A DNA stretch of 64,000 bases from NCBI GenBank assembly GCA_021378525.1, contig JAACJW010000001.1, positions 10,115-74,114 of the forward strand, in the 5' to 3' direction. Made by a program: the position numbers and the translations under genes. This document shows, piece after piece, positions 1-64,000 of the stretch. Origin of the DNA: Ureaplasma sp. Hg2 (GTDB taxonomy: Bacteria > Bacillota_I > Bacilli_A > Mycoplasmatales > Mycoplasmoidaceae). The notes beneath the pieces were generated by a model. That model was not told where the DNA came from. It saw only the letters and a program-made list of their open reading frames with translations, and made no database searches. Numbering within the stretch: the first letter of the stretch is position 1; every line of letters starts with the position of its first letter.

Positions 1-1
1 T

Positions 2-1159
2 TTAGTGTGGAATTGATTTATAAATTTCCTTTAGTAATGTTTCAAACGGTTGGTTAGGTGTTTGATTAACTAAAGCTAATTCAGTAAGCTTATCAATTAT
101 TACATCATCTATTTTAGGAATTGATTCAAAGTCACTATATTTAGAAGGCAAATCAATTGCTTTAATAAACTTTCTAAGCTCCATTAAAAAGTTTTCGATG
201 TTATCGTCATTATATAATGATTTTGCCAATCATCTAGTTTGTTGGTTAAAGTGTTGATCGTGTTTGCACATATATTCAATGTAATTCGGAGTTATTAAAG
301 CCAAACCTGCTCCGTGTGTAACATCAAACAAACCACTGATAGCATGTTCCAATAAATGGACGTTTCAATCTCCAACGCTATTAAATGAAGCTAATCCATT
401 TAATGAGAAAGATGATGCTCACATTAAGTTGGCACGCGCATCATAATCTTTTGGATTATTTAAGGCAATCGGTGCGTTCTTTAATACAACTCTAATATTA
501 GCGACAATATATTCTTGCGTTCATGAGAATGAATTAGCTCCATAATATTGTTCAAGGTTATGACTTAGAATGTCAAATGCTCCACTTGCGGTTTGTCATT
601 TATTAACGGTGTAAGTATAAACTGGATCCTCAATTGTTACAACTGGAATTGCAGTTGGATCATTAATTGCCATTTTTTCATTTGTTAATTCGTTGGTAAT
701 GACTGACCCCCCGTTATTTTCTGAGCCGGTTGCACTAGTTGTTAAAACAGCTATAATGTTACGAGCTGGGTTAGTTCTTAATGATGGTTTTAAAACATAG
801 TCTCATGTATTCTTAAATTGAATGTTTGTTGATAGTGTGCTCATTACCTTAACAGCGTCAATTGTAGAACCGCCGCCGGCTGCAATAATTACATCAACTT
901 TTTCCTTATGAGCTAGTTGCCCGCCTTCATAAGTGTGGGCACATCTTGGATTAGGGGCAATACCGCCAAATTCAATAACCTTGATTTTTAATTTCTTGCA
1001 AATAGCCATGATGTCATCATAGACACCATTACGTTTGATTGAACCGCCACCATAAGCCAACATCACCTTTTTCACTTTAAGGTTTGTTAATTCAACTGCT
1101 AAGCCTTCGATTGCTCCCTTGCCGAAATAATAATTAGGTTTTAATTTAAAGTTTATCAT
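2..1159 (-). CDS. Iron-containing (group III) alcohol dehydrogenase, butanol-DH/YqhD-like, 385 aa
   Basis: Track ORFs 2-229 and 803-1159 share one minus frame and join through in-frame TGA codons. N-terminus is MINFKLKPNYYFGKGAIEGL. The GGGSTIDAVK cofactor motif is present. Hand translation of 300-360 gives HAISGLFDVTHGAGLA, the metal-ligand His region. Confidence 0.85.
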
Positions 1160-1259
1160 TTGTTTTCTCCTTCAATAGTAATTTTAGTATACATCAAAAA
1201 TTTTAATTACATTAAGACTAACAAGAGAATGAAACATTAAATAAGTATGAGGTGATATT

Positions 1260-1856
1260 ATGATTAGTTATCTATATGGTAAAATTGTGACCATTAACAA
1301 AAAATCAATTGTCGTTGAAAATAATTATACAGGGTGATATATTCTTGTGGCAGATCCAAGTAGCTTTGAATTAAACAAATATAGTCGCGTTTATATCTTC
1401 AAGCATTTATGTCAAAATAATAAAAATAATTATATTGAGGAAGTTGTAGGATTTAAGACATATCAAGAGAAAAATTTCTTTATGGATCTAATTGGAATTC
1501 AAGGCATTGGCGTTAAAACGGCGTTGCACATTTTAGAGAATGGATTAGATTTATTGCAGGTGTTAATTGGCAAAAATGATATTGAGGGATTAAATTCGTT
1601 GTCGGGCATCAATAATAAAGTAGCAATAAATTTATGTAATAGTTTAGCGGTTAAGTGTAGTGAAAATAGTGGTGATAAAATGCCGCTTATTCCAGAGTTA
1701 ATTAACGCTTTAAAAACTTTAGGATATAGTCAAAAAGAAGTAGATTATGCTTTAAGTAAAATGCGAACCAACAATGTTGCTAACGGAGATGTTAGTATCA
1801 TGATAAGTGAAGCTATTAGAGCGATTGCCAGTAAGTATGAAATTAAAGGAGCTTAG
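1260..1856 (+). CDS. ruvA: Holliday junction branch-migration protein RuvA, 198 aa
   Basis: ATG at 1260 (MISYLYGKIVTINKKSIVVENNYTGW...) reads through one TGA into track ORF 1347-1856 in the same frame. Helix-hairpin-helix region is GIQGIGVKTALHIL. ruvB follows directly. Confidence 0.85.
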
Positions 1857-2787
1857 ACCGGCAAGTCTAGATGATTTTCAAGGGAAACCAGAACTTAAGG
1901 AAAATTTAAGAGTATATTTGGACGCCGCTATAAAGCGCGGCATGCCGATTGACCACATTCTCTTCCACGGGCTAGCTGGGACAGGGAAGACTTCTTTAGC
2001 TTATATTGTGGCCTATGAGTTAAATAAGAAAATTAAAATCATTCAAGGCCCCCACTTACAAAGGCCGACCGATATTATAAATATCTTATCGATGATTAGC
2101 GAAGGTGACATTGTTTTTATTGATGAAATTCATGCTGTTAACATTAGTTGTATTGAAATGCTTTATGGGATTATGGAAGACTTCGCCATAGATATAGCCA
2201 TCGGGAAAGACTTTAATACTAAATTAACAAGGGTTAAACTTCCTCATTTTACATTAATTGGAGCAACAACTTCCCTTGGTAAAATTCTCGAACCATTAGA
2301 AGAACGTTTTGGCATTATCTTTCATCTAGGAACTTATAAAGAAGAAGAAATTTTAGATATTATTAAACGAAATAATACAATTCTTAATGTTGATTTAGGG
2401 AATGAAGAATTAAAAATAATAGCTCAAAATTCAAAGGGAATCCCTCGTATCGCCAATCGTATATTACGTCGTGTCGGCGATTATTACGAAGTTGATAAAA
2501 AACTAGAAATCCAAGAAATAATAAGTAAGTTAGGAATTTTGACAGAAGGATTGGTAGATATGGATTATCGTTATTTATTGAGTCTTTATGACAATCAAGA
2601 TTCTTCGATTGGAATCAAATCAATAAGTCAAACAATAAATGTTGACACGATAACTATTGAGGAAAAAATAGAACCATATTTATTAAATAAAGGTTACATT
2701 AATAAATCAACAAGAGGGCGAAATTTAACATTCAAAGGTGAGTCTGTTATTAATACAATTAATGGGATGATAAAAAATAGAATTTAA
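1837..2787 (+). CDS. ruvB: Holliday junction DNA helicase RuvB, 316 aa
   Basis: Walker A is GLAGTGKTSLA and Walker B is VFIDEIHAV. ATG 1837 gives the canonical MKLKELRPASLDDFQGKPELKENL start; the track ORF begins at an upstream GTG at 1807. It overlaps the ruvA 3' end. Confidence 0.93.
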   Translation: MKLKELRPASLDDFQGKPELKENLRVYLDAAIKRGMPIDHILFHGLAGTGKTSLAYIVAYELNKKIKIIQGPHLQRPTDIINILSMISEGDIVFIDEIHAVNISCIEMLYGIMEDFAIDIAIGKDFNTKLTRVKLPHFTLIGATTSLGKILEPLEERFGIIFHLGTYKEEEILDIIKRNNTILNVDLGNEELKIIAQNSKGIPRIANRILRRVGDYYEVDKKLEIQEIISKLGILTEGLVDMDYRYLLSLYDNQDSSIGIKSISQTINVDTITIEEKIEPYLLNKGYINKSTRGRNLTFKGESVINTINGMIKNRI

Positions 2788-3977
2788 TTTTTTTCATAAC
2801 GCGGTTTTTTTATTGGATTAATTTTACCATAGGATATTACATCTTTACTAAAGCGTTCGTTTAAATCCTTAATTAAACTCAAGTCCTTTGATTCAATAAG
2901 GTTTGTATTTTCAAAAAGTGAAATTTGAATTTTAACTGCTTCTATTTCTTCTAAATTGGATAGACTAACTCCGACTAATCGAATCGGCTTTCGGTTTCAA
3001 TAGAAATCGAACAAAAGCATTGCTTCTTCAAAAATGTCAGAAAAATCAAAAAGGTATTTATTTACCTTTTTTTGTTTGTTGTGACTTTTTTGCTTTTCGT
3101 CTTTAAGAGTAATGTTAATTGTTTTAGCAACTAATTGATGTTTACTTAGACGCCCACAAATATATTTTGAAAGTTCATATATCATTTTTTTAATTTCATC
3201 GTAATCATCCGTATCATATAAAAATGTTCTACTATTACCAATTGATTTCGGTTTATTTTTAGAATAATCTAATGTATCGATGCCAAGGCCCCAAACATTA
3301 TTGTAGTGCCTAATATATAAAATTCCGAAAAGATGTTCTAACACTCTTTGATCTGAAAAGTTTGCTATTTCACCTATTGTATTAATGCCTAAATTTCGTA
3401 ATTTTGGCTCAGTTTTTTTACCGATCATCATCATATTTTTAATGTCCAGTGGTCATAATTTAGTTTTGATATCATCAATATAAAGTTCGGTAACACCCAT
3501 CGGTTTTTTCATATCACTTGCCATTTTGGCAAGAAATTTATTAGTGGAAATTCCGATAGATGTTCCGATGCCTATTTTTTCTTGAATTTTTTTTTGGATA
3601 TCTTGAGCTAAAAAGATTGGGTTATTATGATATTCACTAACCATTTCAGTAGCATCGAGATAGCATTCATCTATTGAAGCAATTTCAATTTTATCGGTAA
3701 ATTCAGTGGTAATTACATTAATAAATTTTTCAGAAAACTCAATATAGGTGGCCATATGGTTTGGCACATTAATTAATTTTGGGCATATTTCTAACGCTTG
3801 AAATAAAGGCATAGCTGCGTGAACCCCATAACTTCTTGCGATATAGTTAGCTGCTCCTACGATTGACCTTCTAGTTTTTCCAGCAACAACTAAAGGTTGA
3901 TTTTTGTATTCAGGGTGGATAACTTCTTCGACAGAAGCAAAAAAGGCATTCATATCTATATGAAAAATTATAGCCAT
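2784..3977 (-). CDS. dinB: Y-family DNA polymerase IV, 397 aa
   Basis: N-terminus is MAIIFHIDMNAFFASVE and SIDECYLD is present. The pieces join via TGA at 3453-3455 and 2997-2999. The hand-translated tail ...GKINPIKKPRYEKN ends at TAA (2784-2786), overlapping the ruvB stop in a convergent arrangement. Confidence 0.9.
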
Positions 3978-3982
3978 ATTTT

Positions 3983-4723
3983 TTACCTTCCAATTAATGC
4001 TAAAAATTCAGTGTTTTTTAATTTGTTACCCTTGATTGGTGATTCGATTACATCTATAACTTTAAGATTTTGGTCATTCACATAACTCCTCACATTGGCT
4101 ATTGCTTTATCATGGTATTTTTTATCTCTGACTAACCCCTTATGTTTTCCGACTATTTTTTGATCTAATTCAAACTGTGGTTTAATTAACGCCACCATTA
4201 ATGTCTGTTTATCGATATAGGGTGCAACGATAGGCAATACTTTTGATAGGGATATAAAAGATACATCGCATACGATAAAATCTATTTTCATATCAAACAT
4301 TTTTTGATCAATAATTCTAATATTAGTATTTTCATAATTTGTAACTTTAGGATTATTTATCAAGGAGTGGTGTAATTGATTAATACCCACATCAACACAA
4401 AAAACATGCTTGGCATTATTTTGTAATGCGCAATCGGTGAAACCACCTGTAGAGGCTCCGATATCCAAAACAACCTTGTCGGCTAAATTTAGTTTTCAAT
4501 GATTAATAGCAGTAGCCAATTTCTCGCCAGCTCGCGAAACATACTTAAGTTTTTCTAATACTTTGATATCGTCAGTGGGTGAAACCATTTTATTTGCTTT
4601 TAAAACTATGTTTTCGTTAACCGAAATAAACCCGCTTTTAACGAGCTCTTGGGCTTTTGAACGGGATTCAACTAGTCCGTTTTCAACTAAATATAAATCT
4701 AATCTTTGTTTTTTGTTATCCAT
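3983..4723 (-). CDS. tlyA: TlyA-family rRNA 2'-O-methyltransferase (hemolysin A homologue), 246 aa
   Basis: S4-like N-terminus (RLDLYLVENGLVESRSKAQELVKSG) plus a SAM methyltransferase motif (VVLDIGASTGGFTD). ORFs 3983-4468 and 4496-4822 join via TGA at 4496-4498. Start placed at ATG 4721-4723 (MDNKKQRLD). Confidence 0.85.
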
Positions 4724-4780
4724 AAAATATCTCGCTATTCTTTTATTATAAATGAATAAATCATTTATAATAAAAGAATA

Positions 4781-4975
4781 ATGAATAAGACAAAAAGATA
4801 TGTACCGAAACCAACGACTCAATATGAACCCACAAAACCTTTAAAACTACAACCAGATCGAAAGACTCGCCAGCTTGAAGGTTTTGATGATTCGAGTCAT
4901 GATTGATTAAGGACTAAAGAGAAAGAACGGACCAAATCAAAAAGAAGTAAAATGAGAAACATACTAAAAAAATAG
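4781..4975 (+). CDS. Small basic hypothetical protein, 64 aa
   Basis: Hand-found code-4 ORF MNKTKRYVPKPTTQYEPTKPLKLQPDRKTRQLEGFDDSSHDWLRTKEKERTKSKRSKMRNILKK with one TGA, lying between tlyA and the hydrolase gene. A hairpin follows it. No recognisable family. Confidence 0.3.
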
Positions 4976-5014
4976 TTTAGAAACGTCAAATTAGACAAAA
5001 CCAAACTATTTTTT
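4967..5014. terminator. Hairpin between convergent genes
   Basis: The aaaaatagttt (4967-4977) and aaactattttt (5004-5014) arms flank a large (26-nt) loop. Confidence 0.35.
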
Positions 5015-5053
5015 ATATTTTAAACGATTTGCAAAACCCATGTCTCACTCTTC

Positions 5054-6871
5054 TCACTCTTCTAGTTTTTCAACGATTGCTTCGTCTTCGTCATCTTCAG
5101 CACCTAGTTGCTTCAAAATGCTAGCGTATTTTTTAGTTGGAACATTATCATCTTCTGGATTAAATAATGGCAGGTTATCAATTGCGTCATAATCCACATT
5201 TTGAGGAATAATTATTGGCTTTATTTGAGTATTTTTTTCATATTCCATAGCGTTGTCAATAGCATCGTAATCCACATTTTGAGGAATAATTATCGGTTTT
5301 ATTTGATCGTTTTTTTCATATTCCATAGCGTTGTCAATAGCATCATAATCCACATTTTGAGGAATAATTATTGGCTTTATTTGAGCGGTTTTTTCATATT
5401 CCATAACATCATCAATAGCAACTTTATCAGGCCCTAATGGAGCGGGTTCGTAATCCTCTCATGTTCTTTTTTGAGAATCATAGGTGTCAATTTTAATGAT
5501 TGTTTCATCTATGTTTTCATTCTCATTGTAATAAGGAATTTTTACTTTTGCTTCAATGGTATCTTCCCTAGATATGGTTATTGGTTTAACCTGAGTAGCT
5601 TCTTCATATTCTGCTCAATCTTCGTTGATAATCTTTTTTGGTTCCGATGAAACCGGTTCATAGGCATCACTTATTTTTTGATTAAAGTCATACGCATCTA
5701 TTTCGACAACAGCTTGATCAATATCTTCTTCATCTTTATAATAAGGTAATTCTACCTTTGGTGCAACGGTTTCAATAATAACTTCATCATCAATGTCCCT
5801 ATCGTTAATTGTTTGAATATTTTCTTCTAGTTTTTCTACTTCAGGTCCATCATCAAAAATGTTGTAAAGAGAATCAATTTTTTCTAGTAATGATTTTTCA
5901 GGTTTGATTGGTTCTTTTCTTTGGATTCTTATCTTAGGAATGGGTTCAACATTTACTTCAGGTAATGGAGAAAATTCTTCACTTAATTTACTTAATAGGG
6001 TGTCATTACTCGCAACTTTTGCTTTATTGTATTTTATATCTATAGTTTCACCAGAATGAATAAATTCCTTCACCGTTTTATAGTAATGACTTGGCTCTTC
6101 TTCTCAACAATAATGACCAGAGTGAGAAAATTGAACGATTTGGTCTGAGTTAACCCTTTTCGATAAATAACGCTTTATTTTTCAGTAAGGCATCAAATTA
6201 TTATGGTTACCTAAAATAATTAAGACATTTTCATCTAACCCATTATATAAAGACGAAGCGTTAATTAGATTTCTTAATTTCAAATTGTTATTCATTAATT
6301 CTAAATAAACTTCGCGATTATTAACAATGTTATATAGTTCTCGTTTTTTTTCTTCAATTCATAAACGATTTTTAAGATTTGGTCCAACCCGGTAACTCAG
6401 TGCAGCTTCACGATCCATCAAACCCCTAAATGAATTAGGTAAATAAATAGATTTAAAAAATAGTGAACAATAAAATAAATGCGGTGTGTAAGGAGAAATC
6501 AATATAAGGTTACTAACCGCTTTCGGCGATAAATAACGCACCATCATAGCGGCGAGAGCGCCCATTCCATGCCCAATTAAAACAACATTTTCAAGATTGT
6601 GATCAAAAATAAATTGATCAATATATTGAGCGTAATAAGTGATTTTTAATTCTTCTGAATTATTGTAAGGCGTTACCCCGTGCCCAGGTAAATCAATACC
6701 ATAATAATCAAAACCCACAAATCGATCTGCGAACATATTAGAATATTTTTCAGCGGATTTAGCAAAATCATGAATATATATAATATTCCCCTTTACATTA
6801 TCTCATTTTTGCTTATTACGGTATATTGTGGTTTCATCCCAATTTATTAATAATTTATTTTCGCCAATCAT
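5054..6871 (-). CDS. Alpha/beta-hydrolase-fold protein with ~330-aa acidic repeat-bearing C-terminal extension, 605 aa
   Basis: ATG 6869-6871 is preceded by GAGGT. MIGENKLLINWDETTIYRNKQKWDNVKGNIIYIHDF..DLPGHGVTP..LIGHGMGALA..FSHSGHYCWEEEP is an alpha/beta hydrolase layout. I translated every codon across 5405-5614 and 6074-6358. ORFs 6359-6736, 5615-6073 and 5054-5404 are one frame joined only by TGA. Confidence 0.8.
5171..5404 (-). repeat. 3 x 78-bp in-frame tandem repeat (26-aa unit MEYEKxxQIKPIIIPQNVDYDAIDNA)
   Basis: Three near-identical consecutive 26-aa units are visible in ORF 5054-5404. The DNA units are nearly identical. More diverged related units (PYYN/KxExxID...IDxYD) lie upstream to about 5760. 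Confidence 0.9.
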
Positions 6872-6968
6872 ATTTACCTCGTTATTAATTTAATGCATAT
6901 TACAATACAAAATCGTATACATATATTATATAATACTTATTAGGATATAATTAGGTATAGGTGATAAT

Positions 6969-8273
6969 ATGAATAAAAAAAAGGATACAAATGTTGTTAA
7001 ACCTTTGTCGATGCTAGAAAAACAAATGCAACAGAATCTAAAATCTAAAATTAAGTTAAGTGAAAAACGAGATATTGATAAGGATGATGTAGCCGCAAAA
7101 GACAAAGAACACGAATTAAGACAACAAATGATTCGAGATCAGGAAAAGGCCCAAGAAGCTCAGGATGCGAAGGATGCAGCCAAGGAAACAGCAATTAATT
7201 TTTCTGATCCAAAACAAATTGCAAAACGTGTGTTTTATGGAATTTTAATGGGCTTTAGTGATTCTACACCTGGTTATTCGGGTGGGACGACATTAACTTT
7301 ATTAAATTTTTATAATGATTTGATTGGTAATATTAAAGGTATTTTTTTACCTGCGGCAAAGCGTAATTGATGGCGACACGTTTTATGGGTAATACCATTT
7401 GTAGTGTTTTGAGCGTTAACCGTTGTAGGGATGTTTTTCTTAATAGATTATGCTTCAAATCCTAAGGCCACTGCTTACAAGGCTGGGGATTTATCGTATG
7501 GTGTTGGTTTTGTATTTTTATTTGCAACCGTAGCTTTATGTAGCATCCCGCTTTATTGGTATAGTAATAAACCGCCAGTGCCCTATAATAAGAAAACATT
7601 TGGAGAATTGAAAAGTAAAAATAAAAATCCAAATTTAAATCTAGGTGTTGCAGTATTAGCTTTTGTTGTATTAATCGCTATTGGCTTTTTAGTTCGTTTT
7701 GTTTGATCGGCCGATTCAGGGGGAGTTAGTATGATTCCTAAAACTACAAACGCTCCAAAAGGCGATATTCCTCCAGTTAGCACTGATGATACAATTTTAT
7801 ATATTGCAGCTGGATTCTTTTCGGGATTCGCTATGCTTATCCCTGGTATTAGTGGTAGTTTAGTTATGTACTTATTTGGTAGTTTCGATGATGTTACCCA
7901 TGCGGTTAGCAATATCACCGAACAAAATTCAATTCCTATTATCTTAATTGTTGCCATCGGAGTTATCATTGGCGTAATCACTTGCGCGTTATCATTAAAC
8001 TGAGTTATTAAAAAGTATGAGGGCGTTTTTAAAAGTATGAGTTTAGGACTTGTTGCAGCTTCTTTCATAACTATCTTAATTTCATTAAGTTCAAATGATT
8101 ATGCGATGCTAAGTCATGCTAAAGTAGCTGATGTTACTATTGGAATGGTTTTCATCGGATTTGCCATTAGTGGTGTATTGATGATTTATCTTAATTATAT
8201 TAATGCGATTGATGTTAAATTAATAAAATTTAAACAAGCTCCAAAACAAGCTCCAAAACAAGCTGATGCTTAA
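6969..8273 (+). CDS. DUF368-family polytopic membrane protein with ~85-aa charged N-terminal extension, 434 aa
   Basis: Four track ORFs (6969, 7431, 7731, 8037) are all in frame 0 and joined by TGA; gaps checked. It has duplicated PGxSGG-type motifs (STPGYSGGTTLTLLNFY and LIPGISGSLVMYLFG). The C-terminal KQAPKQAPKQ comes from a 12-nt repeat. Confidence 0.75.
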
Positions 8274-8281
8274 GGTATAAA

Positions 8282-8914
8282 ATGAAAAAAATATTAGTTT
8301 TTGGTGACTCCAATACATGGGGATATAAACCGGTCTCAGGAAAACGTTATAAACTTGAGTTTCGTTGAACTTTCTTGTTACAACGCAAAATAAATCTTTT
8401 TAACGAAAATTTTAGAGTAATTGCCGACGGCCTTAATGGACGTTGCTTAGTTGGCCAACCTTTTAGTTGAATCAATAAAATTAATTTAGAAGGCGCAAGT
8501 CAAATAAAAGGTTTTACGGATCAATTTAATAATTACGATGTCTTAATTATTGCTTTAGGAACAAACGATATATTGAGTGACATAAACCCAATTATAGATG
8601 CTAAAGCATTAACCAATCATTTAGAACTTTTTAACCAAAATATTGATTATAAAGAAAATGTTAAAAAAATATTTATTGCACCACACAACTTAGCGAGCGA
8701 AGCTGCGCACCTAAGCAATGAAACAATCCAAAAAACATATCGTGATTTTTGTTTAAAGCATGATTACACTTTGATTGAAACGCATGATATCAATCCGCCA
8801 AACGAAAGTGATGGGGGCGACGGAGTTCATTTTGGGATTGTAAACCACAATGATTTAGCGACTCGAGTTTATCGCGAGATTATTAAGTTATTTGACTTAA
8901 AATCAATTCAATAA
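8282..8914 (+). CDS. SGNH/GDSL-family hydrolase (esterase/lipase-like), 210 aa
   Basis: MKKILVFGDSNTWGY is the block I GDS motif. LGTNDI and a C-terminal DGVHF are present. Two TGA codons were read through from ATG 8282 into ORF 8573-8914. Confidence 0.75.
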
Positions 8915-9023
8915 AATATAAAATATGCTATCTCTTGATGCATATTTTTTGTTTGTTTATTTAAATTAAACATTAGACACTTACGTTATGATAAAATTAT
9001 TAAATAAATAGGAGCTTTAATTT

Positions 9024-10133
9024 ATGAAATTACATGATGATCGAAAATTAATTAATCGACAAATTCTATTAAGTTTATTAATATTAATTTTTTCAATATT
9101 TGGAATTATTATCTTAGCATTAAATATTAATAGCCCCAACGATTCTAATTATTATGGTTCAACAACCGAGGAATCATTTAAGGCAATAGGAATCGTCTTG
9201 GCGACCTACATAGTATTGTGCATGGGTTTTTTTGCATACACTGGTGTACAGCAAAAAAACAATCACGAATATATGTACTCTAATTTGAATTTTGCATCCA
9301 TATTAATCGTCCCAGCTATTTTTAATTTAATGGTTAGTTGCTATGAAAGCAGTTTGAGTGATTTTACTAACTATATAAAATCTTGATTTGAACCAACTAA
9401 CTTAACAATGTTTAACCCTGATTTTCAAAAGGGGCAAACCACTAGAATTATTACTTTCATTTTTTGATTATTTGATTTGCAATGAATTGCTATATTATTA
9501 GTAGATTTATTTGGCGCGACTGGCGGTAAAGGTGCTTGATTAGATTCTTTTCATTTCTTTACTGTTCAAGCTAACGTGATGGTGTTTTTCTACTTATGAG
9601 CTAAATGATTAATGCCGAGTTGAAAATTATTTAATTCAAACACTTTATTAATTTTAATTATTTCGTATATCGTTATCGTAGCTTTAGGTTATAATGCCGT
9701 GTTGCTACCCGACTCAATTAGTAAGGGCGATACTAACTCTTGATCTAGTACAGATTGATACTTAGAAATTCTTCAACACATGATCATTCCTTTGCTTTTC
9801 TTAATTTATGGAATTTACATTTTCCACCTATCGATTTATACAAGAGAATTAAAACTAATGAAAAGTATTGGATATGGGATTGTATATCCAACAATGTATT
9901 TGATTTATGCTTTGTTCTTACCATTTGTTTCAGACATCTCTGTTTATGGAAAGTTCTCAAATATTAATATCGCAAACGGTGGGGATTATACATCATACGG
10001 ATTTATGTTTGGGTTTTGAATATTATTTATCATCTTCATCGCTTTGTTTTGAAGCTTAAATCACTTAGCTGTGCATCGCGCCCAACAAGGGTATAGCGAC
10101 CGTAATAAAGAAATTCGTGCCAACAAATATTAA
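9024..10133 (+). CDS. Trp-rich polytopic membrane protein, 369 aa
   Basis: ORFs 9024-9386 and 9780-10019 are in frame 0. The 9387-9779 gap was hand-translated and holds many TGA but no TAA or TAG. Multiple hydrophobic segments. AGGAG lies upstream. TAA at 10131-10133. Confidence 0.7.
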
Positions 10134-10191
10134 AGAGATATAATATACCTAAATACAAGGTGTATTATTTTTTTATATTAAAGGAGTTGTT

Positions 10192-10716
10192 ATGATTAAA
10201 ATAAATAACTTAGAATCGATCTATTTGGAGCAATTGAACAATAAAGACAATAACGCTTTATGTGATTTGGTCAGAAAGAACGAAACTCATCTTGAGTATT
10301 TAAAGTGGACTCAAAATTATAATCCACAAAAAGCACTGCAATTTATAATCGGTAAAAACGAATTATTTGAACTAAATGGCGATAATAGAGAATTAACTTT
10401 TAAATTAACCAATGGTACAGTAATAATTGGAATGGTTGCGGCCTTCAATTTTAATTATGTATCTATGGAATGTGAAATCGGTTATTGATTAGATGAATCA
10501 CATTGTCACCAAGGAATCATGCGTCAAACATTAATAACCTTTATTGATTATCTTTTTACACAACAGGATATGAGTTCCATAATTGTTAAGGTAATGCCCC
10601 GCAATATCGATTCTAACCGAATCATTATGAAACTATATTTCACTCCATTACAAGAAAAAATTGTGGAGGGAGACGAGATTTTTAATGTTTATAAATTAGA
10701 TAGAATGTATCGTTAA
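10192..10716 (+). CDS. GNAT-family N-acetyltransferase (RimJ/RimL-like), 174 aa
   Basis: Two same-frame ORFs are joined by one TGA. ...ECEIGYWLDESHCHQGIMRQTLITFIDYLF is the typical GNAT motif A region. Confidence 0.7.
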
Positions 10717-10851
10717 ATTTAGTTTACTTATACGACAATTAAAGAAAAACGAAAAAAGTATACATTTATATTTATATATAAATTATAAGAATAACCCCAC
10801 TTGCACTATTTTTAGAGATGTAGTTTAATATAGTAAAGAAGGGGTGATATT

Positions 10852-12192
10852 ATGCCACAATTAAATACCAGAGCATTTTCATTTGAAGATAGCGATGTTG
10901 ATGTTCCAGTCGACGCTAGCATCAATCATTCAATTACGCATATTTTAAATCCGATCTCAATGATTCAACCTAACCAAGGTCAAATTTCAAATAACCATAG
11001 TTTTTTTAATCAACATTTATTTAACCAGCAACCTAGTTTTAATGAAGCGACAAGAATAATGATGGGGCCAGGAACTCAGGGTAATTATCAACAACCACCA
11101 ATGACTCAAATTTTTGCACCAAATAATGCAACTCGAATTATTATGGGTCCGGCGATGAGCCAAATGAACCCATACGCTAATATTAATAATGGATATATGC
11201 AACCTACAATGATGACTCAGGCGACACAAGGTTTTAATCCAATGTGAAATCAATCGCAAGCTCAAATCGATCCAAATTTTTATGGACAACAAATGGCCAA
11301 TCAAGTTTCAATGGCGCAATGTGGAAACATGGGTCAGTTCCAACAATCAGTTAGTCAAGGCGCATCACAATTTCAACCAAAAGAAAAATCAAAAGCTTTC
11401 CTTGATTATATGAAGCGTCAAAATTCAATTCATAAAGAGGATAATTTAAAAACTAGATTAAATCGAAATTTACTACCAAAGTTTTATCTTAAGGAATTAA
11501 GAAGTGTTGCCCACGATACTTTATTATTAACAATCTTTTTCTTGGCGAGTGTCGCGTTACTTGGATACGTTCTTTATAATTGCATGTGGTTAAGCGTCAG
11601 TTACTGAGTGTTATTACCTCAGATCACACTAAACGTTATTGTGCTTGGTTTCTTTTTATTACAATTATTTAAATATTTTAATTTCCGCAAGGAGGCTAAA
11701 ACCAATCAAGGAACTTTCAGCACCGAAAAACCAACCGCTAGTATTGTTAAGTCATACCGTAAGCTAAAAGTTTCATATTTAAACGTTAATTGATTAGCTG
11801 CAGGAACATATGTCTTTTGCGGGTGAGGTATCTTATTAACATACATCGTAATGTATTTCTTTAATTTAATTGACTCATTACATTCTCAATTTGGTTTACT
11901 TGCTATATACGGCACTGGATCATGAATTCCAATGTATGTTGTGATTGGATTTGGAGCATTCGCAGGTGCCACTTTGATTAGCCAATTCTATATCTTAATT
12001 AAAAACAACACAAGAATAAATCGTATGGAAAACTATTATGCTTGCGAATTGTGTGATCAACAAGACATCATCGGTAATAAGAAAATGACTAACCGTCGTA
12101 ATATGGCGATATTCTTTGTAACAACCTTTGTATTCACTTTTATCTTATATTTCGTTTATGTAATGTTAAAAAGAAAAGCTAACATTAAATAG
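10852..12192 (+). CDS. Membrane protein with Q/N/M/P-rich N-terminal domain, 446 aa
   Basis: Four same-frame ORFs (10852, 11293, 11608, 11932) are joined by TGA; gaps checked. The first ~200 aa are low-complexity (QGNYQQPPMTQ..NNGYMQPTMMTQATQG). Several TM segments follow. AAGGGGTG RBS. Confidence 0.7.
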
Positions 12193-12210
12193 TCAAATTA
12201 CAAAAAAATA

Positions 12211-12277
12211 AATAATATCGCTGATTGAGCGATATTATTTCGCCCCTTACAAGCTCATAAGCAGCTTGTAAGGGGCG
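12211..12277 (+). terminator. Two back-to-back perfect hairpins downstream of CDS 10852-12192
   Basis: Hairpin 1 is aataatatcgc/gcgatattatt (12211-12239). Hairpin 2 is the GC-rich pair cgccccttacaagct/agcttgtaaggggcg (12241-12277). No clean T-tract follows the second. Confidence 0.55.
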
Positions 12278-12505
12278 AATTCAAGCTTTTGTAAGGTTAG
12301 TTACCACTCAAAACAACTTCATTAAAAATAACTATGTTTAATTAGATATGCCATATGTATCTTTTTGGAGCATAGCAAAATATAACTATAATGATAATCA
12401 ATTAAAGAATTAGCATGTTAGGTTCAATTTATAAAATAATCTTTTTTTATCAAGATAGCCGCGTTAGGTATGTTAGAATAAATGTACATAAAAAGGAGAT
12501 TTATT

Positions 12506-12769
12506 ATGACAGAAAATAACCAAGACGTTCAAACAAGTGGAACGCAAGGAAACAAAGGCAATAGCCCAAAGGATTTTATGACTTTAGTATTGTTGTCATT
12601 CTTTTTTGGATGTTTAGGTGTAGACCGATTCTACCTAGGAAAAGTTGGAACAGGTTTACTAAAATTGTTTACCTTTGGAGGATTAGGTATTTGAGGTCTT
12701 ATCGATTTCATTATCGCGCTTACAGGTAGTGCTACTGATTCTGACGGTTTAACTGTTAAATCAAAATAA
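12506..12769 (+). CDS. TM2-domain membrane protein, 87 aa
   Basis: [38 protein letters not shown] is the TM2 signature. AAAGGAG lies 6 nt upstream of ATG 12506. One TGA. Confidence 0.8.
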
Positions 12770-12795
12770 TAACAACATCTATGCTAGCAAGCATC

Positions 12796-12827
12796 AAACG
12801 AAACTTTATTAAAGTTTCGTTTTTTTA
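12796..12827 (+). terminator. Rho-independent terminator
   Basis: 12-bp stem aaacgaaacttt/aaagtttcgttt followed by a T-run. Confidence 0.75.
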
Positions 12828-12967
12828 GTCATCTAAAAGGAATTTATGTTTATTTCTATTAACTAAATACCTTAAAATCTAAGGATTGTATTATTGGCGT
12901 TTTCAATATTGATGTACTTTAAAAATATAATTAGTTATAATAAATTAATTAGTTTAAGGAGTTTAGT

Positions 12968-13951
12968 ATGGATGATCAAACTTTGGCGTTAAAGCAATTT
13001 CTCGAAAAAACCCAAAAGTATTTAAAAAATTTAAAATGATATGAAAAATTTAGTCTTGAAAAGAAATTAAAAATGAGTATCTATAGTTCAATTTTTATAA
13101 TAAACATTATTATCTTGGTCGTTACAGTCGCCCTTGTTGCAGACAAAGTTAATTTGTGATGAGAAATTGTTTTCTATGGTAATTTTTCTTTTCTTGTTGT
13201 TGAAATTATCATTGTTTATTTTTTTAGTTTTATGTTAGTTAAAACAAACGATAAGATAAATCGGGATTTAGATATCTTAACTTTTTATCGTGATTGACTG
13301 CAAGAGATTAAAATTTTCGACACACGAATTGAGCCTACAACTTTAAACATTGATGACAAAACTTTGAAGCATCATTTGATTTTAGATAAATATGTTCTAG
13401 CTAATAATAACTTGGAATTTACTTCAATCGTTAACAAACGCCCGATCGATTTATCAATCTCGACATGAAAACGTTACCGGGGCGGAAGCTTTATGATGCA
13501 AGCTTATGGGTTTAAAAAGCAATTAATAGTTCGAATCAACGATAGTGATAATAAAGCAAAATGTTATTTATATCGGGACGACCCAATTTTAATTCGAAAT
13601 GATCGTCAGGAACCAACTAAATACAATATTTTAAAGCAAGAGGAACCACTTTGTGAAATTGCAAATTTAAACGAAAAGTTTATAGTTCACGGTAAAGATG
13701 CGAGCGAATTTTTTAATGCTAAAATAGTTTCTAAATTAAATAGTTATAATGAAATCCATCCTGAAATGGTATATGAAATTGTTAATGATAAAAACACTTA
13801 TTTAATTATCGAAATGGATTCACTAATGTTTTATTTGCATTATGATAAAACAGCTAATTTCAAATCTTTCGCTAATGCAGCAAAAGATAAGATGTCAATC
13901 GAAAGTAAAAATTGAAATGATATTAAGGAATTAATCGGTATATTATTATAA
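12968..13951 (+). CDS. Two-TM membrane protein, possibly DUF3137-like, 327 aa
   Basis: TAAGGAG RBS, ATG 12968. Hand-translated through five TGA into ORF 13493-13915 and on to TAA 13949-13951. Two N-terminal TM helices are followed by a ~230-aa soluble domain. The architecture resembles CDS 54846-56357. Confidence 0.65.
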
Positions 13952-13984
13952 TAAAGATATTTAAAATTACAAAAAGAATAATTT

Positions 13985-14012
13985 AAGCTGCCTAATAATA
14001 GGCAGCTTTTAT
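13985..14012 (+). terminator. Rho-independent terminator
   Basis: Hairpin aagctgcct/(a)ggcagctt plus TT. Confidence 0.6.
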
Positions 14013-14352
14013 AATTAAATATAGTAATTGAATTAATTATAGTGATATTTGTTTTGACGGTTTAGTTTCTCTAATCATCTAATAAGTTGGATTTTAAAAA
14101 TGATTATTAGTTAATTTTAGAAAGAGTGGTTAAGGGTGCATGTCTATTTTATGGCGATGAAAATTTGCAACGGTATTTTTAAAATAATTTATATTAATCA
14201 AAAACGTTTGATGCTGATTAGTATCGGATCATATTCATTTATGGTACTTCAACCTTTGGGTTACTGATTGAGGCTGTTAAACCCAAGGTTAATTCATTAT
14301 GGAGAATTTCAATTGATGTATAATAAGTACATATGTTTAAGGAAGTCGTCAA

Positions 14353-14898
14353 ATGAGAAATACAACTAAAAAAACAATAAGTTTATCAATCCTAGGAGCG
14401 TCTCTTGTGGTATGTATTGGAGCAGCGGCAGGAGTCGGTTTGAATTTACCAAATTATAACGAATACAATACATACCATGACTTATATAATGTAATGGAAA
14501 AATCAAATAAATCATCAACATTGCATATTGATATGACTTTTAAAGAATTTGTAAAAAAAGAAAACAAAGCTTTTGATTCGCTTACAAGTGATCAAATCGT
14601 CACAAAAAAACAAGAAGCAAAAAATTTAATTAATATGTTCAATAATGCTGATGTAACAACTCAAGATGCGATTGCTAAAAACCTTGGTATTTCTACCAAA
14701 GATTGTAAATATTTTTTAACTACAATGAATAAGGTGAATTATGTTGAAGCAAATAAAATTACATTTTTAGGTTCATTTATATCAATGTTTGTTTTTGTAA
14801 TAATAGCTTTGGGTTCGGGAATTGCGTATACTAAAGTTAACTCTAATGCTAATCATGCTCTAATGCTAATCATGAAAAAAAATAAGCGTAGATATTAA
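14353..14898 (+). CDS. Hypothetical membrane-anchored protein (N-terminal signal/anchor plus C-terminal TM), 181 aa
   Basis: Intact ORF with an AAGGAAG RBS. Anchor MRNTTKKTISLSILGASLVVCIGAAAG and a C-terminal hydrophobic segment. It contains the 17-nt duplication listed below. Confidence 0.65.
   Translation: MRNTTKKTISLSILGASLVVCIGAAAGVGLNLPNYNEYNTYHDLYNVMEKSNKSSTLHIDMTFKEFVKKENKAFDSLTSDQIVTKKQEAKNLINMFNNADVTTQDAIAKNLGISTKDCKYFLTTMNKVNYVEANKITFLGSFISMFVFVIIALGSGIAYTKVNSNANHALMLIMKKNKRRY
14841..14874 (+). repeat. Perfect 17-nt tandem duplication (ctctaatgctaatcatg x2) inside a CDS
   Basis: Read directly: 14841-14857 equals 14858-14874. Confidence 0.95.
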
Positions 14899-14930
14899 TT
14901 TTTTAACATCACTTTCAATAAAAATTAACG

Positions 14931-14974
14931 AATAATCAACATCTGGCTACAAGCCGTGAAGTTGATTATTTTAT
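14931..14974 (+). terminator. Hairpin terminator
   Basis: aataatcaac ... gttgattatt arms (14931-14940 and 14961-14970) followed by TTAT. Confidence 0.45.
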
Positions 14975-15060
14975 GAAAATATATTATTATAAATATTTTT
15001 CATTTATAAACTATTAATTTATTGGGCACCAAAGTAAATCAAAATCATGTCCGAATTCTA

Positions 15061-15720
15061 GGTGCAAGATAAATAAAGCAAAATAACATTAGTTATTTTA
15101 AAAGCCGCAATTTAGTCTTAACGCATTTCCTTGGAAGAGAAGCTTTTTTATTCAAAATCATCATTCTTATCTTTCTTTATTTTGTTATTAGTTTCTTTTT
15201 GTGGGACATTAGAATCCGATTTCAAACTCGCTTTCGCACTTGCTATTTTTTCGGCTTACTAGGCTCATCATTTTTCTTTCGTGATTTCTTTTTATATAAT
15301 AAGTTAACAAACCAATGATAAAAACCACTTGTGGCAATAGATTGATAATTATTATCTAAAACAACAATTCCGGTATTTGTTGAATTATTAGCTAAATAAT
15401 TAATTTTCCCATCACTTATAAAAGGTACAATGTTGTTCATATTATTAGTTACGTTGTAATTTTTAGATCCTTGTTTAATAGTATTCATGGTTTGTTGGGC
15501 GACTGCGATGTTTGAATCAACATTAGAATCTATCAAAGCGATATTTGTTGTTTTGTTATTTAATTTAATTCGTTGCGTGGTAATACTTAAGTTTGGACGA
15601 AAGTAAATAAAGCAACAAATGATGCTGCAATGACAAAGGATATTGATTTCCATAATTTTTCCTTATATTGATTTATCTCAATAATATAATTATAAATAAT
15701 ATATTTATCAAATATAAAAT
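15061..15720 (-). repeat. Segmental tandem duplication (deletion derivative) of 15901-16150 plus 17560-18010
   Basis: DNA-level similarity of promoter, 5' coding, 3' coding and downstream segments, seen by eye. About 1.4 kb of the full copy is missing. Confidence 0.6.
15243..15653 (-). pseudogene. Truncated, internally deleted tandem copy of the surface-protein gene 15958-17940
   Basis: It shares IKQGSKNYNVTNNMNNIVPFISDG and INYLANNSTNTGIVV blocks with the N-terminus of the full gene, then jumps to a tail resembling the full gene's post-TM region (LLYKKKSRKK vs LLTYYIKQTHERKR). The signal-peptide region carries compensating indels. Upstream (15654-15720 vs 17941-18010) and downstream (15061-15120 vs 15901-15960) flanks are also homologous. 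Confidence 0.55.
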
Positions 15721-15957
15721 TCGCGATTATTTTTGGCAATTAATCACTAAAAAACACTCGTAAACTTTACTTTAATATGATTATTTAAAGTTGCATTCTT
15801 TAGTCATCAACTATATAAGGCGTTTGAAAATGAAACTTAAATTAAAAAGATTGTTAATGAGTTAAGTACCGAATCGACAATCAAGAAATATTACTTTAAT
15901 ATGTTGCAAAGCAAGCAATAAAATATCATTAGCTATTTTAAAAGCTAATGATATGCT

Positions 15958-17940
15958 TTAACGTCTTTTGCTTGATTTCGAATTTTGTGAACCCCGGTCG
16001 TCGCTATCATCATTCGATTTTTTTCTATCACTAAATCTTCCTTGAGGTCCGTTAGAGCCTGATTTAGCATTTGCTATTCTTTCAGCTCTTACTAGATTCA
16101 TTCTTTTTCTTTCGTGGGTTTGTTTTATATAATAAGTTAATAAGCTAATGAGAATAACTAACGCAAAACCACCACCAACGGAGGCACCAACGATAATGTA
16201 TAAACTATCCAATTCTGGCTTTGTTATGCCCTTATTATCATCGGTACTATTAATACAAGTGAATGTATGTTTGGCATCACAGATAATCTCGCTACCCTCA
16301 GCGACAACAACTTCCACAATGCTTTTAGTATTGTCTACAGCTGTGATGTTATATGTGGTTTTATATTTTGGGTCATTATAACCTCTAACTTCCACTAGGT
16401 TTCTAACATTTGACTTATCAATTGTTTTTTGTTTAAGGGCTTCTTTAGTATGGTCATCACTAGCGAAAGCAACCCCTTTTAATAAGGAATATTTATCGGT
16501 TAATAGATCGTATTGACTTACCATATTATCACTATCAAATAATACCATCTTTGTTTTATTAATATCCGCTCAACTAAACCCTTCAATAAATGTTGAAGAA
16601 TTATTTGGTAAATAATAATTATTGTCTATCGGATTAGTTAAACTTATTGTTTTGTGAATGCTATTTGCAACCTCATTGAAATTATTAAGCAACCAAAATT
16701 GTTGGCTTCCGTCGTTCGAAATATCACCTTGGACAAAAGGTAAACCAGCCTGTGGAGAAGCTTGAATTTTATCATTTATTGTCGGGTTTTGATCAACGTG
16801 ATCTCCAGGCATGAGGTCTTTGGTGTTGTAAACATTAATTGACCTTTTTGAGGAACTAACATATTTAATAAAGCTCGCAGTGTATTGTGGTTTTTTATCT
16901 AAATAGCTAAATTGGTCATAAAGTAAAGGGGACGCATAATTTTGATATGTTGACATACTTGAAGCGTTTCAATTAGGTTTGAAAGATGATCCCGATTTTT
17001 GGGGATTAGTAATTTTTATTTCCTTTGTCGTGGGGTCAATTGTAAATAACGCTTTATTTAAAATTGTGTAGTTTTGTCATCCGTCATCTCGACTTCGTCC
17101 AAAAATAGTTAAAGCATATCCACCTGGAACTTTTGAAACATAAAATGATTCGACAATAATTCTAGGATCCTTGTTAAAAGAAAATAGATCTCCTGAAGGG
17201 ATGTAATGACGATGAATATTAGTTCCAACAGCAATTGAAGTATCGATGATTACATAGTTAATATATTGAGAATTAGACCCAGTGCCTAATCATTCAGGGA
17301 AAGCAATAATAAGATCGCCATCCACTGCAGGGATAATTCCGATGGCCATTGTTGAATCGAATGAATCGCCGTGGTATCCCGATTCACCGTCTGGATTAAC
17401 TTTTGGTATCTTGGCTAAAAATATGGTCTTATTAGTTTTGATTTCAAGTTTTCAAACTATTGAATAGCGCCCTTTCATTGATGAGGGGTCATCCACGTAT
17501 GTTGCTGCCATATAAATATATTTACCATTACTGCCTGGAACAGCATCACCAATTATCGAAGGAGTAATATGGGTATTTTGATCAATCATTTGATAAAAAC
17601 TACTCGTCGCAATTGTATGATAATTATTATCTATAACAACAATTCCGGTATTTGTTGAATTATTAGCTAAATAGTTAATTTCCCCATCGCTTATAAAAGG
17701 TACGATGTTATTCATATTATTGGTGACATTATAGTTTTTAGAACCCTGTTTAATTGAGCTAATGGTTTGTTGACCAACCATATCGTTTGGATCGACATTA
17801 GTATTGTTCAAATTAGCATGCGCTGATTGATCATCTAATTGTAAGTGCTGGGTGGCAATACTTATGCTTGGGACAAAAGAAAATAAAGCAACAAAAGATG
17901 TTGCTGTAATGAACGATAGCGATTTTACTAATTTTTTCAT
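15958..17940 (-). CDS. Type-I surface/membrane protein (signal peptide, large ectodomain, C-terminal TM, basic tail), 660 aa
   Basis: ORFs 17452-17940, 16570-16956 and 15958-16548 share a frame. I translated 16957-17451 and 16549-16569 codon by codon and found only TGA. Signal MKKLVKSLSFITATSFVALFSFVPSISIA. TM LYIIVGASVGGGFALVILISLL. Tail is rich in R/K/S/D. Confidence 0.8.
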
Positions 17941-18150
17941 TTTACTCCTTAGACTAATTTATTCTTATAATATAATTATAAATAATATATTCATTAAATG
18001 TAATGTTTCAAGGTATTTTTTAATGATTGATTACTAAAAAATCCACTTTGGGCGCAATATATGTAATTTTATATTATTTCTTATTAGTTGCTTATCTTTC
18101 CTTTTGGTGTTAATATTGAAATTATTAAATGAATTATACGGAGGTAGTAT

Positions 18151-19083
18151 ATGGCACGAGTTGTTATCGCTTTAGGCGGAAATGCTTTAGGGAACAATCC
18201 CACTGAACAAAAGGAATTAGTTAAAATTCCTGCAAAGAAAATTGTAGAATTAGTAAAACAAGGCCACCAAGTAGTTGTGGGTCATGGCAATGGACCGCAA
18301 GTTGGAATGATTGTTAATAGTTTTAGTAATGAATCAGTAATTAAGAAAAATGGTTTTAATATGCCATTCGCTGAAGCTGGCGGAATGAGTCAAGGATACA
18401 TCGGTTATCACTTACAAAACGCGATTTATAGTGAATTGAAAAAAAACAAAATGGATACCCAAGTACAATATATTTTGACCCAAACATTAGTTGATGCAAA
18501 AGATAGCGCTTTTCAAAATCCATCAAAACCAGTTGGACCATTTTATAAAGATGAAGCAACTGCAAAAGCAGCTAATCCTGGCGCAACTATTATTGATGAC
18601 GCAGGACGTGGTTTCCGTAAAGTTGTCGCAAGTCCTAAACCGATTGATTTTTTAGGAATCAAGGCGATCAAACAATCAGTTGAAAACGGAACTGTTGTAA
18701 TTGTTGGTGGTGGTGGTGGAATTCCTACTGTCGCACACGCTGACAGTTACCAAGGCGTTGATGGCGTAATCGATAAAGATTTCGCTTTAGCTTTAATGGC
18801 AGAAAAAGTAAATGCTGATAAATTAGTTATTTTAACCGGTGTTAGCAAAGTTGCTATTAATTGAGGTAAACCAACTCAAGCTAATATTGACAAAGCTAAT
18901 ATTAAAGAAATGGAACAACATATTAAGGATAACCAATTTGCACCAGGTTCAATGTTGCCAAAGGTTCAAGCTGCGATTTCGTTTGTTAAACGTGATCCTA
19001 AATCAGAAGCAATCATCGCTTTACTTGAAGAAGTTGATGACGCAATGAAGGGTAAAACCGGAACTATTATTGTTGCAAAATAA
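18151..19083 (+). CDS. arcC: Carbamate kinase, 310 aa
   Basis: MARVVIALGGNALG..GHGNGPQVG..VVIVGGGGGIP..DKDFALA are carbamate kinase hallmarks. One TGA at 18862-18864, and the tail continues to TAA 19081-19083. Confidence 0.92.
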
Positions 19084-19111
19084 TAATTAGTTACTAAATA
19101 ATATTTAAATA

Positions 19112-19144
19112 AAAGTATCGCATTAAGTTGCGGTACTTTTTTTG
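19112..19144 (+). terminator. Rho-independent terminator after arcC
   Basis: aaagtatcgc/tgcggtacttt stem (one G-U pair) plus a T-run. Confidence 0.7.
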
Positions 19145-19248
19145 TAATTAGATAAATCAAATTATTAAAATAGGAAATTCATTTTATTTTGTTGTTTAAA
19201 TTAAGATTTTATAGCTTTAAGAAGCAAGTTAAAAGTGGAGGATTTAAT

Positions 19249-19962
19249 ATGAATGAAATAATTTTATACTTTACTAAAAAATATGATGGAGATTGAGAAG
19301 CTATTTATAAAGCTATTAATGACAAAGAAAGCGTTGAATTAAAAGATATCCAATCAGTGTTTGATGATGTTCGGACAAACTACTTATCAATCATTGACCG
19401 TGATTACCCAAATAAATTTAAGGATATCTTTATGCCACCTTTTTCACTGTTTCACGCCGGTGAGAAGGAACTGTTGGAAAATAAAATAATTGGATTACAA
19501 GGATATGGAAATGAACATGAAATTGAATTTATTGAATTATTAATTAAACATAATTTCACTTTCATTGTTATTAATAACATTAAGAATCAAAAATTAATTA
19601 GTTTTTTGAAAGCAAAAAAAACACCATTAATCTTAGTTAATCTAAATGGGATAAATAAATTAGCTGGCGATTTAAAGATTAATGATCAAAAAAATATTTT
19701 GTTAGTTTCTGAAAGACCAGACAATATTATTGTTAAGGATCAAAAAATACAAAGAATCGAAAGAATCATTATTGCATTAGCTGATTTAGTAATTGTTTTT
19801 GCGCGGGATTGCAACTCAAGCAATAGTCTTGTTGAAACAGCTAGTTTAGAAAATAAGAAAATTGGTTTTATTAAACCAGTTGATAAAAATGTTGATTACC
19901 CGAGTCATAGTGTTAATTATAAAGTGCTCGAAAAAATTGATGATATCGTAAATATAAACTAA
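19249..19962 (+). CDS. dprA: Short, divergent DprA/Smf-like DNA-processing protein, 237 aa
   Basis: GGAGG RBS, ATG 19249, one TGA. It has ..DRDYPNKFKDIFMPPFSLFHAGEKELL.. (the YP..L..I..PP..L..G pattern) and a Rossmann-like ..LILV..LLVSE.. layout. Its position directly upstream of topA matches Firmicutes. Core motifs are weakly conserved. Confidence 0.55.
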
Positions 19963-20053
19963 TTTTTTTTATCTATATTCTATAGATATATAATAATTAC
20001 TTTTCAAATTTGCTATTACTATATATAATAGAATTAAAGTTTGAAGGTGGATT

Positions 20054-22123
20054 ATGAATAAAAATCTAATTATTGTAGAATCAGCAAATAAAATAAAATC
20101 GATTCAATCATATGTAGGGGACGGCTATGTAGTACTAGCTACAGGCGGTCATTTACGTGAGCTAAATAAAAATTATGGTTATAACCGGAAAACGTTTGAA
20201 CCAAAATGGGAAATCATTAATAACCCTAAAAGTAAAGTTAGCAAACAACACACAATTGACGAAATAGCTAAAGAAGCAAAAAATGCTAAAAGTATTTTCC
20301 TTGCAACTGACCCTGATCGTGAAGGCGAAGCAATAGCTTGGCACATCTTTGATTTATTATCAGATGAAGATAAATTGAAATGTAAAAGAATTACTTTTAA
20401 TGAAGTAACAAAAAAATATATTCTTAATGCAATTGAAAACCCAAGGGACATCGATGTTAATTTGGTTAATAGTCAATTTGCAAGAAGAATTTTAGACCGG
20501 TTGGTAGGATACAAACTATCTAATTTAGTAAAAACCACTTTAAAAGCAATATCTGCTGGACGGGTGCAATCAATAGCTTTAATGTTTATTGTTGATCGTG
20601 AATTAGAAAGAAGGGTTTTCGTACCAACTTTATGGTGAACTATAGATACGGTAATTGATAAAGATATCGAAGCTTATCTAAGATCTGCTCCTGAAGAAAT
20701 AGAAGAGGTAAAGATTGAAGGAAGATCTGAAAGTGAAGTTCGTTTTAAAACTGAAGCTGATGCAATTAAACATGAAGCTAAATTAGGTGATGAATTTGAA
20801 ATTTATAATATTGATGATCCAAAGCATAGACCTGGACCACGAAAAAAACCATATACTACTGATACCTTACTACAAGACGCTTTTCAACAATTAGGTTGAG
20901 GAACTGACAAGACAACTAAAATCGCTCAAATGATGTTTGAAGGCGTTGAAATTAGCGGCGAACACACTGCGTTAATTTCATACCCTAGAACCGATAGTGA
21001 ACGAATGAGTGACGAGTTCGTGGCTAGTGCACATTTATACATAAAGGATAATTATGGTGATGATCATATTAGTAATTTCTTTATGGAGAAACCAAAAACT
21101 AAAAAGAAACAAATAAACGTTCAAGATGCCCATGAAGCCATCAGACCTATTTCTGTTATGACTTCACCAGAATCAATTGTGGGAAGCCTAAAGGATGACA
21201 CAAGTAATAGCATTAGTAAGTTATACCGTTTGATTTGAACGAGAACTGTTGCTGCTTTGATGAAACCACCAAGTTATATAAGTCATACAATAAGATTCTC
21301 TAACAATGGTTATAAATTCTATACATCATATCGAGAATTAACCTTTAAAGGATATTTAGCGTTACCATACTATGATATTGAGAATGCTAAAAATGCTATC
21401 AACTTAACATCGTATAAAGTTGGAGATATTCTAAAGAGAAAATCTACAGTAGTTAAAGACCACACAACTACACCGCCACCATATTACAATGAAGGTACAC
21501 TTGTTGGAGCGTTAAAAGCTGCCGGAGTTGGACGGCCATCAACTTATAGAACAATGACAAAAATAGGTCAAAGTCGTGGTTATGTTATTAAAGAAAAACA
21601 AAATTTAATTCCGTCAGAAACCGGATTAAAAGTAATCCAAGAACTTCGTAAGCAATTTCCAGATATTATTAATAAAAAGTTTACCGCTGATATGGAAATA
21701 AGACTTGATACTATTGCTCTTGGTGAAGAAGATTGAAAAACTTGATTAATGGATTTTGCTCCCAAATTCCAAGAAATGGTAAAAAAATCTTATGATACAA
21801 TTGAACGTGTAAAAGATGAAAAAGCAGGCCGCGATTGTCCTGACTGCGGGAAAGATTTAGTAATAAAGACTAGTCGTTATAATAAAAAATTTATTGGCTG
21901 TTCTGGTTTCCCAAATTGTCGATTTATTGAACCTTTAGAAAAACCAAAATTATTAGATGAATTATGCCCAAATTGTAATAGTCAATTAATTGAACGCAAA
22001 AACCGCCGTGGCGAACCTTTTACGGGATGTTCGGCATTTCCAAAATGTAAATTTATTAGAGCAGATGAAAATAGTAAGAAATATTCAAAAAAAGAAAAAA
22101 CTATTAAATCAGAAAAAGCATAA
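20054..22123 (+). CDS. topA: DNA topoisomerase I, 689 aa
   Basis: Four same-frame ORFs joined by TGA; gaps checked. TOPRIM (LIIVESANKIKSIQSY..ATDPDREGEAIAWH), active-site region (SYPRTDS) and C-terminal Zn-ribbon repeats (CPDCGKDL..CSGFPNC, CPNCNSQL..CSAFPKC). Confidence 0.95.
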
Positions 22124-22204
22124 TATTTTTTAGTCGGTATAATTAGTTTTAAGGTATAATAAATTATATAGATATAGAATATATTTAAATAGAAGAGGAA
22201 TATT

Positions 22205-22510
22205 ATGAATTTAAAAACAGCAAACGAACTAGATGAGATTCTTAAAGGGAATAAAATTGTTTTAGTAGATTTTTTTGCCACATGATGTGGACCGTGCAAA
22301 ATGTTAAGTCCGGTTATTGAAACTATGGAACAAAAGATGTCTGAAATCAAGTTTGTGAAAGTAAATGTAGAAGAATTTGAAGGACTAGCAACAAAATATG
22401 AGGTTCAAGGAGTTCCTACTGTATTAATTTTTAAGAACGGCAAAGAACAAGAACGAAGCTCAGGTTTTGTTCCAGAGGAAGTTCTTACACAAAAATTAAA
22501 TAAATACTAA
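22205..22510 (+). CDS. trxA: Thioredoxin, 101 aa
   Basis: [37 protein letters not shown]. The W of WCGPC is TGA at 22283-22285. Confidence 0.93.
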
Positions 22511-22517
22511 ATAGATA

Positions 22518-22551
22518 GAAAATGATTATGGTTAAGCTATAATCATTTTCT
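22518..22551 (+). terminator. Hairpin after trxA
   Basis: Perfect 13-bp stem agaaaatgattat/ataatcattttct. Confidence 0.6.
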
Positions 22552-22571
22552 ATAATGCAAAGGGATTAAAA

Positions 22572-23408
22572 ATGAAATATAAAATATTTGCAATTGATTT
22601 AGACGGGACTTTACTTAATTGAAAAAAATCAATTAATAGTTTTAATTTTAAAGCTCTAAAATCTTATTGTGATGCCGGTGGAATGCCTGTTATTATCACG
22701 GGGAGAGCACCCGATTCAGCAAAAATCTATATTAGACAAATTGAAAAAAAAATTAATCATAAAATTAAATATTTGGGCTCTCTTAATGGTAATATTATTG
22801 AAGATTTATCTCTTAATGAAATAATATATTCTAAATCAGTGCCTCCTTTTTTGTGTGAAAAATTATATCATATAGCTATGAAATACAATTTAGTTTTCTG
22901 ACCATATACTGTTGAAGGGATTGAAAAGGAATATGTTGAGATTTATGGGCCAAAATCTTTTTCAATGATAGTCCAACATTTTCATAAAGGCACCAAAATT
23001 GTTAGACCTAGAGTATATCGGGCTCACCAATCGTATAAAATAAATATAATAAATAACGGTGCTAAATCTTACAGATTATTTAAGGCTTATAAATATATAG
23101 TAAATAATTTACAAGACGAACTAGACATATCTTTCACTAGTAAGTGGGTTTTTGAAATAACTATGAAGAATTCTAATAAAGGGAGAGCTATTAAAATAAT
23201 TGCAGATAGAGAAAATATTGATCTTGAAAATGTTGCAGCTATTGGGGACTCTGCAAATGATATTCCTATGTTTAAAGTTGTTGGGCATCCGATAGGATCA
23301 AAAAGCACACACCAAACTATAACTGAATATGTTGATTATATTGTAAAAGACGCGCCCGACGAATGTGTTGCAAAGGCAATTATGGAGGATTTGTTGTATG
23401 AACTATAA
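22572..23408 (+). CDS. Cof-type HAD-IIB phosphatase, 278 aa
   Basis: FAIDLDGTLLNW is motif I and GDSANDIPMF is motif IV. Three same-frame ORFs joined by TGA. Confidence 0.85.
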
Positions 23409-24255
23409 TATAAAAATGATTGTAACTGATGTTGATGGGACGTTATATGATAACGAACGTGGCATCATTGAACCATACACTTTAAAAAAATTACAAGAAG
23501 CTCACGATAAAGGAGTTATTTTAGCAATCAGCTCTGGGCGTTCTCCGATGGCAGCTTTTGATATGTACGGGCAAACAAACTTGCCTCATGATGGTTATGT
23601 ATGTTCGATGAACGGTGGCGCTATTTTTAAAGCAAGCAATATTAAGGAACCAATCTATACTACAAAATTTACTAAAAAACAAATAAATTCTTTAATTAAA
23701 TTACATGAAGAAACCAAACTGGAACACACCGTAACTATTTTTTATGGACTAGATAACACCGTTATACCATCTAGTGATTTGATTTATAAAAATAGTTCTT
23801 GAGATTATGTGCGAGAAACTGATTTAATTACTATATCTGACACGGACATTAAAACACTTAAAAAAGGTGAATTCGATATTATCAAAGCCTTGGTGATCCA
23901 TGACTCATGTGGAAAGATTGATGAATTTCATCATTTAATGGGGAAGCTTAAGAATTTAGATGACGGTTTATTGATTAGTGGTGGTGGCCAAGGTAAAAAT
24001 ATTTTTGCCGAGGTTAACCCGCCGGAATCATCTAAGGGTATGGCGTTAGATCATTTGGCACAATTATATGGAATTAAAGTTGATGAAATGCTAGTTATCG
24101 GCGATTGGCTGAATGATATTAGCATGCTAGAACGAGCCAAGTATTCTGTAACATTAAAAACATCGAGCGATGAAGTAAAAAAGGCAAGTAAATATATAAT
24201 TGACGCTAGACCTTCGGAAATTGTTGGTAAAGCAATAGAAAAATTTATCTTATAA
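23398..24255 (+). CDS. Cof-type HAD-IIB phosphatase (second tandem paralogue), 285 aa
   Basis: MIVTDVDGTLYD, SSGR and GDWLNDISML motifs. ATG 23398 overlaps the upstream stop. One TGA. Confidence 0.85.
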
Positions 24256-24458
24256 CAACCAACACCAATGCTAAATCATTTTCATTTAATCGTAAAAAGC
24301 GCATTTTTGAGAAATGATTTTTTTCATATTTATTTTTTTAATTAGCTAAAAATATTATTTTTTATTTTTTTTAGAGTGTTTCTATGTATAATTAGTTTAC
24401 ATTAAAAAAATTTAATATTTTTTTACTTTATTATGCAAAAGGATGATGAGGTGTTTTT

Positions 24459-26063
24459 ATGAATAAGCCATTACTTAAATTAACAAATATTAACAAAACT
24501 TTTGATGACGGGTTTACCGCTGTTGAAAATTTTAATTTAGAAATCAAAAAAGGGGAATTTATTACCCTTTTAGGTCCTAGCGGGTGCGGTAAAACAACGA
24601 TGCTAAAAATGATCGGCGGATTCGAATTACCGACACATGGGAAAATTTTATATAATGGAATTGACATAAAAGATATGCCGCCTTTTAACCGACCGACCGC
24701 AACTGTTTTTCAAGATTATGCTCTATTCCCTAATATGACTATTTATCAAAATATTGCCTATGGTTTGAAATTAATGAGAACACCCCTTGATAATATAAAC
24801 AACTCGGTTTATATTGAGGCTGAGAAGGTTCAAAAACAATCTGAAAAAAAAGCAAAAATTAAAATTAAGCAAGTTGAGAAACATTTAAAAAGCTTGTCAA
24901 AAGATATTGCTAAGGAAAAGAAAAGATATAGTATAAACCCCTTTGTAAGCGAAATATATGAAATGAGAAGACCACAATTTTTAGCTACAATAGATCAATA
25001 TAATAACGAATTATATAAGTTATATGGCGAGGATTTTTCTTCAAAAATTAGTTTTCTTGATAACACTTATGATTGAATAAATGGCGCTCTATCACTTTTG
25101 CGGATTCCTTTTCAATTACAAATTGCCTATAATGATTTAAATGAGATTGAAAAGAAAATTGTAAATTTAAAAAAATGATATCGATTTAAAAAACCCATAG
25201 ATGATAAAATCGATAATCTTGAATGAAAATTCAACGATTTAGATTATTGAATTTCGTATTGACAAACTTTCCCCCAAATACGAAAAGATAGTTTTGAAAA
25301 ACATAACATTACTAGAAAATTAACAAAAATCGAAATCAATCAACGTATTTCAGAGGTTTTAGATTTAGTAGGCTTAAAGGGCAAGGAAGATAAATTCCCC
25401 AATCAATTATCTGGCGGAATGCAGCAACGTGTTGCGCTTGCCAGAGCAATAGTTATTGAACCAGAAATATTATTATTAGATGAGCCGTTGAGTGCTCTTG
25501 ATGCCAAAGTAAGAAAACAAATGCAAGCTGAGTTGAAGCGGCTTCACAAGGAATTGGGAATAACGTTTATTTTAGTCACGCATGATCAAGAAGAAGCGTT
25601 AACGCTGTCCGACAAAGTTGTTGTAATGTGTGATGGAGAAATTAAGGATTCCGGAACCCCAAATCAAATTTATGATACACCATCAAATATTTGAGTGGCA
25701 AATTTTATTGGCAAGACAAATATTTTTAAAGGTAAATATTTAGCAAATAAAAAGGTCGCTGCATTAGACATTATATTTAGTACCAAAGAAACTCATGATA
25801 TTAGTGATAATGTTAATGTTTTAATTAGACCTGAAGATTTCGATGTTGTTAGTGTTTCTAAGGGATTTATTAAAGCGACCGTTAAAGAAGTTCTTTATAA
25901 AGGACTTATGTGAGAAATTATTTGTAGTTATAACGACTTGATAATAAATATCGAAAGTGTTAATCAAGTAAAGGCTGGCGATATCGTTGGGCTAATTTGA
26001 GACGACGAAGATGTTCACATTATTCCAGATAAATCTATAGAGGAGGAAATAATAGATGATTAA
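24459..26063 (+). CDS. potA: Spermidine/putrescine ABC transporter ATPase, long form with ~180-aa insertion, 534 aa
   Basis: Walker [10 protein letters not shown], signature LSGGMQQR, Walker [13 protein letters not shown] and H-loop VTHDQ. Three same-frame ORFs. Gap 25077-25418 was hand-translated and holds five TGA. The potB-C-D genes follow. Confidence 0.9.
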
Positions 26064-26928
26064 ACAAAATAAAAAATATACTAATCGTTTTATATGAAAC
26101 AAGCGTTTGTGACTAGTTGTTCCATTTGCTTTGCTAACGCTCATATTAGTAATTATTCCTTTAATTATGGTAATCGTGCAAGCTTTTATACCGGTTTCTG
26201 GTGGCTCTGTTAATGATAATTGAAGTATAGTAACTGGAACCGTTTGAGAAAAAATAGGTAAATCATTATATATATCAATAACTGCAACAATTTTTGCGAT
26301 AATTTTAGCATATCCTTTTTGCTATTTTTTATCTTTTAATAAATCGAAATTATTTAAATCAATTGTTCTATTAACCATAACAGCTCCAATATGAAGTAGT
26401 CTACTAATTAAATTAATTGGATTAAAAACATTCTTTGATGTCATTAATGGCGAAATGAATAGTACATATGGTGATATTTTTACAATTATAGGAATCACTT
26501 ATATGTACGTTCCGTTTATGATTATTCCATTGTATACGACTTTAGAGGCGATGCCGCGTTCGTTAATTGATGCTTCTAAGGATTTAGGGCACAATAGTAT
26601 TAGAACGTTTTTTTATATTGTTGTACCATATACTAAAAACGCGTTATTTTCTGGAATAAGTTTAGTGTTACTTCCGGCCTTTACCTCGGTCGCCATTCCG
26701 GCCTTCTTAAATAATGCGAATAATGGGGACATGATTGGAAACATTATAATTGACCAAGGCCAGAATGGGTTGGAAAGTCGAATCGCGATAGCTCGCGCAT
26801 CCGCTTTAAGTTTATTAGTTAGTCTTGTGATGTTTCTTGTTTACGGGTTGATTGTTTTGTCACCAAAAATGTATCGATCGATAATGCGCTACAAATCACA
26901 AAGGGAAATGGTGAATAAGCATGAGTAA
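26056..26928 (+). CDS. potB: Spermidine/putrescine ABC transporter permease, 290 aa
   Basis: ATG 26056 overlaps the potA stop. Polytopic. EAA-like loop LEAMPRSLIDASKDLG. Hand-translated through several TGA into ORF 26455-26928. Confidence 0.85.
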
Positions 26929-27778
26929 TTTTTTATCATTTTTAAAAAAATCATATATTTATATTATTTTAATTTTAATCTATATTCCCTTAATTTTTAT
27001 TGTTATTTTAAGTTTTACGCAAGCATCTGATAAAGGAAATATTGGCAATTCCTTTGATTTTAATGACGGCCAAAATTATTTGCAATTATTTAGCAACGAT
27101 GATTTTGTTAATGCTTTAGTGAATACGATAATAATTAGTGTGGTCGTAGTTCCAATTTCGACAATCATTGCTGTTCTAACTTGCTTTGGGATATGAAACT
27201 CAAAAAAAGTTTATCAATCTAGTGTATTATCTTCTTCTAGAATTAATATTGTTAATCCGGATGTCATTACTGGAATTAGTTTAGCCTTATTATTTTCTTC
27301 AACATGAATTGCAGTTGGTTTAAACCTAGGCTTTTTCACTGTTATTTTATCACATATTTCTTTTTGTACTCCGTATGCAATTATTGTGATATACCCTAGA
27401 ATGCAAAAAATGAATCGCAACTTAATTTTAGCTTCATATGATTTAGGATACAATAAACTAATAACTTTCTTTAAGGTTACAATTCCTTTTTTGCTACCAG
27501 CTATTATAAGCGGTGCGGCAATTGTTTTTGCAATGAGTTTTGATGACTTTATCATCACCAGTTTAACTAGAGGAAGGGTAACAACAATCTCAACCCAATT
27601 ATATGCGATGCGTAAGGGTATCAAGGCTTGGGCCGTTACTTTTGGAGCAATCATTATTATGATTACATTATTTATAATGGGAATAGTGGCGCTACGTCAT
27701 AGTTATACCGAACGGAAAAACATCAAAGGCAAACGGCAAGCTAAGCTTAAAGTTTGAAATAAGCAAGGTTTGAAATAA
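26921..27778 (+). CDS. potC: Spermidine/putrescine ABC transporter permease, 285 aa
   Basis: Overlaps the potB end. Loop MQKMNRNLILASYDLG. ORFs 26921 and 27386 are in the same frame with the gap checked. TAA at 27776-27778. Confidence 0.85.
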
Positions 27779-29298
27779 TGAAACGAAAAACTGTTATGAC
27801 TTTCATCACAGCATTTAGCGGGTTACTAATAGTAGCCCCTTTGAGTGCTACACTTGTATCATGTTCAAGTGTAGATAAAAATCGTTTGGTTTATGGTAAT
27901 TTTGAAAGTTATATGAATGCTGAGGTTGAAAGATATTTACAAACTAAATACGATGTTACTTTTGATTCTTATGAAACTAATGAACAAATTTTAAGTAATT
28001 TAAAAAACGATTCAATGGATATCGTTACCCCGTCAACGTATATGGATGTATCTTTAATTAAAGAAAACTTAATTCAACCACTTAATTGATCAAAATTTAA
28101 ATTAGGTAATATAAATAATGTAGAGGATTTAATTATTAGTAAAAATCCGATTTTTACTAATTCGACAATTAAAGCTATGAGCGCTTATGGAGATTTAAAT
28201 GGGGATAATATTATCGTTCCTTATGATTCCCTTTTTAATAACAATAACGAGCTAAAGCAAAACGGGCCGTATGATATTATTAAAAACGGAATTAAGACGA
28301 CAATTCCAAATTTAATTGGTAAGGATTCAAAAAAACCCGGCGCATTAGATCTATTTAGCGAAGATAGTTTACTAAATTGAACTGTTCCTTATTTTTTACA
28401 AGATAATATTTTTGCATATAGAGGTCCTGAAATTAAAACCTGAGGAACTAAAAATAAAAGAACGAACGATAAAATCGATTGATTAGATATCTTATATACA
28501 ATGAGCCATGATAGTCGTTTTTACAAAGCTAAGACACCCAATCTAGGAATGGTAGATGACTCTAGAACAATTTATTCGATTCCCCGTTTGATGCAAGATG
28601 AAAATAAAAATGTTAATCCACAATCAGATGCCCCGGGCACGTTCCAAAAGGTGGAAATAAAGGATGTGGAAAATACTTATAAATTATTTGTTGATAATTT
28701 TAGGAATTCTCCTAGTGATATTTTATTGAATTCCGATTCCAGTGTTATTTTAAATAAATTATCACGTGACGAAATTAAGGGTGGAATTATGTATAATGGC
28801 GATGTTGTGTATAGCGTAATCGGCGGTGACGATGGAATTGATATTAAAGCTGATGACATTCATTATGTTCGTCCCGAGAAAACACTCGCTGCTTTAGATA
28901 CAATAGCTTTTAATAAAAATTTGAAAGGTGTAAAATTAGATGCGGCATATAATATTGTGGGAACAGTAATGTTTGATTCAATTGATTCCAATGGAGAAGC
29001 CCTTGATGCTGGAACCACGAATGGGGATGATTATAAATATTGAAGTACTAAAAATTTCGATGCAATCAACTACACACCGGTAACTATAAATATGTATGAT
29101 TTTGCTACATCGCAAGGTTCATATGCTATAAATAAGAAATGAGAAAACGATGCATATTATAGCGATAGTCCAAAAGATAAAATGGAAAAAGATCTTTTAA
29201 AAATTAATGTAGATCCAAACATGTTGGAGCAACCCTTGAACGACATTAGTAAATCCAATATGCAAATAGCATATTACTCATTTAAAAATAACTTGTAA
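27778..29298 (+). CDS. potD: Polyamine-type ABC substrate-binding lipoprotein, 506 aa
   Basis: TAATG overlap with potC. Signal plus lipobox MKRKTVMTFITAFSGLLIVAPLSATLVSCSS. Three same-frame ORFs and a tail joined by TGA; gaps checked. The assignment rests mainly on operon context. Confidence 0.7.
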
Positions 29299-29509
29299 TG
29301 TTTGGGCAAATTTTAATATATTAAAAATTTATTTTCCTCCTTATTTGTTCTATCACTTTTGCTAAGGACAATTTAAAGTTTCTGAATTTGTAAAAATATT
29401 TTATCAAGTTTACCGCACTAAGAAAGAAAAAAAGGCAAACATGTTATATAATAATAAATATAGTATATAAAGATTTATTTATTACAAATAGGGTCTAAGG
29501 AGTTTTAGA

Positions 29510-31003
29510 ATGCAAGAATTTATATGTGAATATACACTAATAGAAAATTATCGTGAACCTTCAGAAAGATGAATTACAGAAGTAGTTGTAAAAGATAATT
29601 ATGAAGAAGCGTATCAATTTTATTTAGCTATTGTTGAGTCAATGCACCGAGATATTCAAATGTACGATTTTTTGAATCGTAGAATTTTTAGTTCCATCAC
29701 AGTTGCAGAAGTATCTGCAACATACCCGAATGGGAAAGTGATCCATTACTACAACAAAAGTCAAATTGAAGAACAAATCGCAAAAGAAAGCGAAATTCGC
29801 CAAGCCGTGACACAATCAGGTGTGGGTTACTCGCCCCAAAACAATCCAATGGTTGTCCAAGGAAACGCCCCCGCCGCAGGTAGATATCATAGAGGATATG
29901 AAGAAAAACCTTTCTATTCAAAAATGTTTAATGGTTGAAATAACAATGAATATCCACGAGCATATAATAATCAAAATGCTAGACCACCACAAAATAGCAA
30001 CTATGACTTATACTACTTAAACCAATTAAATTCGCGCAACGGCCAAGCTTATATGCCGCGCCAACAAGCTTATCAACGACCTGCACAACGACCTGCACAA
30101 CCATATCCGCCAGTGCAAATGTATAATCCACCATTGCCGCAACCGAACGTTTACGTTCAAGGAATAGCAAACCAACAAACACCGCAACCGAATTATCCTC
30201 TAATTCAATATCCGCCGCAACAACACCAAGCTCCGCAACAAGTTCAACCTCCGCAACCGCGGCCACCAAGACCGAACGTTAATAACACGCCGCCTCAAGT
30301 TATGCCGATAGCGCAACCTCAGCCTGTCGAACAATATAGAAAACCGATGGAAATGGCGCTTCCTAATATAGAACCTATTGGAAATAACGTTGCTCAAAAT
30401 GTTAGTCCTATTGGGGCTCCTGTTGTTTTTGATAATTTTGCACCACCACCACCGCAACCGCAACCTATGCAAGCACCGTTGCCACCTCCACCGTTGCCAC
30501 CACTTTTACCGCAAGATAACTTTGATGATCAACAACCACCTCCTCCGCCTCCGTTATCAGAAAGCGATGTTGAATTCCGCGAAAACCAAATTTTCGATGG
30601 AAGTCCTGACCCCGATAACACAATCGATCGACAAATAATTATGATGTCTTTAACTGGAAACGAAATTGATAGTATTTTTGATGGGGACTTTGATGTAGTG
30701 TTTGGAGAAGCGCCGCCTGAAGACTTTGATCGAGTAATTGTTTACGATTTAGACGCAGATGCAGTTGTTGGCGAATTTGATGTTTCTGAAGTTATAACCG
30801 ATGATAAAAAAGCGCTTTGAAAAGACTTTAAAAAAGATTCACCAATGAAGCATAGTAACTATAAGAAATTCTTTAAGGGATTAGACGAAGCTTCCGCAAT
30901 AATTACAGTAAACCCTTTCTTCTATAACAATGAAAAAACACTTGAAGATTTTAGAATGGCCGAATCACCAGAAGCATATGAATATTTAATTGAAGTATTC
31001 TAA
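29510..31003 (+). CDS. Proline/glutamine-rich protein with structured N- and acidic C-terminal regions, 497 aa
   Basis: AAGGAG RBS, ATG 29510. ORFs 29642 and 30053 plus the head and tail are all in frame 2 and joined by TGA; checked. Centre contains QRPAQRPAQPYPPVQ...PPPPQPQPMQAPLPPPPLPPLLP..QQPPPPPPL. Confidence 0.8.
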
Positions 31004-31022
31004 AATTATTTATGCTATATAA

Positions 31023-31079
31023 AACACTAAAACAACAAACACTACTTTTTTGAAGGAAGATGTTTGTTGTTTTAGTGTT
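31023..31079 (+). terminator. Long hairpin (19-bp perfect stem, 19-nt loop)
   Basis: aacactaaaacaacaaaca ... tgtttgttgttttagtgtt. Confidence 0.6.
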
Positions 31080-31216
31080 ACCCACAACTTTAACTTATTG
31101 TATCTATTATTTTTTTAAATTATCGAATATGCGATAAAATTAATTATTAAGTATAAAAATTTTATGGTGTTTATAATTATATATTATTTATTTTACAAAA
31201 AAAAGGAGTCATTTCA

Positions 31217-32005
31217 ATGGAATTAGTTAAAAATGAATTTCCTGTTTTTCGAATTCAAAAAACAAGAAATGATAAAGGCAATATAATTTTCATACATGAT
31301 TTTCCAGATAATTCATACATTCATAGTAATATTGAAAAAATGATTAAGGATTTTAATTATTTGGCAGTTGATCTACCAGGTTGCGGCGTTACTCCGATTA
31401 TTCAAAAAAGTAAAATTAATATTTATTATCAAGCTTGTCTATTGGTTGAATGAATTCACGAAAAGGGATTTAATAATATTGTCTTAATAGGACATGGGAT
31501 AGGAAGCACAATAGCTTTAGTTTTAGCTAATATGATTGAGGGGAAGATTAATAATTTGATTCTAATTAATCCACCAGATCATGCAATGTTCAAAAAAATG
31601 AAAACCAATAATGATGTTTTAATTAAGAGTGACATTGACAAAATGACAAAAATTTATAGTGAACTATTCTATCGAGATGTTAAGGGGCAAGTCCGGGACT
31701 CGTTAGATATAGATCACAAACTACTTCTTTTTAAAAAGAAGTACAAGGATTTAAAAATTTTGGAAAAACAATTATATAATCATCGTTCATTTCGCGACGT
31801 ATGCAATGCTATGAAAAAAAATACTTTACCAACAACCATAATTGTCGGTAAAGATAATAAATATTATGAATATAATAAAGCTGCTAATTGATATAAAAAA
31901 CAAATGAAAAATATTGAAATATTAAAATTTAGTAATTCTAGTCACTATCCTTTTTTGGAAGAACCTTTAGAATACTTCGAAATTATTAAGAAACTAATTA
32001 TTTAA
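31217..32005 (+). CDS. Alpha/beta-hydrolase-fold protein (paralogue of 5054-6871 N-domain), 262 aa
   Basis: GNIIFIHDF..DLPGCGVTP..LIGHGIGSTIA..FSNSSHYPFLEEP. Two ORFs plus the tail are joined by TGA. Its 3' end overlaps the convergent gene by 8 nt. Confidence 0.8.
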
Positions 32006-32264
32006 ATTTATTTACGATGATTAATTCTTCTACTTCGGGAATTTGATCTTGAAGAATATTTTCTACACCGTCTTTGTATGTCATATCAATCAAAGAACAT
32101 CCAATGCATGCTGCTAATAATTTGATTTCTACGACACCTTTTTTGTAACTAACGAATTCAAGGTCACCACCATCTTGTTTGACGAACATTCGAATTGTTT
32201 CAATAACATCTTTGATTTCATCAATTATTTCTGCATCAGTTCTTTGGTTTAATTTGCTAGACAT
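31998..32264 (-). CDS. NifU C-terminal-domain (Nfu-type) Fe-S scaffold-like protein, 88 aa
   Basis: FVKQDGGDLEFVSY..VEIKLLAACIGCSLIDMTYKDGVENIL, with the CxxC motif. Confidence 0.8.
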   Translation of the reverse strand: MSSKLNQRTDAEIIDEIKDVIETIRMFVKQDGGDLEFVSYKKGVVEIKLLAACIGCSLIDMTYKDGVENILQDQIPEVEELIIVNKFK

Positions 32265-32281
32265 TTTAATATTCTCCTTCG

Positions 32282-32566
32282 TTAAATTGAATTCATTCTC
32301 TTGGACATAGATATTTTAGTGATCGTCGTCAACAATAGTTTATCATCTTTTTCGCTTTCAATTACTATAAAATAATAATCATCCAATTCTTGGACACGAT
32401 AATAGAGTGCTCCATTATTTTCGAATTCAATATAACCCCTTGATAACATATCTTTCAATTTGGCTTCGATGATTAAATTGCTATCTTTGCCCCAATCTAA
32501 TCTTTCCTTCGCTCTAATTAGAGCGTGATGAGTAATGGCGAAATTTGACTTATTATAAAAGCTCAT
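32282..32566 (-). CDS. Hypothetical protein, 94 aa
   Basis: Intact ORF whose ATG (32564-32566) overlaps the udk stop codon, which suggests co-translation. No family recognised. Confidence 0.55.
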   Translation of the reverse strand: MSFYNKSNFAITHHALIRAKERLDWGKDSNLIIEAKLKDMLSRGYIEFENNGALYYRVQELDDYYFIVIESEKDDKLLLTTITKISMSKRMNSI

Positions 32567-33186
32567 TATTTTACCAACCCGAGAATAACATTCCTCATTG
32601 AATTAATAGCTATTTCGCTATGATTGGTTCACGGGATAATAATGTCAGCGTGCTTTTTTGTTGGTTCGATAAATTCAAAAAACATGGGTTTTACCGTTGT
32701 TAGTCATTGGTTTATAATTGAATCCATACTTCGCTGACGCTCCGTAACATCACGAACCAAACGACGAATGAAACATTCGTCGTTTGGTGTGTCGACAAAA
32801 ATTTTAACATCTGCTAATTCGCGTAGATTTTTATCATACAAAGCAAATAACCCTTCAAATACAATAACATCAACAGAATTTTGAATAATGTTTTTATCAC
32901 TTCTTTGGTGCACGGCATAATCATAAATCGGCATATCAATTTTCTGACGCATTAATAGTTGGTTAAGTTGGGAAATAATCAATGGTCATTCAAATGAGCT
33001 GGGATGATCATAATTCATTCTGGCGCGGATGGTTACATCTCCTTCGGCTTGTTTATTATAATAACTGTCTTGGCAAACAATAGCGGATTTAATATTTATT
33101 GGTAAATCGCTAATAATGCTTTTAGCGATAGTAGTTTTTCCAGAACCACTTGCGCCACTTACTAAAATTAAAATTGGCTTTTGCAT
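32566..33186 (-). CDS. udk: Uridine kinase, 206 aa
   Basis: P-loop ILVSGASGSGKTTIA, then NYDHPSSFEW..IDMPIYDY..VIVFEGL..DVKIFVDTP.D.RL.RR..RD. Two ORFs plus the tail are joined by TGA, and the tail was hand-translated to TAA 32566-32568. Confidence 0.9.
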
Positions 33187-33464
33187 AATTACTCCTTAAA
33201 TTAATTCTATTATACATTAATTGATGATTTTTTTATATCTTGATACGTTTTAAGATAATTTTAATTTAATCAAACAAGTTATAACATTAAATACATTATA
33301 GTTACTTTTTTAGATATAATATTATATGTAACATGTTAGATTATAAAATAAGTAAAAAAATAAATTTAATTTAGTATATATATAATATTATTGTTATAAT
33401 ATATTGACTTTTAATAACACTTAGAAGAGTAAGATATTATATAATTTAGAAAGAGGGTGGAATT

Positions 33465-33638
33465 ATGGCAGTACCAAAACGAAACGTCAGCCAGGCGCGT
33501 AAAGGAAAAAGACGTAGTCACGATCATTTAGAAGTTCAGACTACAGTAGTATGTAAAAAATGTGGTAAACCTAAACAACCGCATCGTGTTTGCCGTGCTT
33601 GTGGCACATATAACGGCAAAAAAGTGTTAGACATTTAA
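33465..33638 (+). CDS. rpmF: 50S ribosomal protein L32, 57 aa
   Basis: Hand-found ORF MAVPKRNVSQARKGKRRSHDHLEVQTTVVCKKCGKPKQPHRVCRACGTYNGKKVLDI. GAGGGTGG RBS. Confidence 0.9.
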   Translation: MAVPKRNVSQARKGKRRSHDHLEVQTTVVCKKCGKPKQPHRVCRACGTYNGKKVLDI

Positions 33639-33639
33639 T

Positions 33640-33891
33640 ATGGCTCGTTCTAAAATATCAACTAAAAAAATAGTGCCTATTGCAAAAAATAAAGCAAATT
33701 TAACGAGCACTAATGAAGTTAAAAAAATTAAAATTAACTTGGCTTCAATGCCAGATGTTGAAATTTATAGTGACATGCCCATCAAACGAAAAACAAGTTC
33801 ATTCCATGCAGTCGTAGCGCTTTGCTTATTAACGCTAGGACTATTGGTCGGAATATCGATTACATGTATCGTTATCTTTTTTGCATCATAA
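33640..33891 (+). CDS. Small basic C-terminally anchored membrane protein, 83 aa
   Basis: Starts 1 nt after the rpmF stop. Has a C-terminal TM (AVVALCLLTLGLLVGISITCIVIFF). A terminator follows. Confidence 0.45.
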   Translation: MARSKISTKKIVPIAKNKANLTSTNEVKKIKINLASMPDVEIYSDMPIKRKTSSFHAVVALCLLTLGLLVGISITCIVIFFAS

Positions 33892-33892
33892 A

Positions 33893-33927
33893 AAATAAAT
33901 TCACATTATAGTGAATTTATTTTTTTA
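33893..33927. terminator. Bidirectional hairpin terminator
   Basis: aaataaattcac/gtgaatttattt plus a T-run. The stop codon of the convergent reductase gene lies within it. Confidence 0.65.
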
Positions 33928-34869
33928 TTTATATTTAATAATTTTTTGTTTAATTGCTCAAACAGCAGTTGTAACCTCTGCGGTTCCGATACAAATTAAA
34001 TTAGGGCGTTGTTTTTTATAAACGATATTACCCGCAGCATAAACTCCGGGAATCGATGTCTCGTTATCCTCGTTAACTAAAACTCGATTTAATTTTTTTT
34101 CTAATATTGAAAATTGGGAAATCGATTTTGGATTTATAGTTTGTCCATATTGGACAATGCCAATATCATAATTAATATTAGACTTATCATTGGATTGATT
34201 ATTAACTAGGGTAATTTTGGTGTCATTCATTGTTTCGATACTACTATCCATATATTGTTTAACGCCGTTAGTAGTTAGAGCGATAACGTTAGCACCGATA
34301 GCTCTAAAGGCATCGCGGCGATGAACAATGGCAACGCTTTTAGGTGAACAAAATTCACTAATATGATTGGCAATGTCGACGGCTGAATCTCCGCCACCAA
34401 AAATTACCACATTCTTATTCTGATAATGCTTATTGTTTTTTAAATTATACTCCAAATTACTTTCCTTAAATAATTTGTTTGCTTGCACAATCGTTAATTT
34501 GTTATGAATAAATTGACCGATACCAGTTGATATAACAATGAATTTTGTTTGTAGCTTTTTTTGATTAGCTAATTCAATGCTGAAACCAGTGTCATTTTTT
34601 TCAAACGAAGTAACTGTACTATTTAAAAAGATATCATGTTTGTCGGGGTATTGATCCATTTGATCGAGATACTTTTTAGTAAGATCACTTGCTACAATGT
34701 CCTTAAAACCAGGGATGTCATACAGATGTTTTTGACTATAGAGAGACATTGGTTGCCCCCCAAGATAGCCAGAAGCTTCAATTATTGCGGTTTTAAAACC
34801 CCAATGATTAGCTATAAAATTGCCAACTAAACCAGTTGGTCCGCCACCAATAAAAATAATATCATACAT
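33925..34869 (-). CDS. Thioredoxin-reductase-like flavoprotein lacking the CxxC centre (ferredoxin/flavodoxin-NADP+ reductase type), 314 aa
   Basis: MYDIIFIGGGPTGL is the FAD GxGxxG motif and VVIFGGGDSAVD is the NADPH site. No CxxC appears anywhere in the translation. Start set at ATG 34867-34869 behind GAGGT. One TGA extends the tail to TAA 33925-33927. Confidence 0.75.
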
Positions 34870-35153
34870 ATTTTGTACCTCATTTAATAAAATTAGATTA
34901 TTATACACCACATTTTAAGGACTATAATAATAAAAAATGTGCCATCATAATAATCTTATTCTTAATTTCTTTCAAAATCAAAAATAATAGCAAAATTCCT
35001 ATTATTTATTGCGAAAAACATTTTTTTACTTTGTTTATAATATAATTTTTCCCTTTTCGTAGTATTTAATATATAATTTAAACATATATAATACGCTACA
35101 AATAAATTATAAATATTTGATTGCGATGAAATTACATAATAAGGACAAAAAAT

Positions 35154-35636
35154 ATGGCAGAAAATAAATTATTAAAAGAAAACATTGTATACATTGATGA
35201 AAACGATGCTAAAACAATTGGAATCGTTGAAGGCGAACAACAATCAGTTTTTATCGATGGTAAAAATGTAGATGTTGTTTTCGTCGATGAACACGATATT
35301 TTACCAACAACTAAAAAGGAAAAAGATATAATTCAAGAAGCAAGTGAATTGGCTATCAACCGTAAAGAAGATGAACATCTAGAAGAACGCGCTTTAGCTG
35401 TACGTTCAGGTAAAACGTATAATCTTTGAGAAAACATTAAGGAATTCTTTGCTGGTGCCGCGTCTAATATTATCAATTATTTTAAAAACTTATTCAACGG
35501 TACTAAAAAATTCGATGGAACGGATGTTTTCACTGACGAGGAAATTAGAATTATTGAAGAAGTTATTTCAGAAGTTAAAGCAAATAAGGATGAACCATCA
35601 TCTGACGGCGTTGATTTAGCTGTAAACACTTATTAA
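35154..35636 (+). CDS. Acidic hypothetical protein, 160 aa
   Basis: AAGGA RBS. ORF 35154-35429 continues through one TGA to TAA 35634-35636. Confidence 0.6.
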
Positions 35637-35646
35637 AAATTTTTTT

Positions 35647-35675
35647 AAAACATGGCGAAAGCTATGTTTTTTTTA
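35647..35675 (+). terminator. Rho-independent terminator
   Basis: aaaacatggc/gctatgtttt stem plus a T-run. Confidence 0.6.
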
Positions 35676-35771
35676 TTTTATCAACTTTGATATCTAAATT
35701 TATTATTCAAATTAATGTATAATATATATATCATCTTTTTAGATAAAAAAACAACTACATAGGGGCATCAA

Positions 35772-36533
35772 ATGAAATTTTTTAAACACCGCGATAGCGA
35801 TAATGTTAGGAACAACAATAGTAACATTAATAAATATGCTTTAGCTACAAATAAATCACCAACAATGCAATATGTGATGAACAAAATTAATAACCGTGAT
35901 CGAATCACACAAACCATCGATTACAAATCATTTTATAATGCATCACCGATGCAACCTCCACAAATGCGAGGCATTGCACCTAATGCTGCATTAGCGGGTT
36001 TACATGTGGTTGAACCGATTGTGGAACCATTCCCTCGTGCAGGGAGATTGGACTACCATGATTCTAAAGTGACACCGCTTCTTTATATGAACGGGCGAGG
36101 TACTAGAGTTAATTTGAGAAGCATTAATGCTTCAATACCTTATGAAACAATTAAATATGGTTTCAACTTTAATGACGTCCGTAAACCTTTGGTATATTCT
36201 GGTAACATTGGATTAAATCATGATTTTAGATCGCTAAACATAAATATTGATAATAGTGATTTAGAACGCTCTAGTCAGCTTCGTAGTTTAAGTTTGGCTA
36301 ATCCTTTGTTCTTGGATCACCGCGCTAATTATCATAATGAGGTTCCGACATTTCATTTAAATGTACCCGAACCAAAATTGCCACGGTTAACCCCCTACAA
36401 TCTTTTTGAGGATTTAAAACACGCTCGAGAATATAATGTTAATTTTCCTAAGCTTCACCGCATAAATGATTTTATGAATGATGACGACCAAGAAATTGTG
36501 CAACACCATGTGCGGCAATATAGTGAATGATAA
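35772..36533 (+). CDS. Hypothetical protein, 253 aa
   Basis: Intact ORF. The terminal codons are GAA TGA TAA, so Trp is the last residue under code 4. No family recognised. Confidence 0.6.
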
Positions 36534-36545
36534 AAAATAATAGAA

Positions 36546-36578
36546 AATGCACTTAATCAATTAAGTACATTTTTTTTA
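36546..36578 (+). terminator. Rho-independent terminator
   Basis: aatgcacttaat..attaagtacatt hairpin plus T7. Confidence 0.65.
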
Positions 36579-37574
36579 CTCATTATATTTATGGATTACT
36601 AAAATAAGCACAATTCCCTTGGCGTATTTTAAATATTTAATGAAAGTTTATAATTAATATATTTTTAATATATTTTTGTTGAAATAAAATTTAAATTTTA
36701 AAAACTTTATGAGTTCGCTTGGCACGCATGATTTATAAAGGTGATATTATTTACATTCATTAATAAATTAAAGTTTAACGAAAATAGCTAATAGGATTTG
36801 AATATTAAATAAGATTAAAAGTAAGTATTTTTGGACGATTATTTAAGTGTTTATTATAAGGGCTTTATACCCGCCTCAATAATTGCAAATTTAAATTACC
36901 TTGTGTTTTTTATATTCATAATTTTTTATTTGAACTATAACTATCGTGTTAGTTACGATATTTTTCTTATTTCTTAAGGAAAGTGAAACCAAAATTTTAT
37001 GATTGTTTTTAATAACAATGAAAATATATAGGAAGAACTCGGGACATACTTGTGGATTTTTTAATTAGATAATGACTGATATAAAATCTCTTATATAAAA
37101 CCGGGTTTTAACCATCCTATAATTGGGGTACTTCATTTTTTTATCTTTCTATTACATTAAAAATCAAGTGAAATAATGCTTATTTAATTATATGCAAATT
37201 ATTTTTCCATTTTTACTTATTACGTTAAATATATTTTAATGGATTGAGATTACAACGAAATATACAAGCATCAACGAGATGTTACGGTGCCTTCTTTGTG
37301 ATAAACGTTAGAGTGCGAAGCCTCAATTAAAATGTTGATTGCATTTCAACTTAACCAATAATCAGTGTAACTTTATTACTAAAGTTACTTAGCAAATTAT
37401 TTTAGTACTTACTATCTCACTTAATTATTCGCAACCGGTTGCAACTATAATTGAATCGATATTTTAATATACGGCGTATCAAAAAATATCTTTTAAAATT
37501 ATTTTTTGATACTAATTTTTGAACTAAAAAACTTTTATATAGTTAGCATTTAATTCCTTAAATGAAAATTTCTA

Positions 37575-37871
37575 ATGGGAGATCTTGAAGTGCGACTATT
37601 TAAAAAACAAGTATATACCTTTTGATGAATATTTATGATTCCATTAATTTGAATATATGGAATTTATGAGTCGTGCATTATTCTAAATTCACAATTGCAA
37701 AGGGCAATTAAATCTAGAAAAATACTATTTATTACTTACAATATCATACATATATGGAAACAAATTAAAGTTGAATTAATATTTGAAATCATTTATATAT
37801 TTTGCATCACCATTGATTTGGTGATACCTATAAAATTAAACATTAAAAATGTGACTTATTATTACTATTAA
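37575..37871 (+). CDS. Possible small hydrophobic protein (two predicted TM helices), 98 aa
   Basis: This is the only long TAA/TAG-free stretch I found on the + strand when scanning all three frames of 36541-37575 and reading on to 37871. MGDLEVRLFKKQVYTFWWIFMIPLIWIYGIYESCIIL...ELIFEIIYIFCITIDLVIPIK. Three in-frame TGA. No convincing RBS. Confidence 0.35.
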
Positions 37872-38274
37872 AATGATTTTTTAAATATATTTTTTCGGAT
37901 TTATTAAGTTTCATCAGAAAGAGCCAATTTAAATAATTGGCTTAGAATTTAATTTTCTATGAATTATAAAACCAATAAAACACGGATAATATTGCATAAA
38001 TTAGTAGTTTTACTTATTTTTCATTAATATCACAAATTAATAATTAATTATATAAATACCAATATATTCGCTATTTTATATCACTTTAACAAGCTCTTTA
38101 AAAATATTTCATTATTTTTGGTATAAATTCTTTTTAGGTATTCCATCCTTTGTTATAATTATTATGTAATATATATTAATTTATGCAATTTAGTTAATCG
38201 TTGTAAACGGTTCAGATTTCATTGTTTGAATTTAATTGTAATTTACTCTTACAGAATTAATTGAGGACATAAAA

Positions 38275-41200
38275 ATGGCAAAATACGATGATATAGTTAA
38301 CCGGGATTTTAGTAAAGAAATAAAAGCTCCATCAACAGTTGAATTAACTAAAAATGTTGATAATTTTGGCGTTACATTAAAACTTAAGGAAGACGTTCTT
38401 TTGAATTTAACAAAAACGCCAGAAGGGAAAATGTACGTTGATCAAGACAAAAGTAGTTTTTGGGGAATAAATCCAATGTATAGCTTTGGAGAAACGGCTC
38501 CTGAAAACAATGTCGATAAAATCAACGTTATTAAACATTACGATTCTAGAGAAGACCTTCGCACCTTAAATTTGCTACGTGCGCAAGCAAACAAAATTAT
38601 CAACGAAGCAAAAGCTGAGTACAAGAAAAAATCTTTACACGCCAAATTGTTAAGTGAAAAAAGCATTACTTTCGCTGAGGTTAAAGCTAGCCATTTATTG
38701 TCTAAAGCAAAAGGGATTGAAATAACTTATGTTGATCGTCAAAACGAGGAAGTGCGCAAACAAGAAGCTTTGCTTTTAATCGATGATTGAAAAACTAAGG
38801 CTGTTGAAAATAATTCTACACGTTTAGAATATTTAACTCAAAGAGAAGAACGTTCACATGAAAAATTAAAAGGCCACGAAATGAACAATAGAGCTATCGC
38901 AGAAGAGAGATTGCACGAACGTGAAATCTTTGCCCAAATTCATTTAGAATGAGAAAAGGAAAAGGCCGCTACATTGGCCCAAGGAATGCATTTTAATGTT
39001 CCACCTCCAGTTCGTAGAAAATTTTTAGGAACCAGAAACAATTACCAAGATGAATTAAAATATTCTACAATAAATGAACGCAAAGAAGACCGGGTAATCA
39101 ACTTATTAAATAACAAAGAAGATATTAATGGGGTAGACTTTATTGAGTCAACCAAACGTGGAAATGCACTAAATAAATTTACTAAGTTTACTAAAGATCC
39201 AAAAACACATGCATTAGAAAATAGAATTGAAACTACAACTGAACGCAATCTACATGTTTATATTGTTGATGAAGATGTGTATGAAAGCCAACTTAGAAAA
39301 AATAATTATATAGATGCGAAGAAAGAACGCTTTGAAATTATGGTCGATGCTCGTATGTATGCCCCATTCAAGGAATATCTTCATGTTGAATGAAATGATG
39401 AAAATGGCAACGATGAAATCAAATATCAAAATCAAAAAAAATTAGCTAAGGTACGTAGTGATTCGGATGATGTGCAACGTTATTACTTGGACAAAGAGGC
39501 TAGAGAACAAGCCTTACGTAGTCGTAATGAAAACGCGGTCGAAAGAGAACCATCATATTATTCTGTAGAAGATTGATCAGATAATGATTATATTAATGGC
39601 CAATCGCAAGATGGCGCGCTTAAGCGTTGATTTAAATCGAGAAAAGACCGAACCCGTGAACAGGAATTGGATTTTGAAAAAACTGATTTTAATGAAACAA
39701 TCGATAATAGTAACGACATATATTTAAATGATGAAAACGAAATAAACGAATTAAAATTATATTTAGCTAAAAATCAAAATTACATTGACCTTTATGATGG
39801 GCAACTTTTTGACCGAAATCGTTTAGTCAATGACGAACATTATGTTTCTATCGATTATATTATTCCATTAGAATTAAGTGGCGATGATTCAATTAGCAAC
39901 AAGATTTTAACTAAATCCGAACTTCATTATAGCAAAGGTGATTTAACGCCGTTTGAATGAATGGATGATGAAAATTTTGATTTATTTTATGAAGAAGTAA
40001 CAAAATTGTTAAAAAATAGAGGACGAGAAAATAAGAAACGTTTAAGAAACCTTACTTTTATAAATAACGTGAAACAAGAAAGTTATATTAATGATAACGA
40101 TGAAGACTTCCAAGGGTATGAACAATATGACGACGAAGAATATTATCGTGAAAGTTCTCGTGATCAATATAAAATACAAAAAGCCAATGTTCTTTTAAGA
40201 AAACTTCCTATTCATCCGATTATTCATGATGAACCATCAAAATTATTGCAAAGTGGAATCCGAACAACGGATGCCATTAGAGCTTTCCAACGTTTGAATG
40301 CTGATGAAATTTATTATGACAAAGAAAAACAAATAATTTTAAATAAATTAAAATATGTTTGCGATGAAAATAGAAGACAGGAAAATTCTTTTAGACACAA
40401 TCAAGAAAAATCTAAACAATTAGATGACTATGTTAAGGTTAAGGCTGATGAGCTAAAAGCAAATTTTGTTTCAAGTAAAACTAGACTATCGACCAAGAAT
40501 TTCAATAAGGATCAAAAAATAGATGAACGCTATCGTAATATTTCTGAAACCTTATTTGAAAAATTCTCTATCGAACGTCAAATGATTGATGAAAAGGAAG
40601 AAAACCTTCATAATCGTGAGGAAGCACTTGAAATTCGGAATGAAGCGATAACTAAAGAAAGAGTTTTGAGTCATTTAGAAAAAGTTAACACACGAGAAAT
40701 TAAAACACTTCACCGTTTGAAAACTAAATTAGAGCAATATAATCGTAAATATGATTTTGATATTCCAGTAGATGATTTTCCTTTTGTGAACACTTTATCG
40801 CAAGCCGGTGGTGAAAAATATTTAAACCTAAAAAAAATAAATGATAAATTAGTGCTACAATGAATTTCTGAAGAAACTAAATATCGTGAAAACGATGAAG
40901 ACGAAGAAATTGATATTAAAGCAGATAGCGCAGTTTCTTTAATGGGAAAGGCTTCGAAAATTATTGACACCTTTAAAGTAGGGACAGTAGATAATAAAGT
41001 TGAAATCATTAACGATTCTTTACCTAGTGATGTTACTAAAATAGTGATTCTAGAAAAATATAGACATAAGGATGAAATTGAACAAATCGAATATTTAAGA
41101 ACCTTAGCTAGATCAATGGTTTCAGAAGTCGCAGACGTTGCACTTTTGCAGGAAGCTAGAATTGTCGAGGAAGCTCATATTGTTTTGGAAGAAGAACTTG

Positions 41201-42321
41201 AAGAAGCAAAAAAATATTTAGACAAATGTGAAGTCATTGAGAAAATGATTGACCGTCGCAAAAGTTTCTATGACAAAAGTTTGAAAGAGGCTTGAAACGA
41301 TAAACGTGATAAAGAACGTGAATGGAATCGAATTGTTAAGTCTGAAAAAATTGAAAATGCGCGACGTACAAATGCATTGAGAAAACAAGCTCAAGCTGAT
41401 TTACGAGCACAACTTCATGATTCTTTAGGAGAAGATGGGTTGAATCATAAACTTCCTATTAATATGCAAAACGAATTTAAACATTCACCAGAAGCTATTA
41501 AAATTAATCAAAGACGAATTCGTATGTTGGAACAAGATTTAAATATGCCAATTTTACGCGAGAGTGAACAAGATAAAAAACGTAAACGGATCCAAGGATT
41601 TGAAACACCTACTACAACAAGTCAAAAAGTGGGCAAATACTTCGGAATGATGAAGGAAAAGTTCATTGAAGCGTCCGCTGATGCAGAACCTAATATTGAC
41701 GAATTAATTGGAACAAAGGAAAAATTAAGATTAACTTCACAAGAAGAAACAAATGTTAATCAAAACATTAAAGATGTTGAATATTCAGAAATGACTAATT
41801 CCTTTGAGGGCCATCCTATTCCCACGACAACATTAATTAATAATGAATACAAAAACCAGGTTATAAATAATAGTCAATATGAATCTGATGAAAACCAAAG
41901 TGAAATCGAAAATGATGTTTTTGTTCCAACACCTATTATGGTGGGAGCTAGCGAAGATAACCCTATTGATGTGCAATTTAGTGCGCCTAGAGAGGCTTTT
42001 ACATCAGATATTAATTTGACGTCCCAAATTGAACCCGACGTTGTTGTTGATCCATTAACGATTCCAGCATCTGGCGATTATAACAGTGGCGCTGAAACTC
42101 CGATTGAACAATTATTAACAAATTGAGAAAAAGAAGCTGATGAAATTTCTAAATCATTAGACGACTTGAGTAATGATTGGGATAACGGCGTTAAGCAAAA
42201 GAAAGTTGTGCAAGCGAAACATGACCAAACCCAGAAGATGAATGATGTAGATTTTAAAAGTAAAACCATGGATGAATTAGAGGAAGAAGAACTAATTGAT
42301 AAAAGTATTTTAAATCACTAG
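38275..42321 (+). CDS. Giant highly charged protein with central Cas9-type HNH-like module (His->Tyr), 1,348 aa
   Basis: Six track ORFs (38275, 38974, 39667, 39961, 40942, 41377) are all in frame 1. All gaps were hand-translated. Nine in-frame TGA and no TAA or TAG until TAG 42319-42321. GAGGA RBS before ATG 38275. The HNH-like segment is at 39751-40059. Confidence 0.85.
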
Positions 42322-42380
42322 TGAGCATCGAAAATAGCATCTTCAATGAGGATGTTATTTTTTATGATTATGGAGGGAAA

Positions 42381-43481
42381 ATGAAATTAAAGTTTGTAAT
42401 GCCTGAAGAAATAATGATAGGCAACAAAACGATTATAAATATGAAATCACGGATTGACGGATCCGGTTTTAATAATGTTCTATTTTTAGTTTCTACAGAC
42501 TTTGAAAAAAATGCATATTTGAAAAAAACTTTCAACAAGTATAAGAATAAACTCATCATTTGGATCGACCCTCGTACATTAGAGGAAGATGTTATATCTA
42601 AAATTACTGAAGATTTAGATACCAAACATATTGAATTTGCATTTATCATTGGTAATAGTCATATAGTTAATGTAGCGAAAATATCACTCTTGGCGCATAT
42701 TAATAACATTAATAACGTCTATGGTGATTGCAATGGTGAAATGTTTGATAGAACCATTCCTTTTGCTGTTGTTGCCTCAGAACCATACGATGCATCAGGC
42801 GCTTCTAATTGCGTTAAATTAATTCACAATAAACGTCTATTTTCTTATTATAGCGACGCCTTCGTTCCGCGATATTTCATTGTTGATTTTAATATTATAT
42901 TGATTCAAAATCATGGGGCATTTAAAAATTACTTATTATCTAAAATTATTATTGGCTTAGATATGTATTTTTTAGATAAAAAAAATATACTTGGGAGTTG
43001 TTTTTCTTTAGGGGCAGTGGAAATGATTTACCATGAGGCTCAAAACATGATTACTAATGAAGCTAGCTATGAAACATTGGCAATTTTGGCTCACGCGGAT
43101 TATTCGTTAGTTATGGCAGAAAATATGTTACGGCAAAACAACCGTATTACTATTCGAGAGAGCATCGAATATTTATATCGTAATTTAAACATTAAAGATA
43201 TCCCGTTGGATTTAGTAATTTCGTCTCTTTGCTTTAATGTTTTGACATATTATAACAATAAAGATGAAAACTTTGATATAGTTGCAAAAAAGTTATTTCT
43301 TAATTTTAATATTAATAGTTATGAGGAAGTAACTAAGGCTTTAGAGATATGATGTCGCAAATTTAATATCAAAACTGATTCAATGTGTTGGCTCACTGAA
43401 ACGGATTGACATATTCTTTATGAGGCAATTAATAGTCACAGAGATAAGAAAATAATAAAAGAGCTAAGAAATATTTTGTAG
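42381..43481 (+). CDS. Fe-ADH-fold protein with degenerate cofactor motif (probable pseudoenzyme), 366 aa
   Basis: GGAGGG RBS before ATG 42381 (MKLKFVMPEEIMIGNKTII...). The length and layout match group III ADH, but GGGSxxDxAK reads IIGNSHIVNVAK. The tail extends through two TGA to TAG 43479-43481. Confidence 0.65.
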
Positions 43482-43488
43482 GTGAATT

Positions 43489-44772
43489 ATGTTATATAAA
43501 AATTACAACAGTTCAGCGTTACGTTTTTGATGCTGACAAAAGATATCGTTATTAAATCAAAAAACAAATAAATATTCTAAAAATTTGCCATTACTTTTTT
43601 ACGATCCTAAATTATCTATAATCCAAATGCCTCCGCTTACATTGATGGGGAATTATGCTTTAGAAGAACTTGGTCCGGAATTGAGCCAATTAGGTGCAAG
43701 TAAAATATTAATTATTACAGATAAAAATTTATCACTATCTCCAATATTCAAAAGACTTATTGGAACACTTGATAAATGACATATTAATTATATTTTATTT
43801 GATGAAGTTATTGCAAATCCAACGATTGAAATTGTAAATCTAATCAAAATTAATTTTATAAAACAAAAATGTAATTATTTAGTTTCATTCGGGGGTGGTT
43901 CCGCGCACGACGCCGCTAAAGCTGCCGCTATTATTATCTCTAATAATATATCAGATTTACGAGGGATAGATAAACTTAAGTTTCCTCCGGTTGGGGTTGT
44001 TTGTGTTAATACTACCACCGGAACAGGCTCGGAGGCTAATAGCATAAGTATAATAACTGATGAAAAAAAATCTATTAAAGTTACTAGTGTCGATAAGTTT
44101 AATATTCCAATTTTAACAATTTCTGATCCAAGTTTAACAATTTCACAAGCCCCGAATGTAACTGCCAACGGTGGAATGAATATTTTGGCTTTGGCAATAG
44201 AAGCGTATTTATCGCCTTACCACAAACCTATAACCGATATTCTAGCTACTAGATGCATTGAGTTAATAGGTTTAAATTTGGTTAATTCATATGAATCATT
44301 AAAAAATAATGAATATCGCTCCAATCTAATTACCGCTTCATATATGGTCGGTTTAGCTCATGGTGGTGCGGGTTCAGGATATGTCGATGCAATAAGTAAT
44401 GCGATAAGTGGCTCCTACAATACCGCTCATGGAGTTGCAAGTGCGATTTTATTACCTTACATTATTAGTTTTTTGGGGCAAGATAAAGGAATAGCTAAAC
44501 GAATCAATAAAATAAATTATGCACTAAACAACCGGCCTTATAATGCCAATGATAAACAGGCTGTTGTTGATTGCGCGCGTTCTATTTTCGAATTAAATTA
44601 TAAATTAAAAATACCTAATACATTAAAAGGGATAAACGTTACGCCCGACAACTTTAAAAAATTAAGTAAAAAAGTAATGAATGACTATGCTTTAACGAGT
44701 AGTCCTAAGCGGTTTTCCAAAAAAGAAATTATTAGTATTTTAGAGCATGCTTATAGTGGAAAATTATTTTAA
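43489..44772 (+). CDS. Fe-ADH-family protein with substituted metal ligands, 427 aa (or ~395 aa from TTG 43585)
   Basis: GGGSAHDAAKAAA is intact. Where FucO-type enzymes have GMDALTHAIEGY, this protein has GGMNILALAIEAY. The downstream region is AISNAISGSYNTAHGVASAILLP. ORFs 43585 and 44176 are in the same frame as an upstream ATG at 43489 (AGGTGA RBS). Confidence 0.75.
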
Positions 44773-44807
44773 AAAAAATAAGAATTCTTCCAATTAGGGA
44801 GGAGTTC

Positions 44808-45053
44808 TTATTTATTTGCTTTATTGATAGCGATAGCGGTTCGTGATTTAAGACGATTAGCTTTATTTTTATGGATTCGACCTTTACTCGCTGTACGGTC
44901 AATCATTGAATATGTTTGATCAATTTTACTAGCATCGTTAGAATTTCTAGTTTGCTTTACATTTTTTCTTAATGCTGACATATTTGAATGTGTTGCTTTA
45001 TGTTTTTTAACATCCTGAAGATGACTTTTTTCATTTGATTTAATATTTGCCAT
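44808..45053 (-). CDS. rpsT: 30S ribosomal protein S20, 81 aa
   Basis: MANIKSNEKSHLQDVKKHKATHSNMSALRKNVK... is the typical S20 basic helical protein. Confidence 0.88.
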   Translation of the reverse strand: MANIKSNEKSHLQDVKKHKATHSNMSALRKNVKQTRNSNDASKIDQTYSMIDRTASKGRIHKNKANRLKSRTAIAINKANK

Positions 45054-45239
45054 TAAATGTTCCTCCTCCCGAATAATAATATAATATGTATAAACTATAT
45101 AGATTATATAAAATTATTGTAAATTTGCAATGTTTTTTGTATATTAAAGTAAAATTTATATAATTATAATCAATTTAATATATTAACCTATAGCAAAAAT
45201 TTTGCTAAATTATTGATATAATAAAATAACGAGGTTAAC

Positions 45240-45539
45240 ATGAAACGTAAAAACGATACCAAAACAATTGATGATAGCAAAAAATTATTGGCAGAATCAT
45301 TTGACAACAAAGCTACTGAAATTAAATTACAAGCTCATGTTAATAATGTAAAAAACGATAATATTAATGTAATGAAAAACCAAATAAAAATTAATTTAGA
45401 ACATGCTAAAGAAGCCAATAAAGTAACTAAAAAACATATTGATGAAATCGAGCTTAAAGATGAAATTAAAAATACTATGAAATCTATAAATGAAGTTGCA
45501 CAATTTTTTTTAATACAACTATTAAAAAAAGATAAATAA
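45240..45539 (+). CDS. K/N-rich hypothetical protein, 99 aa
   Basis: Intact ORF with a GAGG RBS. No family recognised. Confidence 0.45.
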   Translation: MKRKNDTKTIDDSKKLLAESFDNKATEIKLQAHVNNVKNDNINVMKNQIKINLEHAKEANKVTKKHIDEIELKDEIKNTMKSINEVAQFFLIQLLKKDK

Positions 45540-45603
45540 ATTTCTTTTTTTATAGTATATTTATATAGATGAAATAATCATTTTAAAACTAAGGAGTGGT
45601 TCT

Positions 45604-46470
45604 ATGCAAAACATGTTTATGTTATTAATTATTATTGTTCCAATCGGAGCTGTAATATATTTTGTTATGAAAAAGAAAAAAGGCCCAGCCCTTAAAACTG
45701 AGCGAACTGAAAATGAAGATGAAGTTTGAAAAACAATCAAAAAATATTTAAAAGATTCTGGTGAAAAAGGTAAGGAAATTATCGATTCATATGTCGTTAA
45801 GAGACCCGACCCCTACAATAAATCACAAATGAGTAAAGATAAAAAAAAGGAAGTCAAGGTAGAAGACAAGGCTAAAGCTAAGTTGAAAAAAACTGATCCT
45901 GAAGCATATAAAGCATATAAAGCTGAATTGAAAATTGATAAAAAAAGAAAATTTCCCGAACAATACATAGTTTTATTTACGACTCGCGACACCAAGACAC
46001 ATAACCACGATGTGCCAAGAGCGATCGAATGTGAAGTTATTTATAAAAAGATTTCTAAAAAAGATACACAACGAAAAATTATTATTAATGGGATGTGTGA
46101 CTTTGATAAGGAAATGGCTTGAATTAAACCAATTAAAGCAAAAGATGACGAGGCTTTAGAAAAGCAACAAAAAAGTGATATGAAGCGTGAAACAAGGGTT
46201 GAAAAACGAAGTGCTAGAAAAGTCGAAAGACTAAAGGTAAAACCTAATTCTATTGGAGTTATTGGCTTTAAGGACGATGCTATAGACCGTGTGAAAGAAG
46301 TTAAAGATTCTATCAAATCAATTGATGTTAAATCAAAATTTAAGATAAAGAAAAATACACCAAAAGATGCACCAACACAGGAATTAAAAGATGCGCCAAC
46401 ACAAGAGTCAAAAGACGGGCCAGCGCAGAAACCCATTGAAAAAGATACAATAGGTGAGACAAAGAAATAA
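45604..46470 (+). CDS. N-terminally anchored, lysine-rich hypothetical protein, 288 aa
   Basis: AAGGAG RBS, ATG 45604 (MQNMFMLLIIIVPIGAVIYFVMKKKKG). The head, ORF 45829 and ORF 46180 are in the same frame and joined by TGA. C-terminal KDAPTQELKDAPTQESKDGPAQK mini-repeat. Confidence 0.7.
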
Positions 46471-46494
46471 TAAAATAAATAAGGAGGTGGTTTC

Positions 46495-47433
46495 ATGAAA
46501 ATAGTTTTCATGGGGACGCCTTTTATTGCAGCCGAGTGTCTTCGGACATTGTTATCAATGGGAGTTGATGTTGTTGCAATTGTAAGTCAACCAGATAAAG
46601 CTAAGGATCGGAAACAAAAATTTATTTTCAGTCCGGTTAAACAATTAGCTTTAGATAATAATATTCTTTTGTTCCAACCTAACAAAATTAAAGAAATCGA
46701 GTTCGATTTAGCAACGCTAGATATTGATATGATTATTACTTGTGCTTATGGTCAGTTTATCCCCGATAGCATCTTGACGATGCCCAGCAATGGTTCATAC
46801 AATATTCACGCTTCAATGTTGCCTAAATTAAGGGGGGGAGCGCCAATTCATTGGGCTATTATCAATCGTTTAGAAAAAACTGGTATCACTATCATGAAGA
46901 TGGTTAAAAAAATGGATGCTGGTGACATAGTATTTCAAAGTTCTTTTGAGATTGATAATGATGAAACTTACAAATCCCTACTCCAACGCTTAATTAATTT
47001 GGCCAAAATTATGCTTCGTAAGCATTATTTTGATTTGATTAATTCGAATTTCGAAGCACAGCCACAAGAGGCTGCAGCGGTCACGTTTGGTTACAATATC
47101 AATAAGTCGCTAGCCATAATTGATTTCAACAAGCCAGCTTGTGAGATTGATGCGTTAATTCGTGGACTATTTGATAAGCCGATAGCGCGTTGTTATTATG
47201 ATGATAAATTGATAAAAATACATCATGCAAAAATAAGCTCATTCAAGTCTAAAGCTGCTCCTGGTACAATTACGAAAATAGATAAAAACGGGGTTTATGT
47301 AGCTTCGCAAGATTATGATATTGAAATATCCATGTTACAATTACCTAATAAAAAAGCCTTAATGATCAGCGCTCTAATTAACGGCTCGCATCCGTTTCAA
47401 GTAGGAGGTATTTGACACAATGAAGAAATCTAA
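46495..47433 (+). CDS. fmt: Methionyl-tRNA formyltransferase, 312 aa
   Basis: MKIVFMGTPFIAAECL, HASMLPKLRGGAPIHWAI. AAGGAGG RBS. One TGA near the end, then TAA 47431-47433. Confidence 0.92.
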
Positions 47434-49363
47434 ATACATTGGTAAATATGATTACATTGGGTATTACACCAAACCAGAATATATGTGGTTTTTTAGTAAC
47501 CATGAAATCCAAAAAGCAATCGAAACAAAAATTAATCTTATAAATATAGATGCTGATGATGAAAATTCACCTGACGAAGAAATTGATGCTTACAACTTAT
47601 ATCGTGAAGCTTTAGAGAGCAAAGATATAGATGAAAATAATGCCCAAATTCTCGAGGGACGAATTATTGATCAAAAATCTAAGGCTTACATTATAGATAA
47701 ATATAAAATTGATACTGTTTATGATTTCGATGATGACGAATATAAATATCAAAAAATGGAAGAATTAAGTAAATTAAGCATTCGTTTGTTTGATGAAAAT
47801 GAAAATATAATTATTTTCCAACCGGTTTTTATTCGAGATAAAACCATCACCAAACCAGATGCTGTTGTTAAACAAGATGGAATTATTAATTTGGTGGAAA
47901 CCAAAGGGACAACAACAACAAAATCACATCATTTTTTGGATATCTTTTTTCAACATAATGTTTTAAAAAACCAACCGTGCTTTCAAAATTATGATATTGA
48001 TTACTTTTTGTGTATTGTACGTTATTGTAAACTAGACAAAAAAGATGTGTCATTTGTGATTACCCCCTTTTTCAATTATGTTAAATCTATTTCCTTTAAT
48101 AAAAAAATTAAGGAATCAATTAGTGAAAACGGTTGAATTGAATATAAGTCAAAACAAAAATTAGGCGAAGGATATTTATTTAAATTGATGGAGTCTTTTC
48201 CCTTTAGTTTAACTAATGCAGTACATAATGATGTAAGTGAATTATGAGCAAAACGTGATGTTGTGGGGAACGCCCAAGCTCGACTTGCTATTGATCGCTT
48301 TATTATCTTGTTAAATAATGTTGTTAAAGAATTTGATATCGTTATTAAAAAATTGGTTGACCACCGTCAAAAAATGATGCCCGGAACTTTAATTAGTCTA
48401 GAATCATTTATGCCTTCTAAGGGTATTTTAGGATCATTTAAAGATTGTAATTTTTGACCATTATTGAGAAAACTTTATCCAATGCTATCGTACGGTGTAA
48501 TTGATTATTCAGGTAAAATTGTGGACCTTAGAAAATTTGGGTTAGAAAATATTAGAACGACTACGAGTCTTGATCAACTAATTAAGAGACCTAAAAAAAA
48601 CCCAGATTTTTATATTGATTTATTTATTAACAACAAAAATCCCTTTATTGTTTCACCTAAAGCACGTTTACTTTTAAATAAATTAAAATCAAAAAAAGTG
48701 TATTTTGATTTTGAGACTATTAATTCTTCAATTAGAGCGATCGATGATAGTTTGCCTTTTATGCAAATCGTTACCCAATGTTCAATTTTAAAAGATCATG
48801 GTTCAAGCATTGATAAAGAGGAATGTAATAATTTAGTTATTGATCCTTTAAAAATTAATATTGCTTGATTCAAACAAATTATTGATGACTTATACGAAGG
48901 TGAAGAATATAGTTATATCGTCTATAATAAGAGCTTTGAAAGATCGCGATTAGCGGAAATGGCAAACTTTATAAAAGATCCACTATACACTGCAAGAACT
49001 GAAACAATTATTAATAATTTGTATGATTTAGCTGATTTCTTTATGATTAGTTCCAACAGCGGCTATTTTATTGTTGCTAAAGAATTACATGGTTTTTATT
49101 CAATCAAGAAAGTTCTACCTTTGGTTAAGAAATACAATCCCGAAATTTTTGATAAAACGCGTTGTATAGAATATAACACACTAGATGTTTATAACGGTTT
49201 AGTTTGCCAACAAGCGACTATGCGGCGGTTCTTTGGGAGTATGTCCGATGAAGAATGAGAAGCATTAGAAAAAAATCTAAAAATATATTGTGAAAACGAC
49301 GTTAGGGCGATGGTGGCCGTAGAATATTTCGTTAAATCGCTTTTAACCAAATTTAATATTTAG
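47420..49363 (+). CDS. DUF2779-like (RecB/exonuclease-fold-like) protein, 647 aa
   Basis: Four same-frame ORFs joined by TGA; gaps checked. VYFDFETINSSIRAIDDSLPFMQIVTQCSILKDHG matches the YxDFET...P[FY]xQ.P.Q.S motif I associate with DUF2779. It overlaps the fmt 3' end. Confidence 0.65.
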
Positions 49364-49619
49364 AGAATCAAAATAATTTATAACGGTCCTAAAAATTTAA
49401 ACACAAACATTAACCCTATGAATTAAGGTTATTGTGAAAGTTTAAATTTTTTTTATTACATTTTTTTAAGATAAATAAAACAAAAATGTATGTTATATTT
49501 CGAGTTTTAAATATTTTTCCTATGTTTAACTCTTTTATAGTTTATAATATACGAATAACGAAACATATACATATAATCTATATGGGAGTTAAAATTTCAC
49601 ATTTGCATCGGGGTCGATT

Positions 49620-52600
49620 ATGGGTAGAATTTTATTAGAATTACGAACAATTTATAAGACATATGAACTTGAAAATAAAGAAGTAAAAGTCTTAAATAAT
49701 ATTAATTTGGATGTTGAAGAACACATTTCTTTAGCTATTTTAGGAAATATAGACAGTGGTAAAACATCGTTGATTAAAATAATGGCTCGATTTTTCGAAC
49801 CAACTTTTGGTGAGGTAGAATTGTTTCCAATCAATAAAGTTCAACCAGAACTTACAAATAGTATTTTTCATGAAACGTCACCAATTGAGATAAACCGACA
49901 TAAGTTAGCACCAGAAACAACTGTTGATGAGATGATAAAGCTTATTGACGAATCAAGAAAATTTCCTGCTGAAAAAAAGGAAATGGCAAAACTTATAGAA
50001 GTCAGTGGTATCCCAGCAATCGGAACTAAAACATTAGAAGAATTAGAAGGCTCGGATTACAAAAAAGTTAAATTAATTTCAATTTTGGCTAACAAAGCAC
50101 CAATTGCTTTTTTAGATGATGTAGGAAGTGCTTTTAAATATAGCGAAAAAATCAAATTTAACATTGAAATGGGCGAATATATTAGAAAACATAAAATGAC
50201 TATAATCATGACAGCAAATGATCCCGAAGAGGTTGTTGATTTATGTGATGAATTTATAATCCTAGGAAAAGGAAAAATTGCAGCATTCGGTGACGTAGAA
50301 GTCCCTGAAGGCTTCGAGGATTTTTCAGAGTGCGTTAGTAAATGAGTTGAAGTTGGAAAAGTTGAAAGTCACGACAATGTGATCACATGATTCAAAAATT
50401 TATTTAATTCAAACAAGAAAATACTTGAAGAACGTCGTTTACGTGATGCAGCTAAAAATCAATTATTACTACCCGGTGGAGAACCGATGGAAGTTCCAGA
50501 TGCAATGGTGATTGAAACTGCTGAATTCGAAGATGATGAAGCAACATATGAAAAACCGGAACATAAATCTTTCCTTAGCCGTAAACGCGCTAAACAAGAA
50601 GAGTATGAAGATGAAGAAGACGAAGAAGACGATTCTCAAAATACCGGAATAGAGACAAACAATAAAGAACGCCGTAGCCAAATGGATATCATGAAAAAAA
50701 TGGAGGCTTTCGAAGTAGAGGAAAACGATACAAAAGGCCATGATGCCTTCAGCAAGAGAGCAAAAGAAATCGAACAAACCGATGATGAAGCTGGCAAAAG
50801 AAAAGAACGTGCTGCAAGATTAGCCCGAATCCAAGCAATCGAAGGAAAAAATGCTCCCCAAACAAATAATGATTCTAGCGGCGAAACCCCTGAACAAAGA
50901 CTAGCAAAACGAAAAGAATTATTAGAACGCATGAAATCCAAAGAAAATAATCCAAGTGTTACTGATACAGAAGCTTATGAATCAGAAACCCCGGCACAAA
51001 GACTAGCAAAACGAAAAGAAATGTTAGAACGTATTAAGGCCAAAGAAAAAGGCGTGGAAGTTTCTAGTGGAACCGATGCAGATTCAGGTCCAGAAACACC
51101 AGAACAAAGACTAGCAAAACGAAGAGAAATGTTAGAACGCATTAAAGCAAAAAAAGAAGGCAGAACTTTAGTTTCTGATAACGAAGCGGATGATTCAGTT
51201 TCAGCTAATGAATTGCATTCAGTTGATGAAACAGATTCAGCGATAGCAAACTTTGATTCAGAAACACCAGAACAAAGACTAGCAAAACGAAAAGAAATGT
51301 TAGAGCGTATGAAAGCCAAGGAAAAAGAAGGGGATACCCCTCCTGAAGTTGAAACTCAAACAAGTGAGAGTGAAGCTCCAATGATAGAAGAAACCGAAAT
51401 TGGTGATAAGAAGAATTTATCTCCATCAGAACAAAGACTAGCAAAACGAAGAGAAATGTTGGAACGCATTAAAGAAAAGCAAGCCAACATGAAAATTGAA
51501 GAAGTTGAAACTTCTAAAAAACATGTAGTTTTAAGTGCTGCTGCTGCTGAGCGTAAAAGTAAGTTAGAAGCTATTAAAGCACAACAATCTAAAAAATCAA
51601 CAATTCAAATAAAACTTGAAAAAGCCAAAGCTAGAAAAGAAGCAGAAACTTTAGCTGAAACTAATGCAGCTAAGGAAAAAGCGACTTTTGTTGCTGCAAA
51701 AGCGGAAGCCATTCTAGAAAGTGAAAAAACTAAGGAATCTTTAGCAAATGTTCATGAAGTTAAAACAGTTGAACTTAAAACTAATAATCAAGTTGATTCT
51801 TCTACAAGCGAACGAGCAGAAAGATTGGCTCGAATCCAAGCAAAAGAAGGATCTTTGGCTCCGCAAACTTCAGTTAAATTCGAAAAACCAGTTTCAACAA
51901 CACCGTCAACGCCAACACTTAAATCAAGTGCATCAATTGAACGTGCTGAAAAATTAGCACGCATTAAAGCCAAACAACAATCTATTGCAAAAGTAAAAGC
52001 TTCTAATGAAGAAACAAAACCAATTGCTACACCTACTTTAACTACTTCTACTCCAGTTGCACCAAAACCAGTTATAGATAAACCAGCTGCACCAAAAACA
52101 ATTATAGCTAAACCAATTATAGCTAACCCAGTTGCACCAAAACCAGTTCCAGTTGCACCAAAACCAATTATAACTAAACCAGTTGCACCAAAACCAATTA
52201 TAGCTAAACCAGTTGCACCAAAACCAGTTATAGATAAACCAGTTACACCGACTATAACTACACCAACTACGCCCACTGTTAATAAAACAGCACTTGCTGA
52301 GCGAGCGGAAAGATTGGCTAGAATTCAAGCTAAAGAAAATGCGGTACCAAAAAGCGAAACTGTAATTAAAGATGTTGAAATAACTAAAATTACAAAAACA
52401 GTACCACCTAAAAATATCGAAGTCAAACAACCCACTCCAGCATACAACTCGGACGCAAAAGCGGCAGCTCGAAAAGCAATGCTAGATCGTGTTAAAGCAC
52501 AACAAAATGTTGATGTCAAAAATGATGTTAAATCACAAAATGCAATGGCAATGATTGAACGCATTAAGGCAAGAGAAGGAAAACTTGAAATCGATAAAAC

Positions 52601-54713
52601 CACCGAACCTCGTAAGCCTCTTTCGATAGAAAGACAAAAACAAAACATCGAACGTATTGCAGCAATGGGTAAACGGAATAGTGATTTTAACGAAATAGAT
52701 CATATCAAAATCGAACGTGAACGTGAAAACCGTTTAACAAAAGCAGAAAACGAAGTTGAAGAAATAATTAAATCATCAAGTGTTCAAAGAGTGAATGCAA
52801 GCGCAACACAAGCGCAACACGCTGAGCAATTAAGAATTCAAATGCAAGAATTAGAGCAATTAAAAAGAAAACAACTTGAGATAGCTAAACAAAAATCTGA
52901 AATTCAAAGATTAGCACAAGAAGCTGAAATGGCAAAATTGCGTCAAATAAATAATAGCAAACTTCGAAAAGCCGAAATAACTAATGAAAAAGTATTATTA
53001 GACCAAGAAGAGTTAGCGCGTAATTTAAATCTTAGAGCTCAGGAAATTGAAGATAGAGCAAGAGTCGAATTGAATCGAATTGAAAAGGAACATGCAAATA
53101 AAATTGCTGTTTTACAAAATCGTTTAGACGAAGAAGAACGTCTTCGCAAAATAAAGGATCAAGATGCTCAATTAACACTAGATTCAGCGATAAAACAAGC
53201 CGAACTTGTTGCCACAAGAATCGCAACAGAAAAATCTGTTGAAGAAAAAAGTACGAGAGAAACCCAATTAGCTAATCAAATATTAGAAATAGAAAAAATT
53301 GTTAAACAAATGGAAATTTCATCAGGGGCTAAAAACGAAGAACTAATGCAAAATGCGATAGAAATGAAATATAAAGTTTTACATCAACAAGAATTAGCTT
53401 CTAGAGCTGCTAAAGATGTGGAAATTGCGAATCAAAAATTAGCAAAACAAGAAAAAGTTGCACAAGATTTGCGTGACCAGGCTGAACGCACTAGAAGATA
53501 CAAGATGCAAGTGGAACACCAAAATAACATAAATTATAAAAACACCAATGTTAGCGGTTTAAATGAAATTAAATTACAAAAAAATAGAATCGAAAGAATG
53601 TCTGGCGATATTCAAGAGATTAAAAATTTAATTAGAGAAAGTATTGCAAGCGGAGACGCTCAAGCAATGCATCGTTTAAATTCTTTGGTTACAGATTCTG
53701 GGTCAGGAAGAAATCTAAATCCCTCTCAAATTGTAGTGGGGCGTAACCCCGGCGCATCACCACGTCCTGGGATTAATTATAATTTAAAACCAGCTTCGCA
53801 ATTTACACCAGGTGCGCAAGCTACTAAAGTAGTTGGCACAAACGGAGTTGTGATGTCCAATGTAGTGCAAACATCTCCTAATTACAAAGCGCCAGCAAAT
53901 CAATTGATGGTACGAGGCGGAGTTAGTAGTAGAGAATATTTGATGGGAATAGATAAGCAAATTTGAGAATCAGAGCAACGATTAACCGAATTGAGAATGT
54001 TAAAACATCACGAAGCCGAAGTTGTAATTCAAAGAAAAATTGAAGCTGAACGTCAAAAAATGCAAGCAGATAGATTACATCTTGAAGAACAAGAAATGAT
54101 TAACGAAAGAAAATATCTTCATGACCAACAAAATGCTTATTTACAAAATAAAGCAGCATCACGTTATTATGATCAAAGTGTTTCTAATGCTTCATATTAT
54201 CCAAAACGTAAACCAATGCAATATACAGCTGGCGAAAGGGAAGCGATTCAATCTAACAAATCTGGAGATATTAACGCATATGAATATGGTCGACAAATAA
54301 AGCAAACCACACCATATAGAGCAACGCCCGTGAATCAACAAGCACCTTATTCTCAACAACGTGTTAGTCAATCTGCGCAACGTTTAAGTCAAGCGTTCCG
54401 CGAAGCTAATAGACCATTTGATTATGAAGATGGTCCTTACCAACAACAAAGGGCGAATAATAATTATAATCAATACCCTAATGGGGAGCGAGACTATGTC
54501 GAACTAAGTCACAACGAAGTTAATAATTTACAATCTGATTCATTTTATTCTAACCAAAATGCGCCCTATAATTATAGACCTGAAGCACCTTCTTATAGAA
54601 ATGCATTCTTGCAAGATAATAGACAGCCTAACAATGCTGATCGGAACGGAAATCCACAAAATCAAAGCAACAACAGATTGCCAAATGGATATTTAGGAAA
54701 GAAAAAATATTAG
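49620..54713 (+). CDS. Giant fusion of a degenerate ABC-type ATPase domain, a repeat/coiled-coil region, a Pro/Lys block and a Q/N/Y-rich tail, 1,697 aa
   Basis: ORFs 49620, 50487 and 53991 are all in frame 0, and the gaps hold only TGA (hand-checked). Walker A is GNIDSGKTS (49743-49769). Walker B-like IAFLDD (50103-50120) is followed by VG, not E. Confidence 0.85.
50800..52675 (+). repeat. About a dozen dispersed copies of an amphipathic ~17-20-aa motif (TPEQRLAKRKEMLERIKAKE / ERAERLARIQAKE)
   Basis: Five copies are near-identical at the DNA level (~55 nt each, starting near 50883, 50985, 51093, 51261 and 51424). The others have diverged (e.g. near 51810, 51935, 52290, 52460, 52545 and 52625). 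Confidence 0.85.
52053..52250 (+). repeat. Pro/Lys-rich short-period repeat block (KPVAPKP[IV]I[AT/D] x ~8)
   Basis: PVAPKPVIDKPAAPKTIIAKPIIANPVAPKPVPVAPKPIITKPVAPKPIIAKPVAPKPVIDKPVTP, with repeated ccaaaacca units. Confidence 0.9.
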
Positions 54714-54845
54714 TTGATAAAGAATATTGCAATCTTTAATCTATAATTGTGGTCTTTAAGACCTTTTAATAATATAATATAAATAAGTGGTAATGCATCT
54801 ATTTGATAATGCACTTATATAAAAAATAAACCTAACGGAGGAAAT

Positions 54846-56357
54846 ATGCAAAATACAGCTTATGATACCATTTCAAAATACAAAAATATAGTTGAACAGA
54901 ATATTGTTGACGGACTATTTGATTACTTTGGTCGTATCTATTATAAAATCGATCCCAATAATAAAGCTGGGGAAGTTAAAAACGAATATTTAACCACGCG
55001 CTACATGGATGAAGCTTCACGACGCGAACGAAGATGGAAACAGGACTCTATTTGATGTGCCATATTCTTAATCTTATTTGCGGTAGCTTTTGTATGTGTA
55101 TGGTTTTTTGTTGGGAACTTACCCAACGACTTTAAAAACTATGAAAACTATATTTATATCCCAAGTTGATTATTGGTCGCGTTGCTATTATTTATCGGAG
55201 TACTTTTATTGATATCTACAATTATTAATTTTAGCAAGTCGTTTATGATGATGCGATATTCAAAGGATCAACTAAAAAATTGAAATAATTCTTTTTATTA
55301 TTTTACAAAAAGAATTGAAAATCAAGGAATTAAAGATGCTATTGAATATGGTATGTCAGATTTAATTTTAGATAAACATACAGCAAGTTATGACCGAACT
55401 ATTTACGGATTACATAATCGATTATATACTTACGCTGACATTCCAAAGGATGCGCGAAGAACTAAGTATCACAATTTAACTTCTGGAGTTTACAAAAATA
55501 ACCCTTTTACAATTTCTTATAGTGAATGAGAATGATTTCGTGAAGGGCGTGAAATTAACGAAGATGTTGATGCAGCTTATCACACAATTAATGTTAATTT
55601 GAAGAGACGTTTACATCGTTTTGAAGATTCAATGATTATTTTATCTATGGATATTGATGCAAACCCGAATTTAAATTTTATTTTAAATAACTTTAATGGT
55701 AAAAATATAAAATTACAAAACAATGTTTTTAACTCATTATTCAATCTAGTTGTTAACGATCAAAATTTAGCTTATAAAGTATTTACACCATACGTACAAC
55801 ATACTTATTCGCGGTTGAAAACTTGATCACCTGTTTCAAAAATGATTAGACAAGTTATTAAAGAAGGTAATAAATTATATGTTATTATCGATGGGTTTAA
55901 TGATTTCTTTAAATTCAACAAAATTACTGATCCCGAACTTAATATTATGTTTAATACATCTGAACGTTTAAGTTTATCAGAAATTAAAGTGGGTTCCTTA
56001 GATGAAACTGCTTCATTAATGACCGAATACATTTTAGAAGAAACTGATTTATTGTACACAATTCTTGAACTTGGGGCATCATTACCAGCAGATCCGGAAA
56101 TTCTAGTTCTAAAACAAAAAATTAAAGCGGAATATATGAGTCGCCGTCCAAAAAATAATTTGTTTGATATTATAGCTAATCGTAGATCTCGAGGAGTAGG
56201 TTCGGAAGCGATGGATTTAATGAGCAATGATTTTCAAAGAAATCGAGTCTCAAATGAAACTCCATTATGGAATGCGCAACAGGCACCTTTATTTAGACCT
56301 TTGACAACAACTTCTGCAAAAATAAATGATTCACCAATTGGTGGGATTAAATATTAA
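54846..56357 (+). CDS. Two-TM membrane protein, DUF3137-like, 503 aa
   Basis: ACGGAGG RBS. ORFs 54846, 55599 and 55842 are in the same frame. Gap 55056-55598 was hand-translated and holds only TGA. There are two TM helices after ~70 aa. NIKLQNNVFNSLFNLVVNDQNLAYKVFTPYVQHTYSRLK resembles the DUF3137 core as I recall it. Confidence 0.65.
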
Positions 56358-56582
56358 ATTCATAATATAAAAATAAGTGTTTTAATTTAATTAAGACACT
56401 TATTTTTATTCGTCTAGCAAATTTAAATGAAATGTAAAATATTCAATTACCATATGAATTATAACCAATACTAAATCTTTAAATAATAAAGTGTATTTTT
56501 TTAAGATAATAACTGGCAAACTTAATTCTGTTTTTTTTACCAAATTAAAATTTTAAGATATAATTAAGCAACGGAGATTGAA

Positions 56583-57104
56583 ATGACTAGTAAACTATTT
56601 AACGAACCCAAATATAGTATTGGAATTATTGTTATCTCAATAGCACTACAATTTTGTTTTGCTATTGCGATTATTTTAAACCATGAAATTGCCCAATATT
56701 TGATTTATGGTGCCATGGTGCCGTTGGGTATTATAGATTTATTATCTATAGTTATTCTTAGTTATATTGTTTATATTGATCGTAAAAAAATAGATATTAT
56801 TGAAATTTTTATAATAGTATTGGGGCATATTTTTTTAGCTTTATGTTTTGCTCAAATCATTATTAACTACACCCAACCCTTCAAAGACGAACAAACGTCA
56901 AATATTACAGGTTTAACATCTGCTGCATTATGAATGATGTTGTTATTGATAGGAATCATGGGCGTTTATAGTTTTATATGTTTTTATAAAAATTTAAATA
57001 TTTTAAAAAGTAATATTAAGATTTCTGTTCTTATTGACGATGAAGATAAAAAGGAAGCCGCTAAAAAACGTGCGTTAAAAGCTGAAAAAAATAGAAAGAA
57101 ATAA
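56583..57104 (+). CDS. Small polytopic membrane protein with basic tail, 173 aa
   Basis: ACGGAG RBS. ORF 56583-56933 extends through one TGA to TAA 57102-57104. Has 4-5 hydrophobic segments. Confidence 0.6.
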
Positions 57105-57108
57105 AGTT

Positions 57109-58182
57109 ATGACAACAAAAGATATAAAATTTGAATTCGATAAAAAAATAATTAATGGGTATTATAGTGCTTCATATTTTTTAAAAACTCAGAAAATCAT
57201 TAAAGAATTTTTACCCGAACAAATTGTAGCTTTACAATTTGTGCATTTCCATGATCGACCAATTCTAATTTGCGGAATAGAAGAAGTGCTTCAACTATTG
57301 AATTTTGCATTAACCACAAAAGAAAGAAACCAAATAACCGTTTATGCTAAGCAAGATGGTGAATTGGCAAGCGCGGACGAAGCCATTTTGATTATTAAAG
57401 GACCTTATCAACTGTTTGGTTATTTAGAAAATTTAATCGACGGGATTCTAGCTCGGCGTTCGTCAGTTGCAACCAACACTCACTATACCTTGAGCGCTGC
57501 AGGCGATTGCAATGTAATTTTCATGGGAGAACGTAGTGATGATTATTTATTGCAAAAATATGACGGTTATGCCGCGTGAGTTGGGGGAATTCGTTCTTTT
57601 GTTACAGAAGCACATGCAGAATTAATTAAACAAGACAAAACTGTAAAAGTAGAGGGAACAATTCCTCATTCGCTAATTCAACAACATCACGGGGATTTAT
57701 TAAAAGCTTTGAATAATTATCAAAAATGCTTTCCAGGCCAACCATTAGTCGGGCTGATAGATTATCACAACGACGTCCTATATGATTTGGAGAATATTAA
57801 ATCAATTTTTAATCAATTAAGTGCAGTTCGAATTGACACTTCAATCCGAATGGTTGATAAATCATTACAAAAAATGGATCCCGATTGATTAAACAGTACG
57901 AAACTTTATGGTGTTAATACTACAATAATGAAATTGGTGAGAGAATATTTGGATAATAATAATGGAAAACACATTAAAATAATTGCTTCTTCTGGTATTG
58001 ATGAAGCACGTATTTTGAAGTTTAAAAAGCATGACGCTCCAATTGATTTATATGGAATTGGATCGTCATTAATTAAACCAACAGTTCATTTTTCTGGTGA
58101 TTTAGTAGCGATTGACGGAAGCTGAGAAGCTAAAGAAGGCCGTAGTATTAAAAAGAATTATAACAAATTAAAGAAAATATAG
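57109..58182 (+). CDS. pncB: Nicotinate phosphoribosyltransferase-family protein, 357 aa
   Basis: Two same-frame ORFs. The gap was hand-translated and holds two TGA. ..YFLKTQKII...LENLIDGILARRSSVATN...GTIPHSLIQ...VRIDTS...SSGIDE...YGIGSSL is the type II PRTase (NAPRTase/QAPRTase) layout. Confidence 0.75.
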
Positions 58183-58225
58183 TAGAATATTTATATTAGA
58201 TTTCAATTAGATAGAGGGTGAATTA

Positions 58226-58396
58226 ATGGCAAGAGGAGTATCAGTAGATGGCGACTTAGAATATGCATTAAAAAAGTTTAAAAGAATTTCTAACGAAACT
58301 AAGAAAGACACTAAGCGTCATGAATATTATTTAAGACCAGGTCTTCGTAAAAAAGAAAAAATTAAAGAAGCTCGAAAAAAACACGCTAAATTTTAA
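58226..58396 (+). CDS. rpsU: 30S ribosomal protein S21, 56 aa
   Basis: Hand-found ORF MARGVSVDGDLEYALKKFKRISNETKKDTKRHEYYLRPGLRKKEKIKEARKKHAKF. GAGGGTG RBS. Confidence 0.9.
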   Translation: MARGVSVDGDLEYALKKFKRISNETKKDTKRHEYYLRPGLRKKEKIKEARKKHAKF

Positions 58397-58425
58397 AAAA
58401 AACCTTATTTATTAAGGTTTTTTTA
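58395..58425 (+). terminator. Rho-independent terminator after rpsU
   Basis: aaaaaaaacctta-tttat-taaggttttttt. Confidence 0.7.
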
Positions 58426-58448
58426 TTTGCCTATTTATAGATGTTGTT

Positions 58449-60452
58449 ATGAAAATAGTTGAACAAAACAGTCTAAGTGAGTGCGGTGTATGTGTAATTA
58501 ATATGCTCGCAAATGAATTTCACCGCAATCATATTAATAAAAATCAAATTCTTAAAGATATTTATTTGCCCGAGAGTGGCCTAAGTATTCTTGAACTCGA
58601 AGAATATGCAATGATTTATGGTGTCGGAATGGAATCGTTTGAAATGGATTTTAAAGAATTTAAATCTTATGAGACAAAAAAATATTTTGTTTTATTATTA
58701 AAAAAGCAAACTGGGTTACACTATGTAATTGTTAAAAAGAAACATCAAGAGTTAATTATTTATGATTCGGTTGAAGGCGTAATTAGCACTAATGTTAATG
58801 CAATTAGCTCCGAATATTGCAATATTATCATTCTTTGTAAAAAAACTAAACCGATAGAAGTAAATTTTGATAGTGATAATTCTTGATGGAAATATATTAA
58901 TTATAAGTATTTTGCTATTAGCATTCTTTTTCAAATGATAATTATTACCTTAACATTACTAGGCGGAACGTTCATGAAGAATATAATAGATATGGCAATT
59001 ACTGATGAATCACTCAATAACCTAGTGATTATAGCTATTATTTATTCTTTTGTTTTCGTGCTTAGTCATTTAGCTGAATGAATTTTGAATTTGTATGGCA
59101 ATTACGAGACGCGCAGATTATATATGATTATGTTTAATATGTTTATTAGGAGAATTGAAAATAAGGAATTTAATTTTTATGATAAAACGCCAATCGCACA
59201 AACTATGCAGTTGAGTTCTTATATGCAAAAGTTGGCTCATTTTTTTGCGGTTGACATAACTCAATTAGTTAGTAATATTTTTTTAATCATTATTGCAGTA
59301 ATAATTCTTAGTATTAGTAGCGTCTGATTTATTTTAATTACTATTGTTGCCACATTTGGTTATTTAGCTATCGCTATTTATGCATATGGTTTTAATAAAA
59401 GTCGAATTAAAATTATTCTTAATAATAACGAGAAAAGTTTTAGCCATCTAAATGAATTTTTAACACTAACTAAAAAAAATCAAAATTATCTTTTGAATAA
59501 TAAATCTTTAGCGATGATTAAAGCTGATAATTATACGAATTATCAGCTTTATAAGAAAAATGTTGATGTTAGTCAAAACAACAACTTTATAACAAATGGA
59601 TTAGACTCTTTGGTTTATGTGTTCATCGTCGTAGTGGGAAGTTTTCTAATTATTAAGGGAGATGTTAATTATAATGTAGCAGTACTAACGTATGCTGTCG
59701 CACTAAATAATATGATAAACCAATCAATTGATGGAATTTTTGGATTTGTTATTAACACCAATGACATTAAGCAAGCAAATGAAATTTATCATAAACATAT
59801 TAAGGTAAACAACTGCAATTCTTTACCTGGGGTTCATTTCGCTAAAATAAATTCAATTAGTTTCTCAAAATTAAACTATGAATATAACAAGCAACAACAA
59901 ATAATAAAGAACTTGAACATGAATATAGTTTCTGACACGCTTATTAACGGTCCTAGCGGCTCGGGTAAGTCAACACTAATGAAAATCCTAACAAGAAGAA
60001 TGAAAGTCGCTAATAACATGGTTTATATAGACGATATAGATATCAATTTTCTTGATAGCTACGACATTAAACAAAATATTATTTATCACAGTAGCGTGGC
60101 GAACATAATAGATTTTAATATTAGTGATCTAATTCAATCACATGATGATAAATTACGGATTAAAATAATTACATTAATAAAGTTGATGCAGGTTAATTTG
60201 AATGCTACTAATTTCGATAATTTAAGTAGTGGTCAAAAGCAAATTATTGCATTGCTACAATTATTACTTTATAAAAACAAGATCATTCTCTTGGACGAAC
60301 CTTTAAGCCATGTTGACCCTGAAATAAAATTATGAATCATCAGGGAATTAAAGCCACTGCTTTTAGAAAGTAATTTCGTTATTTGAGTTAGTCACGATAC
60401 AAGCATTATCCCTTTTTTTGAACATCATCAGGAGCTTTCACATGGTAACTAA
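58449..60452 (+). CDS. Peptidase-C39-domain ABC exporter (PCAT, bacteriocin/peptide-exporter type), 667 aa
   Basis: The N-terminal C39 domain has Q5, C12 (QNSLSECGVCVINML; Cys codon 58482-58484) and H/D (GLHYVIV...IYDS). A six-TM-like region follows, then an NBD with GPSGSGKST, LSSGQKQ, IILLDEP and VSHD. Three same-frame ORFs plus the tail are joined by TGA; checked. Confidence 0.8.
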
Positions 60453-60792
60453 AATAAAATATTTAATGATAACTTTTGTTATTGTGTTAATAACTTTAAT
60501 CGGATTATTATTTGCATTTAAAAAAGAGGAGTTAGCCTCTGGTTATTTTCTAATAAATAATGACGCTACATATATTGTGGGTTCTAATGAAGTTACCACG
60601 TCATTGGAACAACATAATTATCATAAAATTACTTTTTATTATAAAGGAAAAAAATATCAGGAAAATTACTCTTTGGCGGAAAATATTGCGCCCGACACTT
60701 ATTTAATTAATTTTCCATCTGAGATTAATAATATGGATCAAATTCAAATATATTTAGAAACCATAAGTATATTTGACTACATGTTTAAATAG
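60442..60792 (+). CDS. Small N-terminally anchored protein, possible exporter accessory, 116 aa
   Basis: ATG 60442 overlaps the exporter's 3' end by 11 nt. MVTKIKYLMITFVIVLITLIGLLFAF anchor followed by a ~90-aa domain. Confidence 0.55.
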   Translation: MVTKIKYLMITFVIVLITLIGLLFAFKKEELASGYFLINNDATYIVGSNEVTTSLEQHNYHKITFYYKGKKYQENYSLAENIAPDTYLINFPSEINNMDQIQIYLETISIFDYMFK

Positions 60793-60826
60793 AATAACCT
60801 CGCATTTTTTAATGCGAGGTTATTCT
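60791..60826. terminator. Bidirectional terminator (perfect 16-bp stem)
   Basis: agaataacctcgcatt-tttt-aatgcgaggttattct. The nfo stop codon lies in the right arm. Confidence 0.75.
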
Positions 60827-61733
60827 ATTTAATTAGTTCTATTTTAAAATCTTTAAACTTATGATTTCTAATATTTTCTATTTCGTCTTTATAAGGTGCT
60901 ACCGATATTTTCTTTTCAGAGTCTTTAACAACTCACGGGGTTTCTAAAATCTTTATAATACCATTAAATTTTGGATGATAGAGTCATTTTATTAAAGGAT
61001 CAAATCCAATATGGCCATAGCCAATATTTTCATGGCGATCTTTGTGAGCGCCAATGGGGTTTTTAGAATCATTGATGTGGAATAGTTTGATTTGATTCAA
61101 ACCTATTATTCGGTCAAATTCATCTATTACATTTTCAATTTCTTCTATATTATATCCCGCATCATTAACGTGGCACGTGTCAAAACACACACCTACATTT
61201 TGCTTTCGATCAATGCCATCTATTATTGTCTTCAATTCTTCGAATTTTACTCCGACTTCCGAACCTTTACCTGACATCGTTTCTAGGCAAATAACAACGT
61301 TTGTGTCCATTGAGTTAAGTACTTTGTTTAAACCATATATAACTTGATCCAAACCCGTTGCAAGCGATTGATCCAAACGACTACCTGGATGAAGCACGAG
61401 ATATGTGACTCCCAAATCCTCAGCTCGTTTAATTTCCTTAGTTAAAAATTCGATAGCTAGTTCCCGTACTGATGGTTTTCCTGAACATAGATTAATAATG
61501 TATGGCGCATGTATAATAACATTTTTAAGAGGAATGCTATTTTTCTTTAATAGCTCGTGGGCCTCATCTATTTTAAAAGTATTAGTTGGTTTGCGAATGG
61601 TGTTTTGAGGCGCCCCCGTATAAACCATGAGAGCGTTAGCTCCATAGCTTACCGCCTCTATTACGCTACCCAAAAAATAATCCTTAGCTTTTAAGCTAAC
61701 ATGACAACCAATTTTTAAGTTATAATTTTCCAT
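60825..61733 (-). CDS. nfo: Endonuclease IV, 302 aa
   Basis: IGCHVS..HAPYIINL..LVLHPGS..CLETM..CFDTCH..FHINDSK..DRHENIG are the Nfo metal-binding blocks. The tail was hand-translated through two TGA to TAG 60825-60827. Confidence 0.9.
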
Positions 61734-61742
61734 AATACACTC

Positions 61743-62738
61743 CTATTTTTTTAATTCTAATTGAATATCTTTAAAAACATTATTAATTAATTCTGAAGGA
61801 TCGGCATTTTGATATAGAACTCGGTATAAGTTCACCAATAATGGGGCATTCAATTTATTTTTGACAATTATATCGTAAGCTATCTCAACGTTATGATGTC
61901 CTTCGACCGTTTGACCGTGTTCACGTTCTAAAGCGGTTTTAACTCCGAATTTAGAAACCAATTGGCCAAAGCTATAATTTCGAGATTGACTATCTGTACA
62001 TGTTAAAAATATATCTCCGATTCCACAATACTGAAGCAATGATGCTTGCTTTCCTCCGAAAATTTTAACAATATCAGAAATTTCACGGGCTCCTTGAGCT
62101 AAAATAGCTGATAGTGTATTGATTGAAGGATGAAAGGTTTTCATTATTCCAGTAGCAATTGCTAAACAATTTTTAAGCGCTGCACTCAATTCTGCTCCAA
62201 TTTCATCAATCAGTGGTACAGCTAAAAAATAGTCATTGTTAAATAGCAATGATACTTGATGAGCGATTTTCGCATCACAACTAACGACATTTACAATCGT
62301 AGCTTGTTTATGAAATACTTCATACGCAAAACTCGGGCCTATTAATGTAACATAGCCTTTTAAATCCAGATTACTTTTAAAGGTTTTAGACCAAACATTT
62401 TCAGTTTGTGGGTCAAGACCTTTTGCAACATTTATAATAACTACATTAGAGCCAATTAGTTCCTTTAATTGATTGATCATTTGATTGATAAATTTAGTTG
62501 GGATAGCAATAATAATATATTCGCTATTTGTTATTGCATCTTTAAGATTCGAAGTGATTTTTGTTATAGCAAACGAAAGTTTTACATTGCCATAATATTT
62601 TTTATTGTATTTTTGTTTTAGGTCAGCTATTTGCTGTTCATCAATTCCGTACATAGTCACTTCGTGACGATTAGACAAAAGCACTTGTGACAAAGCCGTT
62701 CCTCACGCACCAGTTCCAATAATTGATATTTTAGCCAT
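61743..62738 (-). CDS. gpsA: NAD(P)H-dependent glycerol-3-phosphate dehydrogenase, 331 aa
   Basis: The true start is MAKISIIGTGAWGTAL (ATG 62736-62738; the W is TGA) upstream of track ORF 61743-62693. ..NVAKG.., ..GPSFA.EV... Confidence 0.9.
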
Positions 62739-64000
62739 TATCTATTACCGCCTCTGATACGGGAATTTTTGTCCTTTCAATATAATGTCATTGGTACTTT
62801 ATCTAGACCAAAAACTTCTCTAAGTTTATTTTCAACATACCGTCCATAACTAAAGTGTAGGTATTTAGGGTTATTCACAAAAATAACAAATGTAGGTATC
62901 TGACTTTTAACTTGCGTTGCATATGATATGTTTAAACGGCCGCCCTTAAAACCGGGAGGTTGTTGCATCATTTGCGCCTTTAAAATAGTTTCATTTAACA
63001 AAGATGTTGAAATTTTTCTATTTAATTGTTCTTCAATTGCATCTAAGGTTTCGAAAATTGTATGAACTCGTTTGTTATCGAAAGAACTAATAAAAACAAT
63101 CGGTGCCCAAGCTAAATATTTAAACTTGCTACGTATTAATTTTGTGAATTGATTCATAGTGTAATTATCTTTTTTCACTAAATCTCATTTATTGACCACG
63201 ATAATGGTGGGAATATTAGCGGAATAAGCTAAGCCACCGATAATTTCGTCTTGTTCGGTGAACGGTTCGGAACCGTCGATCATAACAAGGATAACCTTAC
63301 TTCGACGGATAGCGCCTTCAGCTCTGATTACAGAATATTTTTCAACTTGTTCTCTAATTTTACCTTTTCTTCTAATCCCTGCTGTGTCAATTATCGTGTA
63401 TTCTTTATTTTGATACTTAAAATCACTATCAATTGAGTCTCTAGTTGTACCAGCGACATCACTCACAATAACACGTTCTTCACGTAAAATTGTATTTGTT
63501 AATGAAGATTTACCAACATTAGGTTTACCAATAATACAAAATTTGAATGAGTCTTTCCCATTGTTTTCAGGTTCGGCCGGAAGGGTGCCTACAATTTCAT
63601 CGAGCAAATCACCGACACCTATACCATGTTCAGCTGATATCAAAAAAGGTTTACCAAAACCTAGTTGGTAAAATTGATTCATTTTTTCATTAGCTTTATT
63701 TGACTCAGCTTTATTAACGACTAAAATAATCTTTTTAGTTTTCGCATGTTGTTTTAACATTTTAGCGACATAGTCATCATCCATATCGATTCCATCTTTA
63801 TGTGACACGATAAAAATTATCACTTGTGATTCATCGATTGCAAAATTCACTTGCATTTCAATATTATCTTTAAAAGTGGCGTCTTTTACAGTTAACCCGC
63901 CAGTGTCGATTAACTCAAAACGGCGTGTTAGTCATTCGGCATCACCATAAATACGATCTCTTGTTACACCAGGTGTGTCATCAACAATAGATTTTCGTTT
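62738..64000 (-). CDS. der: Ribosome-associated GTPase Der/EngA (N-terminus beyond window)
   Basis: Two GTPase domains (..TPGVTRDR..DTGG.. and GKPNVGKSSLTN..DTAGIR..NKWD) plus a KH-like C-terminus. Pieces are joined by TGA. TAA 62738-62740 overlaps the gpsA ATG (TAATG). The frame stays open to 64000. Confidence 0.9.

Follow-up and report, generated by a model that had tools for sequence, protein, structure and literature searches.

The 64,000-nucleotide stretch of Ureaplasma sp. Hg2 DNA analysed here (the window) encodes a 1,348-residue protein with a segment resembling the HNH nuclease domain of Cas9. Is this segment truly of the Cas9 type, how did it come to lie in this protein, and might it still act on nucleic acids? 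The original prediction located a Cas9-type HNH module with a Tyr in place of the catalytic His at bases 39751-40059. These bases encode residues 493-595 of CDS 38275-42321(+), and the peptide is the one quoted there. The CDS is a single ORF under genetic code 4, with nine in-frame TGA and three TGG codons; the intact 4,047-nt frame with nine TGA-encoded Trp residues that had been reported was thus found again, with exact coordinates and sequence. The gene and its parts are as follows.

38014..38274, + strand: putative promoter and 5' leader, conserved upstream of the orthologue (274 nt at 78% identity)
38275..42321, + strand: whole CDS (1,348 aa, code 4), scaffold protein bearing the Cas9-derived cassette
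38275..39624, + strand: N-terminal half of the scaffold (aa 1-450), common to HNH-less homologues
38545..38979, + strand: first very long helix (aa 91-235), from DSSP on the AlphaFold model; pLDDT >90 for aa ~91-170
39625..40095, + strand: cassette of L1 linker, HNH domain and L2 linker (aa 451-607), seen as an insertion when aligned with the scaffold homologues
39730..40074, + strand: HNH beta-beta-alpha-metal core and the helices after it (aa 486-600), from pLDDT of 93-98, Foldseek and omega of 0.03
39853..39858, + strand: position of the catalytic dyad, Asp527 (GAT) and Tyr528 (TAT), from the codon alignment
39898..39900, + strand: Asn542 (AAC), structural Asn of the DDSxxNK motif, equivalent to SpCas9 N854 and found in 122/122 Cas9 cassettes
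39925..39927, + strand: His551 (CAT), at the position of the metal-binding Asn N863 of SpCas9, from the cassette alignment
40096..40164, + strand: linker that follows the cassette (aa 608-630), acidic and of low confidence, from composition and pLDDT <50 for aa 600-625
40165..41430, + strand: C-terminal half of the scaffold (aa 631-1052), homologous to P0004, P0003 and P0056
41431..42318, + strand: C-terminal extension (aa 1053-1348), mostly low-confidence and acidic, with a conserved tail

Identity of the HNH module

Searches with sequence profiles all pointed to Cas9. The Pfam family HNH_4 (PF13395), with a gathering score of 22 bits, was matched both by the whole protein (28.6 bits, E=1.4e-6) and by the segment alone (33.8 bits, E=3e-8), and no other HNH family of Pfam was found in the protein. 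The NCBIfam Cas9 model TIGR01865 aligned with aa 456-606 over its positions 529-673 (E=1.4e-20), the score of 73 bits, below the cut-off of 100, coming from a match confined to one stretch. A custom profile built from 68 full-length Cas9 proteins gave 100 bits (E=3e-32) for aa 451-607 against HMM positions 507-662, and the best phmmer match among the Cas9 chains of the PDB reached E=9e-12.

The AlphaFold model of the module is of high confidence (pLDDT of 93-98 over aa ~486-600). It shows a predicted beta-beta-alpha fold, with strands at residues 524-528 and 543-547 and a helix at 548-554, which can be superposed on solved Cas9 HNH structures. Foldseek searches of the PDB returned 50 matches with E<=0.001, all 50 of them Cas9 HNH domains; for the GeoCas9 HNH domain (8f43), the TM score is 0.80 and the rmsd 1.9 A. 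The Cas9-type nature of the module is therefore confirmed by the agreement of HNH_4, TIGR01865, the PDB Cas9 chains, the custom profile and Foldseek, none of the profile and structure searches having given a better match to a non-Cas9 HNH family. The original prediction had also set the module apart from Zn-finger HNH families; according to Pfam, NCBIfam, phmmer and Foldseek, it is specifically Cas9-like, and of neither the Zn-finger nor the phage or IscB type. A phage or homing HNH endonuclease was rejected, with HNH_4 as the only Pfam hit, a best PHROG match at E=0.37, and phage HNH folds in BFVD at E=5e-3 at best, versus 4e-7 for Cas9 HNH.

Cassette, scaffold and origin

The match with the Cas9 profile begins immediately C-terminal to the RuvC-II motif IHIELARDL and stops immediately ahead of RNLNDTRY, the lead-in to RuvC-III. 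These alignments show aa 451-607 to be the complete L1-HNH-L2 cassette of a Cas9, cut at its exact boundaries. On both sides, the cassette is flanked not by RuvC-II and RuvC-III but by scaffold sequence homologous to HNH-less proteins.

Might the protein nevertheless be a Cas9 that has diverged or is decaying, with its other lobes changed past recognition? Its Cas9-like length and the roughly Cas9-like position of its HNH domain would fit, yet this explanation is effectively refuted. With the full-length Cas9 profile, only aa 451-607 matched; the other segments scored zero or less and were not in Cas9 order, with no positive score for RuvC I, II or III, and no match was found to the Arg-rich bridge helix, the REC lobe or the PAM-interacting domain. 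Foldseek aligned solely the HNH part of Cas9 structures, and elsewhere the model contains three helices of ~140 residues rather than RuvC, REC or PI folds. The flanks have HNH-less homologues with conserved synteny, and the gene is under purifying selection throughout. Six-frame code-4 translations of the 64-kb window and of the 24-kb orthologous locus contained no further match to the Cas9 profile, and neither region harbours cas1, cas2 or csn2. Searches for tandem and interspaced repeats revealed no CRISPR-like repeats, and Rfam at gathering and permissive thresholds gave no match, hence no tracrRNA-like or omega-RNA family. The lack of RuvC motifs, bridge helix, cas genes and array noted in the original prediction thus held, and no complete Cas9 architecture could be recovered from the protein or its flanks. 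Membership of the type II effectors was accordingly rejected: the HNH cassette is present, but RuvC, bridge helix, REC, PI, cas genes, array and tracrRNA are not. An IscB/OMEGA identity was also rejected, as there is no RuvC or bridge helix and no structured RNA family upstream, and the spacer is not conserved: only the last ~260 bp of this 1.74-kb upstream region are common to the orthologue locus.

Outside the cassette, an exhaustive phmmer search of 1.84e9 representatives yielded three non-Cas9 matches, which cover aa 20-307 and 635-989; the other 119 matches were all Cas9 proteins or Cas9 fragments. The homologues are HNH-less proteins of ~940-1,160 residues, encoded in the same gene order on other code-4 contigs, and the alignment has aa ~455-630 as an insertion, with a gap in P0003, P0004 and P0056. 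In the N-terminal half, aa 20-363 match P0003, P0056 and the ORF of locus L003 (phmmer, blastp), and no Pfam family was found for aa 1-450. In the C-terminal half, which has the conserved motifs LPxxPxIxxEP, PVDxxPFxNT and VLEKYR, P0004 matches aa 635-989 (E=2.6e-14). The C-terminal extension (aa 1053-1348) is absent from or cannot be aligned with the HNH-less homologues. It has the lowest identity to the orthologue (53-64%), yet an omega of ~0.16, and its pLDDT falls below 50 from aa 1107.

Three helices of ~120-145 residues are common to the models of the scaffold family. In the model of the HNH-less P0056, the same three long helices surround a low-confidence middle, its helix 111-255 corresponding to residues 91-235 of the window protein; the two helices of the C-terminal half (aa 683-826 and 934-1052) are seen in both models. 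The helices are charged, the stretches between them are modelled with low confidence, and the cassette sits in the central one. The original prediction described the protein outside the HNH domain as coiled-coil or disordered. Long helices are indeed present in the model, but a test for heptad periodicity was negative, and the coiled-coil description was given up. An SMC/Rad50-like long coiled coil was similarly rejected, with no Pfam or PDB match, Smc5/6 as best fold match at E=3.7, and no heptad periodicity. Pfam and NCBIfam searches with four family members, a PDB profile search and Foldseek with the HNH-free model gave no identity for the scaffold.

Two neighbouring genes belong to the conserved environment.

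33925..34869, - strand: divergent, thioredoxin-reductase-like Pyr_redox_2 gene, a synteny anchor with homologues in loci L004 and L005
35154..35636, + strand: conserved 160-aa ORF, 96% identical in Ureaplasma sp. Hg1

In loci L004-L007, the HNH-less scaffold genes are directly preceded by homologues of the 160-aa ORF (35-42% identical), and this ORF accompanies the scaffold gene at every locus with upstream DNA available. At the corresponding place, L004 and L005 carry a gene whose product is 35% identical (E=8.5e-47) to that of the Pyr_redox_2 gene. The host is a genuine lineage-restricted mollicute protein family. A defence-system or phage origin was discarded: PADLOC gave no match at E<=1 for either orthologue, the best PHROG match was that at E=0.37, and the viral and metagenome contigs and the phage and plasmid collections contained no scaffold relatives, the matches there being weak and limited to the HNH domain. 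Four lineages of the scaffold are known, three HNH-less and one HNH-bearing.

The sole orthologue of the window protein is P0002 of Ureaplasma sp. Hg1, which is 77% identical and syntenic. The original label of 'orphan' was mistaken, because this orthologue and the HNH-less homologues exist. The cassette insertion is shown to predate the split from Ureaplasma sp. Hg1. In the codon alignment of the two orthologues, dS is saturated and omega is 0.086 over the whole gene and ~0.03 in the HNH domain, values that are pairwise between two genomes and are not proof that the lineage with the Tyr stays constrained. The whole gene, above all the cassette, is under strong purifying selection, and the suggestion that the intact frame reflects selection rather than a dead cas9 is upheld by these values. 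Derived substitutions in the cassette number four in the Tyr lineage and three in the other, with no excess. Among the known genomes, two carry the chimaera.

The original view of a Cas9 HNH fragment exapted into a new context has gained strength, since the recipient scaffold family and the exact boundaries of the cassette have been identified. As to its source, type II systems dominate in Mycoplasmatota (PMC12669027), and the cassette closest to that of the window is found in a Cas9 whose gene has nine in-frame TGA codons and lies on a contig of 27% GC. The median distance between the window cassette and Cas9 HNH domains is 1.88, compared with 1.45 among Cas9 HNH domains. A neighbour-joining analysis among Cas9 HNH domains did not settle the sister group of the cassette, some saturated distances being undefined, and a mollicute type II cas9 as donor is for this reason no more than our best guess. 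It is very improbable that the scaffold family had the HNH domain from the start, with loss in the other lineages, or that the domain derives from something other than Cas9, for instance IscB or a homing endonuclease of phages. Such a scenario could draw on the small number of scaffold lineages and on gain versus loss not being settled by a rooted tree. Nevertheless, the flanking L1 and L2 linkers are specific to Cas9 and end exactly at the RuvC junctions, the best family matches are Cas9 and Cas9d rather than generic HNH families, phage HNH folds match ~4 orders of magnitude worse, and HNH-less lineages outnumber the HNH-bearing one by three to one.

Active-site residues and putative function

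In SpCas9, D839 and H840 form the catalytic dyad, as metal ligand and general base, and N863 binds the metal (PMC6706240). In the window protein, the TAT codon at 39856-39858 encodes Tyr528, which follows Asp527 and aligns with the catalytic His; this position is His in 120 of the 122 Cas9 cassettes and Tyr in two. Asn542 is Asn in all 122 cassettes and in both orthologues. The position of the metal-binding Asn is occupied by His551 in the window protein and by His in the Hg1 orthologue too; it is Asn in 120 of the 122 cassettes and His in none of them. The set of residues is thus D-H, N and H in P0002 and D-Y, N and H in the window protein, the Asp-His dyad being kept in Hg1 (GAT CAT) and not in the window copy. 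Both replacements announced by the original prediction are borne out, the first by the codon alignment (TAT versus CAT in the orthologue) and the second by His551 in place of the Asn of the Cas9 cassettes. With Cas9 as the outgroup, the alignment indicates that the change from His to Tyr is a derived, single C to T substitution in the lineage of the window.

His is the classical metal ligand of HNH domains. The Asn to His replacement does not look like degeneration in our analysis: it is common to both orthologues and would recreate the classical H-N-H ligand. By analogy with classical HNH enzymes, His551 may be compatible with catalysis.

We consider it distinctly unlikely that the Tyr codon arose from faulty sequencing or assembly, or is a polymorphism among strains, and that the protein is in reality a normal D-H HNH nuclease like its orthologue. 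TAT differs from CAT by one base, the sequence comes from a draft contig, the protein was found once in the collection, and the remainder of the cassette has no sign of relaxed constraint. However, there is no visible sign of poor sequence quality, the ORF is intact over 4 kb, and a real substitution is equally plausible, the C to T direction fitting an AT-rich genome, where it is the expected mutational direction.

The original prediction regarded the domain as a probably nuclease-dead relic serving as a nucleic acid- or protein-binding module. For the whole family, this proposal seems rather unlikely to us. The window protein lacks the general-base His, His at the metal site was not found in any of the 122 Cas9 cassettes, Tyr at the dyad position occurs in two natural Cas9 proteins as well, and an omega of 0.03 in the cassette with no acceleration in the Tyr lineage would fit a function independent of the His. 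Nevertheless, the D-H dyad has been retained in the orthologue despite saturated dS, and D527, N542 and H551 in both proteins, as in a catalytic site under selection. As a family property, the loss of nuclease activity does not stand up to the CAT codon of the sole orthologue, the shared Asn to His replacement and the lack of excess substitutions; it would hold at most for the lineage of the window. A binding-only role is possible for the protein of this genome. For the family we prefer another reading, because the orthologue keeps the His, the Asn to His change appears non-degenerate and derived substitutions are not in excess.

The explanation that we favour, and consider reasonably probable, is that the cassette was grafted into a mollicute scaffold, where the ancestral and Hg1 modules would be working nucleases and the window copy is probably crippled. 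The complete L1-HNH-L2 cassette of a Cas9 would have been inserted into the central low-confidence stretch of the scaffold, without RuvC, REC or PI. In the ancestor and the Hg1 orthologue, the module might act as a guide-independent, metal-dependent nuclease or nickase, with an Asp-His general-base dyad, a structural Asn and a His metal ligand as its putative active set. The scaffold or its partners would position the HNH domain on its substrate, in a manner similar to its tethering by L1 and L2 in Cas9. Isolated Cas9 HNH domains need the rest of Cas9 for substrate docking, and activity outside Cas9 is not assured. In the window genome, the single C to T change would have swapped the general-base His for Tyr, and because of this replacement the Tyr528 copy is probably catalytically crippled. 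It may have kept nucleic acid binding, or cleave at a much reduced rate.

A bolder version, which we regard as possible but doubtful, is a new guide-independent nuclease machine, namely an HNH cassette on L1/L2 tethers domesticated for DNA maintenance or defence, the long-helix host protein being possibly nucleoid-associated. If true, no earlier export of a catalytic module of Cas9 to a host protein outside CRISPR would be on record, and the Tyr528 copy would be a natural catalytic-site variant. More speculatively, the module could be a decoy for HNH-binding anti-CRISPR proteins.

To our knowledge, accounts of the evolutionary traffic of HNH domains have until now had them entering CRISPR systems, from IsrB to IscB and Cas9, and in the HNH-Cascade variants. 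The present locus suggests traffic in reverse, in which a whole Cas9 HNH insertion cassette, cut at the RuvC junctions, now resides in a protein of unrelated origin on which purifying selection acts; reuse of Cas9 parts in this manner is rare. In nature, the L1-HNH-L2 unit thus acts as a portable module, a point of interest for the engineering of Cas9 domains. The natural pair of Asp-His and Asp-Tyr proteins, both with the Asn to His change, offers a test of a Cas9 HNH domain without its guide complex. The module also provides a first functional handle, on nucleic acid, for a mollicute-specific family otherwise devoid of annotation. The scope is limited, as just two genomes are known to carry the chimaera.

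Comparison with known systems

HNH domains are found fused to subunits of class 1 CRISPR systems, in variants I-E2, I-F4 and IV-A2, as Cas5-HNH, Cas8f-HNH and CasDinG-HNH (PMC12669027). These fusions likewise have an HNH domain grafted on a non-nuclease carrier, which supplies the targeting. However, their carriers are Cas proteins in CRISPR loci, RNA-guided, into which HNH has moved, whereas in the window an HNH domain of CRISPR origin appears to have moved out, with no guide apparatus.

The IscB/OMEGA nucleases are ancestors of Cas9 that are not linked to CRISPR (PMC4810608, PMC9581776). Like the window gene, they combine a Cas9-like HNH domain with a lack of cas neighbours and array. In contrast with the window protein, for which none of these was found, IscB keeps a split RuvC, an Arg-rich bridge helix and an omega-RNA, and the NCBIfam match of the window protein is to Cas9 proper.

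The HNH domains of Cas9 itself belong to the same domain family as the module, with the same fold and the same L1 and L2 linkers (Nme1Cas9, GeoCas9, SaCas9, HpaCas9 and the mollicute proteins P0005 and P0126), the closest set consisting of compact type II-C and short II-A enzymes together with the Cas9 proteins P0005 and P0126 of uncultured mollicutes. The cysteine-free DDSxxNK motif is common to both, at 30-35% identity, with TM scores of 0.6-0.8 and an rmsd of ~2 A over ~100 residues. In Cas9, however, the HNH domain lies inside RuvC and works with REC, bridge helix, PI, guide RNA, cas genes and array, all of which the window protein is without; the metal-binding Asn of Cas9 is replaced by His in the module, and its general-base His by Tyr in the window copy. 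Two natural Cas9 proteins, P0025 (1,010 aa) and P0058 (929 aa), have the same His to Tyr replacement in the D-H dyad as the window protein. In all other respects these two are complete members of the Cas9 family that possess RuvC motifs and an Asn at the metal position, unlike the window protein, which has no RuvC and carries a His at that position.

A Cas9-type HNH cassette in a mollicute protein

The window (~30% GC) is from a mollicute that reads TGA as Trp. With genetic code 4, positions 38275-42321(+) form a single ORF of 1,348 residues, in which Trp is encoded nine times by TGA and three times by TGG. Bases 39751-40059 code for residues 493-595, which match exactly the peptide that the original prediction had assigned to a Cas9-type HNH module.

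This assignment was borne out by every available test. Searches against Pfam returned HNH_4 alone, at 28.6 bits for a cut-off of 22 (E=3e-8 with the segment by itself). Positions 529-673 of TIGR01865, the NCBIfam Cas9 equivalog model, aligned with residues 456-606 (E=1.4e-20), the sole further NCBIfam match being Cas9d. Using phmmer against PDB sequences, we retrieved Cas9 chains only, headed by HpaCas9 (8hnt, E=9e-12), with SpCas9 ranked behind compact type II-C and short II-A enzymes. A custom profile made from 68 full-length Cas9 proteins matched residues 451-607 with E=3e-32 (100 bits). In the AlphaFold model, calculated with a hybrid alignment, residues ~486-600 adopt a beta-beta-alpha topology with pLDDT values of 93-98. 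All 50 Foldseek matches in the PDB at E<=0.001 are Cas9 HNH domains, including that of GeoCas9 (8f43; rmsd 1.9 A, TM 0.80, 102 columns). Phage HNH endonucleases of the BFVD matched the fold with E>=5e-3 at best, and a phage HNH identity was rejected.

The Cas9-profile match starts directly past the RuvC-II motif (consensus IHIELARDL, positions 497-505) and ends directly ahead of RNLNDTRY (662-669), the segment leading to RuvC-III. These boundaries show that the module is the complete L1 linker-HNH-L2 linker cassette, which in Cas9 is inserted as a unit into RuvC. The cassette has no RuvC residues according to the profile, which scored <=0 and in scrambled order on the rest of the protein. No other Cas9-like segments were found in six-frame code-4 translations of the 64-kb window, nor in those of the 24-kb orthologous locus, and repeat searches of the window detected, as originally stated, no CRISPR-like array. 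No Rfam families were identified across the window at gathering thresholds, or in the spacer upstream of the gene at permissive thresholds.

The host scaffold and its genetic environment

A word-indexed search of 5.8e9 proteins identified a single orthologue, P0002 (1,351 aa, 77% identity), in the MAG 'Ureaplasma sp. Hg1', with the same gene order as in the window. We also ran an exhaustive phmmer search of 1.84e9 cluster representatives with residues 1-1195 of the 1,348. Among its 122 matches, 119 are Cas9 proteins or Cas9 fragments that match the cassette only. The other three, P0003, P0004 and P0056, have called lengths of 941-955 aa. They match non-HNH parts only, within residues 20-307 and 635-989, with E values as low as 9e-15, and their contigs use code 4, with TGA for Trp. 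In a five-way alignment, residues ~455-630 are an insertion, and the flanks share the motifs YV(I/V)DED-Y, LPxxPxIxxEP, PVDxxPFxNT and (I/V)VLEKY(R/K). The HNH-less proteins are positional homologues too: as in the window, their genes are preceded by a Pyr_redox_2 gene, divergent from that of the window (35% identity, E=8.5e-47), and by an ORF related to the 160-aa ORF found there (35-42% identity, E=1e-19 to 1e-25).

The AlphaFold model of P0056 has very long helices (111-255, 590-735 and 812-950) and a low-confidence middle (349-536). The window protein follows the same plan, with helices 91-235, 683-826 and 934-1052 and the cassette within its low-confidence middle; both models are predictions, of low confidence beyond the HNH domain and the long helices. 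The host scaffold is therefore a real protein family and the window protein is not the orphan initially proposed, while the exaptation of a Cas9 HNH domain into a new context is made firmer by the scaffold family and the cassette boundaries. The scaffold has no family assignment in Pfam, NCBIfam, PADLOC or PHROG, no sequence relative in the PDB and no significant fold match. The flanks had been described as looking coiled-coil; the long helices are present in the models, but heptad periodicity could not be shown.

P0004 had been called as three genes owing to two in-frame TGA codons; with code 4, positions 21-3500(+) of its contig form one 1,159-aa ORF. It has Lys/Thr-rich tails and, in place of the HNH cassette, Lys/Ala/Pro-rich repeats (AKPAAAKP...), which we take to resemble histone-H1/AlgP-type repeats. 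By analogy, this is only a hint that the variable scaffold centre might contact nucleic acid.

The 160-aa ORF of the window (35154-35636(+)) is 96% identical to its Hg1 orthologue, far more than its neighbours, the HNH-containing protein (77%) and the Pyr_redox_2 gene (69%). Its homologues lie directly upstream of HNH-less scaffold genes in unrelated contigs, and it has only sub-threshold Pfam matches, without a family assignment. It is a candidate functional partner of the scaffold gene. The 1.74-kb non-coding spacer (36534-38274) is ~1.3 kb longer than that of the orthologous locus (420 bp), and its conservation is limited to the last ~260 bp (78%). It harbours a hydrophobic 98-aa ORF (37575-37871) with no family match and appears to be DNA that was inserted or has decayed in this lineage rather than a partner RNA.

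Downstream, two adjacent Fe-ADH-fold genes (42381-43481(+) and 43489-44772(+)) are both kept in the orthologous locus. Both had been considered degenerate. The first has a weak match below cut-off (E=0.006), suggesting a degenerate Fe-ADH paralogue; the second matches Fe-ADH unambiguously (E=1e-36 to 1e-40). Further genes include 49620-54713(+), coding for a 1,697-aa protein with a putative ABC-transporter ATPase-like N-terminus (a label taken from its positional counterpart in the orthologous locus, which matches Pfam ABC_tran), followed by long charged repeats with ETPEQRLAKRKEMLERIKAKE units and PVAPKP repeats of 15-nt period. Lastly, a 621-aa ORF (5006-6871(-)) contains three 78-nt tandem repeats, 88-91% identical, at 5174-5407(-).

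Catalytic site, selection and origin

In the HNH domain of SpCas9, Mg is bound by D839 and N863, and H840 serves as the general base (PMC6706240). We compared these positions in the window protein, P0002 and 122 Cas9 cassettes.

HNH positions (SpCas9; window protein residue)
D839; 527: Asp in 118/122 Cas9 cassettes, Asp in the window protein, Asp in P0002
H840; 528: His in 120/122 and Tyr in 2/122, Tyr (TAT) in the window protein, His (CAT) in P0002
N854 (structural); 542: Asn in 122/122, Asn in the window protein, Asn in P0002
N863; 551: Asn in 120/122 and never His, His in the window protein, His in P0002

The predicted replacement of the catalytic His is present: TAT at 39856-39858 codes for Tyr528, just after Asp527. 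From the comparison, it is a derived, single C-to-T change limited to the lineage of the window, although the codon could represent an error or a polymorphism, as the window protein is known from one draft contig only. The Asn-to-His change at 551 is common to both orthologues and likewise derived, giving a classical H-N-H ligand set. The description 'nuclease-dead' may thus apply to the window lineage, with probably reduced catalysis, but not to the family, since P0002 keeps His. Two otherwise complete Cas9 proteins from the exhaustive search, P0025 (1,010 aa) and P0058 (929 aa), also have Tyr where the dyad has its catalytic His (AEVDYILPW, for example) and may be natural HNH-inactive variants.

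Nei-Gojobori comparison with P0002 yielded omega values of 0.086 for the whole gene (dS ~1.6, saturated) and 0.03 for residues 486-600, among the most constrained parts, in agreement with the earlier proposal of selection rather than a dead cas9. Omega is still ~0.16 in the poorly conserved C-terminal extension. With Cas9 as an outgroup, the 16 cassette differences were polarised as four window-derived, three orthologue-derived and nine ambiguous, with no sign of accelerated decay following the Tyr change. Thus, the chimaera is old, probably translated and, in some sense at least, functional. Its presence in two independent assemblies rules out an assembly artefact.

The cassette forms a long branch, with a median distance to Cas9 cassettes of 1.88, compared with 1.45 among the latter, and neighbour joining (NJ) resolved no sister group. 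Judging by their sequences, the surrounding NJ clades look like Cas9 of low-GC, mollicute-like organisms. By both score and distance, its nearest neighbour (35% identity) is P0005/P0126, a Cas9 of 1,239 aa. Its gene lies on a contig of 27% GC and includes nine in-frame TGA codons, which makes it a mollicute Cas9. As type II systems also prevail among the CRISPR systems of Mycoplasmatota (PMC12669027), a mollicute cas9 is the most likely source, albeit not proven.

Possible mode of action and known systems

The HNH domain of Cas9 swings on L1 and L2 to get to the target strand. Similarly, the tethered L1-HNH-L2 module would hang from a long-helix scaffold, in its flexible centre. As the D-H dyad, N and H are intact in the ancestor and in the Hg1 protein, both are predicted to cut or nick nucleic acid in a metal-dependent manner and without a guide, with the scaffold or its partners determining the substrate. 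Catalysis is most likely strongly reduced in the Tyr528 copy, as it is in H840 mutants, and this copy may act as a binding module.

The window protein does not qualify as Cas9 or IscB, nor as a phage HNH or known defence protein. Searches of the accessible literature turned up no Cas9 HNH cassette inside a non-CRISPR protein, and none of the other detectable relatives among the 1.84e9 representatives shows such a combination. The chimaera bears on CRISPR evolution and domain engineering, within a narrow reach, as it is known from two genomes and its function is predicted from sequence and models. In its way of working, it would come nearest to a Cas9 HNH domain detached from Cas9. Conceptually, it is best compared with class 1 CRISPR variants in which HNH domains are grafted onto Cas5, Cas8f or CasDinG (PMC12669027). 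In contrast with these, the chimaera represents the opposite direction of traffic, with no guide apparatus.

Follow-up and report, generated by a model that had tools for sequence, protein, structure and literature searches.

A 1,697-codon reading frame in the DNA analyzed here, a 64,000-nucleotide stretch of the Ureaplasma sp. Hg2 genome (the window), is a real gene with a single ORF, is under purifying selection in its well-aligned segments, and joins an N-terminal ABC nucleotide-binding domain (NBD) with degenerate motifs to a tail some 1,450 residues long. The explanation that we tentatively favor is that the product, specific to its lineage, has a structural or scaffold role in the cytoplasm of a wall-less, Ureaplasma-like bacterium; we infer from the sequence that it binds nucleotide without hydrolyzing it, oligomerizes, and acts as a scaffold. 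Coordinates of all features are given in Table 1.

Table 1. Features of the gene and its product, with positions in the window
Feature	Residues	Position	Strand	Remarks
Promoter-like hexamer pair		49566..49595	+	9/12 matches; in 256-nt upstream gap; weak evidence
Whole gene	1-1697	49620..54713	+	1,697 codons plus TAG; ~192 kDa; pI ~8.5; no TM segment
ABC nucleotide-binding domain	1-241	49620..50342	+	68% identity to ortholog; dN/dS 0.21
Walker A/P-loop GNIDSGKTS	42-50	49743..49769	+	GxxxxGKT intact
Degenerate signature LEGSD (LSGGQ position)	142-146	50043..50057	+	LSHSN in ortholog
Walker B IAFLDD	162-167	50103..50120	+	Asp166 kept; Asp167 at catalytic-Glu position
H-loop position TAND	198-201	50211..50222	+	Asn200 replaces His; conserved in ortholog
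Post-NBD segment	242-290	50343..50489	+	86% identity to ortholog; dN/dS 0.03; predicted helix 259-279
TGA, Trp242	242	50343..50345	+	also TGA in ortholog
TGA, Trp257	257	50388..50390	+	also TGA in ortholog
Acidic linker	291-392	50490..50795	+	34% D+E; net charge -20; predicted mostly disordered
Charged helical motif array, 13 copies	393-1020	50796..52679	+	consensus A-x-R-K-x-M-L-E-R-I-K-A-K-E
Pro/Lys block	~812-877 (within 796-890)	52052..52249	+	tandem 15/30-nt repeat
Long-helix region	1027-1358	52698..53693	+	71% identity to ortholog; dN/dS 0.16
G/N/P/V-rich block	1361-1444	53700..53951	+	modelled as coil
E/Q/R/L-rich segment	1445-1505	53952..54134	+	probably helical; outside structure model
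TGA, Trp1449	1449	53964..53966	+	also TGA in ortholog
Q/N/Y-rich region	1506-1697	54135..54710	+	26% Q+N, 11% Y over 192 residues
Terminator-like hairpin, then T-run		54751..54763	+	38 nt past stop codon; weak evidence

A single gene read through three TGA codons

The gene starts with ATG at 49620 and ends with TAG at 54711-54713. Since the standard bacterial code breaks the frame at three TGAs, the protein could be an artefact: a misread TGA may have fused a pseudogene or two to three distinct genes, or the assembly may be chimeric. However, TGA is a sense codon across the whole window, which uses genetic code 4: ORFs with 150 or more codons span 66 kb with table 4 and 32 kb with table 11, a roughly twofold difference, and TGA far outnumbers TGG within the window ORFs. 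Every Trp of the protein (3/3) is encoded by TGA. The sole ortholog (1,527 aa), encoded in the MAG "Ureaplasma sp. Hg1" with identical gene order, carries the same three TGAs inside nearly invariant sequence (WVEVGKVE, TWFKN, and QIWESEQ); about 1,600 residues are collinear between the two proteins, and dN/dS is below 1 on either side of each TGA. Each protein is also stored as a single product in public records. Given the code of the window, the conserved TGAs, and the dN/dS values that flank them, we rejected the artefact reading as exceedingly improbable. The continuous frame through TGAs proposed in the initial annotation is thus borne out by code 4 and by TGA conservation in the ortholog; of its two TGAs, those at 50343 and 53964 both stand, but the total was wrong, as the TGA at 50388-50390 had been overlooked.

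Over the residues that can be aligned to the ortholog, which lacks the last ~93, dN/dS was below 1 in every well-aligned segment (0.03 to 0.34, except for residues 661-727, at 0.63). Identity between the two proteins is 57 to 64%, compared with mostly 72 to 91% (overall 60 to 100%) for neighboring proteins, so between Hg2 and Hg1 the 1,697-aa protein has diverged faster than the majority of them, and a less constrained accessory role would fit this too. With two genomes compared, the conservation is compatible with a scaffold or with other roles. An exhaustive search with the head against 1.84 billion representatives returned no close relative beyond the Hg1 ortholog; the earlier statement that no characterized protein with this architecture was known agrees with our finding no characterized or annotated relative save that ortholog.

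A degenerate head of the transporter type

Pfam ABC_tran (PF00005) matched residues 25-167 (E = 2.2e-9; 38.5 bits, cut-off 25), NCBIfam ABC-ATPase models (PotA, SaoA, EcfA, and ProV) matched residues 5-227, and NBDs in the PDB (P-gp, OpuCA, CmpD, and EcfA2) aligned to the head with E values down to 1e-13, in agreement with the NBD layout assigned initially. No other NBD exceeds about 30% identity to the head, and a comparison within the window shows that neither of the two NBDs there gave rise to it by recent duplication.

Alignment confirmed the Walker A, LEGSD, and TAND assignments made earlier. It also aligned IAFLDD with ILLDE; the reported loss of the catalytic Glu therefore stands, but its replacement is Asp167 and not Val-Gly, which falls after the catalytic position. 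The Q-loop and the D-loop (SAFK, not SALD) are degenerate as well, which the initial annotation had not pointed out. In sum, the head retains A-loop Tyr15, Walker A Lys48-Thr49, and Walker B Asp166, and has lost the Q-loop Gln, LSGGQ, the catalytic Glu, the D-loop Asp, and the H-loop His. Between the two orthologs, almost no change is seen in residues 35-56 around the P-loop or in the TAND region, whereas the signature region is identical at only ~5/13 positions and the signature position is poorly conserved, a pattern consistent with selection for holding nucleotide rather than for catalysis by a sandwich dimer.

Asp at the catalytic-Glu position occurs in TAP1, and rat TAP1 NBD homodimers hydrolyze ATP in vitro (PMC5441636). 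A reading without hydrolysis therefore rests on the joint loss of the Gln, the His, and the signature, and not on Walker B alone. The motif states agree with the earlier prediction of nucleotide binding without normal hydrolysis, but Walker B fails as a basis of its own, as Asp167 alone would not abolish hydrolysis. Most likely, judging from these motifs, the head binds ATP or ADP, or docks through its NBD surface, without useful ATP turnover (the predicted structure of the head has a pLDDT of 32).

The head most resembles the transporter-type NBDs named above and is unlike SMC or OLD-type ATPases, so the protein might be a non-catalytic subunit or tether of an ABC or ECF transporter. Its head would then partner a canonical NBD or contact the coupling helices of a permease from another locus, and its tail would regulate the transporter or connect it with other parts of the cell. 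Heterodimers in which one NBD is degenerate, such as TAP1/TAP2, are well known (PMC5441636). In the same vein, the Mollicute-like P0127 joins NBDs to a long acidic/basic tail and adjoins an ABC2_membrane gene. In our protein, however, both the Walker B/H-loop/Q-loop face and the signature/D-loop face of the NBD are degenerate, so both composite sites of any dimer would be impaired, and recent duplication of a window NBD does not account for the head. As the initial annotation stated, no permease adjoins the gene: the upstream neighbor is a DUF2779 protein and the downstream neighbor a DUF3137 protein with 2 TM, and neither the Hg2 nor the Hg1 genome has a permease or partner NBD beside it. The gene also looks monocistronic and may end a transcript, on the weak evidence of the promoter-like and terminator-like elements (Table 1); promoter-like sites in the region do not exceed the shuffled expectation. 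On balance, we regard a transporter role as rather unlikely.

Identification as an ABC-F protein was rejected because there is a single NBD, and identification as a known defense ATPase was likewise rejected.

Motif array and repeats of the tail

The order of parts in the tail (acidic linker, motifs, Pro/Lys block, helical part, and Q/N/Y tail) is as first described. Ahead of the linker lies the post-NBD segment, which is better conserved relative to the ortholog than any other part of the protein and had no match in the PDB. The motif copies further on are spaced by S/T/D/E/P-rich linkers of 24 to 120 residues, and each was modelled as an isolated helix in a single-sequence AlphaFold model of low confidence (pLDDT 48 overall, ~70 to 88 in the long helices). 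The ortholog has 13 copies too, and a 105-nt tandem array (91% identity) accounts for five; repeat number and linker sequence differ between Hg2 and Hg1, and the motif core is retained. The helices are highly charged (net +1 to +3), with a narrow hydrophobic stripe and a negative mean hydrophobicity, which makes binding to protein or nucleic acid likelier than membrane insertion. Of the "about a dozen basic amphipathic motifs" described previously, the count holds, at 13, but they are too charged to be amphipathic in the classical membrane sense.

These Arg/Lys-rich helices, too polar for membranes, could instead bind DNA or RNA multivalently while the head senses nucleotide state, which would make the protein a nucleoid organizer or a translation-linked factor. 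The segments within residues 728-1020 are net positive (+8, +9, and +11), and in other families, SMC and ABC-F being the precedents, ABC-type ATPases work on DNA and ribosomes. On the other hand, residues 393-660 are charge-balanced (net +1), acidic linkers are interleaved, Pfam and profile searches of the protein matched no known DNA- or RNA-binding family, and the protein is neither ABC-F, having one NBD, nor SMC-like, its head being unsplit. We consider association with nucleic acid or ribosomes improbable.

The Pro/Lys repeat encodes (V/I)APKP(V/I)I-type units, for which no secondary structure is predicted (coil in the model); a different T/H/P repeat occupies this position in the ortholog. 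Such fast repeat turnover, with a 15/30-nt array in Hg2 against T/H/P and 105-nt arrays in Hg1, in a gene among the fastest-evolving of its neighborhood, would also suit a repeat antigen, exposed at the surface or secreted, like those common in Mollicutes; its repeats would then serve to evade immunity or interact with the host, leaving the NBD as a relic. But the protein has no signal peptide, lipobox, or TM segment (its top 19-residue hydropathy is 1.16), and this low hydropathy, together with a folded cytoplasmic-type NBD at the N-terminus, points to a cytoplasmic protein. Strong purifying selection on the head and the post-NBD segment (Table 1) argues that the NBD is not a relic, and we give this reading very little credence.

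Long helices and C-terminal regions

The long-helix region was modelled as helices at 1027-1117, 1129-1231, and 1239-1344 (90 to 105 residues each), plus 1347-1358. Their hydrophobic fraction of 0.23 to 0.27 fits packed helices and not single alpha-helices. Heptad periodicity was globally significant in residues 1201-1300 only (z = 3.3), and 2/30 local windows in the three long helices reached p<=0.05; with heptad regularity this weak, the coiled coil is only a candidate. Of the ~450 heptad-like residues claimed initially, ~320 are predicted as long helices, but their length and heptad regularity had been overstated. The G/N/P/V-rich block that follows holds a near-invariant NYNLKP.SQ.TPGAQATKVVG.NGVVMSNVV relative to the ortholog, and residues 1506-1604 of the Q/N/Y-rich region are 75% identical to it.

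Proposed mechanism

For the cytoplasmic scaffold that we favor, the head would be a pseudo-enzyme of transporter-type ABC ATPase ancestry, holding nucleotide through Tyr15, Lys48-Thr49, and Asp166; ATP-sandwich dimerization and hydrolysis would have been lost with the five missing elements. The tail would give reach and valency. After the disordered acidic linker, the 13 charged helices on flexible spacers may bind a partner, or the protein's own helices, multivalently, with the Pro/Lys block as a stiff spacer; the ~320 residues of long helices may pack against each other or between molecules and so drive oligomerization, and the Q/N/Y-rich end would favor self-association.

Comparison with known systems

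With TAP1, a naturally degenerate NBD whose motifs deviate in one site, the head shares Asp in place of the catalytic Glu, a non-His H-loop, and a retained P-loop (PMC5441636). TAP1, however, is part of a transporter heterodimer in which the partner supplies one consensus site, whereas here there is no partner or membrane domain and both faces are degenerate. Transporter-type NBDs at large (PF00005; PotA, EcfA1/EcfA2, ProV/OpuCA, LolD, and MJ0796) share the domain, the motif order, and the length of ~225 residues, and differ from our protein in its five replaced motif elements, its lack of an adjacent permease, and its ~1,450-residue tail. The Mollicute-type tandem-NBD proteins P0127 (1,241 aa) and P0269 (945 aa) also run from NBDs through an acidic stretch into a K/A/E-rich basic helical tail, and the head is 26% identical to P0127 NBD1; their tails show no significant similarity to that of the 1,697-aa protein, and each of them carries two canonical NBDs (LSGGQ, LDE, and SHD/SHN H-loops) and adjoins an ABC2-type permease.

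Like SMC, Rad50, MukB, and RecN, the protein combines an ABC-class ATPase domain with hundreds of residues of long helix. Those proteins build the head from N- and C-terminal halves, connect the halves by an antiparallel coiled coil bearing a hinge or zinc hook, and keep a functional signature; here the NBD is contiguous, with all motifs in residues 1-241, the C-terminus is Q/N/Y-rich low complexity, and a Pfam search of the protein gave only ABC_tran at E<=1 and no SMC_N. The likeness to SMC/Rad50/MukB drawn initially does not hold as membership, since the head is unsplit.

HMW1, HMW2, P200, P65, and TopJ of Mycoplasma pneumoniae are giant cytoplasmic terminal-organelle or cytoskeletal proteins with acidic/Pro-rich low complexity, coiled coils, and aromatic/Asn/Gln-rich repeats. 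We detected no sequence similarity to these five; to our knowledge, none of them has an ABC domain, and we know of no terminal organelle in the Hg2 organism. TopJ is alike in layout, its N-terminal enzyme-family domain (a J domain) being joined, as the NBD is here, to low-complexity and coiled-coil regions.

Reading frame and reality of the gene

The window (G+C ~30%) clearly uses genetic code 4; open reading frames of at least 150 codons, taken in six frames with only TAA and TAG as stops, span ~66 kb, against 32 kb when TGA is read as a stop, and within these code 4 frames TGA far outnumbers TGG. The initial annotation had described the target, a gene for an N-terminal ABC NBD head followed by a tail of ~1,450 residues, as a single open reading frame with two in-frame TGA codons and a product of ~190 kDa. 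The single frame holds under code 4, and the computed product is ~192 kDa with a pI of ~8.5; the first and last of the in-frame TGAs had been placed correctly, but the middle one had been missed. In the large protein database the target is one 1,697-aa NCBI protein (P0121) with exactly one relative, a 1,527-aa ortholog (P0122) whose gene lies on contig JAACJV010000002.1 in the MAG "Ureaplasma sp. Hg1" (GCA_021378535.1). The two align collinearly along ~1,600 residues, with 64% identity by global alignment and 57% by tblastn, and their genes lie in a gene order common to Hg1 and the window: HNH-domain giant protein, two Fe-ADH-like genes, rpsT, DUF5385, fmt, DUF2779, and the target, continuing with a DUF3137 membrane protein, a 173-aa membrane protein, a nicotinate phosphoribosyltransferase-like gene, rpsU, and a C39-peptidase ABC exporter.

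All three Trp codons of the target are TGA at the homologous Hg1 positions too, in near-invariant contexts (WVEVGKVE, TWFKN, and QIWESEQ). The dN/dS ratio (Nei-Gojobori, target versus Hg1 ortholog, up to the last ~93 residues, which have no counterpart there) was 0.21 in the head, 0.03 in residues 242-290, and 0.16 to 0.34 in most tail segments, rising to 0.63 only in the A/K/E stretch at 661-727. Separate translation of two parts, or an assembly error, had been raised at the outset as what could undo the fusion. That the gene is an artefact of separate ORFs, a pseudogene, or a chimera is hardly credible; we reject this reading because of the single database product, the collinear ortholog, the TGAs shared with Hg1, and dN/dS values below 1, and the shared gene order also speaks against it. 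The target is a real, if unusual, gene, which the initial annotation had largely right apart from details. It is preceded by a gap of 256 nt and followed by a terminator-like hairpin at 54751-54763 (weak evidence), so that it may be monocistronic. An antisense ORF at 50975-53533 (-), with 853 codons free of TAA and TAG, is not a gene; it includes 16 TGAs and results from the very purine-rich composition of the sense strand, and the region of the target that it overlaps has an AT skew of 0.33 and the highest G+C of the window.

Features of the target gene (window coordinates) and of its product (residue numbers)
Feature	Window position	Strand	Residues or sequence	Description
Target ORF	49620-54713	+		1,697 codons under code 4; TAG stop
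In-frame TGA codons	50343, 50388, 53964	+		Three in all
A-loop Tyr			Y15	Kept; invariant in alignment A4
Walker A GxxxxGK[ST]			G42-N-I-D-S-G47-K48-T49	Intact
Q-loop Gln			H84 or N92, alignment-dependent	Lost; N92 position is Ala in the ortholog
Signature LSGGQ			LEGSD (ortholog, LSHSN)	Lost
Walker B			IAFLD166	Kept
Catalytic Glu position			Asp167 in both orthologs	Glu lost
D-loop SALD			SAFK	Lost
H-loop His			Asn200, within TAND	Lost
Post-NBD segment			242-290	Most conserved part of the protein; two of three Trp; predicted helix 259-279
Acidic linker			291-392	34% D+E; predicted disordered
Motif array			393-1020	13 copies of a ~15-20-residue helix; consensus A-x-R-K-x-M-L-E-R-I-K-A-K-E
Pro/Lys block	52052-52249	+	~812-877	15/30-nt tandem repeat; no predicted secondary structure
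Long helices			1027-1117, 1129-1231, 1239-1344, then a short one	Modelled; region has 71% identity to ortholog
G/N/P/V-rich block			1361-1444	Near-invariant core
E/Q/R/L-rich segment			1445-1505	Probably helical
Q/N/Y-rich end			1506-1697	Last ~93 residues absent from ortholog

Neighboring genes and related loci

Directly downstream of the target, 54846-56357 (+) encodes a 503-aa 2-TM protein of unassigned function that is 90% identical in Hg1, matches DUF3137, and has weak matches to the MAG1210/MSC_0882 family; the next gene, at 56583-57104 (+), encodes a multi-TM protein of 173 aa whose tail is K-rich, likewise of unassigned function. An ABC permease is encoded by neither. Farther upstream, a 1,348-aa ORF at 38275-42321 (+), with 74% identity to its Hg1 counterpart, matches Cas9 only across residues ~456-606 (NCBIfam cas_Csn1 positions 529-673 of 1070; E=1.4e-20, below the cut-off), with Pfam HNH_4 at residues 505-560 and a highly charged, helical remainder. 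It gave no RuvC, REC, or PADLOC match, there is no cas1 or cas2 nearby, and no CRISPR-like repeats were found in 36400-38400; from its sequence, it looks like a Cas9-type HNH module within a giant protein that is not Cas9. The ~1.7 kb directly upstream of it (36534-38274) is nearly ORF-free, holding only a 98-codon ORF at 37575-37871, and has neither an Rfam match nor notable repeats. No tRNA or Rfam RNA was found in the window.

The window also carries a PotABCD-like operon at 24459-29298 (+), whose PotA (534 aa) has canonical motifs, with ~200 helical residues inserted between Q-loop and signature motif. Two proteins from other loci, P0127 (1,241 aa; locus L005, 5001-8726) and P0269 (945 aa), are Mollicute-like and carry two canonical NBDs and, after them, a long tail that is first acidic and then K/A/E-rich; P0127 adjoins another NBD gene and an ABC2-type permease. 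This combination of NBDs and a charged tail is a separate architecture, also undescribed.

Distribution and rate of change

Database, genome, and metagenome searches place the fusion in only two genomes of one Ureaplasma-like clade, which bears on the phyletic distribution asked about initially. From a word-indexed database of 5.8 billion proteins, the head drew generic ABC NBDs alone, with identities of 30% or less. An exhaustive HMMER search with residues 1-241 against 1.84 billion cluster representatives recovered the Hg1 ortholog at E=3.6e-97, and the next matches, no better than 9e-24, were ordinary ABC proteins, mostly tandem. The tail search returned P0121 and P0122 only, the scan of species-representative genomes the Hg1 locus only, and the metagenome scan generic ABC genes only. 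The target is among the fastest-evolving genes of its neighborhood, at 57-64% identity to Hg1 versus 72-91% for most neighbors (60-100% overall).

The product of rpsU (58226-58396, +), S21, is 100% identical in Hg1 and in three short metagenome contigs (ENA ERZ27277078, ENA ERZ23500490, and JGI 3300030028). Around rpsU these contigs, whose ends fall short of the target gene, share 84-86% identity with the window, which shows further members of this clade to be present in public metagenomes.

The head is a diverged and probably noncatalytic NBD

By profile search, residues 1-241 belong to the ABC ATPase superfamily, as had been proposed. PF00005 (ABC_tran) matched residues 25-167 above its curated threshold (38.5 bits, with the cut-off at 25; E=2.2e-9); many NCBIfam ABC-ATPase models (PotA-like MMSYN1_0197, SaoA, ECF ATPases, and ProV) covered residues 5-227 with E values of 1e-16 to 1e-13, all far below equivalog cut-offs; and PDB NBDs (OpuCA, P-glycoprotein, CmpD, EcfA2, LolD, and MJ0796) were matched with E values down to 1e-13. 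Judged from these matches, the head is a diverged transporter-type NBD in no named subfamily. The fold assignment comes from profiles; a single-sequence AlphaFold model of residues 1-241 had a mean pLDDT of 32. It is not a recent paralogue of the window's PotA or C39-ABC gene, to which BLAST gave E values of only 1e-4 and 0.17.

Motif states were taken from residue-level alignments, and all fall inside residues 15-201. The Walker A GNIDSGKTS, LEGSD signature, and TAND H-loop of the initial annotation were all seen there; the Val-Gly that it had put at the catalytic-Glu position was off by one residue, Asp occupying that place. TAP1 has Asp there by nature, yet its rat NBD still hydrolyses ATP as a homodimer in vitro (PMC5441636). 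Since TAP1 shows that Asp alone is insufficient grounds, our prediction that the head lacks useful ATP hydrolysis is drawn from the combined loss of the Gln, the His, the signature, and the D-loop. The two orthologs are near-identical in the P-loop neighborhood (residues 35-56) and at HKMT..MTANDPE, and share only ~5 of 13 residues in the signature region. From this uneven conservation we infer that selection acts on nucleotide holding, or on the fold around the P-loop, and not on an ATP-sandwich dimer and hydrolysis.

Anatomy of the tail

The acidic linker, Pro/Lys block, and Q/N/Y-rich end occur in the order originally described, as judged from composition and from a single-sequence AlphaFold model of residues 258-1448, which was used for secondary structure only (mean pLDDT 48; ~70-88 within the long helices). 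Each of the 13 motif copies was modelled as an isolated helix, with S/T/D/E/P-rich spacers. The ortholog has 13 copies as well, five of them in a 105-nt tandem array whose 91% identity indicates recent amplification, and at the position of the Pro/Lys block it carries an unrelated T/H/P repeat. The motifs, which had been counted as about a dozen and called basic and amphipathic, do have a net charge of +1 to +3 and a narrow Leu/Met/Leu/Ile stripe, but their mean hydrophobicity is negative and not of the membrane type. We therefore reject membrane-binding amphipathic helices; the motif sequences resemble helices that bind protein or nucleic acid and do not look like membrane anchors. No membrane-spanning segment was found in the target, the best 19-residue Kyte-Doolittle mean being 1.16. 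The motif profile, post-NBD segment, and C-terminal profile gave no significant match to PDB sequences, and a Foldseek search with the low-confidence tail model returned nothing.

The coiled coil of the initial annotation is partly upheld. The low-confidence model contains long helices whose hydrophobic fraction, 0.23-0.27, is near the 2/7 expected when helices pack; single alpha-helix (ER/K) domains have far lower values, and we reject that reading here. Heptad periodicity, however, is weak: the 3.5-residue periodicity is significant only globally, in residues 1201-1300 (z=3.3; z=2.4 for 1021-1300), it reaches p<=0.05 in 2 of 30 local 35-residue windows inside the three long helices, and only one stretch passed a crude register score.

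Proposed role

Considering head and tail sequences together, we tentatively favor a cytoplasmic scaffold with a pseudo-ATPase head, a reading that may well prove wrong. Its main rival, that a transporter with genes elsewhere uses the protein as a noncatalytic subunit or tether, we consider unlikely: the head is of transporter-type ancestry, and Mollicute-like tandem-NBD proteins with charged tails do adjoin a permease (P0127), yet the NBD is degenerate on both faces, and nearby genes include no partner. ABC transport systems need a cognate permease or TMD, fused to the NBD or encoded with it, and importers a binding protein as well; the target is without a TM segment. There is no ABC permease among its immediate neighbors in either genome, as previously noted for the window, these being DUF2779 and the 2-TM DUF3137 protein, and the target belongs to no recognisable ABC transport system.

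Outside transporter heterodimers, ABC ATPases have rarely given rise to pseudo-enzymes. Mollicutes have no cell wall and lack most of the conventional cytoskeletal systems, and depend on lineage-specific giant proteins for shape, polarity, and division; if the target is one of these, it would represent a new way of linking a scaffold to nucleotide state. More speculatively, and with less confidence than we give even to the transporter tether, the target could be the core of an intracellular organising structure, new to description, in this wall-less clade, with the ABC head gating scaffold or condensate assembly. The catalytically silent ABC domain would then sense the ATP/ADP state or attach to a membrane complex, and the scaffold or condensate would be made of the 13 displayed helices, the long packed helices, and the prion-like Q/N/Y end. 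If so, the ABC fold would serve as the regulatory head of a cytoskeletal element, a use new for that fold. Association with nucleic acid or ribosomes is doubtful and ranks lower again, and a surface antigen is quite improbable; both are less likely than the transporter tether. The practical weight is limited; the target is known from two uncultured or poorly studied Ureaplasma-like genomes.

Comparison with known families

Within the ABC ATPase superfamily, the target matches the profile and keeps Walker A and the A-loop, and fails most catalytic-motif tests. The likeness to SMC, Rad50, and MukB suggested earlier does not hold: those proteins form the head from two halves, Walker A at the N-terminus and Walker B with the signature at the C-terminus, joined by an antiparallel coiled coil, whereas the target has a contiguous N-terminal head, a Q/N/Y-rich C-terminal ~190 residues, and no C-terminal half-head, and Pfam gave no SMC_N match. 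ABC-F and ABC-E proteins carry two tandem canonical NBDs per chain; the target has a single NBD by Pfam and NCBIfam, and we rejected the ABC-F reading on this ground. None of the PADLOC families for defence-system ATPases of ABC type (Gabija, Septu, PARIS, Lamassu, OLD, etc.) matched the target at E<=0.01.

The terminal-organelle proteins of Mycoplasma pneumoniae are giant and cytoplasmic, and combine low complexity of acidic and Pro-rich kinds with long helices and an end rich in aromatic residues, Asn, and Gln. The target recalls this class (HMW1/P200/TopJ) in composition only. The class is marked by an EAGR box together with an acidic proline-rich domain; in the target the acidic (291-392) and Pro-rich (796-890) regions are separate. 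No Pfam family beyond ABC_tran matched it at E<=1, and no terminal-organelle homology was detected. Our literature search found nothing on either genome or on an NBD head with a giant tail, and, the Hg1 ortholog aside, the databases searched likewise gave no protein of this architecture, in keeping with the initial annotation. What is new is a single complete NBD heading a repeat/helix tail of ~1,450 residues; the architecture is one of known kinds of parts newly combined, a degenerate ABC NBD and a Mollicute-style giant repeat/helix protein.
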